64,000 nt of DNA. Origin: an uncultured Candidatus Saccharibacteria bacterium (GTDB taxonomy: Bacteria; Patescibacteriota; Minisyncoccia; Phycocordibacterales; UBA6065). The first letter of the stretch is position 1. Every line of letters begins with the position of its first letter. The translations under genes were made by a program, and so were the position numbers. Location: the NCBI GenBank assembly GCA_964368835.1, contig CAYJCZ010000004.1, forward strand, positions 59,385-123,384, given 5' to 3'. Below the pieces are notes generated by a model, which was not told the origin of the DNA, did not search any database, and saw only the letters and a program-made list of their open reading frames with translations. Of this stretch, positions 1 through 64,000 are shown piece by piece.

Positions 1-8274: not shown

Positions 8275-10032
8275 TTATTTTATACCCTTCGTGAGCTTTT
8301 CCAATGCTTCGATATCCCCTTCAATTGTTTTTAGACCTTTCTCCCAGAAATCCGGTTTTGTGACATCAATGCCGATAGATTTGAAAATATTTTCTGGAGT
8401 ATCACTACCACCCGCTGACAGAAACTTATTTATTTTTTCAATATAAGTTTTATCTTCCTTATATTTTGCATAGAGTGCCTTTGAAATAAGCTGTCCGAAA
8501 GCATATGAGTATACATAAAAGAAACTGCGAATGTGTTTCCAAGATACAAACATATTACCGTCGAGTTTCTGCATTTTGGTAATTGGACCCAGATAATCAC
8601 TCATGTGTTTATTCATAAGATCTCCGATCTCTTCTTTTGTCATTGCACCTTTTGCTCGAATACCTTTATGCAGATCTATTTCGAAGTTAAAGCAGGCAAT
8701 CTGTCGGAAAATGGTTTGAACATCGTCGTTAATTTTATTGTGAAGCGCGTATATCTTTTCTTCCTTAGAAAGCTTTTCAAAGACAGCGTCAAAAACGAGC
8801 GCCTCGAAAAATGTACTTGCCACTTCAGCAGTTGAAAATGTGTAGTTTTGGTAAAACGGTCTCTGTATCTTTGAAAGTTCAGTATGAATTCCATGACCCA
8901 TCTCATGAGCAAAGGTCATAACCTGATCCATGGTATTTGTGTAATTTAAAAGTACATACGTTGGCATATTTACCGAGCCCGAGCAGTATGCGCCATCCGC
9001 CTTACCAACCCTTGGGTACACATCGATCTGCCCTTTTTCGAGATATGATTCAAGAATTTTAAGATACTTTTGATCCGTGTTTCCAAATACTTCCTTCAAA
9101 ATCACAACAGCTTCATCAAATTTAATCTCCTTTATGTTAGTACCAATACCTACGGCACGGTCTGAGTATTCAAGATTCGGAATCTTAAGTAGCTTTGCTT
9201 TAAGGTTATAGAAACGATGGCTGATTGGATAATTTTTCGTGACTGCAGAAACAAGTGCCATCACACTCTTCGAATCATTCTGATATCCCATGACGGTGGC
9301 GTCATAGGGTTCTTTATATCCACGAAGCTCGTCATTTATTTTTTTATCAGTAACAATGGCATTTATTTCACTTTCAGCGATTTCAGAAACACCCTCAAGC
9401 ACCTTCATGGTAGCTGTGTGAAGTTCACGGCGCTCTGCAATCGGAAGATCATGAATTTTCTGGCTAGCTTCAGCCAAAGGGATTGATTTTCCCATATAAA
9501 ATACCGTTTGCTTATTGAGAATCTTATCTGTCGCTGTAAGCCAATGAACATATGCAGGAATCGACTTTAGACCCAACACTTTTTCTTCAGGTTCAGACAA
9601 ATCATGCTTTGCACGACGGAAAACATTTGCGAGATAGTATTTGTAATGCGAAAGCTTTTTGCTCTTCAGAAACTTTTTTTGAAAGGGTGCTGTAATTTTT
9701 GCGAGTGAAAGCTCAAAGAAAACAATTTTATTCTCATTTGCTTGAAGTCGGGCCATGAGCTTTGTAGACTCTGCTCGAGAAGCAAAATCGTTATGTAAAT
9801 CCATATGATAATGGAAGTAATAGAGAGGCTTAGAGACTGCAATGCTTGAAAAAATCGCCTCAAAATCAATCAGGGCTTCAAGAAGCTTCTTTTCGTTTTT
9901 TACATAATCAGTTTTTCCACGATATTTTTTCTCGAATCGGCCATACGCCTTTTCGATAGCTTTCATATCCTTTTCAATCTGTGGGTCATTGTGTCCCTTG
10001 TAGAGTAAGCCTAAGTTCCAGGTTGTTTGCAT
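8275..10032 (-). CDS. pepF: Oligoendopeptidase F (M3B metallopeptidase)
   Basis: HEMGHGIH zinc-binding HExxH motif, about 585 aa, overall M3 family layout. Confidence 0.85.
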   Translation of the reverse strand: MQTTWNLGLLYKGHNDPQIEKDMKAIEKAYGRFEKKYRGKTDYVKNEKKLLEALIDFEAIFSSIAVSKPLYYFHYHMDLHNDFASRAESTKLMARLQANENKIVFFELSLAKITAPFQKKFLKSKKLSHYKYYLANVFRRAKHDLSEPEEKVLGLKSIPAYVHWLTATDKILNKQTVFYMGKSIPLAEASQKIHDLPIAERRELHTATMKVLEGVSEIAESEINAIVTDKKINDELRGYKEPYDATVMGYQNDSKSVMALVSAVTKNYPISHRFYNLKAKLLKIPNLEYSDRAVGIGTNIKEIKFDEAVVILKEVFGNTDQKYLKILESYLEKGQIDVYPRVGKADGAYCSGSVNMPTYVLLNYTNTMDQVMTFAHEMGHGIHTELSKIQRPFYQNYTFSTAEVASTFFEALVFDAVFEKLSKEEKIYALHNKINDDVQTIFRQIACFNFEIDLHKGIRAKGAMTKEEIGDLMNKHMSDYLGPITKMQKLDGNMFVSWKHIRSFFYVYSYAFGQLISKALYAKYKEDKTYIEKINKFLSAGGSDTPENIFKSIGIDVTKPDFWEKGLKTIEGDIEALEKLTKGIK

Positions 10033-10033
10033 A

Positions 10034-10627
10034 TTAAATATATTTTTCTAAGACTTTAAAATCTTTGAGTAATTCAGTTTTCATTCCTCCGTTATAAAGC
10101 GCTACCGCTGGATGGTACAAAGCTATCACAGTTACATCACCATATGAAGCCTTTCCTTTGAATTCCTCGCCGTGGATTTTAGATATGACATCTACCCTAT
10201 CTGCTAAACCATACTTTTCAAAAATATACTTCATTGAATGTCGGCCCAGGGTTGCTATCACTCGAGGCTTGATGATTTCGATCTGTTGATCAAGAAATGG
10301 TCCGTAAAGCGCTATCTCCTCGGCTGACGGATCTCTGTTATCCTGCGGGCGATCCTTCACCAGGTTCGTTATGTATACGCTCGCACGATCCATCTTGATT
10401 GATTCAAGCAATGTATCGAGCATTTTGCCTGATCTGCCACAGAATGGTTTGCCTGTCTGAGCCTCCTTTTCTCCAGGTGCCTCTCCAACAAAGATGATAT
10501 GAGAATTTAGGCTTCCTTCACCGATAACGGGTAAATAGTTATTTTGCAGACGAAATGAATGCAAAGAAGACTCTTTCAGATTCTCTATCCTTTTATGTAT
10601 TTCATCAAATTTATCCTTTGTAGTCAT
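10034..10627 (-). CDS. Uracil-DNA glycosylase, family 4
   Basis: GEAPGEKEAQTGKPFCGRSGKMLD matches the family-4 UDG motif GEAPGxxExxxGxPFvGxaG. Confidence 0.85.
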   Translation of the reverse strand: MTTKDKFDEIHKRIENLKESSLHSFRLQNNYLPVIGEGSLNSHIIFVGEAPGEKEAQTGKPFCGRSGKMLDTLLESIKMDRASVYITNLVKDRPQDNRDPSAEEIALYGPFLDQQIEIIKPRVIATLGRHSMKYIFEKYGLADRVDVISKIHGEEFKGKASYGDVTVIALYHPAVALYNGGMKTELLKDFKVLEKYI

Positions 10628-10923
10628 AAAGCTGATATCACACCTTCTGCTTTAAGTAGTTTTTGCTTTGCCTGGACTCCTTCTTGGCCACCACGAATAC
10701 CGTTATATCCTCCGAGTTTTCCGTCTGATCTAATCACACGATGACAAGGAATAGATATATCTCTGTTGTGAGACATTATAGTTCCAACAGCTCGTGCTGC
10801 CTGAGGACTACCAGCCCTAAGCGCAACTTCCTTGTATGTTAGAGTCTTTCCTTTTGGGATATCTTTAACCACTCTTAAAACCATCTCCTTAAAGGAGGCT
10901 TGCCGTTTTGTTACCAGTTTCAT
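10624..10923 (-). CDS. ogt: Methylated-DNA-protein-cysteine methyltransferase (Ogt/MGMT DNA-binding domain protein)
   Basis: IPCHRVIRSDGKLGGY, the PCHRV active-site motif. The domain begins at SFKEMVLRVVKDIPKGKTLTYKEV, so start is set at M59 (ATG 10923), overlapping the upstream gene by 35 nt. Alternative start ATG 10884 directly abuts a GGAG. Confidence 0.75.
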   Translation of the reverse strand: MKLVTKRQASFKEMVLRVVKDIPKGKTLTYKEVALRAGSPQAARAVGTIMSHNRDISIPCHRVIRSDGKLGGYNGIRGGQEGVQAKQKLLKAEGVISAL

Positions 10924-11746
10924 CGTCGTTTTTCTTAGATTTTTTCTCAGGTTTCTTTTCTGGCTTTTCTTCTGCCTTTTTTGCAGGTTTTGCAAACTTT
11001 GCCTGTACTTCCATGGCGAGCTTCCGGTAATTACAGTAATCACAAAATTTTCCAGGCATTGGAAGCTCATCTTTTTCAAGACACTCCTTTGCCTCAAGGA
11101 TAGTTTTTTCTACCCAATCATCTGATCCAGTATATGCAATCAACGTGACTTCAAATTCTAGTTTGCTATCAAATGCTTTTCTGTCTCTCAGGCCGTTTGC
11201 ATAAACAAAATATCCAGTATCAGATACTTTGAAGCCCTTTCTTCGTAGAAGCCACTGGTATACCTCCATCTGTCTTTTGTATCCATCTTGCCAATCAGCA
11301 TCCAAATTAACTTTTTCATCTTTTGAAGTTGATTTGTAGTCAACGACAATGAGCTCACCATCAGGATTTACCCACACATCGTCGATAGCACCACTGATAA
11401 GTAGACCGGATTCAGGATGCCTGAATTGAATACCCTCAAAGTTCTCGCGCCATGTGTTGAGCTCGCTGTGTGCAAACGGAATAGCGTCAACGCCGTATTC
11501 TGACATAAGTGGGTGTGATGTCTTTGCTACTCGATGCGCATCAAACTCCTTTTTCAAAAGATGGTCGACAGCGGAATTGAGATTGAAGGGAAAACCTTTT
11601 GGTCTCGCAACGCCGAGTTTATTATCAACATAAAAGCAACGAGGGCATTCAACAAACAAATCTAGCTTGGAACGCGAAAGCTTCCATTTGTATCCTCCGT
11701 AGTTCCAATCTGAACTTCGTTTACCTTTAAGTGGAAAAGTTCCCAT
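10889..11746 (-). CDS. PD-(D/E)XK nuclease superfamily protein with four Cys (Cas4/RecB-nuclease-like)
   Basis: VVDYKST core (D..K), N-terminal CPRCFY and C-terminal CDYCNY cysteines, and a Lys/Glu-rich tail. Confidence 0.6.
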   Translation of the reverse strand: MGTFPLKGKRSSDWNYGGYKWKLSRSKLDLFVECPRCFYVDNKLGVARPKGFPFNLNSAVDHLLKKEFDAHRVAKTSHPLMSEYGVDAIPFAHSELNTWRENFEGIQFRHPESGLLISGAIDDVWVNPDGELIVVDYKSTSKDEKVNLDADWQDGYKRQMEVYQWLLRRKGFKVSDTGYFVYANGLRDRKAFDSKLEFEVTLIAYTGSDDWVEKTILEAKECLEKDELPMPGKFCDYCNYRKLAMEVQAKFAKPAKKAEEKPEKKPEKKSKKNDDETGNKTASLL

Positions 11747-11748
11747 AT

Positions 11749-12600
11749 TTATTTACACACGTTCGCTATTTCGTCTAAAAGCATTGGTATTTTTGCTTTT
11801 TCTATACCAAACGCAGGAAGATCGGCCTCTCTTTCAGCAATATGCTTGCAAAGTATAAGTCCTGCATCAAGAAGAGATCGCTTTTCAACTGGTGAAAGCG
11901 AAAGCAGTGATGTGAGCGGGTGAAGCTTTGATTCATTTATAAGATCCTCCAGATTTCCTTTGTCGGGATAATTCCAACCAATGAGTGAAAGGCCCTGGCA
12001 TTCGGCATACCTGATTGCGTGATCAGTGAATTTTGTATTTGTAAATAATTGAAAGGTGCTTATTTTACGCATTTTGCCGCCATATTCATGAGAACCGTTC
12101 TTTAGGTCATCAAAACGTGCCCTGATATACAGAGCTACCTTGAGATCTGACTTTAGGCCAGGTTCATTATGAAATTTTGCTTCTACGATCGACAATTTAT
12201 CACCCTTCCATGCCACAACATCAACCTCATGCTCAACACACTTACCTTGAATGATTTGTCCTGTGACTGCCTCATACCCTTTTGCCTTAAAAATTTCTGC
12301 AATAAGTTTCTCAAAAGGAAAACCACTTGGACCGAGATCAGCGATCGCTCGTTTCATCGAATAGCGCGCGGCAACTGGTTTTGCGTCTTGTCTAAGTATT
12401 TCAAAAGCATGCTTGTAAATTTCAGACGTAGGAATACCATTTACAAGCTCTTTCTCAATATGCTCGCAAATTCGATTAGCTTCAGCATCTGTCGCACCAG
12501 CCTTATGTAATGAAAGAATAAGCTTTGCCGGCACAAAAGTCTCCTGCTCGCCGGTTGATTTGAGTACAAGTATTTGTGACATGGTCACATTATAACCCAA
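11749..12600 (-). CDS. ATP-cone domain fused to Mrr-like restriction endonuclease domain
   Basis: N-terminal ILVLKSTGEQETFVPAKLILSLHKAG is ATP-cone-like (as in NrdR/NrdA N-termini). Central FEKLIAEIFKAKGYEAVTGQ...VDVVAWKGDKLSIVEAK matches the restriction endonuclease (Mrr_cat) D-(D/E)xK core. Confidence 0.6.
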   Translation of the reverse strand: MGYNVTMSQILVLKSTGEQETFVPAKLILSLHKAGATDAEANRICEHIEKELVNGIPTSEIYKHAFEILRQDAKPVAARYSMKRAIADLGPSGFPFEKLIAEIFKAKGYEAVTGQIIQGKCVEHEVDVVAWKGDKLSIVEAKFHNEPGLKSDLKVALYIRARFDDLKNGSHEYGGKMRKISTFQLFTNTKFTDHAIRYAECQGLSLIGWNYPDKGNLEDLINESKLHPLTSLLSLSPVEKRSLLDAGLILCKHIAEREADLPAFGIEKAKIPMLLDEIANVCK

Positions 12601-12601
12601 A

Positions 12602-13660
12602 CTATCTTACAATTCCGCCTCCCAGACAGACCTTTTCGTCGTATATTACGATTGATTGGCCAGAAGCAATTATGAGAGCTTCATCAAATGTAACTATCGA
12701 GTTTGTGACCATGCATGGCAAAAGATCACCAAGATGTCTGATTCTTGCATGATATTTCCTATCCTTTGCTGGTTTTTCTCCAATCCAATTCACTGATTCA
12801 ATCTCAAACTCGTTTTTTTCAATCGAAAGTTTTCCCGATGGGCCCTTGTGCGACACCTTAAGAATATTTTTAGAAAGGTCTCGATCGATTATGTAGTAGG
12901 GCGAATCTTCAGGAGTCTTTGTGTGTACGATAAAGCCGTGACGCTCCCCAATGGTGTGAAATAGTGCGCCATCATGTTCACCGATGACTTTTCCTTCTTC
13001 ATTTACCACATCTCCTTTCTTGGATTCAATGTAGTGTGAGAGGAATTCCTTCATGCTCACCTTACCTATAAAGCAAAGTCCCTGGCTATCTTTCTTTTCA
13101 GCAACAGGCAGATTGTATTTCCTTGCAAGAGTTCGAGTTTCTGATTTTTCCAGGCCACCAACCGGGAAAAGTGTCTTAGCAATTTGTTCTTTGGTTAAAG
13201 TCCACAAGAAATAGCTTTGATCCTTGCCCTGATCTACGCCGGCGATCATTTTTCCTTGTATCGATTGCGCATAGTGTCCTGTCGCAACAAAATCTGCACC
13301 ACTCTTCATTGCGTAGTCATAGAAACCGCCAAACTTAACATACTTATTACACATAATGTCAGGATTGGGAGTTCGACCGGCCTTATATTCAGAAACCATA
13401 TAATCAACGACTTCCTTTTTGTACTCATTCTCCAAGTCTAGAGTTTTAAAAGGTATGCCAAGGTGCACGCAGACACGCATTGCATCAAGTCTGTCTTCCC
13501 TCCAGGTGCATTCATACCAATCAGGCTGCCACACCTTTATAAAAACCCCTGTAACGTCGTAGCCCTGCTCTTGTAGTAGCGCAGCAGAAACAGAAGAGTC
13601 TACACCCCCTGACATTCCAACATATACCTTTGTTTTTGAGCCCTTTGCGCTGCTTTTCAT
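12602..13660 (-). CDS. mnmA: tRNA-specific 2-thiouridylase MnmA
   Basis: VYVGMSGGVDSSVSAALL PP-loop (SGGxDS) and the conserved Cys-containing region; about 350 aa. Confidence 0.9.
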   Translation of the reverse strand: MKSSAKGSKTKVYVGMSGGVDSSVSAALLQEQGYDVTGVFIKVWQPDWYECTWREDRLDAMRVCVHLGIPFKTLDLENEYKKEVVDYMVSEYKAGRTPNPDIMCNKYVKFGGFYDYAMKSGADFVATGHYAQSIQGKMIAGVDQGKDQSYFLWTLTKEQIAKTLFPVGGLEKSETRTLARKYNLPVAEKKDSQGLCFIGKVSMKEFLSHYIESKKGDVVNEEGKVIGEHDGALFHTIGERHGFIVHTKTPEDSPYYIIDRDLSKNILKVSHKGPSGKLSIEKNEFEIESVNWIGEKPAKDRKYHARIRHLGDLLPCMVTNSIVTFDEALIIASGQSIVIYDEKVCLGGGIVR

Positions 13661-13686
13661 AAGATATATGTATCACCTATCACGTA

Positions 13687-14721
13687 TTAGTCCAAATACT
13701 TTGCCTTATTTATAAGATGATTGTCGTACGTTGTTGCTGGATGAAACCCGCCCTCAGGATCAGTTAAGTAAAAGTAGTATTTGGTCTTAGTAGGACTAAT
13801 TGCGGCTTTAATTGCATCAAGACCTGGATTAGAGATAGGAGTTGGAGGAAATCCTAGATTTAAATACGTATTGTAAGGAGATTTAAGTTTGAAATCGTCT
13901 GAAGTAAGCTTATTCCCATCTGCTTTACCGGTAAGGTACACAACAGAAGCATCAACCTGAAGCGGCATTTTTTCATCGAGGCGTTTCCACAAAATGTCCG
14001 CAATTACCTGTCTTGTCTCAAACACCCGTCCTTCTTCTTCAAGTATAGATGCCATGGAAATGATTTCTTCAATAGGTCTCTTAAAGGCAACTATTTCCTC
14101 GGAGATAGTCGCAATTTTCTTTTTGTAGGTATCTAGCATTACCGCCAACACATCTTCTGCTGTGACATTTGGTAAGAAAAGATACGTCTCAGGGAATAAG
14201 TAACCCTCGTACGGAGTAGCAATTTTTATAAATTGATTTTTACTAAAGTATTTAAATTTCGGTTCTTTTATAAAAAGTTCTGCAATTTCCTTTGAATTCA
14301 ACCCTTCAGGGATCGTAATTCTTACATTCTTAAGTTCATAGTCTCCATGTGAAAGCCTCCATGCCATTTTAAGTGAGCTTTGGGGCTTCTCGAGGTAATA
14401 CTCTCCGGCCATAAGACCTTTAGTTCCACCAAACAAAACCATAAGGCTCTTAAACGCAAAAGGAGATCGTATGATATTTGTTTCTTTCAAAGATAGCGCA
14501 CTTCCCGAAAGCGTCTCTCCTTTCTTAACCACGATCACTGTATCGACTGGGAACGCCTGAGGTGGCGAAGCAAGAAAACGATAACCGAGTACAAAAAGCG
14601 TAAAGAGTACAAATCCTGCGCAATACCACACTTTCCATTGTTCGAAATGGGATTTCTCTGGTGACACAGAAACGACTGGCTCCTGCGGCTCGGGAGTTGT
14701 GATAAAAGTATTTGGATCCAT
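13687..14721 (-). CDS. mltG: Endolytic murein transglycosylase MltG (YceG family)
   Basis: N-terminal TM helix and C-terminal SPYNTYLNLGFPPTPISNPGLDAIKAAISP...YYFYL YceG signature. Start set to ATG 14721 (M35), one nt after the upstream stop. Confidence 0.8.
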   Translation of the reverse strand: MDPNTFITTPEPQEPVVSVSPEKSHFEQWKVWYCAGFVLFTLFVLGYRFLASPPQAFPVDTVIVVKKGETLSGSALSLKETNIIRSPFAFKSLMVLFGGTKGLMAGEYYLEKPQSSLKMAWRLSHGDYELKNVRITIPEGLNSKEIAELFIKEPKFKYFSKNQFIKIATPYEGYLFPETYLFLPNVTAEDVLAVMLDTYKKKIATISEEIVAFKRPIEEIISMASILEEEGRVFETRQVIADILWKRLDEKMPLQVDASVVYLTGKADGNKLTSDDFKLKSPYNTYLNLGFPPTPISNPGLDAIKAAISPTKTKYYFYLTDPEGGFHPATTYDNHLINKAKYLD

Positions 14722-14722
14722 A

Positions 14723-15985
14723 TTAAACTGGAAGATTTGAAGGAGCCTCTGCTCGCTTTGATGGAATACGATCGATGGTTGGTGTACCAGCAACTGAACC
14801 AGGGAAATGGAAAATAGTTGCAAACTCCTCGGTGTTTAGAACCATCGGCTTGCTGTAATAAGGCGCAAGGAAATATCCTCGTCGTCGATACGCCTTGAGA
14901 ACCTCCCTTGCAACATGCTCCTTATCTTTATCCTTCTTTATCTTAGCCGCGAGCCATGTGTCTCCATTAGGGGCAAAGCCGTTGAGATACTCAGAGCTGT
15001 AGTGCTTGAACATTGCAGGAACTCCTCCTATTCCAAACGTAGGATCAAATGCTTCTGGTTTTGTAGCTAGAAACACCACTCGGATACCAACATCAAAAGA
15101 TGGCTTGGACACACTGCGGCCAATTGCTTCAACGACTTCTTCTTCAGCTCTTGATAAGACATATTTAATCGGCTTGCCGTCATCATCTGTATCACCAACT
15201 TTTGTTTTAGAATCTCGTTTCAAGAAATCCTCGCTGATAATTTTTTCTGCATCCGCCTTCCAATTATCCTCTTCCTTAGCAAAAAGATAATGATGCTTTT
15301 TATCCTTCTTATGTGCACGAACAATCATCTGAATCCAGATGTGCTGGTCTTTGCTTGCTGATCCCATCCATTCAAGCCCTGGAACCATTGGATCAATCTT
15401 AAACTCTTCTTTTGGATCCTTATCCAACCCGTAATCAATGTATGTTTTTATTGGATACGGATCTGGCTTTGTAAGCTTTAGATCAACCGCCCACATCTTC
15501 ATGGTTTTTGGATCAAAAAACACTTTATCGGCATAATCCTCACGCTCATGGATTTCGATTCCAGGATATTGCGAATACAAGGCTGCCATGAGATTTTTCT
15601 TGCGCCTTTCTTCGGTACGAATCAAAAATTTAATCTTTCCCTCTTCAGAAATAAGTTCAAAGGAATATTCTGGTCGAGATTCTCCCTCCCAATACATTTT
15701 CTTCATGCCGCCATCTGACGTGTTGTGAATTGTATTAAGCACAAGCTCCATCGCTTTGGGCGATTTTACAGTTTCTCGAGGAAGCTTAATTTCGAGAAGA
15801 GTTTTTTTAATTTTTACAGCCCAGGCAGTTCGTACATACGTAAGCCATTTTTCCCAAGCAAATTCCACAATAACAATAGGGACCCAAATAACAGCAAGAA
15901 AAAGAGTCCAACGTAGCGTCTCCGGTAAGACTACATGAAGCACAAAATAAGGAAGATCAGCTGCTATAAGTGAGAAAATATTCAC
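14723..15985 (-). CDS. Hypothetical membrane protein (2 N-terminal TM helices, large soluble domain)
   Basis: ORF of 420 aa with no motif recognised. Confidence 0.5.
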   Translation of the reverse strand: MNIFSLIAADLPYFVLHVVLPETLRWTLFLAVIWVPIVIVEFAWEKWLTYVRTAWAVKIKKTLLEIKLPRETVKSPKAMELVLNTIHNTSDGGMKKMYWEGESRPEYSFELISEEGKIKFLIRTEERRKKNLMAALYSQYPGIEIHEREDYADKVFFDPKTMKMWAVDLKLTKPDPYPIKTYIDYGLDKDPKEEFKIDPMVPGLEWMGSASKDQHIWIQMIVRAHKKDKKHHYLFAKEEDNWKADAEKIISEDFLKRDSKTKVGDTDDDGKPIKYVLSRAEEEVVEAIGRSVSKPSFDVGIRVVFLATKPEAFDPTFGIGGVPAMFKHYSSEYLNGFAPNGDTWLAAKIKKDKDKEHVAREVLKAYRRRGYFLAPYYSKPMVLNTEEFATIFHFPGSVAGTPTIDRIPSKRAEAPSNLPV

Positions 15986-16053
15986 CCAGTAATAATACTA
16001 GAATAAGCTTTCTCCCGCAAAGCAAAACCACCCGGTTAAGGGTGGTTTAAAGC

Positions 16054-17082
16054 TTACGCCATCGAATATCGTCCTTCTTTGTCTTTTTTGAAATACTTTG
16101 GGTTCTGAAGATTAACGAGGATAGTGTTTTCTTTCACATATCGCTCCTTCATTACCTTGTCGATAACATCCTTTTTGGTGAGTGGACCGTTCTTTTCAAT
16201 AACCTTCTTGATAACGTCCTTAACAACACCTGACATGTAACCCCATTCTGAGAGTGCGTAGAGACCTCGTCCAACGAGAACAAATCGAGGATCCTTGATA
16301 AGTTCATTGTGAGTTGTTGCAACATGAGCCTTCTTGTTGAACATCTTCTCAATCTGCTTTGCTACTTCGCGGAAATGGATTGGAGATCCATGTTTTCGAA
16401 TAACGAGGAAAGCGTAATCTCGCATACCCTTTGCCTTGATGTTTGGAGAATGTGAGACGCCCCATTCACCGAGAGGATTCTTTCCAACTTTCTTTGAAAG
16501 AGAAAGCCATCGCTTCAAAATCTCATCATTTCGATAGGTATCATTGAGACCTTCGATATGATTAAGGAACGTATCAATCATCTCTGATTCAGGAATGATA
16601 TCGTCGTCCTTGAGGTTCTTATAAAGCTTCTTGAGAGCATCTTCAACCTTCTTTGAGGTTGCCTCGTCTACATGCCACCTATGCTTGAAATGATCGTCTT
16701 CCTTCTGCCATTTGAAAGCTCGTCCGAGTACAAGGAGGAAGTAAATGTGATTCTGAATAGACGGGTCTTTTGAGACACTATCGAGAAGATCTTCCTCTGC
16801 CATAACACCTCCCATCTGAGTCATCATCTCTTCGAGTTCCTTGAAAGCAGCATTCTGGGCCTCATATTCCTTAGATTTCTGAATATTTGAAATAGCGTAA
16901 TTTTCGATCTGTCGGACACGCTCACGAGTGATGCCATAGGTCTTACCAATAGCTTCAAGAGTCATCTTGTTTGGTTCCTTTCCAAGGCCATAGCGCTTGG
17001 TAATAACCTCCTGAGCACGGTCAGGCAAGCTCTTGAGAAGAGCCTTAACAACCTGTTTTGGTTTGAGCGTAAGCGTAGTCAT
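16054..17082 (-). CDS. Sigma-70 region-4-like HTH fused to C-terminal HARE-HTH domain; putative transcription factor
   Basis: N-terminal LEAIGKTYGITRERVRQIENYAISNIQ is sigma70_r4-like. C-terminal HFREVAKQIE...FVLVGRGLYALSEWGY is a HARE-HTH signature as in RNAP delta. Start set to M26 (ATG 17082). Confidence 0.6.
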   Translation of the reverse strand: MTTLTLKPKQVVKALLKSLPDRAQEVITKRYGLGKEPNKMTLEAIGKTYGITRERVRQIENYAISNIQKSKEYEAQNAAFKELEEMMTQMGGVMAEEDLLDSVSKDPSIQNHIYFLLVLGRAFKWQKEDDHFKHRWHVDEATSKKVEDALKKLYKNLKDDDIIPESEMIDTFLNHIEGLNDTYRNDEILKRWLSLSKKVGKNPLGEWGVSHSPNIKAKGMRDYAFLVIRKHGSPIHFREVAKQIEKMFNKKAHVATTHNELIKDPRFVLVGRGLYALSEWGYMSGVVKDVIKKVIEKNGPLTKKDVIDKVMKERYVKENTILVNLQNPKYFKKDKEGRYSMA

Positions 17083-17205
17083 AATATAGCGCGCGTTCCT
17101 TAAATTTCTTATAAATATCGTTGAAATCAAATTATCACTGGTTTCGCAGTAAGTCAAGCTTATGTAATATTACCACACTTGTCAAGACTTGTCCTAGCTA
17201 CCCTT

Positions 17206-20200
17206 TTAGTCAGTCACAATTGAAACTAATTTTCCGGGAACAACGATAATTTTTTGAGGTTTTTTATCCCCAACCCACTTAATAATTTCGTCTAGTTTGA
17301 GTGCGAGAGCCTGTAATTCATCTTTTGTAGCTTCCCTTGGTGCTTCGAATGATGCTCTCATTTTCCCATTTACCTGAACGACGATTTTAACATGATCATC
17401 AACTGTTTTTGTCATGTCTGCAGTCGGCCACGCAGAAAGATGAATCGAAGTTTTGTTTCCAAGATTGCGCCACAACTCTTCGGTCATATGTGGAGCAAAT
17501 GGTGCAAGCATTTTAAGGAGTGATGCATACGCTGTATCTGATATTTCTGCACATGAATCCATTTCGTTTGAAAGGATCATAAGTGCGCTTATAGCTGTGT
17601 TATGACGAAGTGATGCTATATCCTCGGTAACCTTTACTATCGTCTTATTGAGAGCGATTTCAGCCGCTTTAGGCATGACTGCGCCATTCTTTACCTTCTC
17701 GCTAAGCTTCCATACGCGTTCAAGGAATCTGCGAGAACCCATAATACTCGAAGTTGACCATGCGATAGCTTGATCAAAAGGTCCCATAAACATTTCGTAC
17801 ACTCGCATCGTGTCGGCACCGTATGTATGTGCAATCTCATCTGGATTTACAACATTACCAAAGCGCTTGGACATTTTTCGCCCATCTTCACCCATGATAA
17901 GTCCCACCGACTGAAGCTTTTTGAAAGGCTCAAGTGTTGTAACAACACCGATGTCATATAGAAACTTGTGCCAGAAGCGCGCATAGATGAGATGTCGTGT
18001 CGCGTGTTCTGCACCGCCAACATAAAAGTCTACCTGGTTCCAATATTTTTCTTTTTTCGGATCTACGAGTGATTTGGAATTTGCTGGATCCATGTATCGC
18101 AAGTAGTACCACGAAGAACCTGCCCATTGAGGCATGGTATTCGTTTCTCTTTTCACAATTTTCGCTGACTTTCCCTTTCCGATTTTTACATCTACCCATT
18201 TTTCAATGGAAGCAAGCGGAGATTCTCCTGTTCCTGTTGGTTCGTATGACTTAACCTTTGGCAAAACTACTGGCAAATCTTCATCTGCAACTGGAATAAT
18301 TTCATACGCGACTTCTGACTCTATTTTTTTCCAGAGAACATCAAACTCTTTACCGTTCTTTGAATCAAAGTGACCAAACCCATCCCACGCTTCAATGTTC
18401 CATGATGAAGGAAGATCTTCGTGAGTATCTGACGGAATAACTACATCGTCTTTTGATCTCACGAGCGTTACTTTATTAACCAACTTAGAAACTTTATTGT
18501 AATTGATCGGCGCTTCCCAGAATTTTCTAAGTGCAGGTACATCAGACTCAGATCCATCCATTTCTTCTACTATCTTCCAATGCTTTTCATCTCGAGGTTT
18601 ACCAATCGCGCTCGCAATAAGGAAAAGGTTTCCAATATTGATTCCGGTTTTCTCAATTAATCTCAATGCGGCGTTTGAACCCAAACTATGACCCACAATG
18701 ATGTCATCCGGTCCAAAGTCTTTTACATGCGGTTCAAGTTCCTTCATCCACGACTCAACTGTGGGGTGAAATGATGTAGAAATTGTAGGATTAAAGACCT
18801 CAACCCCTCTGTCTTCGAGTGCTTTTTTAAGCTTCTTAAACCAATGGCCATTACCATTACCCTCAAATCCATGGATAAGAAGAGCTTTTTTAGCTTTAAG
18901 ACCCCGCAAAATAGGAAAAGGTTCGCCCCAATACCTCTGGCGTGAGAACACCCAGTCTTTGAGTTTGTATTTAACAACCCAATTTCCACCTACAGAATCA
19001 GTAATCTTTTTCTGTGCATCAATCGAGTTCATACCAGAAAACTTTCCTGAATCAACCAATTGTCCGGAACCTGTGTAGCATTGATCTTTATCAGCTGATT
19101 CTGATTTTTCACTAGGACTTATGACGCGACGAATATTTTGATTAAATTTTTGGGCAAACTGAAAATCTCTTTCGTCATGAGCGGGAACAGCCATGACAGC
19201 ACCGGTTCCATATTCAGCCAAAACATAATCAGCTACAAACACCGGCACTTCTTCGTTGTTTGCCGGATTAATAGCAAACACACCTTCAAGTCTTACTCCA
19301 GATTTGTCCTTTTTGGCATCTGTCCGCTCGATCTCAGTCATTGCTCGAGCATGAGCAACATAGGCTATAACTTCTGAGTGATTCTTTAGACTTTCTTTTT
19401 TCTTAAGTATTTCTGTGACAAACGAATGCTCTGGCGCGATAACTAGGTACGTAACACCAAACAAAGTATCAGGACGAGTAGTAAACACTTTTAACTTTTC
19501 ATTTCTTCCTTTGAATGCAAATGTGAGTTCAACTCCTTCGCTACGACCAATCCAATTTCTTTGTGCCTCTTTTATAGACTCTGGCCAATTGAGCGCATCG
19601 AGATCAGTCAAAAGCCTATCTGCGTACTTTGTAATGTTAAGCACCCATTGCCTCATCGGCTTCTTTTCAACTGCAGTTCCGCAGCGCTCACACTTACCAT
19701 CCTCCACATCTTCGTTAGCTAGACCAGTCTTACACGAAGGACACCAATTAATTGGTTCAAATGACTCATACGCTAGACCTTTTTCCAAAAGCTTAAGAAA
19801 GATCCACTGAGTCCACTTGTAAAACTTGGGATCGGTAGTATTTACTTCGCGCGACCAATCATAATCAAAGCCAAGAATTTCAAGCTGCTTTTTATAGCGC
19901 TCTACATTCTTTGCGACAGCGATTGATGGATTAGTCTTGGTTTTAATTGCATAGTTTTCAGCCGGCAATCCAAACGCATCAAAGCCCATTGGGTGAAGCA
20001 CATTAAAGCCCTGCATTCTCTTTTGGCGAGAAACAATATCGGTAGCTATGTAGCCTTTAGGATGCCCTACATGCAAACCTTCGCCCGAAGGATAAGGAAA
20101 CATATCGAGAATATAAAACTTTGGTTTCTCTATTGAGTCACCTGTTTTATAAATCTTCTTTTTCTCCCACTCCTTCTGCCACTTTTTTTCTATTTTTGAA

Positions 20201-20217
20201 TGGTCGTAGCGAGTCAT
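17206..20217 (-). CDS. leuS: Leucyl-tRNA synthetase with inserted YdeN/RBBP9-type alpha/beta serine-hydrolase domain
   Basis: PYPSGEGLHVGHPKGY (HIGH), KMSKRFGNVV (KMSKS), editing motifs TTRPDTLFG and AVPAHDERDFQFA, Zn module CPSCK...CERCG. An insert of about 195 aa after RQRYWGEPFPILRG contains LLIHGFEGNGNGHWF, IIVGHSLGSN (GxSxG), LFLIASAIG, VTLVRSKDDVVIPS and WDGFGHFDSKNG. Confidence 0.9.
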   Translation of the reverse strand: MTRYDHSKIEKKWQKEWEKKKIYKTGDSIEKPKFYILDMFPYPSGEGLHVGHPKGYIATDIVSRQKRMQGFNVLHPMGFDAFGLPAENYAIKTKTNPSIAVAKNVERYKKQLEILGFDYDWSREVNTTDPKFYKWTQWIFLKLLEKGLAYESFEPINWCPSCKTGLANEDVEDGKCERCGTAVEKKPMRQWVLNITKYADRLLTDLDALNWPESIKEAQRNWIGRSEGVELTFAFKGRNEKLKVFTTRPDTLFGVTYLVIAPEHSFVTEILKKKESLKNHSEVIAYVAHARAMTEIERTDAKKDKSGVRLEGVFAINPANNEEVPVFVADYVLAEYGTGAVMAVPAHDERDFQFAQKFNQNIRRVISPSEKSESADKDQCYTGSGQLVDSGKFSGMNSIDAQKKITDSVGGNWVVKYKLKDWVFSRQRYWGEPFPILRGLKAKKALLIHGFEGNGNGHWFKKLKKALEDRGVEVFNPTISTSFHPTVESWMKELEPHVKDFGPDDIIVGHSLGSNAALRLIEKTGINIGNLFLIASAIGKPRDEKHWKIVEEMDGSESDVPALRKFWEAPINYNKVSKLVNKVTLVRSKDDVVIPSDTHEDLPSSWNIEAWDGFGHFDSKNGKEFDVLWKKIESEVAYEIIPVADEDLPVVLPKVKSYEPTGTGESPLASIEKWVDVKIGKGKSAKIVKRETNTMPQWAGSSWYYLRYMDPANSKSLVDPKKEKYWNQVDFYVGGAEHATRHLIYARFWHKFLYDIGVVTTLEPFKKLQSVGLIMGEDGRKMSKRFGNVVNPDEIAHTYGADTMRVYEMFMGPFDQAIAWSTSSIMGSRRFLERVWKLSEKVKNGAVMPKAAEIALNKTIVKVTEDIASLRHNTAISALMILSNEMDSCAEISDTAYASLLKMLAPFAPHMTEELWRNLGNKTSIHLSAWPTADMTKTVDDHVKIVVQVNGKMRASFEAPREATKDELQALALKLDEIIKWVGDKKPQKIIVVPGKLVSIVTD

Positions 20218-20220
20218 TGA

Positions 20221-21195
20221 CTAGAGATTTACCGGCGCCTGAGCCTTTATAGTTTGAGACTTTTCGTATACAGGATAGAGGTCAGGATCGATGGTTCGGT
20301 CAAAACAAATAGTGCCTGTACCGTGTGTCCAATTTTCATTTGTTCCCACTGCAGGGTAAATTCTGTACGTTTCTTTAATATCAGTCTTATCATTTGAGGC
20401 ACTGAATTTTGCACAAAGCTTAAACGAAAGGTTTCCTGTCTTTTCGTATGTATACGCTTCGCCAGTCTCTGGATCTACTGGTGCTCGATATCCTGAAATT
20501 GAATCCTGAGTTTCAGCAAGCGTGCTAGGAACTACACCCTTCTGCTGCCAATGATTAATGATCTGCCACTGAATATTAGAGAGATTTTCGACACGCAATG
20601 AATCGAATCGGATTGCTCGTGCCTTCATAGGTGATCCAACATAGATGAAGCCACCAACAAGGGTTCCGAATACAAAGACACATGCAAGTGTTACAAGAAG
20701 CTTGCTTCTGTTTGGCATATCAGGAGTGAAAGCTTTCTTGAGATCATAGAGGTAGTACGCAAACACAGCGCTTGAAACTACAAGAACGGCAAGAACCTTG
20801 AGCACAAACCGTGCGGTAATTTCTCCTCCAAGGAATGTGTTAACAAGAACAATCAAGTCAGTTACAACCGCAACACCTGTTACAAAGAGTGTTAAATACG
20901 TGAGCCACTTTCGCACAGCAAGCTCTCTTTTGTCTGGATTTGCTCGAAGATATCGATTCAAATACGACGCAACTACGAGATATAGCGGAAATACGATGAT
21001 GAGGCACGCAATAGCCGCTCGCATTCCAGACGAGTAAAGATCGCCTCCGTAGTAATAGTACGAATTGAGAGCATCAGGAAATGCCTTATTTATAATGGTA
21101 AACAAGAGACTGATGAGCGAAATAGCGCTCACATAAAGCGTCACGAATCCGGCGAGATAGACAAAGAAGTCCTTAGCGGTAGTTTTAGGTTGCAT
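20221..21195 (-). CDS. Polytopic membrane protein with C-terminal extracytoplasmic domain; hypothetical
   Basis: Four to six TM helices in the first 170 aa, then a soluble domain. No motif recognised. Confidence 0.5.
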   Translation of the reverse strand: MQPKTTAKDFFVYLAGFVTLYVSAISLISLLFTIINKAFPDALNSYYYYGGDLYSSGMRAAIACLIIVFPLYLVVASYLNRYLRANPDKRELAVRKWLTYLTLFVTGVAVVTDLIVLVNTFLGGEITARFVLKVLAVLVVSSAVFAYYLYDLKKAFTPDMPNRSKLLVTLACVFVFGTLVGGFIYVGSPMKARAIRFDSLRVENLSNIQWQIINHWQQKGVVPSTLAETQDSISGYRAPVDPETGEAYTYEKTGNLSFKLCAKFSASNDKTDIKETYRIYPAVGTNENWTHGTGTICFDRTIDPDLYPVYEKSQTIKAQAPVNL

Positions 21196-21302
21196 GGCTT
21201 AAGTATTAGCTAGTAAGCCCCTTAATAGTAGCAAAATAGGCCATTTTTACAACAAAAGCCTCGCTTGCGCGAGGCTTTCATTTTTACAGCTGTAAACCGA
21301 TG

Positions 21303-21533
21303 TTACATTGGTGCCTGCATGCTTGCTTTTGACTCGCATGATTTGCAGTCCTTCTTGTGAGTGAACACAAGGAAAAGACCAGATACACCGACAACGACGT
21401 AAACAATCTTTGAGAGCATTGATCCTGCGCCCAAGAGCATGTCTACAACATTCCATCCACCAGCGCCAACGAGGCCCCAATTAAGAGCTCCGACGACAAC
21501 GAGGATGAAAGCGATTGCGTGAAGTGCCTTCAT
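21303..21533 (-). CDS. DUF378-family small membrane protein
   Basis: GALNWGLVGAGGWNVVDMLLG motif typical of DUF378 two-helix proteins. Confidence 0.6.
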   Translation of the reverse strand: MKALHAIAFILVVVGALNWGLVGAGGWNVVDMLLGAGSMLSKIVYVVVGVSGLFLVFTHKKDCKSCESKASMQAPM

Positions 21534-21631
21534 ATTATTGAAAAATTAAACTATTAATGTCGACATTACCCATTAATTATATCAACTCCGCAATACTTTT
21601 GGGGAAAGTTATCCACTTTAGACGCATACAC

Positions 21632-21659
21632 TTGACACAATTTGCAAGTATGATATAGT
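21632..21659 (+). promoter_or_regulatory. Plus-strand sigma70 promoter TTGACA -16- TGaTATAGT (extended -10)
   Basis: ttgaca at 21632-21637, tatagt at 21654-21659 with TG at 21651-52. No plus-strand gene follows. Confidence 0.45.
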
Positions 21660-21665
21660 ATCTTT

Positions 21666-21782
21666 GTCTGGATGACTCGCGATGAAGTGTGCATCATCGA
21701 CTGAGCCGAAAGGCCTTAGAAGTTGTTGGTTAGTGTCCAACCGTCTAGACTCCCCGCTTTCTGCTTGAAAGCGGGGTTTTTT
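21666..21782 (+). ncRNA. Candidate small RNA (~115 nt) between predicted promoter and terminator
   Basis: Folds into hairpins gatga-agtgtgca-tcatc, ctgagcc-GAAA-ggccttag, gttgg-ttagtgt-ccaac and a terminator stem. Contains only a 9-codon ORF (MTRDEVCIID). Plus-strand unit in a minus-strand gene block. Confidence 0.35.
21752..21782 (+). terminator. Rho-independent terminator (plus orientation)
   Basis: ccccgctttc-tgct-tgaaagcgggg followed by tttttta. On the minus strand the hairpin is followed by non-U sequence. Confidence 0.6.
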
Positions 21783-21795
21783 ATTTCAATTCCAA

Positions 21796-22380
21796 TTACT
21801 TCTTGTCGGCACAGATTATCGTTGTAATCGAAGATACCTCACCTGTATCATCAACCTGTTCTGGCGGTGTTGTGACCTTATGTTTTATGAGACAAACTAG
21901 ATTATTTTTTACGTATCCGTTTGAAGTGTTAAAAGTTGCGTCACCACTATTTCTCATGTCTTCAGTAAATCCGTTTGCCTTTAATTCATTTATAAATCGA
22001 AATCCAACATCGAGCTTGTCTACTGAACCTGTATTTTTCCAAGTTTGTGTGATCTGTAGGTTTTCTGCAGGAGAACGGTCATCAACAAAACTGTATCCAG
22101 GGTAATTTACTTTGGTTCCCTCAGTGTTCCAGCTCAAAACAATATTAGTTACATTCACGTTAGATACACCCAATTTTGAAAGTGTGGTCTTCATCAAATC
22201 ATAAGCCGGTGTGGTCATCTCTGTGGGCTGATCAGTTGCCTCATTCTGGACCTGGAGATTCTTTACTGGTTTAAAATACAAGTATCCAGCTGCGACTATC
22301 AAAATAACCACTGCGATTAGTGATAGCACTACTGCCATTGAGCCTCTTTGTGAATTTTTCATATTAAAAATAGAATACAA
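21796..22380 (-). CDS. Secreted or membrane-anchored hypothetical protein
   Basis: N-terminal hydrophobic anchor MAVVLSLIAVVILIVAAGYLYF, 194 aa, no motif recognised. Confidence 0.5.
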   Translation of the reverse strand: MYSIFNMKNSQRGSMAVVLSLIAVVILIVAAGYLYFKPVKNLQVQNEATDQPTEMTTPAYDLMKTTLSKLGVSNVNVTNIVLSWNTEGTKVNYPGYSFVDDRSPAENLQITQTWKNTGSVDKLDVGFRFINELKANGFTEDMRNSGDATFNTSNGYVKNNLVCLIKHKVTTPPEQVDDTGEVSSITTIICADKK

Positions 22381-22532
22381 TATTTTTGCAATTATGGCTT
22401 GTTTGAGTTAATCTGATTGTGACTAGGGTCAAGCTCTCTCGTATATAAGAAATCGAAAGGTATCACCTCGCCCCTCCCGTGAGATTGTCTCACGCTTCAA
22501 GGCAGGCTTTACGGCATCTTGGTCTGAGGTTA

Positions 22533-22563
22533 GGCGCGTAGCAATACGCGCCTTTATATTTCC
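22533..22563 (+). terminator. Hairpin with T-tract in plus orientation abutting ychF stop
   Basis: ggcgcgta-gcaa-tacgcgcc 8 bp stem then tttatatttcc. The minus-orientation flank is not U-rich. Confidence 0.35.
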
Positions 22564-23669
22564 TAAATCATAAACTCAACCACGTCGCCGTCTTTGACGA
22601 TGTATTCCTTCCCTTCTGTTCGCACCAAACCTTTTTCACGAGCAGCTGCATATGAGCCAGCTTCAAGTAGTTTGTCCCACTCAATTACCTGTGCACGAAC
22701 AAACTTGTCTTTGAAATCCGTATGGATTGCAGTACCAGCAAGAGGTGCTGTCCATCCCTTGTGAATCGTCCAACCACGAGTCTCTTGAACTCCAGTCGTA
22801 AAATATGTAATAAGGCCCAAAAGCTCGTAGCTTTTCTTGATGAGAGCATCAATACCGTTATCAGCACCAAGCCCTTCTCGCATCTCTTTCTTTTCTGAAT
22901 CCGTCATATCCTTTAGATCATGCTCAAAGCCCGCGTCTACGATGACATAGCCAGCGCCACTTTCTTCGATAAATTTCATGAGCTTTGTAAAACGCTCATC
23001 CACAACTCCATCTTTTGGTTCATCAAGATTCTTTCCACCGGACTTCTTATTCAAGACATACAACATCTTTTTTGTTGTAAGAAGATGAAGTTGTTTTAGA
23101 AACGGTGCTTCAAACTCATCAGGAACCACTGTTGATGCAAGCTTTCCCGCTTCAAGTGCTGGACGCACTCGTTCAAGAATCTTCATTTCAATAATCGCCT
23201 CTTTCTTGCCGCCTTTAATATCCTTCCCTAGGTTGGTCATGCGCTTCTTGACCGTATCAAGATCAGACGCTATGAGCTCCATGTTTATAATTTCAATATC
23301 AAAAAGCGGATCAACTTTATTTGCGACATGAATAATGTCATCGTCCTCAAATATACGAACAACCTCGGCGATTGCATCAGTTTCTCGAATGTTAGAAAGA
23401 AATTTATTACCCAAGCCCTCACCAGATGAAGCGCCTTTTACAAGACCTGCAATATCAACGAATTCAACAGCAGCTGGGACTGTCTTTATGGTCTTTGAGA
23501 ACTCAGCAAGTTTATAAAGCCTTTCGTCAGGTACAGCAACGACTCCGACAGACGGATCAATCGTTGCAAAGGGATAATTTGCCACAAGAACACTCTTTTT
23601 AGTAAGAGCGTTAAAAAGGGTTGATTTTCCGACGTTTGGAAGGCCTACAATGCCGATAGATAGTGACAT
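22563..23669 (-). CDS. ychF: Ribosome-binding ATPase YchF (Obg-family GTPase)
   Basis: [24 protein letters not shown]-loop and C-terminal TGS domain; 368 aa. Confidence 0.9.
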
Positions 23670-23687
23670 AGAGAGCTACAATACCAC

Positions 23688-24275
23688 CTACTTTGCTTTC
23701 CTGCCAAGTTTATTGACCTTAAGGAGTAGTTTTTGAATTTTTTCAGGGCTTGCCTTGTTTATACCGGAAAACCACGTCTTTCGCACAGGAGCAAATCCAG
23801 AGAATCGAAGCACACCTCGAACATAGCTGTTAATGTTACCTCCAAACAAAAACCAGAGTAGAAGTGGATGAGAGTCGGACGTAACAATAACGCGAGCGCT
23901 ACGACCCTTGAGCCTTCGATACCATCCAGGAATTGGACCCTTGCGCATGTTGAATGCGAAGCCCGGCATCCACGCACGATCTACAAGTCCTTTAAGTAGT
24001 GCTGGTACGTCTGACCACCAAATTGGAAAGAACGTTACAAAATGTTCTGACCAGCGAACATCTGACTGAAATTGAACAAGATCGGGCTCATATGCCTGAA
24101 TCGTCTTATAGCCTTTATGAAGAATTGGATCAAACTTCATGTCAGCGAGCTTTGTGACTCGAACTTCATGCCCAGCGGCACGAGCTCCCTCTGCATATGA
24201 CTCTGCAGCCTTTGCTGCAAACGACTCGTTATCGGAATGAGCAATGAGGATAAATATCTTTTTAATTTTGGACAT
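23688..24275 (-). CDS. Flavodoxin-like NAD(P)H-dependent FMN oxidoreductase (Flavodoxin_2/KefF/MdaB family)
   Basis: MSKIKKIFILIAHSDNESFAAK...GHEVRV layout typical of NAD(P)H dehydrogenase (quinone)-like flavoproteins. Confidence 0.6.
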   Translation of the reverse strand: MSKIKKIFILIAHSDNESFAAKAAESYAEGARAAGHEVRVTKLADMKFDPILHKGYKTIQAYEPDLVQFQSDVRWSEHFVTFFPIWWSDVPALLKGLVDRAWMPGFAFNMRKGPIPGWYRRLKGRSARVIVTSDSHPLLLWFLFGGNINSYVRGVLRFSGFAPVRKTWFSGINKASPEKIQKLLLKVNKLGRKAK

Positions 24276-24277
24276 GC

Positions 24278-24505
24278 TTATTTTTTAATGATTTTCGCGA
24301 GCTCGTCTTTGTGCTTTGTCATGATTTCCATCATAACTGTTTGCTGATCCTTACCAGTTTTGAGACCTTCCTGTAGTTCCTTTGCTAGATTTTCAAAAAA
24401 ATCAGGATTCTTCTCTACAAGATCAAGAAGCATATCCTGTTCGGCTTGTGGAATATTTTTAAGCTGCGACTTCATTGCCTGCTTCATCAAGAATTTTTTA
24501 AGCAT
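24278..24505 (-). CDS. Small hypothetical protein (75 aa)
   Basis: Compact ORF packed 2 nt after the upstream gene; helical, charged; no motif. Confidence 0.4.
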   Translation of the reverse strand: MLKKFLMKQAMKSQLKNIPQAEQDMLLDLVEKNPDFFENLAKELQEGLKTGKDQQTVMMEIMTKHKDELAKIIKK

Positions 24506-24526
24506 ATGTATTTATGTTTTGTGCGG

Positions 24527-25819
24527 CTATTTTATCAAGAAAGGTCGATTATCGCCATATATTTCAAGAGGAACCTTCCCCCAACACGCAACAACATGAT
24601 CTGCGTAGCGCCACAGTGCCTCTATTTCTTCTCGACCGACGAACTCACGCACTGATCCTGATAGTGCAGCCAAAATTACATTGGCATAAGCATCCCTGGT
24701 CCTGGGTATAGTAAAGATATCTTTTGAGCCGTCTCTATTCTCAATAAGTATTTCTTGATCTGGCTGAATAGAAAAACGCATAGATTTAGGAATGCCCAAC
24801 ATCTCTTTGAAATCAATTCGAATGAAAGCTTCACTAACCGGCATTTTCTTACCTGACTCTAATATGAGAGGTGTGCCCGCAAGCTTTCCTGACGACAAAT
24901 GGGTTTGAACCTCAAACGCTGTCTCGGTAGATGAGCGAGGCGCAACACCCTGCTCTTGATGATAGCCCTCGTATTGTGCACGACGAGACATATCGCATGT
25001 TTTAAGAGGTGGAGCAAGATGAGAAAAAACTTCAGCCCGTGCCTTTTGCCATGAGTCATTTTTACTTTTAACCTGGGGCAAGCTAGCGCAAACTACAGCA
25101 AGCATTTCAAGCATATGATTCTGTCCAACGTCACGAAACGCACCCACACCATCATAAGAAGCTCCCCTATTCTCAATTCCCTGAGTTTCAAAATGCCGAA
25201 TATGTATTGAGGATACATTTTCAGCAGCTATGAGATTATCAAAATCGATCGTGCTCTCATGCAGGTTCATAATTGCCAAAACAGTATCTTTGCCCAAATA
25301 GTGATCCACTCTACATATTTGCTTCTCATCAAGAAACGAAAGAAGTTTGTCGAGTGAGCGCGCTGAGTGCTCATCCGTACCAAACGGCTTTTCAATAAGA
25401 ATCCTTGTTTTCCCCTTCGCGAGAATCTTTGCATCCCTCAAAGACCTAATTGCGAGCGGATGGTTCTGAGGAGCAAGAGAAAGATAAACATAAACATCAG
25501 AAATGCCTTGTGACTTTTTGATTGACGCAATTGTAGCCTTAAGATCATCGAAGCCGTGATTATTCTCAATATCAACTTTGGAGTACAAGACTGTATCTAA
25601 AAACTTTCCCGTTATTGCAGATTTCTTTTCAAGGAGGAAATTATGAAAATCCATATCACCCCAATCTCGCCTTGATACTGCGAGTACTTTTGATTTAGGG
25701 CCAAAAACGCCTTCGGCATGCAGTAAACTGAGTGCAGGAAAAATTTTCTTAACGGCAAGATCGCCGGTCGCTCCAAACAATACAAAAAGCACATTTTTCC
25801 CTGTGGCATCTTTTCTCAT
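24527..25819 (-). CDS. zwf: Glucose-6-phosphate 1-dehydrogenase
   Basis: VLFGATGDLAVKKIFPAL NADP-binding motif and RVDHYLGKDTV active-site motif (RIDHYLGKE). Confidence 0.85.
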   Translation of the reverse strand: MRKDATGKNVLFVLFGATGDLAVKKIFPALSLLHAEGVFGPKSKVLAVSRRDWGDMDFHNFLLEKKSAITGKFLDTVLYSKVDIENNHGFDDLKATIASIKKSQGISDVYVYLSLAPQNHPLAIRSLRDAKILAKGKTRILIEKPFGTDEHSARSLDKLLSFLDEKQICRVDHYLGKDTVLAIMNLHESTIDFDNLIAAENVSSIHIRHFETQGIENRGASYDGVGAFRDVGQNHMLEMLAVVCASLPQVKSKNDSWQKARAEVFSHLAPPLKTCDMSRRAQYEGYHQEQGVAPRSSTETAFEVQTHLSSGKLAGTPLILESGKKMPVSEAFIRIDFKEMLGIPKSMRFSIQPDQEILIENRDGSKDIFTIPRTRDAYANVILAALSGSVREFVGREEIEALWRYADHVVACWGKVPLEIYGDNRPFLIK

Positions 25820-25888
25820 TATCTATATATAAAAGCACACCAAGAAGCAAAAGAAAAAGCCCGTACACCACTGTACGAGCTGTGACCA

Positions 25889-26470
25889 TCAGAAACCTAG
25901 TTTTCCTAATACAAAATGCACCGGTCGCTCGAGAACTCTGTCATTGAGCTTCTGAATAGGCTTTCTGACCACTTGATCCAAAAGATCAACATGATTTTGA
26001 TAGCTATAGCTCCATGAAGACTTTTTTCCGAGTGTCCATGTGACATGTTTGTTACCATCCGGATGCCACGCGAGTCCCTTCTTAAGGTAGAAATCAGCAC
26101 CTGCAAACTCGAAGCCTCCTTTGAGAGCTTTGAGTTCCTTACCTCGAAGGCCGAACTCAAAGACCGGCGATTCCTCAAGGCTGTGTCTCCAGGATGACTC
26201 GTTGAAGTCACGATCATGAAATGTAACGTTCCCATCTTGTCGTGCCGGAGAAAAGGCTTTTTCAAGCCCAAGAAGCCGGAGTTCAGCATTCTTTTCAAAT
26301 CTCGGAGACACTGTCATTTTGGGAAGCATAACAATCTCCCCTGGGTTGGAATACGTTGTGTTGCGAACGATATTCTGCGAAGCAAGCTCCAGGACCTTTG
26401 TTTTAAGTCCCGATGCGAAGGCTACACTGGCCAAAACCAGGCTCATAAGAGCAATTTGGATAACTTTCAT
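25889..26470 (-). CDS. Secreted hypothetical protein
   Basis: Signal peptide MKVIQIALMSLVLASVAFASG; 193 aa; no motif. Confidence 0.5.
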   Translation of the reverse strand: MKVIQIALMSLVLASVAFASGLKTKVLELASQNIVRNTTYSNPGEIVMLPKMTVSPRFEKNAELRLLGLEKAFSPARQDGNVTFHDRDFNESSWRHSLEESPVFEFGLRGKELKALKGGFEFAGADFYLKKGLAWHPDGNKHVTWTLGKKSSWSYSYQNHVDLLDQVVRKPIQKLNDRVLERPVHFVLGKLGF

Positions 26471-26530
26471 GCGGGAAAGTGGTTAAACGGGATCTTCGCT
26501 AAGTATAGCTATAAAAGGTGTTTCGTCCAT

Positions 26531-26556
26531 AAAAAAGACCCACCGTAAGGTGAGCC
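26531..26556 (-). terminator. Rho-independent terminator (minus orientation)
   Basis: Minus strand ctcacc-ttac-ggtggg followed by tcttttttat (plus 26531-26537 aaaaaag). Confidence 0.5.
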
Positions 26557-26939
26557 TGAGAAGCCACGGGCGGATCCTGACAATCATGAGGATATTTGTG
26601 AAGAAATTGATTTTCTCCGGTACATCCAGAAATGAATTGAGGGAGCTGCTTGTCCACAGAAGTAATGTATTCCGAAGCAACAACGTCGAGCGCGTGTGAA
26701 AGCGTAAGAAAGCTGTCTTTCGGAGGGACCATTTTCTGCGACCGAGGAGAGTCGACCTGAGTGATGATCTGTTGACGGACCAAGTCTGGTGGGGTTGAAA
26801 GAACAAGTACTGCCATTGAAAGAATAGCGCCAGAGGCCATTCTGCCTAGCAATCCTGAAAAACGAAGGTAATTCAAGGTATTTGGGGACTGCAGACGAGT
26901 TTAGTACGGGAAGCCAGGTTTGTAAAGCCTGTGGATTAC

Positions 26940-28202
26940 TTACGACACCTCTCCTAAGTACGGTACGCACAACTTTCTGTAATTACCGCGATTCATGTAG
27001 GGCTCTTCTTTGTCGTATCTTTCCTCTTTTTTAATAGCACTTGAGCTCGAAGCCAAATGAACAAGACTTCTACCGTATTTTCTATTGAGCTTATCCATCG
27101 TACCTAATATCTTTTCCTTTGAGCTTCCCTTTACACGAGCGCCAAACAGATCTTCTTGCCCCATATAATCAGGCATAAGACCGTGCAGCGTTACACCGGT
27201 CGCGCGATATGTGCGGTCTGATGAAAATACCGAGTCGAATATCTTTTGAACTTCTGCAACGATATCAAATGTACTATTGGTTGGAATATGAAATTTTACG
27301 GAATCACCTGCAAAGCTGAAATCTGTAGTTTTGAGATATATGGAAACTCCCTGAGCAGAGAGCTTCATCTCCCTCGCCTTCTTTGATGCGTTCTCTATAT
27401 TTTTTGAAAGCTCTGAAAACACATACGCCCTATCTTTTGAAGCTGGCGAAAAGGTCCGTGTCTTCATGATCGACTTTTGACTTTCACTTTGCTTGCTTAC
27501 TCCGTTAATAGAAATCGAATTAAGCTCATACCACATTTCAATCAATGGTTTTGAGAAATGCTCTTTTACCCATGACACTGGTTTATGAGCAAACTCTAGT
27601 GCAGTAGATACTCCAAGCTTTTGCAGAGCATACGTAGACGATGAACCAATACCCCATACGCTTGCGATAGGTGTGGTCGATAGCACCTCAGGCACCTCAA
27701 GAGGAGAAAGAATTGTAAGACCATTGGGCTTATTGCGCTTTGAGGCTGTCTTGGCGATAACTTTTGTAGGACCTAGTCCCAAAGAGACCGTGATACCTAA
27801 TTCACGCACTATATCTGATTTTATGCGCTCAAGAATAGGTCGAGGATCTTCTTTAAAAGCTTTATTATGTGAAAAATCTGCAAAGCATTCGTCGATAGAA
27901 TATTCCTCCACAATATCTGTATATCTTCTTACGATATCAAACATTCGCCTCGAAAAGACCGCATATGCTTCATAGTCTGATGAAACAACGATGACACTGG
28001 GAAATAGTTTACGTATCTGAAATATCGGCATGGTACGCGTAACACCCAGCTTTTTTGCTTCATACGACACAGCAGAAGCAATTCCTCGTTCAAAGCCTGT
28101 AACGATGGGACGATTTCGAAAAGCAGGATTCTTTGCCGCCTCCACCGATGCGAAAAAAGAATCTCCATCTAGATGCAAGATATATTTTCTTTCACTGTTC
28201 AT
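26940..28202 (-). CDS. Y-family DNA polymerase (UmuC/DinB-like)
   Basis: MNSERKYILHLDGDSFFASVEAAKNPAFRNRPIVTG matches the Y-family catalytic-core start with its conserved acidic residues (DGD, SIDE). It lies directly downstream of the umuD-like gene. Confidence 0.85.
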   Translation of the reverse strand: MNSERKYILHLDGDSFFASVEAAKNPAFRNRPIVTGFERGIASAVSYEAKKLGVTRTMPIFQIRKLFPSVIVVSSDYEAYAVFSRRMFDIVRRYTDIVEEYSIDECFADFSHNKAFKEDPRPILERIKSDIVRELGITVSLGLGPTKVIAKTASKRNKPNGLTILSPLEVPEVLSTTPIASVWGIGSSSTYALQKLGVSTALEFAHKPVSWVKEHFSKPLIEMWYELNSISINGVSKQSESQKSIMKTRTFSPASKDRAYVFSELSKNIENASKKAREMKLSAQGVSIYLKTTDFSFAGDSVKFHIPTNSTFDIVAEVQKIFDSVFSSDRTYRATGVTLHGLMPDYMGQEDLFGARVKGSSKEKILGTMDKLNRKYGRSLVHLASSSSAIKKEERYDKEEPYMNRGNYRKLCVPYLGEVS

Positions 28203-28203
28203 C

Positions 28204-28527
28204 TTAATATTTTCTTACGACCGCACTTACGACGGCCTCGACCTTTTCTCCGTTATGAAATGTGTGAGCGTATCCCATTTTAAACGCATCGTCTTGTACC
28301 ACAATCACAATATCTCCCGGACGAGACTCCTTTGAGCGATCCACGATGATGAGATCCCCAGAAAGTATTCCCGCATCCTTCATCGCGTCGCTTTTTGCAC
28401 GCAGCATAAAAGTCGCCTCCTTGTTTTCTATGAGGAAATCATCGAGCGATACATTATCGAGAGCTCCTTCTTCTTCCTGTGTTCTAAAAGCCATAACACA
28501 AGTATAGGTGAACTGAGGTTCACACAC
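28204..28527 (-). CDS. UmuD-like S24-fold protein with nucleophile Ser replaced by Ala (predicted non-cleaving)
   Basis: FMLRAKSDAMKDAGILSGDLIIVDRS aligns with UmuD [26 protein letters not shown], but the GDSM Ser is Ala (SDAM). The N-terminal arm is short and lacks a Cys-Gly or Ala-Gly cleavage site. Confidence 0.65.
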   Translation of the reverse strand: MCEPQFTYTCVMAFRTQEEEGALDNVSLDDFLIENKEATFMLRAKSDAMKDAGILSGDLIIVDRSKESRPGDIVIVVQDDAFKMGYAHTFHNGEKVEAVVSAVVRKY

Positions 28528-28538
28528 AATCGGAAAAA

Positions 28539-29186
28539 CTATGCTTCGTGAATTACGAGAGGCTTGTCGGCCATTTCTTTATCCTTTTGGAAGATTTGTT
28601 CTGCGATTCCGTAAATACCGTACGTAATGAAATATGCTGCAAAGACATCAATTGAGTAATGAAGATGACCCATAAGCGACACTCCCCCAAGAAGAACTGA
28701 AAGGATTATGAAAGAAATGCGCAATTTCTTGTTGTCCCAAAAAATAAGTGCAATCAAAAATGGAAGGCCTGTATGTCCTGAAAAGAATAGATCGGCACCA
28801 AAAATAAAATTGCTCGCGAAGCTCAGTGGATCAAGTGGGATCTGGGTAGGAAAAGGCGCAATATGCGTAAGGCTTATGAATATCGATCTAACAATTACAA
28901 AAAGGCTTATTGTCTTGAGTGTAAAAGGAATTCTATGTGGATGAGAAAGACCTACAAGGAATATACACGCCACGAACACAAAAGCACCCCAAACGAATAC
29001 ACCATCTACATCAAAAACTGGTATGTTATCGAGAATAATGTCTGTTACAGGGTTACTTGCTACTGCAGTTGCATAGGTACCTGCATAATAATTTATGACG
29101 AGACTCGCAAACAAGAATACCCACGCCAATATAAGTGAGCTTACATAAATCTTATTCCTTAGATAATGTCTGTAGTGTTTGATCAT
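28539..29186 (-). CDS. PAP2-superfamily integral membrane protein (PAP2_C-like)
   Basis: Five to six TM helices; FFSGHTGLPF (PSGH-like) and GHLHYSIDVFAAY (SRxxxxxHxxxD-like) motifs. Confidence 0.5.
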   Translation of the reverse strand: MIKHYRHYLRNKIYVSSLILAWVFLFASLVINYYAGTYATAVASNPVTDIILDNIPVFDVDGVFVWGAFVFVACIFLVGLSHPHRIPFTLKTISLFVIVRSIFISLTHIAPFPTQIPLDPLSFASNFIFGADLFFSGHTGLPFLIALIFWDNKKLRISFIILSVLLGGVSLMGHLHYSIDVFAAYFITYGIYGIAEQIFQKDKEMADKPLVIHEA

Positions 29187-29192
29187 ACACTC

Positions 29193-29933
29193 TTACTTAA
29201 TACGCAATTCAGCATCAGACATTTTTTTAGAATAAGGATGTCCTGAAAAAAGTACCCAGAAATAATTAATAAAATATTTCCAAAGCACATCTACAACACC
29301 CTGTTCTGAGAATCTTCGTGAAGAGCTCCGAGTAGTAAACTCAGACTTAAAAAGCAAATTTCCAACGGCACTTAGCCTTTTTGCTGTATCTGTATCATCG
29401 CCATAAAACTGAATTGATGTGTCGTAACCCCCAATCTCTTCTAGAGCTTTTGCACGTATCATTGCGTTTCCAAAAATAAACACCGCGCCGTAATGAAACA
29501 CCTTATGCACTACAAAATGGAGAGTTGTATACACGTATTTCTGCCAAAATGTTGTTATCGCTCTAAACAGTGAACCACTGTCATAGTAATCATAAGGACC
29601 ACTCACGGCGACAATTTTTTCGTCGTCAAAATAAGACACTCCCTTTTGTATCCAGTTTTTTTCTGGCACACAATCGGCATCAAGACATCCAATAATTTCA
29701 CCCGTTGCATACTTTCGTCCAGTCTCTCGAACATTTTGTACCCCTTTCCGATTTTCAGTCAAAAGAACCACCGTTGGAAACTCCTTAACTACCGACGCTG
29801 TCCTATCGGTGCTCGCATTATCAACCACAATGACCTCAAAGTTTGGATAATCCATAGCAAGAACTGCCTTTAAAGTTTCGCCGATGCGGGACTCTTCATT
29901 TTTTGCAGGAATTATAATAGAAACTTTTTTCAT
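29193..29933 (-). CDS. Family 2 glycosyltransferase
   Basis: VSIIIPAKNEESRIGETLKAVLAMDYPNFEVIVVDNASTDRT GT-A N-terminal signature, with DAD and CLDADC motifs. Confidence 0.8.
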   Translation of the reverse strand: MKKVSIIIPAKNEESRIGETLKAVLAMDYPNFEVIVVDNASTDRTASVVKEFPTVVLLTENRKGVQNVRETGRKYATGEIIGCLDADCVPEKNWIQKGVSYFDDEKIVAVSGPYDYYDSGSLFRAITTFWQKYVYTTLHFVVHKVFHYGAVFIFGNAMIRAKALEEIGGYDTSIQFYGDDTDTAKRLSAVGNLLFKSEFTTRSSSRRFSEQGVVDVLWKYFINYFWVLFSGHPYSKKMSDAELRIK

Positions 29934-29937
29934 CTTC

Positions 29938-30525
29938 TTAGGTTGAATTTGTTATCTTATTTCGTATATATTTTCCATATCCTATCACAAAAAATATAAT
30001 AACTACTATTGCTGCGGTGATCGTGAGTCTTTCAAAAAATGAATTAAATTCAGCATAAAGATTTCCGACCAGATAGCCGAACCAAAGCAACATTCCCGTC
30101 CAAACTATTTGCCCATAAAAGTTAAGGGCCATATATTTTTTAAATGGGATCTTTGATACACCGGCAGTAAATAAAACAGCCGGTGCGAAGCCTAGGCCAG
30201 TTGTTAGCTTTGATACTATCAGTATCCTCGTATGGTATTTACTAAACATTTTCTTTGCAGCCGCAATCCCCTCGTGAGTAATTGAAAAATACTTTCCAAA
30301 CCTGACGAGAAATTTTTCACCACGACTTCGACCAAGCCAATACCACGCAACATCTCCAATTAATTCTCCGGCCATTAATATAAGATACGTGTAAACAATC
30401 GTCAGATACCCTGATTTAATTAGTATTCCTGCCAAAAATGAAATAATCGGCCCCAATATTGCTGAAAGAGGCAGCAATACAAGATATTTGTAATCAATGA
30501 TGAGGTGGGCCGGCCATGAATCCAT
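29938..30525 (-). CDS. DedA/VTT-domain membrane protein
   Basis: GELIGDVAWYWLGRSRGEKFL...TRILIVSKLTTGLGFAPAVLFTAGVSKIPFKKY matches the DedA family core. Confidence 0.65.
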   Translation of the reverse strand: MDSWPAHLIIDYKYLVLLPLSAILGPIISFLAGILIKSGYLTIVYTYLILMAGELIGDVAWYWLGRSRGEKFLVRFGKYFSITHEGIAAAKKMFSKYHTRILIVSKLTTGLGFAPAVLFTAGVSKIPFKKYMALNFYGQIVWTGMLLWFGYLVGNLYAEFNSFFERLTITAAIVVIIFFVIGYGKYIRNKITNST

Positions 30526-30610
30526 CTGTTTATTATATCAAACTCTAGGCCTTATATTGCACACTCAGATAGAAAAAGAGACCAGCTTTCGCCGATCTCT
30601 TTTTTTGTTG

Positions 30611-30683
30611 TGGACCCTACAGGACTCGAACCTGCCACCCCCTCATTGCAAATGAGGTGCTCTACCAGATGAGCTAAGGGCCC
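30611..30683 (-). tRNA. tRNA-Ala (anticodon UGC)
   Basis: Minus strand GGGCCCTTAGCTCATCTGGTAGAGCACCTCATTTGCAATGAGGGGGTGGCAGGTTCGAGTCCTGTAGGGTCCA folds as a cloverleaf. The anticodon loop TTTGCAA gives anticodon TGC. A G3:U70 pair in the acceptor stem and A73 discriminator are present. CCA is not encoded. Confidence 0.9.
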
Positions 30684-30730
30684 GTATTAATGACGAAAAA
30701 TACTATAGCCTAAATAAGTCAAAAATTCAA

Positions 30731-31714
30731 CTACCGGGGCTCTCGCGCAAGAGTAAGCACATGATCAAGAAACTCTGGCAAGGAAGACCCTACCGCGTGA
30801 ATAGACTTGGGCAAGAGCGACTCCGGTGTCAGGCCGGGCAGAGTGTTGGTTTCAAGGAAAAAGACCCCGCGCTTTGGATGAACAATAAAATCAGATCTTG
30901 AATAGTGCCGGAGACCAAGCTCGCCATGAATCGCTTGTGCTGCTTCTTGGATAATCTTCTTTGTCTCTGCATCAAAGTTACCTGGACATATTTCCTGACT
31001 CTGACCTCCATATTTTGCATTGTAATCAAAAAATGGCGACTTTGTGTGAGGAATAATCTCAACCGGCAAGAGTGAGTAATGTCTCTCATTTCTGAAGTGA
31101 TCGAGAACCCCACAGGTCGCTTCCCTGCCCTGAATAAATTCCTCAACAATCACTGAGTCTGAATGCTTGAATGCATAGTCAAAAGCACTTTCCAGGTCAT
31201 CAAACTTATGCACGACCGTAACCCCCACAGAAGATCCGGCTGAAACAGGCTTTATGATTGAAGGATGAGGAATTTCACGAAAAATCTGATGAAAACCTTT
31301 TTCCGCCACTTCGTCTTTTGTGAAAATCTTATGGAAAGCAAACTTAATTTTGTCCTTAAGCTTAGCTAAAGCATTCTTTGTAAGATGTTTGTTCATTGCT
31401 ATGGCCGATGGGAACGAATGCGAACCCGTAAACGGAATACCGATGTGCTCAAGTATTCTCTGCACCTTTCCATCCTCACCATATTGCCCATGAAGAGCCA
31501 CAAACACCACATCGACATGCTTGAGTGCGTCTACGGGCTTTTTTGGCATACCGTTTAGGTGCCACACTCCGTCTTTTGAGATAAATATATCCACACCTTC
31601 GTATTTTGAAGGGAGATGTTTCAAAACACTTTCACCTGTTTTAAGTGATACATCGTATTCTGATGAAGGTCCGCCGCGGAGAACGGCAACTTTAATCTTG
31701 TGAACAAAAGCCAT
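30731..31714 (-). CDS. ddl: D-alanine--D-alanine ligase
   Basis: ATP-grasp ligase with VFVALHGQYGEDGKVQRILEHIGIPFTGS and C-terminal FFLETNTLPGLT motifs. Confidence 0.85.
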   Translation of the reverse strand: MAFVHKIKVAVLRGGPSSEYDVSLKTGESVLKHLPSKYEGVDIFISKDGVWHLNGMPKKPVDALKHVDVVFVALHGQYGEDGKVQRILEHIGIPFTGSHSFPSAIAMNKHLTKNALAKLKDKIKFAFHKIFTKDEVAEKGFHQIFREIPHPSIIKPVSAGSSVGVTVVHKFDDLESAFDYAFKHSDSVIVEEFIQGREATCGVLDHFRNERHYSLLPVEIIPHTKSPFFDYNAKYGGQSQEICPGNFDAETKKIIQEAAQAIHGELGLRHYSRSDFIVHPKRGVFFLETNTLPGLTPESLLPKSIHAVGSSLPEFLDHVLTLAREPR

Positions 31715-31772
31715 GTATTAAGTATAACCCAAACACAAGAAGAATGGTTCCACAGTATGCTAAAATTACAGT

Positions 31773-31970
31773 ATGAAATTCAAAGCAGAGCATTTCGATC
31801 TTTTGGGAGTCTTGTGCTTCCCTTTTATTTTTATTTACGCAGTATGGGCACTCAAAACAGGACAGCTTCCTCCTGATTGGATGACCAAGATGCTCGTCGT
31901 GATTGGCGTAGGTGGTTTTCTTATCGACGGTACTATTGTCTACCGATTCTTTTTTAAGAAACGAGGCTAG
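31773..31970 (+). CDS. Small two-helix membrane protein, hypothetical
   Basis: 65 aa plus-strand ORF filling the gap between ddl and uvrC; two hydrophobic helices. Confidence 0.35.
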   Translation: MKFKAEHFDLLGVLCFPFIFIYAVWALKTGQLPPDWMTKMLVVIGVGGFLIDGTIVYRFFFKKRG

Positions 31971-33226
31971 AATCTTTTGTTTCGCTTCTTGATGAGCGAG
32001 TTTATGCGACGCAGCTTTCGATGATAGGTAATCGCGAACCTGTGTGCTTCACTATTGGCAAGTAAAATTGCTTTTTTGTGCTTTTCTACCAGGTTTTGTG
32101 CGCCGAGGAGTCCCTTTGGCTTATGCCTTTCATCTTTGACGACAGACACGATCGCGATATCCTGATCACGCTCCTTGAGGACTTTTTCAGCAAGGTTTCT
32201 CTGCCCTTCGCCACCATCTATAACAATAAGATCTGGAAAACGCCACTCAGGATGATTGAGCCTGCGTTCAAGAATTTCTCGTAGGTTTGCGGTGTCATTA
32301 TTCCCAGTCTCTGGATCGAGCTTAAACTTTCGATACTCACCCTTTGCTAGTTCGTTATCGCAGACAACCGTCATTACCCCCACAGTTTCCTTGCCCGACA
32401 TATGAGCTACGTCATATGCCTCGATTCGAAACGCAGTGTCAGAGACAACCTCATCATCTGAAATCACATCTACATCTTCCTTGATAAGTGCAATGTCCTG
32501 AATGTGATCGAGGGCAAAAAGTTTTCGCTTTGACTGCTCTGCTTTTTCAAACTCCTGATTCTTTGCATACTCATTCATCTCACGCTCAAGCAAGCGACTC
32601 AATACTCCCTTCTTACCTTGAAAGAAAAGAATAATATGATCAATATTCTTTTGATATTCAATTCGGGCTTCTTCGGTTGCTGTGTCTGGTGAAAGTCCAA
32701 GCTGTCGATAAAACGTAGATGTGTACTTTGATGATGAGTGGTCATCAATAAAAGGAAACATTTTACGAATAATCTTGAGTGCTACTCGAAGTGCACTGCC
32801 ACTTGTAAACGGACCAAAGGTTTTCCGTACTTTTAATTCCTTTTTCTGCTTTTCAACCTCCAGTGTTCGTCCGCGAATTATAAGAATCCTTGGAAATTTT
32901 TCACGCGTGACTACAACATAGTTAAAACTCTTATCATCCTTTTCTTTTACGTTATAATCTGGCCAATGCTTTTTTATAAGATTAGCCTCAGCAATCATTG
33001 CTTCAAGCACTGAGTCGGTTTCCTTCCATTCAATACTGTCCGCTTTGTACACCATGTCCACCATTCGGGAACCGCGAGTATGAATCAAATCAATAGAAAA
33101 GTAGCTTCGTACGCGATCTCGAAGAGAGGTTGCTTTGCCGATATAGAGGATCTTTCCTGCTTGTTTCCAGAAATAAACCCCAGGAACATCAGGCATATTA
33201 AGCTTTTCGAATGATTCGATAGTCAC
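31967..33226 (-). CDS. uvrC: Excinuclease ABC subunit C, short form lacking C-terminal (HhH)2 domain
   Basis: GIY-YIG N-terminus (VPGVYFWKQAGKILYIGKATSLRDR), a UVR motif region, and the RNase H-like endonuclease domain (IEAYDVAHMSGKETVGV). 419 aa. Confidence 0.8.
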   Translation of the reverse strand: MTIESFEKLNMPDVPGVYFWKQAGKILYIGKATSLRDRVRSYFSIDLIHTRGSRMVDMVYKADSIEWKETDSVLEAMIAEANLIKKHWPDYNVKEKDDKSFNYVVVTREKFPRILIIRGRTLEVEKQKKELKVRKTFGPFTSGSALRVALKIIRKMFPFIDDHSSSKYTSTFYRQLGLSPDTATEEARIEYQKNIDHIILFFQGKKGVLSRLLEREMNEYAKNQEFEKAEQSKRKLFALDHIQDIALIKEDVDVISDDEVVSDTAFRIEAYDVAHMSGKETVGVMTVVCDNELAKGEYRKFKLDPETGNNDTANLREILERRLNHPEWRFPDLIVIDGGEGQRNLAEKVLKERDQDIAIVSVVKDERHKPKGLLGAQNLVEKHKKAILLANSEAHRFAITYHRKLRRINSLIKKRNKRF

Positions 33227-33308
33227 AGCGAGTATATTGACCTAGAAAGAAAGTGCTGTAAAGTAAGGTGGTAACCCCGAACTAACCGTTCGTTCTACTA
33301 AAACCAAA

Positions 33309-33647
33309 TCAAGTCACATGAACCACCCAGGTTATGTAGTCCTCGAGGATGGCACGCGTCGCAACTTCGTTGCTCAAAGTCCCAGGATGGCCCTTAAGGC
33401 CGCCATGGATCTCCTTGATCTTCGATCGCTCACCCGGAAAGCTCTGCGCAAAGCACGAGCTGTCGCCATCTACTTCTGGCGCAAGGCCTGTATGATCTTT
33501 CCGTTCCGACAGCATCGGTCGGAAGATACTCACGCTGATCGCATGACCAACCGCGAACGCCTTAGGGTTGTTCGCAAAGAAGGAATGGATATCGGCCGCA
33601 GACGGCATCACGTCTACCTGAAACCCAAATTTGCCTGTTAGTTGCAT
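33309..33647 (-). CDS. Hypothetical protein in a GC-rich island (mirror ORF 33318-33641 on plus strand is the alternative)
   Basis: About 55% GC island with overlapping ORFs on both strands. The minus ORF keeps the local strand bias and has a balanced composition. The plus ORF is Arg-rich, typical of a GC shadow, but is followed by a plus-orientation terminator. Confidence 0.3.
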   Translation of the reverse strand: MQLTGKFGFQVDVMPSAADIHSFFANNPKAFAVGHAISVSIFRPMLSERKDHTGLAPEVDGDSSCFAQSFPGERSKIKEIHGGLKGHPGTLSNEVATRAILEDYITWVVHVT

Positions 33648-33656
33648 GTTAACTAC

Positions 33657-33686
33657 GAGAGGCGCACTAGTGCGCCTCTTTTTTAT
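33657..33686. terminator. Palindromic hairpin with T-tract (plus orientation), overlapping uvrA stop
   Basis: agaggcgcac-tag-tgcgcctct 10 bp stem then tttttat. On the minus strand it sits between the uvrA stop and the ATG at 33647. Confidence 0.5.
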
Positions 33687-36286
33687 TTCTTAAGTAGCTT
33701 TTTTAGATACTTACCCGTGTGACTTTTTGCATTCATTGCCACATCTTCAGGTGTACCCTTTGCAACAATGTGTCCGCCACCTTCTCCTCCTTCTGGACCC
33801 ATATCAATAATGTAATCGGCGCATTTGATGAGATCAAGATTATGCTCGATTACGATGACCGTATTACCGTGATCAACAAGCTTCTGAATAATCTCAACAA
33901 GCTTTCGAACATCCTCATAATGAAGACCGACAGTAGGCTCATCCAATAGATACACCGTTCGGTGCGTATCAGGTCGATACAGTTCTGAAGAAATTTTTAC
34001 ACGCTGAGCCTCTCCACCAGATAGCGTCGTTGCAGACTGTCCTAACTCTAAGTATCCAAGCCCCACATCAGACAGAGTGCTGAGTCGGTCATGAATAGCA
34101 GGAATATCTTCAAAGAATTTAAGTCCTTCTTCAACAGTCATTTGGAGAACATCATAAACATTCTTACCCTTGTATGCGATCTCAAGAGTTTCCTTCATGA
34201 ATCGTTTACCCTGACAGACTTCACACGGTACATACACTGTCGGCAAGAAATGCATCTCAACTGCTATTTCACCGTTTCCTTGGCAAGCTTCGCATCGGCC
34301 TCCTTTAACATTGAAAGAGAATCTATTTGATTTCCATCCACGGGCTCGCGCCTCGACAGTCTCGGCAAATAAATCACGGACGAATGACCACGCACCTGTA
34401 TACGTCATAGGATTTGATCGCGGTGTTCTACCGATCGGAGACTGATCAATCAAAATTGTTCTAGAAATGTATTCAGTACCCGTAAATGACGTTGCATTGA
34501 AGGTGTCATTTGTTCGGTGTCGCTTTTCTAGACGCGCCTGAAGATTTTTATGGATAATCTCGTAGAGGAAAGAAGATTTACCAGATCCAGACACACCCGT
34601 GATCGCCACAAGTTTACCGAGCGGAATGTCTGCATTAAGATTTTTTATATTGAATATGTTTCCACCCTTGATCGAGAGCTTTCCTTTGTCCTGGTTTCGT
34701 CTTACTTCAGGCATCTCAATTCTAGTCTCACCTCGTAGGTATGAAAGCGTAAGTGAACCTGAGTCATTTTTCTTTGCGGTAAGAAGAGGTTCGAGATAAT
34801 CAGCGACTACGACATTGCCTCCATGCACACCTGCACCTGGACCAATATCGACTATATAATCTGCGGCAAAAATAGTGTCCTCGTCGTGTTCAACTACGAG
34901 AATAGTGTTGCCAAGGTCACGCAAGTTCAAAAGCGTCTTTATGAGGCGATCATTGTCCCGCTGATGAAGTCCTATTGTAGGCTCATCAAGCACGTATAAA
35001 GCCCCCACAAGGCCAGAACCGAGCTGGGATGCGAGTCTGATACGCTGAGCTTCACCACCTGAAAGCGTATGAGCCCTGCGGTTAAGGGTCAAATAATCAA
35101 TTCCCACATCAAGCATGAACTTGAGTCGTGATTCAATTTCTCTGAAAACAACCTTTGCAATATTTTTTTCTTTTTCTGAGAGCTCTACATCTGCAAAATA
35201 TTCGAATGCTCCGGCAATAGACATATTGACGACATCGACGATTGACTTGCCTCCAATGAGAACATGAAGCGCCTCTTCTCGTAGTCGTGCACCTTTACAG
35301 GTCTCACACGGCTCATCTCCGAAAATGTATTTTGTACCCAAGCCATTACATGCAGAACACGCACCATACGGTGAGTTGAAAGAGAAAAGTCGTGGCTCTA
35401 CTTCAGGATAAGCATATCCGTCATATGGGCACATAAACTTTACAGACATGAGCTTCTCTTCCTTTGGATTTTCGATCTTCAAAAGCCCACCAGATTCATG
35501 AATAGCGCGTTCTACTGCCTCAGAAAGTCTTTCTCGAATGCCCTTTGGATCATTCTTAAACTCACTTATATAAAATTCATCAACAAGAATATCAATGTCG
35601 TGCTTCTTATTTTTTTCGAGGTCTACTCGCTCACGAAGCTTTTTCATTTGCCCATCGATTTTTGCAGTCTCGTACCCTTTACCTAGATAATCGTAAAGCA
35701 TCTGATAGTACTCACCCTTTCTACCCACAACAACAGGAGCAAAGATCTTTATCTTGGCTTTATCGATAGCTACACCCATTATTTTTGTGCCATGGTCCTC
35801 AGTTTTGATCTGATTCACACCATGAATGATGGTCTCAAGAATTTCTTCATTCGAAAGACGTTTGATCTCGCGATTACAGATCAAGCAATGAGGATGACCT
35901 ACTCGCGCAAAAAGAACACGAAGATAGTCATAAATTTCGGTGATAGTCGCAACAGTTGATCGAGGATTGTTTGAACGTGATTTCTGATCAATTGAAATTG
36001 CAGGCGAAAGCCCGATAATTTCATCAACATCTGGCTTTTGCATCTGACGAAGGAATTGTCTCGCGTATGAAGAAAGCGACTCAACGTATCGCCTCTGACC
36101 TTCAGCAAAAATGGTATCGAATGCCAAAGACGACTTTCCTGATCCAGAAAGCCCAGTAAATACCACCATCTTGTTTCGTGGCATTTCAACAGTAACGTTC
36201 TTGAGGTTATGGGTACGCGCCCCCTTAACAACAAGCGTTTCAGCGCCCGGATTAAAATCGGCTTTAGAAGTGGTTTTTTTGGTCAT
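33683..36286 (-). CDS. uvrA: Excinuclease ABC subunit A
   Basis: Two ABC ATPase modules ([28 protein letters not shown]; [11 protein letters not shown]) and zinc-finger Cys clusters; 867 aa. Confidence 0.9.
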
Positions 36287-36379
36287 ATATACGCGTGAGC
36301 GCCCCCAGGTTGGTCCTAGGGGTTAACACCAAAACAGCATACCATAAAGGCAGCAAAACTGAAGCTTTTTGAGGTAAAT

Positions 36380-36775
36380 TTACTTTGCTGCCTGAGCGAG
36401 ATTCTCAATCTCAGGAATGATGCCGTCGAGGCCAATAGTAGCCTTAACCACAAACTTCGTTGCCCCTAGATCATGAGCCTTTTCAATTTCTTCCTTCTGT
36501 CCAAGATTTGAAAGCACAAGAACTGGAATAGCCTTAGTTTCTGGATCTCCCTTTATCTTTCTCAAGATCTCAAAGCCATCAACATTCGGCATGAGGAGGT
36601 CGAGCACAACTACATTCGGCTTAACTTCTTTTACTTTCTCGTATGCAACCGCGCCGTCTGTGACCTGAATAAGCTGAGCACTTGTTCCTTCCATTCGTTT
36701 CTGAATAAGCGATACAAGAAATTTATCATCTTCGACCCACACAATTTTAATGCCGTTTAAGTTGTTTTCATTCAT
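36380..36775 (-). CDS. Stand-alone response-regulator receiver (CheY-like) domain protein
   Basis: VEDDKFL...VVVLDLLMPNVDGFEIL...VLVLSNLGQ gives the REC domain with conserved Asp/Lys positions. Confidence 0.75.
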   Translation of the reverse strand: MNENNLNGIKIVWVEDDKFLVSLIQKRMEGTSAQLIQVTDGAVAYEKVKEVKPNVVVLDLLMPNVDGFEILRKIKGDPETKAIPVLVLSNLGQKEEIEKAHDLGATKFVVKATIGLDGIIPEIENLAQAAK

Positions 36776-36789
36776 ACAGATATTATAGC

Positions 36790-38856
<2,067 letters not shown>

Positions 38857-38880
38857 GAGTTGATTCGTCCACTATATCGT

Positions 38881-38908
38881 GCGAGGAGGAAATAAAAAAG
38901 CCCTGCAT
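38881..38908 (-). terminator. Rho-independent terminator (minus orientation)
   Basis: gccctgcatatgcagggc perfect palindrome preceded on the plus strand by aaataaaaaa (a U-tract on the minus strand). Confidence 0.6.
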
Positions 38909-38923
38909 ATGCAGGGCGATTCT

Positions 38924-39265
38924 TCACCCACACGCGTGGGGATGTTCCTCACCATACAATGATGAGTACCTACCGTCGTTAGCACTGCCACTTTTCAGAT
39001 GGTCCCAGTACCATTTCTGGCCAATAGTTTTTTTCCAATAGCGCGAACGTGCCTTCTTCCGACGTTGTTGTTCGGAGAATGTGACCCATCCAGGCGCACT
39101 CTGTGTAAGCGACGAACCTTGTTCAATTGAAAGTCGCTCCCTACCACCCTTGTCGTAGAAAACTTCTTCGACTGTGTTTCCTTCAGTAATCCTAAACCCA
39201 GAATCTCCATGCTTAGGATTATCAATTTCGACGGTGCATTTCTTGTTTCTGAATACTTTAGACAT
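38924..39265 (-). CDS. Hypothetical protein (113 aa)
   Basis: ORF with its own downstream terminator (38881-38908); basic, Trp-rich; no motif. Confidence 0.4.
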   Translation of the reverse strand: MSKVFRNKKCTVEIDNPKHGDSGFRITEGNTVEEVFYDKGGRERLSIEQGSSLTQSAPGWVTFSEQQRRKKARSRYWKKTIGQKWYWDHLKSGSANDGRYSSLYGEEHPHACG

Positions 39266-39317
39266 GATGAATACACTTTGAGGTTGAACTAACGATTACG
39301 TAACAAAGAACAAACAA

Positions 39318-39358
39318 AACGAGCCCCGAACTTTCGTTCAAGGGCTCGTTTTTGGTTT
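39318..39358. terminator. Bidirectional hairpin terminator or possible leader attenuator ~55 nt upstream of the 113-aa ORF
   Basis: aacgagccc...gggctcgtt 9 bp outer stem with an inner gaac-tttc-gttc stem, and T-rich runs on both strands. Confidence 0.45.
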
Positions 39359-39490
39359 CGTGTAAAAATTATCGCACAAAATCACAAACAAGACCTCGAA
39401 CATTGTTCCAGAGGACTCGCTTAATGTGATACACCTGTGTGCAATTAAATTTCATTGATTAGTAATATACCAATATTTTAATAATATGCA

Positions 39491-39526
39491 AAACAAAAAG
39501 GTCCGTGTGATTGCATCACACGGACC
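39491..39526 (-). terminator. Rho-independent terminator (minus orientation)
   Basis: ggtccgtgtga-ttgca-tcacacggacc 11 bp stem with plus aaacaaaaa upstream (a U-tract on the minus strand). Confidence 0.6.
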
Positions 39527-39529
39527 ATG

Positions 39530-39800
39530 ATTTCTACAGTTGAACTGAAGGTCGGATGTCCTCAGGGGACAAAGTTGTCTGCACCGCAAACGGTCGAAGA
39601 GTTTCAGAAGCTAGTTTGATTCTAGCTTCCTTGGCTAGTCGCCGAAAACCCAACCGCGCGGCGGACAGCACGCCTCCCTTTAGCAGGGGGGTCGCGGACT
39701 CTGAACTTGGATGTTCGTCGTCATACTTATTTCCTCCTTTTAGGTTTTAATCTAGTTGGAGGTGGACCTTACTCGCTCATGGAGCTTCTTTACACATACT
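39530..39800. ncRNA. GC-rich structured noncoding island between tgt and terminator; candidate ncRNA of unknown class
   Basis: No real ORF: the plus 64-aa ORF is unconvincing and the minus ATG with AGGAGG RBS gives only 14 codons. Hairpins gaagctag-tttgatt-ctagcttc, mutually exclusive with ctagc-ttccttg-gctag, plus ccgcgcggcgg and cctcc...ggagg. Local GC is well above the flanks. Confidence 0.3.
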
Positions 39801-39821
39801 ACACCATTTGGTCCAAATTTA

Positions 39822-41036
<1,215 letters not shown>

Positions 41037-41128
41037 CTACCATCAAAAGAAGGACATATATCTTGACAAGAGTAAATATTAATGCAATATAGCAGTATAA
41101 CCTGTCCTTTGTCCCCACACACATATCA

Positions 41129-41554
41129 ATGAATCGGCTTTACAGGGCTCTAACGTTGGTCGAAATGACATTTATCGGAATAAGTATCCTCTCTACTTCA
41201 TGGAGGATACCTGCACTGATCTGTCTTCAGTCGACTTATAGCATCGGAACTTGTTTGATTAACTTCAGCAACGCCCATAGAGGTAGCAAAAACTACCTCG
41301 ATGCACTCGATGGCAGTCTCGCACTGGCCATTTTTACACCCGTCTTCATAACAATCTTTACCCCCTACTACGTCCTGAGCGCTTTATGCCTTATTGAGGC
41401 ACTGGTTCTCTGGAGTACTGTGGTTCAGGTGAAAGAATACCTTCGGTGGCGAGCATCACGCTCCCTACGTGTAGTTCCAGCCGAAATCATGCAACCCGAG
41501 GCACAGACAGTGTCGCTCGGCATGCAGCAAAAACCCGTTGAGCAGGCCGCATAG
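41129..41554 (+). CDS. Hypothetical membrane protein
   Basis: Plus-strand ORF with three to four TM helices, followed by a bidirectional terminator. Confidence 0.45.
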   Translation: MNRLYRALTLVEMTFIGISILSTSWRIPALICLQSTYSIGTCLINFSNAHRGSKNYLDALDGSLALAIFTPVFITIFTPYYVLSALCLIEALVLWSTVVQVKEYLRWRASRSLRVVPAEIMQPEAQTVSLGMQQKPVEQAA

Positions 41555-41568
41555 GCTCGCTTAACACA

Positions 41569-41598
41569 ATCCCCGCAATTTCTTGCGGGGATTTTTTA
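41569..41598. terminator. Bidirectional rho-independent terminator between convergent genes
   Basis: atccccgcaa-tttc-ttgcggggat then ttttttat; the minus side is also T-rich. Confidence 0.65.
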
Positions 41599-41600
41599 TT

Positions 41601-42365
41601 TTATTCGTTACGAAGCTTCGAATTCTTAATTATCTCAATCACTTCTTCATCATCATCTGTGATTTGAAATATTTTTTCATCTTCAGGAGAAATCACTTTC
41701 AAATCATCACGCAAATACTTTGAAAATCCTTGGACGTGCTTCCAGTATTCACTTCCAACACAAATGACAGGTACTCGTGGAATTTTATTCGTCTGTATAA
41801 GTGTCACAATTTCATAAAACTCATCCATAGTGCCAAATCCTCCAGGGAAAAAGATATACACCTCGGCCGAGAACGAAAGGGCGACTTTGCGAATGAAAAA
41901 GTAGTAGAACCTTACATGAGCCGTCAGATACTGATTCATTTTTTGCTCATGGGGCAAAATGATATTCATTCCAATAGACTTCCCTCCTGCCTCATATGCA
42001 CCCCTGTTAGCAGCTTCCATAATTCCTCCTCCACCTCCAGAAACAACCGCGTATCCAGTTTCTCGAGCAATTTTAGCTGCAAGAGATCGTGCGCGAGCAT
42101 AGTATGGATGCTCTTCTGTAAAACGAGCTGAACCAAAAAAAGTTACCGAGTGCGGGTAGCTTTGTAGGAATTTAAAAGTGTGTCGAAACTCGTTATTAAT
42201 GGTGGAAAGCCTTTTTCGAGCTCCGTTTCGAAGATCTTTATAATCTAACTCGTGCTGTGTGAGCCTCGGCTCCTTTTCCTCTTTATTTTTTTTCCAAAGT
42301 TTTCCTAACATCCGAGTTTCGTTGTTGATTAAATAATGCGGGACTTGAGAATAAGTATAGTACAA
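41601..42365 (-). CDS. LOG-family (TIGR00730) Rossmann-fold nucleotide-binding protein / cytokinin riboside 5'-monophosphate phosphoribohydrolase-like
   Basis: VTFFGSAR...VVSGGGGGIMEAANRGA...FFPGGFGTMDEFYE LOG motifs (PGGxGTxxE). Confidence 0.8.
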   Translation of the reverse strand: MYYTYSQVPHYLINNETRMLGKLWKKNKEEKEPRLTQHELDYKDLRNGARKRLSTINNEFRHTFKFLQSYPHSVTFFGSARFTEEHPYYARARSLAAKIARETGYAVVSGGGGGIMEAANRGAYEAGGKSIGMNIILPHEQKMNQYLTAHVRFYYFFIRKVALSFSAEVYIFFPGGFGTMDEFYEIVTLIQTNKIPRVPVICVGSEYWKHVQGFSKYLRDDLKVISPEDEKIFQITDDDEEVIEIIKNSKLRNE

Positions 42366-42392
42366 TATTTAGGTATAAGCTAAAGCCAACCC

Positions 42393-42902
42393 ATGAATAC
42401 ACTAAGTAAAAAAGAATGGATCGCAGTATCCGTAGCTCTTGTTGCCACTATTATCCTCTTTTTTGGAGGGACTATTTGGAATTTTATATTTGGTAACCCG
42501 TCAGCAAGCAATTCATCGCTATCTGTAGGAGATGAAACCCCCGCTCAAGTACAAGAGAAAATGGCTAACACATCCGAAATCGCAGGTCTTGAGATTTACG
42601 ATATGAAAATCGGTACAGGTGTAGAAGCAGCTGCCGGAATGAAGGTTAAAGCGCATTACGTAGGTGTACTAAGCGACGGTGTTCAGTTTGATTCTTCCCT
42701 TCAACGAGGAGTTCCGTATGAATTTGTTCTTGGAACAGGAGCAGTCATTAAGGGCTGGGATCTAGGCATTGTTGGCATGAAAGTAGGTGGAGTGCGACAA
42801 CTCATTGTTTCTCCTGAGCTTGCATATGGACCTCAGGCAATTGGACCAATTCCTGCAAACTCAACACTTATATTTCAGATCGAGCTTGTAGACGCTCAGT
42901 AG
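42393..42902 (+). CDS. Membrane-anchored FKBP-type peptidyl-prolyl cis-trans isomerase
   Basis: N-terminal TM helix and FKBP_C domain (YVGVLSDGVQFDSS...FVLGTGAVIKGWDLGIVGMKVGGVRQLIVSPELAYG). Confidence 0.85.
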   Translation: MNTLSKKEWIAVSVALVATIILFFGGTIWNFIFGNPSASNSSLSVGDETPAQVQEKMANTSEIAGLEIYDMKIGTGVEAAAGMKVKAHYVGVLSDGVQFDSSLQRGVPYEFVLGTGAVIKGWDLGIVGMKVGGVRQLIVSPELAYGPQAIGPIPANSTLIFQIELVDAQ

Positions 42903-42966
42903 GTTTTGCATAAAATCTAAAAAGAGGTAACGTAAGAGCTAGGAATCAAAACCTAGCTCTTACTGT

Positions 42967-43374
42967 ATGAATACCCAAAATGCCCTCATCAATATCGACA
43001 TTATGTCGACCATTGTCTTGATTATGTTCTACATCGGAAGCTTCCAGGCGGAATACTCGAAGGAAGGCAGGCTTCTACCCTTACTTGCAGTGATCGTTTC
43101 CCTTTTTGCTATCCCTTTAGAGGGAGTTCCGCATCATATTATTGTGGTCGGATACATTTTGATCATTGCGCTCGCCTTTGCATGTCCAAACGGCCTTCGA
43201 TTCAATCAAGAAACTTCGATAAAAATTGCGTTTGGCCTCGGAATTTTCATCACAGGCGTCACCGGACTTATCATGTCAGTTGATAGGGACCAACATCTTT
43301 GGATATTCGATGTCGGTCTTATCGCTGCGGTCGTGCTGATTTATCCCAGCCTCAAAGCAAAGCGGAAAGCATAA
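42967..43374 (+). CDS. Hypothetical membrane protein (4 TM)
   Basis: 135 aa hydrophobic ORF followed by a terminator at 43369-43397. Confidence 0.45.
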   Translation: MNTQNALINIDIMSTIVLIMFYIGSFQAEYSKEGRLLPLLAVIVSLFAIPLEGVPHHIIVVGYILIIALAFACPNGLRFNQETSIKIAFGLGIFITGVTGLIMSVDRDQHLWIFDVGLIAAVVLIYPSLKAKRKA

Positions 43375-43397
43375 CTAAAACCGCGCACAGATTGTGC
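43369..43397. terminator. Bidirectional rho-independent terminator (plus ORF and rpoD)
   Basis: ccgcgcaca-gat-tgtgcgcgg 9 bp stem then ttttt; plus A-run upstream. Confidence 0.65.
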
Positions 43398-43409
43398 GCG
43401 GTTTTTACT

Positions 43410-44615
43410 TTAGTAGTTCTTCAACTGATTAATCCTTTCATGCTGACGAATCTTTTCATGTGCCTTAGCTTCAATCTGTCGGATTCGTTCTCGAGTGACA
43501 CCGAATTCCTTACCCACCTCTTCGAGTGTGTGAGTGATGCCATCGTTTAATCCATGGCGCATTTCCAAAATCTTTCGTTCCTTTGGAGAAAGATCTCCGA
43601 GGATATTACGGACCTGGTCAGCTAGGATTCGCCTCGATGACTCCTGATCTGGCGAGAGAATTTTGTCGTCTGAGAGGAAATCTCCGAGGGTTGATTTACC
43701 GTCATCACCTTCATCTCCAACAGGGCTTTCAAGAGAAACTGTATCCTGATCGATTTTCTCAATCTGATAGACCTTTTCCACCTCAAGTCCCATTTCAGTC
43801 GCAATTTCATCAGGCAATGGATCTCGTCCAAGGTCCTGTGAAAGTCTTCGCACTACCTGCTTGTACTTTGCGATAGTTTCCACCATGTGAACTGGTACAC
43901 GAATCGTTCGTGACTGGTCTGCGAGCGCTCGCGTAATCGCCTGTCGAATCCACCACGTAGCATACGTAGAGAACTTATAACCCTTTGTCCAATCAAATTT
44001 ATCTACAGCCTTGAAAAGACCGAGATTTCCTTCTTGAATAAGATCGAGAAGGGTGAGATCCGCTGATCGTCCTACGTATTTCTTTGCAATCGAAACCACA
44101 AGTCGAAGGTTTGCCTTTGCAAGAAGTCCTTTTGCTTCATCATCACCAGACTCAATTCGTCGAGCAAGCTCCTTTTCCATTGCAGCTGAGACAAGCGGAT
44201 ACTGACCGATTTCTTTCAAATACATTTGAATAGAATCGTATGAAGATTCGCTGCCAGCTCGTCCAAAGCTATACTTTTTACCACTCTCCTTTACAGGTGG
44301 TTCAAGATCAAGCATTCCACCAGATTCAAGAACGTCTATTCCAGCTCCTGATAGCTTTGCATAGAGCTCATCAAGAAACATAATATCGTCCTCAACACTT
44401 GGGAACTCCTTTAAAATCTCGTCATAGGTAACGAAGCCGCGTTCTTTACCTTTTACGACAAGCTTATCCGCCTTCTTATTCGCTTCACGTGCCTTTTCCT
44501 TGGCTTTGGTTGATACAGGTTTACCCTTTGCTGCCTTAATAGGCTTTTTTGAAGGCTTGATAGCCTTTTTCTTTGCTACTTTCGTTTTTATTTTTTTCTG
44601 CTGCTTTTTGGCCAT
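43410..44615 (-). CDS. rpoD: RNA polymerase sigma factor RpoD (primary sigma-70)
   Basis: Region 2 LIQEGNLGLFKAVDKFDWTKGYKFSTYATWWIRQAITRA, regions 3 and 4 present; follows dnaG as in the conserved dnaG-rpoD arrangement. Confidence 0.9.
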   Translation of the reverse strand: MAKKQQKKIKTKVAKKKAIKPSKKPIKAAKGKPVSTKAKEKAREANKKADKLVVKGKERGFVTYDEILKEFPSVEDDIMFLDELYAKLSGAGIDVLESGGMLDLEPPVKESGKKYSFGRAGSESSYDSIQMYLKEIGQYPLVSAAMEKELARRIESGDDEAKGLLAKANLRLVVSIAKKYVGRSADLTLLDLIQEGNLGLFKAVDKFDWTKGYKFSTYATWWIRQAITRALADQSRTIRVPVHMVETIAKYKQVVRRLSQDLGRDPLPDEIATEMGLEVEKVYQIEKIDQDTVSLESPVGDEGDDGKSTLGDFLSDDKILSPDQESSRRILADQVRNILGDLSPKERKILEMRHGLNDGITHTLEEVGKEFGVTRERIRQIEAKAHEKIRQHERINQLKNY

Positions 44616-44663
44616 GTCTTTTAGATTATAGCAATCTTTTAAAGGAGTCGCGATTGATAAAAA

Positions 44664-46385
44664 TTAGGTGGTAGTAAGCTTCTTAATTTCTTGAATTCTC
44701 TTTGATAATACGTCTATATCCTTCATTATGTCGTCTGTCGCATTGTCTGCTTTCTCTGCCCTGTGTAAATCCGCTAGTCTCTGCTCAAGTCTCTTCTTTA
44801 CGTACTCTTCCTCTAGATGAAGAAGGAGGAGGGTGCATTCTTTTTCAATTTTAGTGTCTCCGTACGTTACTTCGGCCTCGAGTGTCAGTTCGCCCAAATC
44901 ATCTTTTGTAAGCGCTTTGAATATTTTTGCCTTTTCTTCGCCTACTATCTTTTCAAGTTCCTTAATCTTTTTCTCATCTCCATCAAAATACTTTTTCGAA
45001 TGTATGATGCCGAGTATTTTTCTCTCAATCGATTCTAGTCTTTCTAGTTTACGAGATTCGGACCGGGCTGCAGGAGCTGTGGTATCCCTTCCTGGAGGAT
45101 TTGCTCTGACATATGTCTGCAAGTCCTTCCAAAGCGCATCCTCACTGATTGCCAGGTGTTCTGCTATACGTTTAATAGCATGGAATCGAGGCGTATCAAG
45201 TGGTATTGCTCGAACATAAGGGAATATTTCTTCCCTCACTTGTTTTGCCACCACCGCAGGTGTCGCCTTCGAATCTACAAGTGTTGATGCAAGGTAATCA
45301 ATAAAATCTTTTTTAGATTCTAGAGCCTTAGCCCAATCCTTTTCATTACCTTTGATGATATCAGCAGGATCTTTTCCACCCTTTATATCAACAATCTTTA
45401 CATTCATACCAAGTGAGATTGCAGGCACGATTCTTTTAACTGCCTTTTGTCCTGCAGCGTCTGAGTCAAAAGCAACAACTATATTGTCAGAAAGTCGTGT
45501 TAGAAGTCCAAAAGCGGAATCTTTACCATCGTCATCAGTAAAGGCCGTACCAGATGCTGCAACAGTGTTGGTGTAGCCTGCCTGATGTGACATAACAAGA
45601 TCCATCTGACCTTCTACCAAGATGGAATAATCCCTCTTACGGACATCAATCTTTGCCTTATCAAGGCCGTAGAGAATCTTTGACTTGCTATAGAGCACAG
45701 TCTCAGGGCTGTTAAGGTACTTTGGTGATTTACCGTCGTCAACAATGATCCTTCCTGAATACGCTACAACGCGCCCAGATGAGTCAGAGATAGGAAATAT
45801 GATTCTACCCCTAAAGACATCGTAATAAGGGTCTCCGCCAGGCTTTTCGGTCTTTTTAATGAGTCCAACCGCCGCCACATCTTCGTCTTTATAGCCTTTC
45901 CCTTTGAGGTAGGCACGAAGCGTCCTCCAATCATTTATGGCGTAGCCGACACGGAATGTATCGATCGTCTTTTGGGTAAGTCCTCTCCCAAGAATATATG
46001 CATGAGCAGCCTCATCTTTTTTTAAATTATTCTCAAAAAAGATTGTTGCATCCTCAAGAATTTTATAGAGGAGTTCTTTGCGATTGTCTTTGGCCTCACT
46101 GAGCTTATCAAGTCTCACTCCTGCACGTTCTGCAAGAACTTTGAGCGCTCCCATGAAATCAATGCCTTCGAATTTTTCTACGAATGTGAAGATGTCTCCT
46201 TTTGCACTACAACCAAAACAATAAAACGACGAACGTTCAGGAGAAACATAAAACGACGGTGTCTTTTCGTTATGAAAAGGACAGCGCGCTTTATAGTTCG
46301 TACCCGACTTATCGAGCTTTATGTACGAGCCTACGACATCTACAATGCCAAGGCGTTCTTTTATATCTTGGACGTGTGTGCTCAT
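44664..46385 (-). CDS. dnaG: DNA primase
   Basis: CHC2 zinc finger CPFHNEKTPSFYVSPERSSFYCFGC, TOPRIM domain (ILVEGQMDLV). Confidence 0.9.
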   Translation of the reverse strand: MSTHVQDIKERLGIVDVVGSYIKLDKSGTNYKARCPFHNEKTPSFYVSPERSSFYCFGCSAKGDIFTFVEKFEGIDFMGALKVLAERAGVRLDKLSEAKDNRKELLYKILEDATIFFENNLKKDEAAHAYILGRGLTQKTIDTFRVGYAINDWRTLRAYLKGKGYKDEDVAAVGLIKKTEKPGGDPYYDVFRGRIIFPISDSSGRVVAYSGRIIVDDGKSPKYLNSPETVLYSKSKILYGLDKAKIDVRKRDYSILVEGQMDLVMSHQAGYTNTVAASGTAFTDDDGKDSAFGLLTRLSDNIVVAFDSDAAGQKAVKRIVPAISLGMNVKIVDIKGGKDPADIIKGNEKDWAKALESKKDFIDYLASTLVDSKATPAVVAKQVREEIFPYVRAIPLDTPRFHAIKRIAEHLAISEDALWKDLQTYVRANPPGRDTTAPAARSESRKLERLESIERKILGIIHSKKYFDGDEKKIKELEKIVGEEKAKIFKALTKDDLGELTLEAEVTYGDTKIEKECTLLLLHLEEEYVKKRLEQRLADLHRAEKADNATDDIMKDIDVLSKRIQEIKKLTTT

Positions 46386-46432
46386 GGTTTACATTACCTA
46401 CCTAACACAAACAAAGACCTGTCGCCCTCAAA

Positions 46433-49400
46433 TTATTCTTCTCGAGTTTCTTCCTGCTTTGGAGCCATTTCCTCAATCATCTTGTGCTTTGGGCTTCCCT
46501 TGTAACCTGTACCAGCTGGGATAAGACGACCAATGATAACGTTTTCCTTAAGACCCTGAAGTCGGTCTTCAGTGCCTCGGATAGCTGCTGAGATGAAGAT
46601 TCGTGTTGTGTGCTGGAACGATGCCGCTGAAAGGAATGACTGTCGTGAGAGTGACACTTCTGTAATACCCATCACAACTGATTCTGTAGTTGCTGAATCC
46701 TTACCAAGGAGTTTCTGCTTGTCATTTTCCTCTGTGATATCAAAGATATCTGCAACATCATCGATTGAGAATCGAGAATCACCGCTACCGGTAACGCGTC
46801 GGCGAGAGAACATTTGCTTAACAACAATCTCGATGTGCTTTCGTGACACAGTTTCACCCTGGAGTTCGTAAATCTTACCGATTTCTCGAATGATGTAATC
46901 CATAGCCTTCTCCTTTCCAGCGTATTCGAAGATTTCATCTACGTCTGCTGAACCGTCTGTAAGAAGCTGACCCTTTACTACCTTGTCACCAGCTTTAACA
47001 AGAGCCATTCGCTTGTAATTGAATACATATTCAACTTCACCTGATTTCTTGCTCTTACCCTTATCTTCAAGTTCTGGAATAACAATGATGGTCTTTTCCT
47101 TTCCACCATCCTTAACTGAAGTAACAGTACCGCTTACGGTTGCAACAACAGCTGGATTCTTTGGTCGTCGCTTTTCAAAGACTTCTTCAACTCGAGGAAG
47201 ACCCTGAGTGATGTCTCCACCAACTGACGCTGTTCCTCCGGCGTGGAAGGTACGCATAGTGAGCTGTGTACCTGGTTCACCGATAGCCTGAGCTGCAACA
47301 GTTCCTACAGCTTCACCGATATCAATGAGGTGGTTTTTACCAAGATCAATTCCGTAACACTGCTGACATACTCCGTGAAGAGTTTTACATGAGAGTGGTG
47401 ATCGAACTTTGATTTCAGTTGCACCTGCGTTCTCAATAAATGCAGCATCCTGCTTTGAAAGAAGTGCACCTTTCTTAAAGATTACAGTTCCCTTTGCATC
47501 CTTAACATCATCTGCAAGTACTCGACCGCGAATATTCTTTGCGATTGAAACTTCGATTCCTGATGCGCTTTCCTTCTTGATAACGATTGATTCCTTGGTA
47601 CCGCAGTCATCCTCAGTAATCATAACGTCCTGAGCCACATCGAAGAGTCGTCGTGTGAGGTAACCTGCACGCGCTGTGTTAAGAGCTGTGTCGGTCAAAC
47701 CTTTTCGAGCTCCGTGAGTAGTAATGAAGTACTCGATCGGTGTAAGACCTTCCTTCATACCAGAGATAATTGGGAATTCGATAGTCTCTCCGGCAGTGTT
47801 GGTAATAAGTCCTTTCATTCCCACCATTTGAGTAATGTTTCCGATAGAACCTCGAGCTCCTGATCGCACCATGTCTGTTACAGGACCCTGTGGATCAAGT
47901 GAGTCTGGAATAAGCTTTTCGATGTCTGACTTAGCCTTGTGCCAAATCTCAACATTCTTTCGAATTCGCTCATCATCTGAAAGGAGACCGTCGTTAAACT
48001 GTTCGTTAACTGTTTCAGATTCTACCTTTGCTTTGTTGATAACATTTCCCTTTCCTTCTGGAGTCTTTACGTCATCAATACCCCACGTAATACCTGAGTA
48101 TGTCGTGTAATTGAATCCGAACTTCTTGATGTCGTTTAGAATAAGCGGAACCTTATCAATCGAGTATCGAATTATAAGATCGTCCATGATTCCTGACATA
48201 GTCTTTCGTTCGATTTCCTTGTTGATGAAAGGATAGTCGATAGGCAAAATGTTGTTGAAGAGAATTCGTCCAACAGTTGTGTCGAATACCTTGCCCTTAT
48301 ATTCAGCAAACTTCTCTGTATTTGGTGCAAGAACCTTAACTGAAGCTCGGTATGATACTTCGTTGAAGTCTGATGCGAGCACCGCAGCCTCTGGTGATTC
48401 GAAAATCTTACCTTCACCCTTTTCAGCTTTTACAGATTTGGTCATCCAATATACACCCAAGATAATGTCGAGCATCTTGTTTGTAAGAGTAAGATCACCT
48501 GAACCTGGCTTCAAGATGTTTTTGTCTGATGCCATGATCTCCTTTGCTTCTTTCTGCGCTTCTGGAGAAAGTGGAACGTGAACGGCCATCTGGTCTCCGT
48601 CGAAGTCTGCGTTGAAAGCAGAACATACGAGTGGGTGAACCTGAATAGCGTTACCTTCGATGAGTTTTGGTCGGAAAGCCTGAATACCAAGTCGGTGGAG
48701 AGTAGGAGCTCGGTTTAGGAGCACGTACTTGCCCTCGATTACATCTTCAAGAATCGCCCAAACTTCTGGAATTCCGTCTTCGATAAGTCGTGATGCGCCT
48801 CGAATGTTATACGCAAGTTCTCGCTTGAGAAGTTCTGAAATAACAAATGGTTTGAAAAGCTCAAGTGCCATGTGCTTTGGAAGTCCACACTGGTCAAGCG
48901 CGAGATCTGGACCCACAACGATAACCGATCGTCCTGAGTAGTCTACTCGCTTACCAAGAAGGTTTCCTCGGAGAAGTCCTCGCTTACCCTTAAGGTTATC
49001 AGCAAGTGACTTGAGTGCTCGCTTTGATGCAAGAGATCCTGCTGCTGTTGTCGAGTTTCCGTGTCGGATTGAGTTGTCGATAAGAGCGTCCACAGCTTCC
49101 TGCAAGATTCGCTTTTCGTTTCGAAGAATCACGTCAGGGGCCATGATTTCCTTGAGCTTTGCGAGTCGGTTGTTTCGGTTGATAACTCGTCGATAGAGGT
49201 CGTTTACGTCTGAAGTCGCGTATCGGCCACCATCAAGAGGAACCATAGGTCTTAGTGCTGGTGGAATAACAGGGATTCGAGAAAGGAACATCCACTCTGG
49301 GCGAATGTTTGATTTGATCATCGCTCGAACAACTGAAAGTCGGCGGTTCATCTTATCCTTTTCGAGGCTGTTTGCCTTTTCAAGAGCTGCCGCTACTGAT

Positions 49401-50113
49401 ACTTCAAGCTTCTTGAGGTCGAGTGCCTTACAAATATTGTAAATTGCTTCTGCACCGATACCCGCTTCGAAGAGCGTTGAATATTTCATCGCATACTTGC
49501 CGTATTCAACTTCATCAAGAACAACACCTACCTGGATAGCATCGATCTCCTTCTTTGCACCCTGGTACATTGCCTTGAGAGCTTCTTTTGTCTTGTCGTC
49601 TTCAACTGTCTTGATCTTTGATTTAAATTCAGACTCAAGATCCTTCATGATTTCTGCACGTGCAGCTTCATGTACAGCAGTAACGATATATCCAGCAAAG
49701 TAGATAACCTTTTCAAGGTCAGCTGTTGTCATGCCCAAGATAATGCCGAGTCGTGATGGCATTGAACGGAGGAACCAGATGTGTGATACCGGCGTTGCAA
49801 GCTCGATATGACCCATTCGCTCACGTCGTACGATTGATCGTGTGATTTCAACTCCACATTTTTCACAGACAATTCCCTTGTAGCGAATACCTCGATATTT
49901 ACCACAGTAACATTCGTAATCCTTGTCTGGACCGAATATCTTCTCATCGAAAAGACCGTTCTTTTCAGAGCGCTGTGTTCGATAGTTAATTGTTTCCGGC
50001 TTTGTTACTTCACCGAATGACCATTCCTTGATTCGTTCAGGAGATGCGAGGCGAAGCGCAACGACATCGAAGTCTATGGTTTCCGCTGTCTTATTTTTTG
50101 GTGTATATGCCAT
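46433..50113 (-). CDS. rpoC: DNA-directed RNA polymerase subunit beta'
   Basis: NADFDGDQMAVHVPLS catalytic loop, zinc finger CYCGKYRGIRYKGIVCEKCG; 1226 aa. Confidence 0.95.
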   Translation of the reverse strand: MAYTPKNKTAETIDFDVVALRLASPERIKEWSFGEVTKPETINYRTQRSEKNGLFDEKIFGPDKDYECYCGKYRGIRYKGIVCEKCGVEITRSIVRRERMGHIELATPVSHIWFLRSMPSRLGIILGMTTADLEKVIYFAGYIVTAVHEAARAEIMKDLESEFKSKIKTVEDDKTKEALKAMYQGAKKEIDAIQVGVVLDEVEYGKYAMKYSTLFEAGIGAEAIYNICKALDLKKLEVSVAAALEKANSLEKDKMNRRLSVVRAMIKSNIRPEWMFLSRIPVIPPALRPMVPLDGGRYATSDVNDLYRRVINRNNRLAKLKEIMAPDVILRNEKRILQEAVDALIDNSIRHGNSTTAAGSLASKRALKSLADNLKGKRGLLRGNLLGKRVDYSGRSVIVVGPDLALDQCGLPKHMALELFKPFVISELLKRELAYNIRGASRLIEDGIPEVWAILEDVIEGKYVLLNRAPTLHRLGIQAFRPKLIEGNAIQVHPLVCSAFNADFDGDQMAVHVPLSPEAQKEAKEIMASDKNILKPGSGDLTLTNKMLDIILGVYWMTKSVKAEKGEGKIFESPEAAVLASDFNEVSYRASVKVLAPNTEKFAEYKGKVFDTTVGRILFNNILPIDYPFINKEIERKTMSGIMDDLIIRYSIDKVPLILNDIKKFGFNYTTYSGITWGIDDVKTPEGKGNVINKAKVESETVNEQFNDGLLSDDERIRKNVEIWHKAKSDIEKLIPDSLDPQGPVTDMVRSGARGSIGNITQMVGMKGLITNTAGETIEFPIISGMKEGLTPIEYFITTHGARKGLTDTALNTARAGYLTRRLFDVAQDVMITEDDCGTKESIVIKKESASGIEVSIAKNIRGRVLADDVKDAKGTVIFKKGALLSKQDAAFIENAGATEIKVRSPLSCKTLHGVCQQCYGIDLGKNHLIDIGEAVGTVAAQAIGEPGTQLTMRTFHAGGTASVGGDITQGLPRVEEVFEKRRPKNPAVVATVSGTVTSVKDGGKEKTIIVIPELEDKGKSKKSGEVEYVFNYKRMALVKAGDKVVKGQLLTDGSADVDEIFEYAGKEKAMDYIIREIGKIYELQGETVSRKHIEIVVKQMFSRRRVTGSGDSRFSIDDVADIFDITEENDKQKLLGKDSATTESVVMGITEVSLSRQSFLSAASFQHTTRIFISAAIRGTEDRLQGLKENVIIGRLIPAGTGYKGSPKHKMIEEMAPKQEETREE

Positions 50114-50142
50114 ATAGATTTGATTTAGAGGTTAGATATAGC

Positions 50143-53100
50143 TTATTTCTTCTTGCTAATATCTTTTCCGTCCTTCCTCAGTTCGACGTCGAGTGCAAGA
50201 CCCCTGAGAGAGTTGAGTAATACATGGAATGATGCCGGAATGTTTGGCTGCTGAAGCTGTTCACCCTTAACGATCGAGTCGAATGCAGCTGAGCGTCCCT
50301 GAATGTCGTCTGATTTGATTGTAAGGATTTCTCGCAATGTATGAGCCACTCCGTGACCGAGAAGTGCCCAGACTTCCATTTCTCCGAATCGCTGACCTCC
50401 TCCCTGTGCCTTTCCTCCGAGTGGCTGCTGAGTGATGAGAGAGTAAGGTCCGATTGATCGCATGTGGATCTTGTCCTCCACCATGTGGTGAAGCTTCAAG
50501 ATGTACATGTAACCCACTGAAATATCCTGCTGGAATTTCTCACCAGTTCGTCCATCGTAAAGTGGAATCTTTCCGTTTTCAGGAAGACCTGCTTTTTTGA
50601 GTTCTTGCTTGATTTCAACATCAGTTGCTCCTGCAAATGGCGGAACAATAGCCTGGTAGTTGAGAGTGTTTGCTGCAAGTCCGAGGTGAAGTTCAAGAAT
50701 CTGTCCGAGGTTCATACGTGATGGCACGCCGAGCGGTGTCAAAATAACATCGATCGGAGTTCCGTCAGCTGAATATGGCATATCTTCTTCAGGGAGAATC
50801 TTTGAGATAACTCCTTTGTTTCCGTGTCGTCCTGCAAGCTTGTCACCTACAGATACAGTTCGAAGCTGTGCGACTTCAACGTGAATTCGCTTGATAATAC
50901 CTGATTCGAGCTTATCGCCCTTCTCTCGTGAGAATACTTTGACTGAAATGATTCGGCCTTTCTTGCCTCCTTCCATTCGCTTTGATGTATCTTTCACATC
51001 GCGCGCCTTTTCACCGAAGATAGACCTTAGAAGTCGCTCTTCTGGAGTAAGCTGAGTTTCACCCTTTGGAGTAATTTTACCAACGAGAATGTCTCCAGAT
51101 CGTACTTCTGCACCGATTCGAATGATACCGTCTTCGTCGAGGTTTCGAAGCTTCTGCTCACCAACGTTTGGAATGTCATGAGTTGTTACTTCAGGTCCGA
51201 GCTTTGTATCTCGCACGTTAACAACGAACTCTTCGATGTGAATCGAGGTGAACTTTGAGTTCTTTACGACTCGCTCAGAGATGATGATTGCGTCTTCGTA
51301 GTTAGCACCTGACCATGACATAAATGCCACGAGCATGTTCTGACCGAGAGCAATCTGTCCACCGTCTGATGATGATGCGTCAACAAGAACCTGTCCCTTT
51401 GTTACTTTCTCGTTAAGAGAAACAACCGGTCGCTGATGATATGCGGTAAATCCGTTTGTTCGCTGGAATGAAACGAGTTTATAGGTAGTTTCCTTTCCTT
51501 TCGCATTCTTAAATACAACTTTATTTGCATCTACAGCTGAAATAACGCCGTCTTCTGGAGCAAGAACGATTCGTCCTGTGTATTCTGCTGCTTTTGCCTC
51601 AATACCTGTCGCAACAAGTGGAGCTTCAGGAATAATACAAGGCGTAGCCTGCTTCTGCATGTTCGAACCCATGAGTGCTCGGTTTGCGTCATCGTGGTTT
51701 AGGAACGGGATCATGTTTGTCGCAATCGAGAACGCCTGGTTCGTCGATACGTCAATGAAGTCCACATCCTCTCGCTTTACGATGGTTGGGCTGCCGTTTT
51801 GTCGCACTTCTACAACATCTTCAGAAATCCTGCCGTCTTTGTCATACAAAGTTGCAGCGTGAGCAATTCGATAGCTTTCTTCTTCAAGAGCGTTCAAGTA
51901 CACAATTTCTTTTGTGACTTTTCCTCCCTTTACCTTTGCATACGGAGTTTCGATCATTCCGAAGTCATTGAGACGAGCGTAGGTAGATAGACGAAGAATA
52001 AGACCAATGTTTGGACCTTCTGGGGTGTGAATAGGGCAAAGTCGTCCGTAGTGAGATGGGTGAACGTCTCGAACTTCAAAGCCTGCTCGTTCTCGAGTAA
52101 GACCTCCGGGACCGAGTGCTGAAAGCGTTCGAAGGTGTTCAAGCTCAGTAAGGATGTTTTCCTGCTGCATGAACTGTGAGAGCTGGTTTGTCGTAAAGAA
52201 TTCCTTGAGTCGTGCCTGGAGCGGTCGTGGAGAAACGAATGTCAAAGGCTGAGTCGTATCTGGTTCGATAGTCGACATCCGGTCCTGAATATTTCGCTTC
52301 ATCTGTGAAAGACCAACACGAAGCTTCTGCTGCATGAGCTCACCTACATACCTCACACGTCGTGATCCGAGGTGATCGATATCGTCTTCTGTAGCGTCAA
52401 GCTTGTTGTTCAAGTGAACGATGTGACCAATGATAGTTGCAAGGTCATCAGCAGTGATTGTCTTCTGCTCAAGATCCTTTTCATCCATTGATTTGCCGAA
52501 TCGCTTGTTAAAGCGGAATCGTCCTACATTTGAGAGATCATAGCGATCCTTGTGGAAAAGGGTACCAATAAACTCACGTGCATTGTCTGCAGTAGCAAGA
52601 TCTCCGTCTCGAAGTCGCTTGTGAATCTCTATATATGCGTCATTAACAGTCTTCGCTGTGTCCTTTGCAAGGCTTGCTGCAACTACCTTCATAGCAGTCT
52701 CATCGCCCTTGAAGTACGCAAGGATTTTTTCGTCCGTATCTGCTCCGAGAGCTCGGAGGAGTGCGGTAACCATAAACTTTCGCTTTCGGTCGATACGAGC
52801 ATATATCGTGCCGTCATTGTCAGTCTCAATTTCAAGCCATACGCCTCGTGCAGGGATCACTTTGGCGCCGAATACTGTCTTGCCTTTCACTTCATCAGAC
52901 GTAAAGAATACGCCGAAAGATCGCGCAAGCTGGGGAACAATTACGCGTTCAATACCATTGATGATGAAAGTACCGTGAGATGTCATCAAAGGAAAATCAG
53001 CAAGGAAAATTTCCTGCTCCTTTTCTGAGTTAAACATCTTGTTACGAAGCTTTATACGAACCTTGAGGGGAGCTTCGTATGAAAGCTTATTGTCTTTTGC

Positions 53101-53322
53101 ATAGTGCTCGTCGTACTTTGCTTCTGAGAGCTCAAATCCTGTGAATGAAAGTTCGAATTTCTTGTCCGAATAGTCCTTAATCGGAGAAAATTCCTGGAAA
53201 AGGTCTGAAAGACCCTTCTCAATGAGCCACTTGAACGATTCCGTCTGTGCCTCCACGAGATTTGGAATGTCCGAAAGGGCCTCCTTGAATCGTCCGAAAT
53301 ACTTTTGTTCCCTTTTTATCAT
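50143..53322 (-). CDS. rpoB: DNA-directed RNA polymerase subunit beta
   Basis: Conserved beta-subunit blocks (GRHGNKGVISKILPEEDMPY; LGGKAQGGGQRFGEMEVWAL); compact 1059 aa form. Confidence 0.95.
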   Translation of the reverse strand: MIKREQKYFGRFKEALSDIPNLVEAQTESFKWLIEKGLSDLFQEFSPIKDYSDKKFELSFTGFELSEAKYDEHYAKDNKLSYEAPLKVRIKLRNKMFNSEKEQEIFLADFPLMTSHGTFIINGIERVIVPQLARSFGVFFTSDEVKGKTVFGAKVIPARGVWLEIETDNDGTIYARIDRKRKFMVTALLRALGADTDEKILAYFKGDETAMKVVAASLAKDTAKTVNDAYIEIHKRLRDGDLATADNAREFIGTLFHKDRYDLSNVGRFRFNKRFGKSMDEKDLEQKTITADDLATIIGHIVHLNNKLDATEDDIDHLGSRRVRYVGELMQQKLRVGLSQMKRNIQDRMSTIEPDTTQPLTFVSPRPLQARLKEFFTTNQLSQFMQQENILTELEHLRTLSALGPGGLTRERAGFEVRDVHPSHYGRLCPIHTPEGPNIGLILRLSTYARLNDFGMIETPYAKVKGGKVTKEIVYLNALEEESYRIAHAATLYDKDGRISEDVVEVRQNGSPTIVKREDVDFIDVSTNQAFSIATNMIPFLNHDDANRALMGSNMQKQATPCIIPEAPLVATGIEAKAAEYTGRIVLAPEDGVISAVDANKVVFKNAKGKETTYKLVSFQRTNGFTAYHQRPVVSLNEKVTKGQVLVDASSSDGGQIALGQNMLVAFMSWSGANYEDAIIISERVVKNSKFTSIHIEEFVVNVRDTKLGPEVTTHDIPNVGEQKLRNLDEDGIIRIGAEVRSGDILVGKITPKGETQLTPEERLLRSIFGEKARDVKDTSKRMEGGKKGRIISVKVFSREKGDKLESGIIKRIHVEVAQLRTVSVGDKLAGRHGNKGVISKILPEEDMPYSADGTPIDVILTPLGVPSRMNLGQILELHLGLAANTLNYQAIVPPFAGATDVEIKQELKKAGLPENGKIPLYDGRTGEKFQQDISVGYMYILKLHHMVEDKIHMRSIGPYSLITQQPLGGKAQGGGQRFGEMEVWALLGHGVAHTLREILTIKSDDIQGRSAAFDSIVKGEQLQQPNIPASFHVLLNSLRGLALDVELRKDGKDISKKK

Positions 53323-53560
53323 ATCTGTAAAAAAATCTTATAAAAATCATTTTCAAGACCCAACAAAATCATAGACACAAAAAGAACGCAAAACTACCTC
53401 GTGTAAAGAGGTTTCCGGTTCGTTTAGATCGATCTTATGAAAGTGTAGGCAAGAAAAGGATAAAAACCCTTGTAAATACTTCGTGTTTCCCCATTAACAC
53501 AATCTTGCTCGAAGTGATGTAGATACTATAGGAAAAGGTCGATTCCGTCAAGGAAATCCC

Positions 53561-54376
53561 TTAGTTTCCTGAAATACTGAAGTCTGGACCTACGAGTGGT
53601 GTACCTTTTATCGTGTAATCAATATCAGCAGACGTGCTCATATGGCCCTTAATGCTCTCAATTTTGATGCGGACCATTCCTTTTCGTGGTGTCTGACCGT
53701 TTATAACAAATGAGATTGGATCTGAGGCAACGTGACTCAAAATCTTTGTAGTGTGTGATTCATTTATAACTGACGTGTCTTCAATTATTTTTACGCCAGA
53801 GACAAGAGAAACCGTGAGATCTCCGGATCGATATGCTTCAGATACAATTCTCCACGTAATTGAATCGATATACCAAGTACCAAGAGCCTGTGTTTTTCCA
53901 GGAACTGATTCAATAGTGAGAAGAGTCGTACCGTTTTTAACATTTCTTGGCGAAACAAATCCCGCTGGAGTAAAACCAGTGTTGAGAACATATGTTGGTA
54001 CCTCAACCTGTACAACAGCAGAGGTGGTTGATGGTGGTGTTACTGATGTTGGTTTCGTAGGGCTCGTCGTAGGTTTTGCGGTGGTTTTAACAGCAGGAAT
54101 TACTGTTGCTGGAGGCGTAGTCTTTACTGGAGCGGGATTTGAAGGCCTTGCAGGCACAACAGGAGGCATCACAGGTGGGACAGTTACATCTATTTTAGAA
54201 TCAAGAGTTGTAGTTGCAACAATTTCTACTTTCGGAGTCTGATTTTTCTTAAACCATGAAAAAGGATTCCACCATGCAGCACTTGCCGTGAGTGGCGCAA
54301 TCATCGCTACTGCGAGTGAAGCAATAACTAAAGCTTTAGATGTGTGTTTCATGGTTTTGCTAGAAATGTTAATCAA
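53561..54376 (-). CDS. Secreted protein with Pro/Thr-rich linker; hypothetical
   Basis: Signal/anchor ALVIASLAVAMIAPLTASA, then a PT-rich low-complexity stretch and a C-terminal beta-rich domain. Confidence 0.5.
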   Translation of the reverse strand: MINISSKTMKHTSKALVIASLAVAMIAPLTASAAWWNPFSWFKKNQTPKVEIVATTTLDSKIDVTVPPVMPPVVPARPSNPAPVKTTPPATVIPAVKTTAKPTTSPTKPTSVTPPSTTSAVVQVEVPTYVLNTGFTPAGFVSPRNVKNGTTLLTIESVPGKTQALGTWYIDSITWRIVSEAYRSGDLTVSLVSGVKIIEDTSVINESHTTKILSHVASDPISFVINGQTPRKGMVRIKIESIKGHMSTSADIDYTIKGTPLVGPDFSISGN

Positions 54377-54394
54377 TACACTAAGTATACCTCC

Positions 54395-55576
54395 TTATTT
54401 CTTATCTATACCCTTCTCAACTTTTCTGATCTCTTTGATAATCTCCTTTTCTGTATCAGCAAGACTTTCATTAAGCTTTGAAACTGCCTTACCCTGCTCA
54501 TAAGTGAGATTTACAGAATTAGGATTTCTCTCGAGCGAATCAACATCCTTCTCTATAGATGCTCTTGGAATATCAAAAGTCTTATCAACTGTGTTTTCCA
54601 TTTCTTCTAGATCCTCTCTAATACCCTTTTTAACGTCTCTAACACGCTTCTTAGCCCACAAAATAATAAGCGTAATAAGAACTAGCAGGATAAGTAGCAA
54701 TATCCACAATGACTGGTTGAATGATAAGAGCGGCTGAGGGCTTGTAGCAGAAGTTACAGTGACGGATTTCTTATCTGAAGGAATACTTTTTTCTCCCAAC
54801 TCGTTTTCAGCTACAGCATAAAGCTCGTACTTGCCCTCCGGGATAGGTTTTTCATAGCCCACAAAGAATCTTCCTGTGCTTTCGGCCGTAGTGTCGATCT
54901 TGATTGAAGTATCCTTCTCGCCATCAAGATAAATATGAATCATGGCTTTACTAAACGAATTTCCTTGAACTACGAACGGAGAACCTGAATACACTTTACT
55001 TATGTAGTAGGTAATTTCAGGAGCTTTAAGCTTTTCAGGTACTTTAACTGGTGGCTCCTTTGGTTCTGGCTTTACTGGTGCGGCCACAGGAGCAGCTGCG
55101 CCAATCTCATAGGTCGCACCAATGGAATTACGCAAAATATTTGTTCCATTTCCATCATTTGCAAGTACCGCACCGCCCGAAAACTTAACTTCCGCAGAAC
55201 CAATTGCTAATGGTCTAAAATTTATAGTTACCAAGGTTCCCGATGATCCAGTGTATCCAGGATTAGGAATTACACCCTCAAACTTGATTGTTCCGTCTGT
55301 ATTAGAAAAAGTAGGCTCTTCAACCCAAAGAGACACAATTGATCCCGCCTTTGAAATAGAATCTACTTTAAGTTTATCCTTAGGAAACTTAATTGATGCT
55401 GAAAAAGCATTTACAGCCTGGCTTGGAGACGAAACGTAGACCTTTACAGATAACACACGTCCTACCGCAGATGTGCCTGTAGATGGAGAAAGAAAAAGCG
55501 TGTCAGCGCTAACTGAAAAAGGTAATCCTACGAGGATTATCGCAAATATCGCCGTGCGAACAAAAAGAGAACCCAT
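54395..55576 (-). CDS. Cohesin-like domain surface protein with C-terminal TM helix and charged cytoplasmic tail
   Basis: Signal peptide; FSASIKFPKDKLKVDSISKAGSIVSLWVEEP...GTIKFEGVIPNPGYTGSSGTLVTINFRPLAIG resembles cohesin; then TM LWILLLILLVLITLIILWA. Confidence 0.55.
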   Translation of the reverse strand: MGSLFVRTAIFAIILVGLPFSVSADTLFLSPSTGTSAVGRVLSVKVYVSSPSQAVNAFSASIKFPKDKLKVDSISKAGSIVSLWVEEPTFSNTDGTIKFEGVIPNPGYTGSSGTLVTINFRPLAIGSAEVKFSGGAVLANDGNGTNILRNSIGATYEIGAAAPVAAPVKPEPKEPPVKVPEKLKAPEITYYISKVYSGSPFVVQGNSFSKAMIHIYLDGEKDTSIKIDTTAESTGRFFVGYEKPIPEGKYELYAVAENELGEKSIPSDKKSVTVTSATSPQPLLSFNQSLWILLLILLVLITLIILWAKKRVRDVKKGIREDLEEMENTVDKTFDIPRASIEKDVDSLERNPNSVNLTYEQGKAVSKLNESLADTEKEIIKEIRKVEKGIDKK

Positions 55577-56367
55577 AATGCTATGCCTATAATTATAACC
55601 TCAAATACTCTTGTCGCATAGATGTAAGAACCAGCTACTTTTTCCACACGGGTATTACCAGCATTATCTGTTGCTCGAACGTAGATTGTTTTGAAAAGAT
55701 CGAGTTTTGATAGAAATACTTGCCCAGAAGTTTCTTTCCACGCGCCCTTAGACGGCTCACCAAACCATGAAGTTGCCCATTCATACTTTTGTATTCCAGT
55801 TCCCTTGTCCTGTGTTGCAAAGACCACAAATCTGCCCTCGTTGATTGATTCATCCTTTTCTATAGTGAGGACAAATTTTTCAGGCGCTGTTGTGTCTGCA
55901 AAAGCATCTGTGCCACCAGTTGTATTACTAAACGCAAAATGTGTCGCAAGAAGTCTTGAGCCTATCAATGTGCCCTCTGAGTCATTTCGATGCACTTCTC
56001 CATCTGTAAACGTAAGTGTTGCCTGGGTTATTTCGCTATTTTTAAGGGTGAATGAAAATAATTTGCCATCTCCGATGAAACCGCCAGGAATAATTCCTGA
56101 AAATGAAACCGTGCCGTTAGTTTCCTTTGGTTGTTCAACCCATAGCACAAGTATTGAGCCTCCTGTTGAAATTTTAGATAGAGTAAGTCCTTTTGGTAAG
56201 GTAAAGCTTCCTCCGACCGCATTTACTTTATCTCCGCTCGTATCAAGTAAAACTGTAATGACGGTTTCCTCAGATTTTACCTCGTATGGATGATCAAAAT
56301 GAAAAGTAGCCGCTTGCGCTAGGAACGGAGAAAGGAACAATCCAACAATAAATAGTATTTTTTTCAT
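55537..56367 (-). CDS. Cohesin-like domain secreted protein (paralog), C-terminal TM anchor
   Basis: Signal MKKILFIVGLFLSPFLAQA; GGSFTLPKGLTLSKISTGGSILVLWVEQPKETNGTVSFSGIIPGGF parallels the adjacent gene. Confidence 0.55.
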   Translation of the reverse strand: MKKILFIVGLFLSPFLAQAATFHFDHPYEVKSEETVITVLLDTSGDKVNAVGGSFTLPKGLTLSKISTGGSILVLWVEQPKETNGTVSFSGIIPGGFIGDGKLFSFTLKNSEITQATLTFTDGEVHRNDSEGTLIGSRLLATHFAFSNTTGGTDAFADTTAPEKFVLTIEKDESINEGRFVVFATQDKGTGIQKYEWATSWFGEPSKGAWKETSGQVFLSKLDLFKTIYVRATDNAGNTRVEKVAGSYIYATRVFEVIIIGIALWVLFLFARRYLR

Positions 56368-57671
56368 TATCCAGTCCAGTTATATGCCAAGATGCTAAAG
56401 TCCGCGAGTGTTACCTTGCCGTCAGAGTTCAAGTCTACCTTAGGCGGCATATTAGTTCTCTTGTACCAATACGCAACAATTGAGTAATCAGTTAAGTTTA
56501 CTCTACAGTCTCCGTTCATATCACCCCTTCGTGTACACGCAACCACTTCAACTGCCACGTTTTTTGTTCCGACAATGAAGCCAACAGCTGAACTAAAAGA
56601 GGTGATTTCGTTTAGAAGGGAGCTTTTTGATTTTGTCGTGTGATCACCAAGCTCAAGAGGGGCCGTGCCGAAGTTATAGAAATAAACTCCTGCGCTATCG
56701 GCCCTCGTATTCACAAAATGGGTTTCCTCAGAGTTAACTTGAATAGTCATGTTTGCAAAAGGAGCTGACTGGCCAAATATTCCTATATCATCACCTTTTT
56801 TAACTTGTGATTTATCGACAGCAATTGTGGGTGCAATAAATATTCCGTTAACTTCTGTTGTGACACCTGAAAGTACCGTTACTGGGAACGTTAAGAGGCT
56901 TGATCGCCTGCCAGCATTGTCTTCACCGTAGAGAGAAAAGAAATATGTGCCCGGAGTCAGGTCGGATGCAAGTGCCTGAAATGATGCGGTCGGGTCAGAT
57001 ACAGTAGTCATAAGCACCTGGGCATCTTTAAGAACCGTAACAGTTATTCGTGGATACGCCCTCCCAATAAATTTCACTGCAGTGGCTGCACCTCCTCCGC
57101 CCCCACCGCCTCCACCACCGCCCCCTCCTCCGCCTCCTCCACCACCGCCAGGTGCTGCAGGTGTAGAAGAAACTTGTGTTGATGTAGCAATAGCATTACC
57201 CAAAGCATCGAGCACGCGAATCACAAAGTAATACGAAGTACCGTTCGTAAGACTTGTTCGTGTTGATGAAAGCACATTACCAACGTTCGAGTACGTATAC
57301 GGACCACCAGAAACAATTGCTTGTCCTACTTCATAGCCGCCGACTACCCAACCCAAAGAAGAATCAGCCGAGGTCCATGAAAGCGCCACCTGCGCGTTAC
57401 CTGCCGTAGCAGAAATAACCGGAGTGCTTACATATGGGAAATACAAAAATCCGCCCAAGCCTCCATATGAGGCTGAAGCGGATTCGCCAATTGCTGGCTC
57501 TGAAATGACACTTATAAGTCCAAAACTAGTTGAAGACGCGCTACCGCCCGAATACATCACAGGATTTTGTACTGTGTAGTTTGAAGAAGAAAATTCCTGC
57601 GCGTAGGCTACCGTCGCCATAGATAGGACAGCAAACAAGAGAATTCGTAGTGATAATCGTAGAGATGACAT
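56367..57671 (-). CDS. Secreted FN3-domain protein with 20-residue poly-Gly tract and C-terminal dockerin-like repeats
   Basis: Signal peptide; SATAGNAQVALSWTSADSSLGWVVGGYEV (FN3-like); G175-G194 all Gly; C-terminus DMNGDCRVNLTDYSIVAYWY...DLNSDGKVTLADFSILAYNW, two dockerin-type Ca-binding repeats. Confidence 0.6.
   Translation of the reverse strand: MSSLRLSLRILLFAVLSMATVAYAQEFSSSNYTVQNPVMYSGGSASSTSFGLISVISEPAIGESASASYGGLGGFLYFPYVSTPVISATAGNAQVALSWTSADSSLGWVVGGYEVGQAIVSGGPYTYSNVGNVLSSTRTSLTNGTSYYFVIRVLDALGNAIATSTQVSSTPAAPGGGGGGGGGGGGGGGGGGGGAATAVKFIGRAYPRITVTVLKDAQVLMTTVSDPTASFQALASDLTPGTYFFSLYGEDNAGRRSSLLTFPVTVLSGVTTEVNGIFIAPTIAVDKSQVKKGDDIGIFGQSAPFANMTIQVNSEETHFVNTRADSAGVYFYNFGTAPLELGDHTTKSKSSLLNEITSFSSAVGFIVGTKNVAVEVVACTRRGDMNGDCRVNLTDYSIVAYWYKRTNMPPKVDLNSDGKVTLADFSILAYNWTG
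57090..57149 (-). repeat. Low-complexity tract encoding 20 consecutive Gly (mixed GGN codons)
   Basis: Plus strand cctccgcccccaccgcctccaccaccgccccctcctccgcctcctccaccaccgcc. Confidence 0.9.
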
Positions 57672-57684
57672 CTATAGTGTGCGC

Positions 57685-58077
57685 CTAATTACCAGACACC
57701 GCCGAATCAGAAATATTTATTCCGGAAATCTCAATAATTTTCTTTGTTGATGGGCGCCATAGAATTGCCTTTCGAGATGTAGGATACACCAATACCTTGT
57801 CCCCAACTTCAGCTCGCGCAAAGAATGGTTGGTCCTTTAATTTTTCTGGATCTGAAACCGTTGCAAGCGTTGGCTGTTCATCTGTTGGCAAATACACTGT
57901 CTTGCCAATTTCTGCAATAATCTTTGCTAACTCTTTTTCCTGGGATGCCTCAGGATGCTTTAATGCGTTCAATTCTCTATAAAGCAATCCCGTAGACGTA
58001 GCCAGGCCAATTATAAGCAATAGAACTACAACAAAGGAAATCTTAAACCCCCTTGGCAATGCGCTAAAGTTTTTCAT
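57685..58077 (-). CDS. Small membrane-anchored hypothetical protein
   Basis: 130 aa with an N-terminal TM helix. Confidence 0.45.
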   Translation of the reverse strand: MKNFSALPRGFKISFVVVLLLIIGLATSTGLLYRELNALKHPEASQEKELAKIIAEIGKTVYLPTDEQPTLATVSDPEKLKDQPFFARAEVGDKVLVYPTSRKAILWRPSTKKIIEISGINISDSAVSGN

Positions 58078-58108
58078 AAAAACATTATATCAGCATTGCT
58101 GACCCGCG

Positions 58109-61100
58109 CTATCCACCAGATGTTTCTGAGGGAGTGCTTTCTGTTGATTCTGAACTTGTTGATTCGGTTGGAGCTGGCTCTTGAGGGGCTTCTTGGGGTG
58201 CTTCTTCAATAACTGGTGGAGTTGGCTCTGGCTCAGTAACTACCACTTCTTCATCCTGCGGTGCAGGAGGCAATATTGGATCCTCGATCACCTGTCCTGT
58301 TGAGGTTGCGGTATCCGTTGATGGGCCGGATCCTCCGTCGTTCGTTGTTGTCGCTGTAGATGTGCTCGTTTCTGTGACTGGCGGAATCACAAGTCCGTCC
58401 TCAAACGGTAATACTGTCGGTGTGGTGGTTGGTACAACTGACGGAGTCGTTGTCGCGTTGTCTGTGACTACTACATCCGTTACGGGTACTTCAACACCAT
58501 CAATTCTTGAGGTAAAGAGCTTTGAGCCCTTAACCATGAGTGCCATCCAGTTGAAAGTCATGTCTTCTGGCGCTGGCTTGTTGAGGACAATACTGAATCC
58601 ACCTGTTGTCTTTCTGCTTACAAGGAACGCAATTCCGTTTTGGAATATCGCTTCTTCGAGCGCCTCACTTGTGCTTGCGTTATCGAGTGCAATCGTTGCA
58701 GAGACAATCGGAGTCTCGAGATATTCTCTGTCGAAGACAATTTCTACTCGTTTGTCTCCCTTCCTTATAAGTGCCGCACCCGCTGTGTCTGTTGTGAAGT
58801 ATGGTCGACCGAAGAATGAGACGTCACCGAGGATTTGTATTGTTGTGCTTGCAGATGCAATCGTATCAACAATGAGTCCTGATGATGTTGTTGTTCCGTA
58901 CACAGTGAGTCGCTTTGTCTCAAACGCATCTGATGTAAGAGTACCTGCGAACAATCCATTACCCTTGTTGTCGAATGAAACCGCGAGGAATGATTCTGTT
59001 GTAGTTCCCATTACATCAACCGTAGTCGTACCTGCTTCTGTTGTAGTTGCGAATGAATCAATAACTGACGCTGTCTGCTTTGTACCGTACATTCGGAAGA
59101 AGCCAGATTCTGATGGTGTGAGGTCAATAGATGTTGCCTTGAGTGTTTGTGTCGTTAGATCAGTCGTGGTCAAGGTCTTTGCTGTCATTGTCATACCTTC
59201 TACAGCGTCAGATCGTAGAATTCGAGAGATGATTGTCGGGCTGATCACTTCTGTGATGAAGCTTCCTCGGTCTGCAAAGAGTTCTGATCGAGATGAAGCC
59301 TCCATGCCTCGATTTCCCTTCAAGTCTTCAAGGTAAGAGAGGATTTCACCATCTCGGCCTGTAAGTGTTGATGTCGCTGTTGTAGTTGTAGCTGTAGTTG
59401 TTGTGCTTATTTCCTCTGCTGCAACTCCGTATGGCTGTGAAGGAATTCGATTCTCCTTGTACGCAGTGAGATTTTCATCAACAGAGCTACCAAGATAATC
59501 GACGAGGTTTACGAACATCATGATCGTACCGCATTTTCGTCCAGCAACCGCGACACCCGCCTCAGGACAATCTTCAAGTGAATTTACATCGAGTGACTCA
59601 AGTGCCTTACCGATTACATGACCAGCCACTGTTGCCTTCATTGCATGACCTGGTACTGATGATGGAGCAAGATAGTCGCCTTGTCGGATGATGCCGTTTT
59701 CTGTAGAGACCTTTACTGGTACTCGTCCGATAAGTGCGATTGGATATGAATCCTCAGTGTATGCACCAGCAACGAATCCAGGATCTGTAGATACAACTCC
59801 GATTGCATTTGGCTGATATCTATAGACAGTCTTCTGTACGCCGTGATTGTTTTGCGGATCAATTGCTACAACCTCGCCCGGCTTAAGTTCAACCTGTGAT
59901 CGGTATCGTTCTGCAAGGTCGGCTCCAGATGAGTTGAATGTTGCACCTTCTGCGGCGTAGACGTTTCCGTTTGAAGAAATTCGAAGCATGGTAAGTCCAT
60001 CAGCCTGGAGGTTTACAAAGTCGACGTCCTTTGTTACGGATACTTCTGTAAGTACAGGACTCGCAAGTTCTCGCTTTGTCTGCACTGGTGATGCACCGTT
60101 GTACCACACATCTGTGTATACACCTGTATATGATGGGAATTCACGCTTGAAGTTAAAGGTTACTTGCAACCACACATCGCCCACACTTGGATTAATTTTT
60201 TGTCCTGGTCCTGAGATTGGTCGGGCAACTGCATTTTGCAATCCCGCCTGAGTTGAAGCTGTTCTAACCTCAGCTGATACTCCCTTGAATGCCGGAGTAA
60301 CTTTCCAGTTAAGAACTGAGTTTTCATCAAGATCAGTAATATTAATCTGTTCAGATCGATAAATACCTGATGCTACCCATCCTGCATCAACCTTCGAAGT
60401 CATTGTTGACGACGCTGTAGAAGATGCCGCACCTGTAATGAGGAAGAATTTACCATCAGGGCGCTGGAACGCAATGGATCCTGGACCCACGCCCATGTAC
60501 GCAGTGTTCGGTCCTAAGCCGGTCTTGTTATACGCCATAGTTGACGTTGCGATCGTCGTAGGACCATAAGGACCTCCCGCAAGGAACACACCCTGTTGAC
60601 CTCCAAATGGAATGTCTTCAGTTACACCCTGTTCAACACCTGCCTGTTCGAGATAAATATTAGATTTCGTAGTTGAAGCACCTCCAATCATCACAAGCCA
60701 TGACCCGTTTGCCATCGGCATCGCGAAGCTTCCTTCTGGTTTTGTTTGAATACCATTTCCAGGAGCTACACCAGGGATTGTCGGACCAACGATCATTCTG
60801 TTTGTATATGGGTTGTATATGTTTGTTGTGAAGAGCGCATTACATGTCGTAACGGTTGCACCTCCCTTGTAAATCACATACATACCGTCAGCTCGCTGGA
60901 AAGCAAATGCACCTGGACCAGTACCGTTTGTCATGACGGTGTTAGGGTTTGTCTTGAACTGCATCGCTACAGGGTCAAAGAGTGCTGTTGCCGTCTGGAG
61001 GGTACATGTATCGTTAGACGTACCTGGAATGACCAAGAAGGTTCCATCAGGTCGTGGCAATGCAAGTGATCCCTGTCCAATGGTAACTGTGCTTGGTGGA

Positions 61101-64000
61101 CCCTGGATAATATTATTTTGAAATGGGTCGTAAATTGATGTACCGGTGTTGTAGTTACCATGAGCAATCATGTACTTACCAGATGGCAAAGGTATTACGA
61201 ACGCGCCTCGTCCTGCAACACCCATAAGTGGTGGGCCGTAGCTAAAGGTATTTGTGATTGGGTCATAGATGTTAGTTGTAGTCGTTGCAGTACCAGATGA
61301 GTTACCAAGCACAATGAGGAATTTACCGTCGGGTCGTTTGAATGCAAGCGCTCCTACACCTATTGGTGCTGTTGTTGTTGAACTTAGGTTGGTTATAGTT
61401 TCAGTCTCTGGATCATAGAGCTGCGCATTTCCGAACACAGTCGTAGTTGCACCAGCAAGGATCACAAACTTACCGTCAGGGCGCCTCATTACAATCGATG
61501 ATGATGCGACACCGAAGTTAAGTTCTGTTGAAGTCGCAAAGTTACCGTTGTAATACGCCTGATTTACACCGTTTGCGTTAGTAAAGTACTCCGCATTAGT
61601 TACATTTGAGAATGCGAGCCCTACACCATCAGTCTTAATCTGAAGATTAACAAGTGTTGGAACTGATGATGTCGCAGAGCTTGTTGAATTTACGTTTGTC
61701 GCAAAATCGAGGAAGTTTCGCTTGTAGAGTGAGCCGTTGTCAACCATTATGTCATACAATGTTGGATCAAGAGAGTTTCTACGATAACGAGTCTGTCCTG
61801 ATTTTCTGATATTCCATTCCTGTTCATAGAACTTTGGAAGCGCTCGCTTCATAAATACCTTAATCTGAACTCGATCATCAGTTGAAAGATCCATCTTTAT
61901 GGTGTCACCGCTTTTCTGCACAGTTTTATAATCACCAGAACATGATCCTGTGCCTGTCTTAACTTGGAATGCAAATATACCTTCATTTGAAGTTCTCCAA
62001 GCGAGTGAAGACTGAGGATTAAGACCGGTTGCAACCATACACTCAGTTTCGTAGCTTGCGAGTCGCGCATTATCAGTTGAACTATCACCTCCCATCACAT
62101 AACCCATATCGTAGTTATCAACCGCAGTACCGCCTCCCCGCAAAACTGCGTACTGACCGTTTGGTCTCATAAATGCAACCGCACCTGAACCTATCGTACC
62201 GGTTGGCAAGCTAGGACCAGCAGTGAATTGTGTGTTATCTGATTTTGAAGGATCAATAATATTTGTTGTAGCAGAACCACCAATAAGAAGGAGGTACTTA
62301 CCATCCTGTCTCCACATAGTTTGAGAATCAGCACCAAGTACCACAGTTGGACCAAATCCTGCTCCTGATTGTGCCGTCATTGTTCCTGAACCCTTGTTTG
62401 TAGTCGATGCAGTTTCAGAAGGGTCGTAAATCGATGATGTGTTTACTGCTCCACCCATGACTATGAATTTACCGTCCTGTCGTCGAATAGAAAATGCTCC
62501 GGCGCTAATCGTTGGTGCGTTTGATGTAATTGGGTTCGTCTCTCTCCATGCAAGAGTGGTAGATGCTACGAATGGATTGTAAAGATAATGTGTTGTTGAC
62601 CCACCTCCAAGGAAGACAAGGAATGTTCCATTGTCTCTCTGAATTGCGTGTGCTCCAGCTGCCCATGTTCCCACTACAGGACCCGCAGTTAAGGCATTTG
62701 TAGTCGGGTTATAGAGGTACGTGTTAGTTACACCTCCGCACAAAATCACATATATACCGTCTTGTCTCTGGAATGCATTAGTACCTGTAGTACAAGCTGC
62801 AAACGTAGGTCCGTTTTGAGATGGCATAACACCGGTCGGATCAAGGAGTGTTGATGTAGTTAAACCTCCTCCGTGAATAACCAAATATCGTCCATCAGTC
62901 CTTCGAAGTGAAATAGAACCTGCCCCCGCATTTCCTGTAAGTGTTACCCCCATACCTGTAATTGGGTTTGCGAGGGCTGACATTGTTGCAGACTCACCAT
63001 CCCAAAGTGAAACTACTCTGCCTCCACCATTAATAACAACATACTTTCCATCTTCTCGAAGGATTACATGTCCACCTGCACCCATTGCTGTGCCAGTTGT
63101 TGTAGCTGCCGGTGCTGTATAAGTACCCTGACCAGAACCAGGAATTGTTCCCTCACTGATATCAAGATTGTTATTTGATGACACCACGTTGGTAAGCGTC
63201 GAACCTGTTACAGAGAAATCTGTTGATTTAGTTGTACCTGTTGTCGTCTTTACAAGGTCATTTGTTGTAGCGGAAATTGTTACTCCACCATTGTTATTTA
63301 CGGTGAACTTATCCGTTCCACCTTGCTGAAGTGCAAGGAGTGCACCTGCTCCATCGTTGTTAAATACTGCCGCAGTACCACTTGTTGTTGTAGAAATTTT
63401 GAATGCGGTTGTTGCTGAAGATGAAGTGCCAATGTACAAGCCATCATTAAAGTAAGCATCGCCGGTTGTAGTTGCGCCTCCGTTTATTGTGAGTCCACCA
63501 TTCTGAAGACTGTTTCCAATGGTTGATGAAGCGTTTACAACAATTCCTATGGTTGTTGTTGGAGCGAGATATCCATCAGTAATTTCCCATGACTTACCAA
63601 ATGTTGCTCCACCACCGCCACCTCCGCAGGCACCGCCTGATCCAGAAACATTTCCTGATGCATCGATCTGGAGACACTGGCTTGATCCGCCGATGCCAGA
63701 GATAACGAGATTTGTTGTCGACGCTGTTGTTGCGGTAATAGCTGTGGTAGATGCGTATGGAAGATTTGATGCGGTTGTAGTTGTAGCGGTAAAGTATGCA
63801 GCTACGATTTGTCCTGTTACAGAAAGTTTTGCATACGGTGATGTTGTTCCAATACCTACCGCGAGATTCTTTACCCCACCCGATCCGTCTGACTGTCCAA
63901 ATACTGTGAGGAGCGCATTGCCATCGATCGCTGCGATGTAGCTCTCAATTGTATTGTCTGAAGCAGCTGCAGTGACCGGCATATCTACCCATGTGACTAC
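58109..64000 (-). CDS. Giant repeat-rich surface protein (beta-propeller-like RxDGxF/Y repeats, Thr/Gly-rich beta regions, Pro/Glu/Thr-rich C-terminal tail); N-terminus outside window
   Basis: Open frame across the whole 5.9 kb, at least 1,957 aa. At least 12 repeats of R(P/Q)DGK(F/Y)L(V/I)..G.. and a tail PEPTPPVIEEAPQEAPQEPAPTESTSSESTES. Confidence 0.8.
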   Translation of the reverse strand, partial: VVTWVDMPVTAAASDNTIESYIAAIDGNALLTVFGQSDGSGGVKNLAVGIGTTSPYAKLSVTGQIVAAYFTATTTTASNLPYASTTAITATTASTTNLVISGIGGSSQCLQIDASGNVSGSGGACGGGGGGATFGKSWEITDGYLAPTTTIGIVVNASSTIGNSLQNGGLTINGGATTTGDAYFNDGLYIGTSSSATTAFKISTTTSGTAAVFNNDGAGALLALQQGGTDKFTVNNNGGVTISATTNDLVKTTTGTTKSTDFSVTGSTLTNVVSSNNNLDISEGTIPGSGQGTYTAPAATTTGTAMGAGGHVILREDGKYVVINGGGRVVSLWDGESATMSALANPITGMGVTLTGNAGAGSISLRRTDGRYLVIHGGGLTTSTLLDPTGVMPSQNGPTFAACTTGTNAFQRQDGIYVILCGGVTNTYLYNPTTNALTAGPVVGTWAAGAHAIQRDNGTFLVFLGGGSTTHYLYNPFVASTTLAWRETNPITSNAPTISAGAFSIRRQDGKFIVMGGAVNTSSIYDPSETASTTNKGSGTMTAQSGAGFGPTVVLGADSQTMWRQDGKYLLLIGGSATTNIIDPSKSDNTQFTAGPSLPTGTIGSGAVAFMRPNGQYAVLRGGGTAVDNYDMGYVMGGDSSTDNARLASYETECMVATGLNPQSSLAWRTSNEGIFAFQVKTGTGSCSGDYKTVQKSGDTIKMDLSTDDRVQIKVFMKRALPKFYEQEWNIRKSGQTRYRRNSLDPTLYDIMVDNGSLYKRNFLDFATNVNSTSSATSSVPTLVNLQIKTDGVGLAFSNVTNAEYFTNANGVNQAYYNGNFATSTELNFGVASSSIVMRRPDGKFVILAGATTTVFGNAQLYDPETETITNLSSTTTAPIGVGALAFKRPDGKFLIVLGNSSGTATTTTNIYDPITNTFSYGPPLMGVAGRGAFVIPLPSGKYMIAHGNYNTGTSIYDPFQNNIIQGPPSTVTIGQGSLALPRPDGTFLVIPGTSNDTCTLQTATALFDPVAMQFKTNPNTVMTNGTGPGAFAFQRADGMYVIYKGGATVTTCNALFTTNIYNPYTNRMIVGPTIPGVAPGNGIQTKPEGSFAMPMANGSWLVMIGGASTTKSNIYLEQAGVEQGVTEDIPFGGQQGVFLAGGPYGPTTIATSTMAYNKTGLGPNTAYMGVGPGSIAFQRPDGKFFLITGAASSTASSTMTSKVDAGWVASGIYRSEQINITDLDENSVLNWKVTPAFKGVSAEVRTASTQAGLQNAVARPISGPGQKINPSVGDVWLQVTFNFKREFPSYTGVYTDVWYNGASPVQTKRELASPVLTEVSVTKDVDFVNLQADGLTMLRISSNGNVYAAEGATFNSSGADLAERYRSQVELKPGEVVAIDPQNNHGVQKTVYRYQPNAIGVVSTDPGFVAGAYTEDSYPIALIGRVPVKVSTENGIIRQGDYLAPSSVPGHAMKATVAGHVIGKALESLDVNSLEDCPEAGVAVAGRKCGTIMMFVNLVDYLGSSVDENLTAYKENRIPSQPYGVAAEEISTTTTATTTTATSTLTGRDGEILSYLEDLKGNRGMEASSRSELFADRGSFITEVISPTIISRILRSDAVEGMTMTAKTLTTTDLTTQTLKATSIDLTPSESGFFRMYGTKQTASVIDSFATTTEAGTTTVDVMGTTTESFLAVSFDNKGNGLFAGTLTSDAFETKRLTVYGTTTSSGLIVDTIASASTTIQILGDVSFFGRPYFTTDTAGAALIRKGDKRVEIVFDREYLETPIVSATIALDNASTSEALEEAIFQNGIAFLVSRKTTGGFSIVLNKPAPEDMTFNWMALMVKGSKLFTSRIDGVEVPVTDVVVTDNATTTPSVVPTTTPTVLPFEDGLVIPPVTETSTSTATTTNDGGSGPSTDTATSTGQVIEDPILPPAPQDEEVVVTEPEPTPPVIEEAPQEAPQEPAPTESTSSESTESTPSETSGG

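Follow-up and report, generated by a model that had tools for sequence, protein, structure and literature searches.

The leucyl-tRNA synthetase (LeuRS) gene in the analysed window (the whole 64,000-nucleotide stretch of DNA) carries, in frame and within the catalytic body of the enzyme, a 197-aa insert (aa 440–636) that belongs to the PF06821 alpha/beta serine hydrolases. Hydrolase domains inside LeuRS are a lineage-wide pattern of Patescibacteria and not a one-off. Judged from its sequence and its modelled structure, the insert is a complete Ser-Asp-His hydrolase domain with conserved catalytic residues and is apparently active. We tentatively interpret it as an accessory clean-up esterase that is tied to the synthetase and probably acts on small alpha-aminoacyl by-products of the (thio)ester or adenylate type. 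We hold a third tRNA-editing site in a fixed position to be less likely.

The leuS gene is one unbroken open reading frame on the minus strand (Table 1). The TIGR00396 model (leuS_bact) matches the protein with 981.8 bits (cut-off 548.4) in two stretches with the insert between them, and the nearest PDB sequence to the whole protein is that of Thermus thermophilus LeuRS (E = 8e-199). The AF2 model of the full-length LeuRS (pLDDT 87.4, pTM 0.80) has Escherichia coli LeuRS as its closest structure (5omw_A, TM 0.83). The gene is an ordinary chromosomal copy of a Patescibacteria (CPR, Paceibacteria-like) organism and lies in a plain housekeeping neighbourhood, in which no defence or toxin genes were seen.

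In a 61-sequence alignment, H49, V50, G51, and H52 of the HIGH signature are invariant, as are C159, C176, and C179 of the ZN1 zinc site, with C162 nearly so. The CP1 editing domain, whose presence in this protein the first-pass annotation had also recognized, has an apparently intact site at the sequence level: its Thr-rich TTRPDT motif (aa 246–251) and residues H347, D348, R350, and D351 are invariant or nearly so in both insert-bearing and insert-free relatives. Both ZN2 knuckles (HCxxC and CPxC) are without cysteines in the window LeuRS; many relatives retain them. The leucine-specific domain (approximately 58 aa), which normally precedes the KMSKS signature, is missing, because residues 776 to 782 of the query align with residues 579 to 638 of T. 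thermophilus LeuRS. The leucine-specific domain and the ZN2 knuckles are not strictly defining, being present in many bacterial LeuRSs and missing from others, and the LeuRSs of M. mobile and AgnB2 likewise lack the leucine-specific domain.

Table 1. Features of the insert-bearing leuS gene, in window coordinates.
Feature	Position	Strand	Basis
leuS CDS, bacterial-type leucyl-tRNA synthetase with insert, 1003 aa	17206..20217	-	ORF list, TIGR00396, PDB match
HIGH signature (HVGH, aa 49-52), synthetic site	20062..20073	-	motif position, alignment
CP1 editing domain (aa 220-408), apparently intact	18994..19560	-	PF13603, E 1.1e-66
Outgoing strand of carrier beta-hairpin (aa 436-440, ILRGL)	18898..18912	-	DSSP strand E436-440 in model, T. 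thermophilus alignment
Inserted PF06821 (YdeN/RBBP9-type) alpha/beta serine hydrolase domain, aa 440-636	18310..18900	-	Pfam, YdeN match, model, Foldseek, hhalign
His449-Gly450 (HG motif)	18868..18873	-	invariant in 32 aligned sequences; codons verified
Ser511, predicted nucleophile; GHSLG elbow between strand 506-510 and helix 512-524	18685..18687	-	invariant; aligns with RBBP9 Ser75
Asp591, predicted catalytic acid (second Asp of SKDD), after strand 580-588	18445..18447	-	aligns with RBBP9 Asp138
His616, predicted catalytic base in GHF, after last strand 607-611	18370..18372	-	invariant; aligns with RBBP9 His165
Return strand of carrier hairpin (aa 638-642, EIIPV), into DLPVVLPK	18292..18306	-	DSSP strand E638-642; aligns with T. 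thermophilus 443-447 GVVPV
KMSKS signature (KMSKR, aa 781-785)	17863..17877	-	motif position
Anticodon-binding domain (aa 855-964)	17326..17655	-	PF08264, E 1.9e-21

The insert takes the place of a beta-hairpin turn that is the first ZN2 zinc knuckle in Thermus LeuRS. Specifically, residues 1–437 of the query align with residues 1–437 of T. thermophilus LeuRS, and residue 639 onward aligns with residue 443 onward; the extra residues therefore fall exactly between T. thermophilus positions 437 and 443. The outgoing strand of the hairpin is the counterpart of the strand that precedes the first ZN2 knuckle in the Thermus enzyme, and in many relatives HCxxC stands right before the insert. In a syntenic orthologue without the insert (P0007/L065), the same hairpin is closed by a four-residue turn (PLLF-DNGK-PIPV, versus PILRG-(197 aa)-IIPV in the window protein). 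The linkers that join the hydrolase domain to the conserved hairpin are at most three residues long. The GC content of the insert (0.39–0.41) is the same as that of the remaining leuS, and no direct or inverted repeats were found flanking it. The first-pass annotation had described an in-frame insert of about 195 aa at 18313–18903, in a place where canonical LeuS has only a short loop; the insert was recovered with slightly revised boundaries (18310–18900), and both the T. thermophilus alignment and the P0007/L065 orthologue agree that canonical enzymes have a hairpin turn there. The motifs it quoted were all located where it had put them: RQRYWGEPFPILRG (aa 426–439), LLIHGFEGNGNGHWF (aa 446–460), and AYEIIPVADEDLPVVLPK (aa 637–654), together with the hydrolase motifs GHSLG (aa 509–513), VRSKDDVVIP (aa 586–595), and WDGFGHF (aa 611–617).

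The assignment of the insert to the PF06821 alpha/beta serine hydrolases, also made from the sequence in the first-pass annotation, is corroborated by several comparisons. Pfam PF06821 (Ser_hydrolase) matches aa 446–622 with E = 1e-14 and 55.3 bits (gathering score 22; profile positions 2–159 of 172), and PF06821 matches were also precomputed for all related inserts. With the insert alone as query, YdeN of Bacillus subtilis (1UXO) is matched with E = 1.8e-11. The structure of the insert is predicted with high confidence both as an isolated domain (pLDDT 93.2, pTM 0.91) and within the full-length model (pLDDT 92–96 over the insert region), and the top seven PDB matches of the isolated model in Foldseek are chains of RBBP9 (2qs9/7oex) and YdeN (1uxo), with TM scores of 0.71–0.82. 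An hhalign comparison of the insert to RBBP9 gives a probability of 98.4 per cent; the numbering of the RBBP9 sequence used for it agrees with the published one (PMC8866121).

The Ser, Asp, and His residues that the first-pass annotation had named are indeed the conserved ones, with S511, D591, and H616 mapping to S75, D138, and H165 of RBBP9. The strand-Ser-helix topology around Ser511 is present in the model. Asp591 is at least 90 per cent conserved, and the position is Asp or Glu in all inserts at site 436. The HG motif forms a turn after the first strand, which, from general knowledge of alpha/beta-hydrolases, we take to be the oxyanion-hole turn. Correspondence to RBBP9 is looser at the alpha-amine anchor, which in that enzyme comprises Glu108 with Ser76 and Tyr99. 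The Ser76 position is Leu in the insert, and Glu108 aligns with the Glu of an RDEKHW loop in a low-confidence loop alignment; the acidic residue shifts among inserts, and the Glu108 counterpart is only loosely conserved in them.

At least 51 species-level Patescibacteria genomes share the architecture, with the domain inside LeuRS directly after RQRYWG (51 of the 62 GTDB loci), and full-length proteins that are identical or 55–76 per cent identical were found in NCBI, JGI, ENA, and Logan assemblies. The first-pass annotation had proposed a survey of related genomes for the same insertion and had named an assembly chimera as something that could undo its reading; the recurrence of the architecture across Patescibacteria excludes this worry and changes what needs to be explained. 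The notion that the insert is no biological feature (but an assembly chimera, or else an intein or mobile element), or that it has decayed into a domain of purely structural use without enzyme function, could draw on the window protein's own cluster, which has a single member on one contig. It is nevertheless effectively refuted already by the same in-frame architecture in 51 independent species-level genomes and in several archives, by the uniform composition and lack of flanking repeats, and by the retention of the triad and the HG motif in related inserts down to approximately 22 per cent identity. The conservation of these residues was also the ground for rejecting a pseudoenzyme. An intein was rejected because there are no intein/Hint Pfam matches and the junctions (G-LKAKK and SEV-AYE) have no Cys/Ser start or His-Asn end, and a mobile element because neither homing-endonuclease Pfam matches nor flanking repeats were found. 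A known LeuRS module (the leucine-specific domain or ZN2) was rejected as well. The insert matches alpha/beta-hydrolase families only and has no homology to CP1, INS/YbaK, AlaX/ThrRS-N2, or DTD editing folds.

Related LeuRSs carry PF06821, NUDIX, Ham1/ITPase, and HAD hydrolase domains at five recurrent surface sites and in many combinations, reaching up to 1581 aa. PF06821 occupies three of the five sites (238, 368, and 436), of which 238 and 368 are within CP1. The window protein has the PF06821 domain only, with no partner inserts. The NUDIX box is intact in 57 of the 66 NUDIX copies. NCBIfam holds no equivalog specific for the insert or for its NUDIX, Ham1, or HAD partners; one HAD partner has a weak, sub-threshold PpaX-like match. 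Another LeuRS (P0023) has a 123-aa insert at the same site without a Pfam match.

On the tree of the LeuRS core, presence and absence of the insert form a mosaic, and the nearest relative of the window protein (86.9 per cent core identity) has no insert. The inserts diverge faster than the core (mean distance 0.59 versus 0.37), and the correlation between core and insert distances (Pearson 0.33, Spearman about 0) is uninformative on vertical inheritance. A word-index search with the insert alone returned only one free-standing protein, and an exhaustive search of representatives was used for the survey. In a rough tree, the embedded PF06821 copies fall into at least five clusters that are interleaved with free-standing proteins. 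Of the 150 best representatives, 27 are multi-domain proteins, and 23 of these are LeuRSs by motifs or family models, an enrichment that is partly expected because the query itself is a LeuRS insert. Further fusions join the domain to PBP1 and to GNAT. No synthetase gene lies near most of the free-standing homologues; at one of the 13 free-standing loci, leuS follows the PF06821 gene on the same strand after 40 nt. Additionally, one ValRS fragment bears two tandem hydrolase copies; a search for its relatives returned none, and the ValRS case is therefore an anecdote. Taken together, the three LeuRS sites, the interleaved clusters, the predominance of LeuRS among the multi-domain proteins, the leuS-adjacent copy, and the ValRS case suggest a specific tie of PF06821 to LeuRS.

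We propose that the hydrolase domain would be a working esterase/amidase with an accessory role but a functional tie to LeuRS; it would be dispensable for aminoacylation, because close orthologues do without it. It would most likely act on some small soluble compound that arises or is processed at LeuRS, with an alpha-aminoacyl ester or thioester (e.g. homocysteine thiolactone or other released aminoacyl esters) and an aminoacyl-adenylate-type compound as candidates. Homocysteine thiolactone is a known by-product of class Ia synthetases, and we suggest it as a substrate by analogy alone. The domain would work beside the nucleotide 'house-cleaning' domains seen in relatives and would be no substitute for CP1 editing, CP1 being intact. 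Within the PF06821 family, RBBP9 strips N-terminal amino acids and requires a free alpha-amine (PMC8866121), and it is cited as an activating enzyme of valacyclovir, a valyl ester; ML-005 is a short-chain esterase (PMC6119806). The valacyclovirase BPHL, which is of a different family, is called a homocysteine thiolactonase in a title (PMC4198189). By analogy, this biochemistry and the NUDIX, Ham1, and HAD partners would fit a theme of small-molecule clean-up.

The linkers are short and look rigid, and the hairpin that bears them in the catalytic body is conserved; these features would suit a positioned, tRNA-directed site as well. In line with the second proofreading or deacylating activity that the first-pass annotation had named as one option, the hydrolase would then be a third cis-acting proofreading site. 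It would take in the 3' end of mis-acylated tRNA-Leu, or non-cognate aminoacyl-AMP that is still on the enzyme, and cleave the aminoacyl ester via a Ser-acyl intermediate as an extra sieve to CP1. The placement of the other PF06821 sites inside CP1 itself points the same way, as does the mildly less acidic character of the site-436 inserts relative to free-standing relatives (mean net charge −1.8 versus −6.1), net charge being taken as a proxy for tRNA binding. Substrates of family members are, moreover, alpha-aminoacyl amides and esters whose amine is free, among them the valyl ester of a nucleoside analogue. We nonetheless consider this reading doubtful. With its editing motifs fully conserved, CP1 has no defect for the insert to compensate, and we know of no editing factor with an alpha/beta-hydrolase fold. 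Several observations speak specifically against a precisely positioned site: the hydrolase occurs at three attachment points as well as in tandem, the nearest orthologue has lost it, and it co-occurs with NUDIX, Ham1, and HAD inserts, for which no role in tRNA editing is known to us. A wider version, to which we give a minor but real chance, takes the LeuRS of CPR bacteria (and possibly their ValRS) as a multi-enzyme platform, with the hydrolase as a third quality-control site and the NUDIX, Ham1, and HAD domains cleaning up nucleotide by-products. If so, the Ser-Asp-His site would hydrolyse mischarged tRNA-Leu, non-cognate aminoacyl-AMP, or homocysteine thiolactone where they arise.

The presence of four unrelated hydrolase families in surface loops, in almost any combination, could alternatively mean that LeuRS is simply a scaffold that tolerates insertions and is expressed constitutively in very small genomes. 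The hydrolase would be a pure passenger with a housekeeping job unrelated to leucylation, such as general ester or nucleotide-pool clean-up. The mosaic distribution among close relatives, the faster evolution of the inserts, the scarcity of synthetases near free-standing homologues, and the PBP1 and GNAT fusions all agree with such a scenario, which we regard as improbable but worth serious attention. It leaves unexplained why the host is repeatedly LeuRS, with independent captures at several sites, and why internal loops are preferred over simple terminal fusion; moreover, the leuS-adjacent copy and the ValRS case point to synthetases specifically. The patchy, fast-evolving, and repeatedly acquired distribution also recalls conflict systems. 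For LeuRS, both a natural Trojan-horse antibiotic aimed at it (agrocin 84/TM84) and dedicated resistant variants are described (PMC5059758). The hydrolase, with its NUDIX and HAD partners, might thus be a built-in antidote that destroys natural aminoacyl-nucleotide mimics at the site of attack. This proposal is very unlikely: the gene neighbourhood is one of housekeeping, with no defence or toxin genes, and the classical task of the partner families is to sanitise metabolites.

Few enzymes are as conserved as the aminoacyl-tRNA synthetases, and in bacteria these seldom acquire an additional catalytic domain. In the LeuRS described here, the catalytic body of an essential enzyme houses an intact hydrolase of a poorly understood family, and the arrangement recurs across dozens of species, at several sites, and with three partner families. 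Our literature search found no published description or test of hydrolase inserts in LeuRS. Annotation pipelines do recognise the two parts: some members are named 'leucyl-tRNA synthetase/predicted alpha/beta hydrolase family esterase' at JGI. The recurrent arrangement offers a strong guilt-by-association lead to the bacterial function of the YdeN/RBBP9 family and points to chemistry of quality control or metabolite repair, so far unrecognised, that would be coupled to tRNA charging in minimal-genome organisms. The inserts also show which LeuRS surface loops tolerate whole-domain insertion, which is of use in engineering.

Among known systems, the free-standing enzymes YdeN (1UXO), RBBP9 (2QS9, 7OEX), and ML-005 have the same fold and size as the insert (approximately 190 aa, no large lid) and share with it the HG motif, the GHSxG elbow, the SxDD acid, and the GHF histidine. 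Unlike them, the window copy sits inside another enzyme, and the alpha-amine anchor of RBBP9 is not clearly conserved in it. It also differs from RBBP9 in an additional helical segment of approximately 17 residues, which is common to some free-standing bacterial relatives; the cap motif W...SD..L..FW is likewise not specific to LeuRS-embedded copies. Canonical bacterial LeuRSs (T. thermophilus 1H3N/2BYT, E. coli 4AQ7/4ARC) have the same core, ZN1, CP1, anticodon-binding, and C-terminal domains as the window protein, which differs from them in having neither ZN2 cysteines nor a leucine-specific domain. At the insert site, Thermus LeuRS has an HCEAC zinc knuckle and E. coli LeuRS a short hairpin, whereas the window protein has the hydrolase. 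The editing modules and trans-editing factors (CP1 of Leu/Ile/ValRS, ProRS INS/YbaK, AlaX, and DTD) are synthetase-linked hydrolases of aminoacyl esters, which the insert may resemble by chemistry only; its fold is unrelated to theirs, its predicted active site is a Ser-Asp-His triad, and CP1 is present besides. A class Ia synthetase with an extra enzyme domain is represented by NCBIfam NF040702 (isoleucine--tRNA ligase, N-acetyltransferase domain-containing), seen as a weak match of the window LeuRS, although the added family there is a different one (GNAT). House-cleaning hydrolases (NUDIX/MutT, Ham1/RdgB ITPase, and HAD phosphatases) are normally free-standing proteins, and PF06821 is, to our knowledge, not a recognised family of this kind. 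In related LeuRSs these hydrolases are the partner inserts, and the sanitising idea would fit the clean-up role proposed here.

The leuS gene of the window encodes a bacterial leucyl-tRNA synthetase (LeuRS) with the testable characters of that family (TIGR00396; 981.8 bits in two matched stretches against a cut-off of 548.4). When it is aligned with LeuRS of Thermus thermophilus, residues 1–437 correspond to Thermus residues 1–437 and residues 639 onward to Thermus residues 443 onward, which places approximately 200 extra residues exactly between Thermus positions 437 and 443. The first-pass annotation had described a YdeN/RBBP9-type serine hydrolase in LeuS. All motifs that it quoted are found where it had placed them, and a PF06821-type hydrolase within LeuRS is borne out by the Pfam score of 55.3 bits, the match to YdeN, and the Thermus alignment. 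Base composition is even across the insert, no flanking repeats were found around it, and an Rfam scan gave no RNA match there. Short ORFs in other frames at the locus are overlapped by the LeuRS frame, which is itself strongly supported.

Features of the window, of its LeuRS (residue numbering), and of the insertion sites in related LeuRSs (numbering of P0007, the closest LeuRS by core sequence)
Feature	Location	Strand	Description
leuS CDS	17206..20217	minus	1003 aa, single uninterrupted ORF
Class I catalytic domain			Pfam match in LeuRS
PF13603 editing domain	aa 220-408		Pfam match
Insert	aa 440-636 = 18310-18900	minus	placed from LeuRS alignments
PF06821 Ser_hydrolase	aa 446-622		Pfam E 1e-14, 55.3 bits vs gathering score 22
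Ser511	between strand 506-510 and helix 512-524		nucleophile elbow (model)
Asp590, Asp591	directly past strand 580-588		model
His616	beyond last strand, 607-611		model
Anticodon-binding domain	aa 855-964		Pfam match
Site 208	directly ahead of CP1		NUDIX
Site 238	early CP1		PF06821
Site 368	CP1 loop		NUDIX; PF06821 and HAD also seen
Site 436	site of the window insert		PF06821
Site 487	past hairpin		HAD
Alanyl-tRNA synthetase	6032-7810	minus	592 aa vs usual ~870 aa
ATP-cone + Mrr-type restriction-endonuclease protein	11749-12600	minus	283 aa
Protein downstream of leuS	14723-15985	minus	420 aa, no Pfam match
Sigma-70 region 4 + HARE-HTH protein	16054-17157	minus	directly downstream of leuS
tRNA-Ala (TGC)	30610-30683		only tRNA gene in the 64-kb window
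rpoC	46433-50113	minus
rpoB	50143-53322	minus
Long ORF	58109-63982	minus	1957 aa, no Pfam match at E <= 1e-5

The insert alone matches YdeN of Bacillus subtilis (1UXO, E 1.8e-11) and shows every testable character of PF06821. In a full-length AlphaFold model built with 61 relatives (mean pLDDT 87.4, pTM 0.80), the insert has pLDDT values of 92–96 and the secondary-structure order of a minimal alpha/beta hydrolase; among PDB entries, the whole model comes closest to E. coli LeuRS, in its aminoacylation conformation (TM 0.83). A model of the insert alone (pLDDT 93.2, pTM 0.91) has chains of human RBBP9 and YdeN as its top seven PDB matches (TM 0.71–0.82). A profile of 15 inserts matches human RBBP9 with a probability of 98.4 per cent, placing S511, D591, and H616 opposite S75, D138, and H165, which form the RBBP9 triad. 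The numbering of the RBBP9 sequence used there is consistent with the residues named in PMC8866121. H449-G450, S511, G513, and H616 do not vary among 35 inserts at site 436, nor in a 32-row alignment that extends to identities as low as 22 per cent; D591 is conserved to at least 90 per cent in related inserts, where the acid is Asp or Glu without exception. The conservation of the triad and of the HG pair argues that selection maintains the insert as an enzyme.

Searching with the complete LeuRS retrieved one identical sequence and many full-length relatives carrying PF06821 from independent archives, one of which is named 'leucyl-tRNA synthetase/predicted alpha/beta hydrolase family esterase' by JGI. 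The insertion recurs in the survey of related genomes that the first-pass annotation had proposed: when each species was represented by one genome, the hydrolase lay inside a LeuRS ORF at 51 of the 62 loci found. Their records are named Paceibacterota, Parcubacteria, Moranii-, Magasanikii-, Buchanan- and Uhrbacteria, or 'Patescibacteria group', some bins evidently being loosely named.

P0007 (86.9 per cent core identity) has no insert. Its gene (L065:8001-10415) is 78 per cent identical to the window leuS in nucleotides, and locus L065 shares with the window G6PD, a flavodoxin-like protein, YchF, DUF5671, leuS, the sigma-r4/HARE-HTH protein, YceG, and MnmA. The insertion point reads PLLF-DNGK-PIPV in L065 versus PILRG-[197 aa]-IIPV in the window. 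The window gene is the ordinary chromosomal leuS, in which the insert cleanly takes the place of a four-residue turn; this difference between syntenic loci argues for a clean and fairly recent gain or loss. Both proteins downstream of leuS are kept beside it in L065, where the 420-aa one is listed as DUF8128, and the Mrr-type protein occupies the same position there. Almost all long ORFs across the window are on the minus strand, dnaG, uvrA, and uvrB included. In the window's short alanyl-tRNA synthetase, the match to the catalytic region ends at profile position 439 (of 552), a tRNA_SAD motif sits at the extreme C-terminus, and the C-Ala domain is apparently absent.

Alignment of the 120 nearest LeuRSs defined five recurrent insertion sites. 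The commonest architectures are a NUDIX at site 368 only (43), no insert (31), the site-436 hydrolase only (13), and both together (13), alongside several rarer combinations and tandem PF06821 copies. Larger relatives combine Ham1/ITPase, NUDIX, and PF06821 (1558 aa), NUDIX, PF06821, and HAD (1581 aa), or a HAD at site 368 with PF06821. Related patescibacterial LeuRSs carry up to three recognized inserts and reach 1581 aa, and the recognized inserts are without exception small hydrolases (NUDIX, Ham1/ITPase, HAD, and PF06821; L013:3535-8208, L048:411-5153, L014:4027-7662, and L038:4006-7698; proteins P0009, P0018, P0025, P0095, P0106, and P0121). In the relative P0023, a 123-aa insert without a Pfam match (aa ~583-705) takes the place of the hydrolase at the very site used in the window. 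Of the 66 NUDIX copies at site 368, 57 keep an intact NUDIX box. The site-208 module of P0018 and the site-368 module of P0009 are 50 per cent identical (E 6e-55), which suggests that a single NUDIX family shifted between sites or was captured twice. In simple distance trees without support values, architectures are thoroughly mixed on the neighbor-joining tree of the LeuRS core, and LeuRS-embedded hydrolases form five or more clusters with free-standing proteins of ~190 aa interspersed among them, suggesting several independent captures. The inserts evolve apart faster than the core.

The partner inserts of related LeuRSs belong to classical nucleotide 'house-cleaning' families. RBBP9 cleaves off N-terminal amino acids, for which the alpha-amine must be free (PMC8866121); it is also cited as activating valacyclovir, in which a nucleoside analogue is esterified with valine (Shenoy 2020, via PMC7730578), and ML-005 is a short-chain esterase (PMC6119806). 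We favor the reading that the insert would be an accessory clean-up esterase, functionally tied to the synthetase and acting on small soluble molecules. We do so because the domain is attached at several positions, CP1 remains intact, the nearest orthologue is insert-free, and LeuRS is repeatedly the host, and because of the known family chemistry and the house-cleaning partners. Substrates could be alpha-aminoacyl esters or thioesters, or adenylate-type by-products. Homocysteine thiolactone may be a concrete candidate, since class Ia synthetases form it on rejecting homocysteine. It is also suggested, by analogy, because BPHL, another valacyclovirase of a different family, is called a homocysteine thiolactonase in a title (PMC4198189).

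The likeliest of four rivals is a passenger enzyme unconnected with leucylation. Among the best 150 of 1174 representative matches, 23 of the 27 proteins of at least 300 aa are LeuRSs or LeuRS fragments (21 by motifs, 2 by family models), an enrichment partly expected because the query was itself a LeuRS insert; the other four are a ValRS fragment, a PBP1 fusion, a GNAT fusion, and a protein without another recognized domain. Unless the association has been selected, it is hard to account for three attachment sites and several domain lineages. The ValRS-like ORF (P0254, L066:247-2538, 763 aa, on a 3.2-kb contig, its N-terminal part missing) carries two tandem PF06821 domains past the LDTWFSS segment, and a search found no relatives of it. 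At L069, a free-standing hydrolase (P0136, L069:1721-2314) precedes a same-strand, insert-free leuS (L069:2355-4880, 841 aa) by 40 nt; no synthetase was found near free-standing hydrolases at the other 12 of 13 inspected loci.

Next in likelihood is a positioned third editing site for tRNA-Leu, akin to the additional proofreading raised by the first-pass annotation. The CP1 motifs TTRPDT and HDERD are invariant or nearly so in insert-bearing and insert-free relatives alike, which argues that the insert does not make up for a lost editing site, and the insert lacks fold homology to known editing domains, the sole character testable for that membership. An antidote against LeuRS-directed aminoacyl-nucleotide antibiotics ranks lower still; such compounds exist (PMC5059758). 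An artefact or dead domain comes last and is effectively excluded.

Annotation pipelines already label both halves, and synthetase and hydrolase family are each known; the novel part is their recurrent internal arrangement, of which we found no description for LeuRSs of the CPR (Patescibacteria) in the open-access literature searched, the AARS Online paper included. The arrangement would surprise a synthetase specialist, and it opens the function of an orphan hydrolase family to direct testing.

In the model, the insert is borne on a two-stranded hairpin (strands 436–440 and 638–642) through linkers of ~3 and ~2 residues. Many relatives have HCxxC directly ahead of the insert and CPxC further on, and the Thermus counterpart of the former reads HCEAC. 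These motifs are the paired knuckles of ZN2, the second zinc site in Thermus LeuRS, which has four Cys ligands. All four cysteines are lost in the window LeuRS and also in its nearest relatives. Relative to T. thermophilus LeuRS, the leucine-specific domain is also missing from the window protein, whose GEDGRKMSKR at that point resembles the GKDG stub described for LeuRS of M. mobile.
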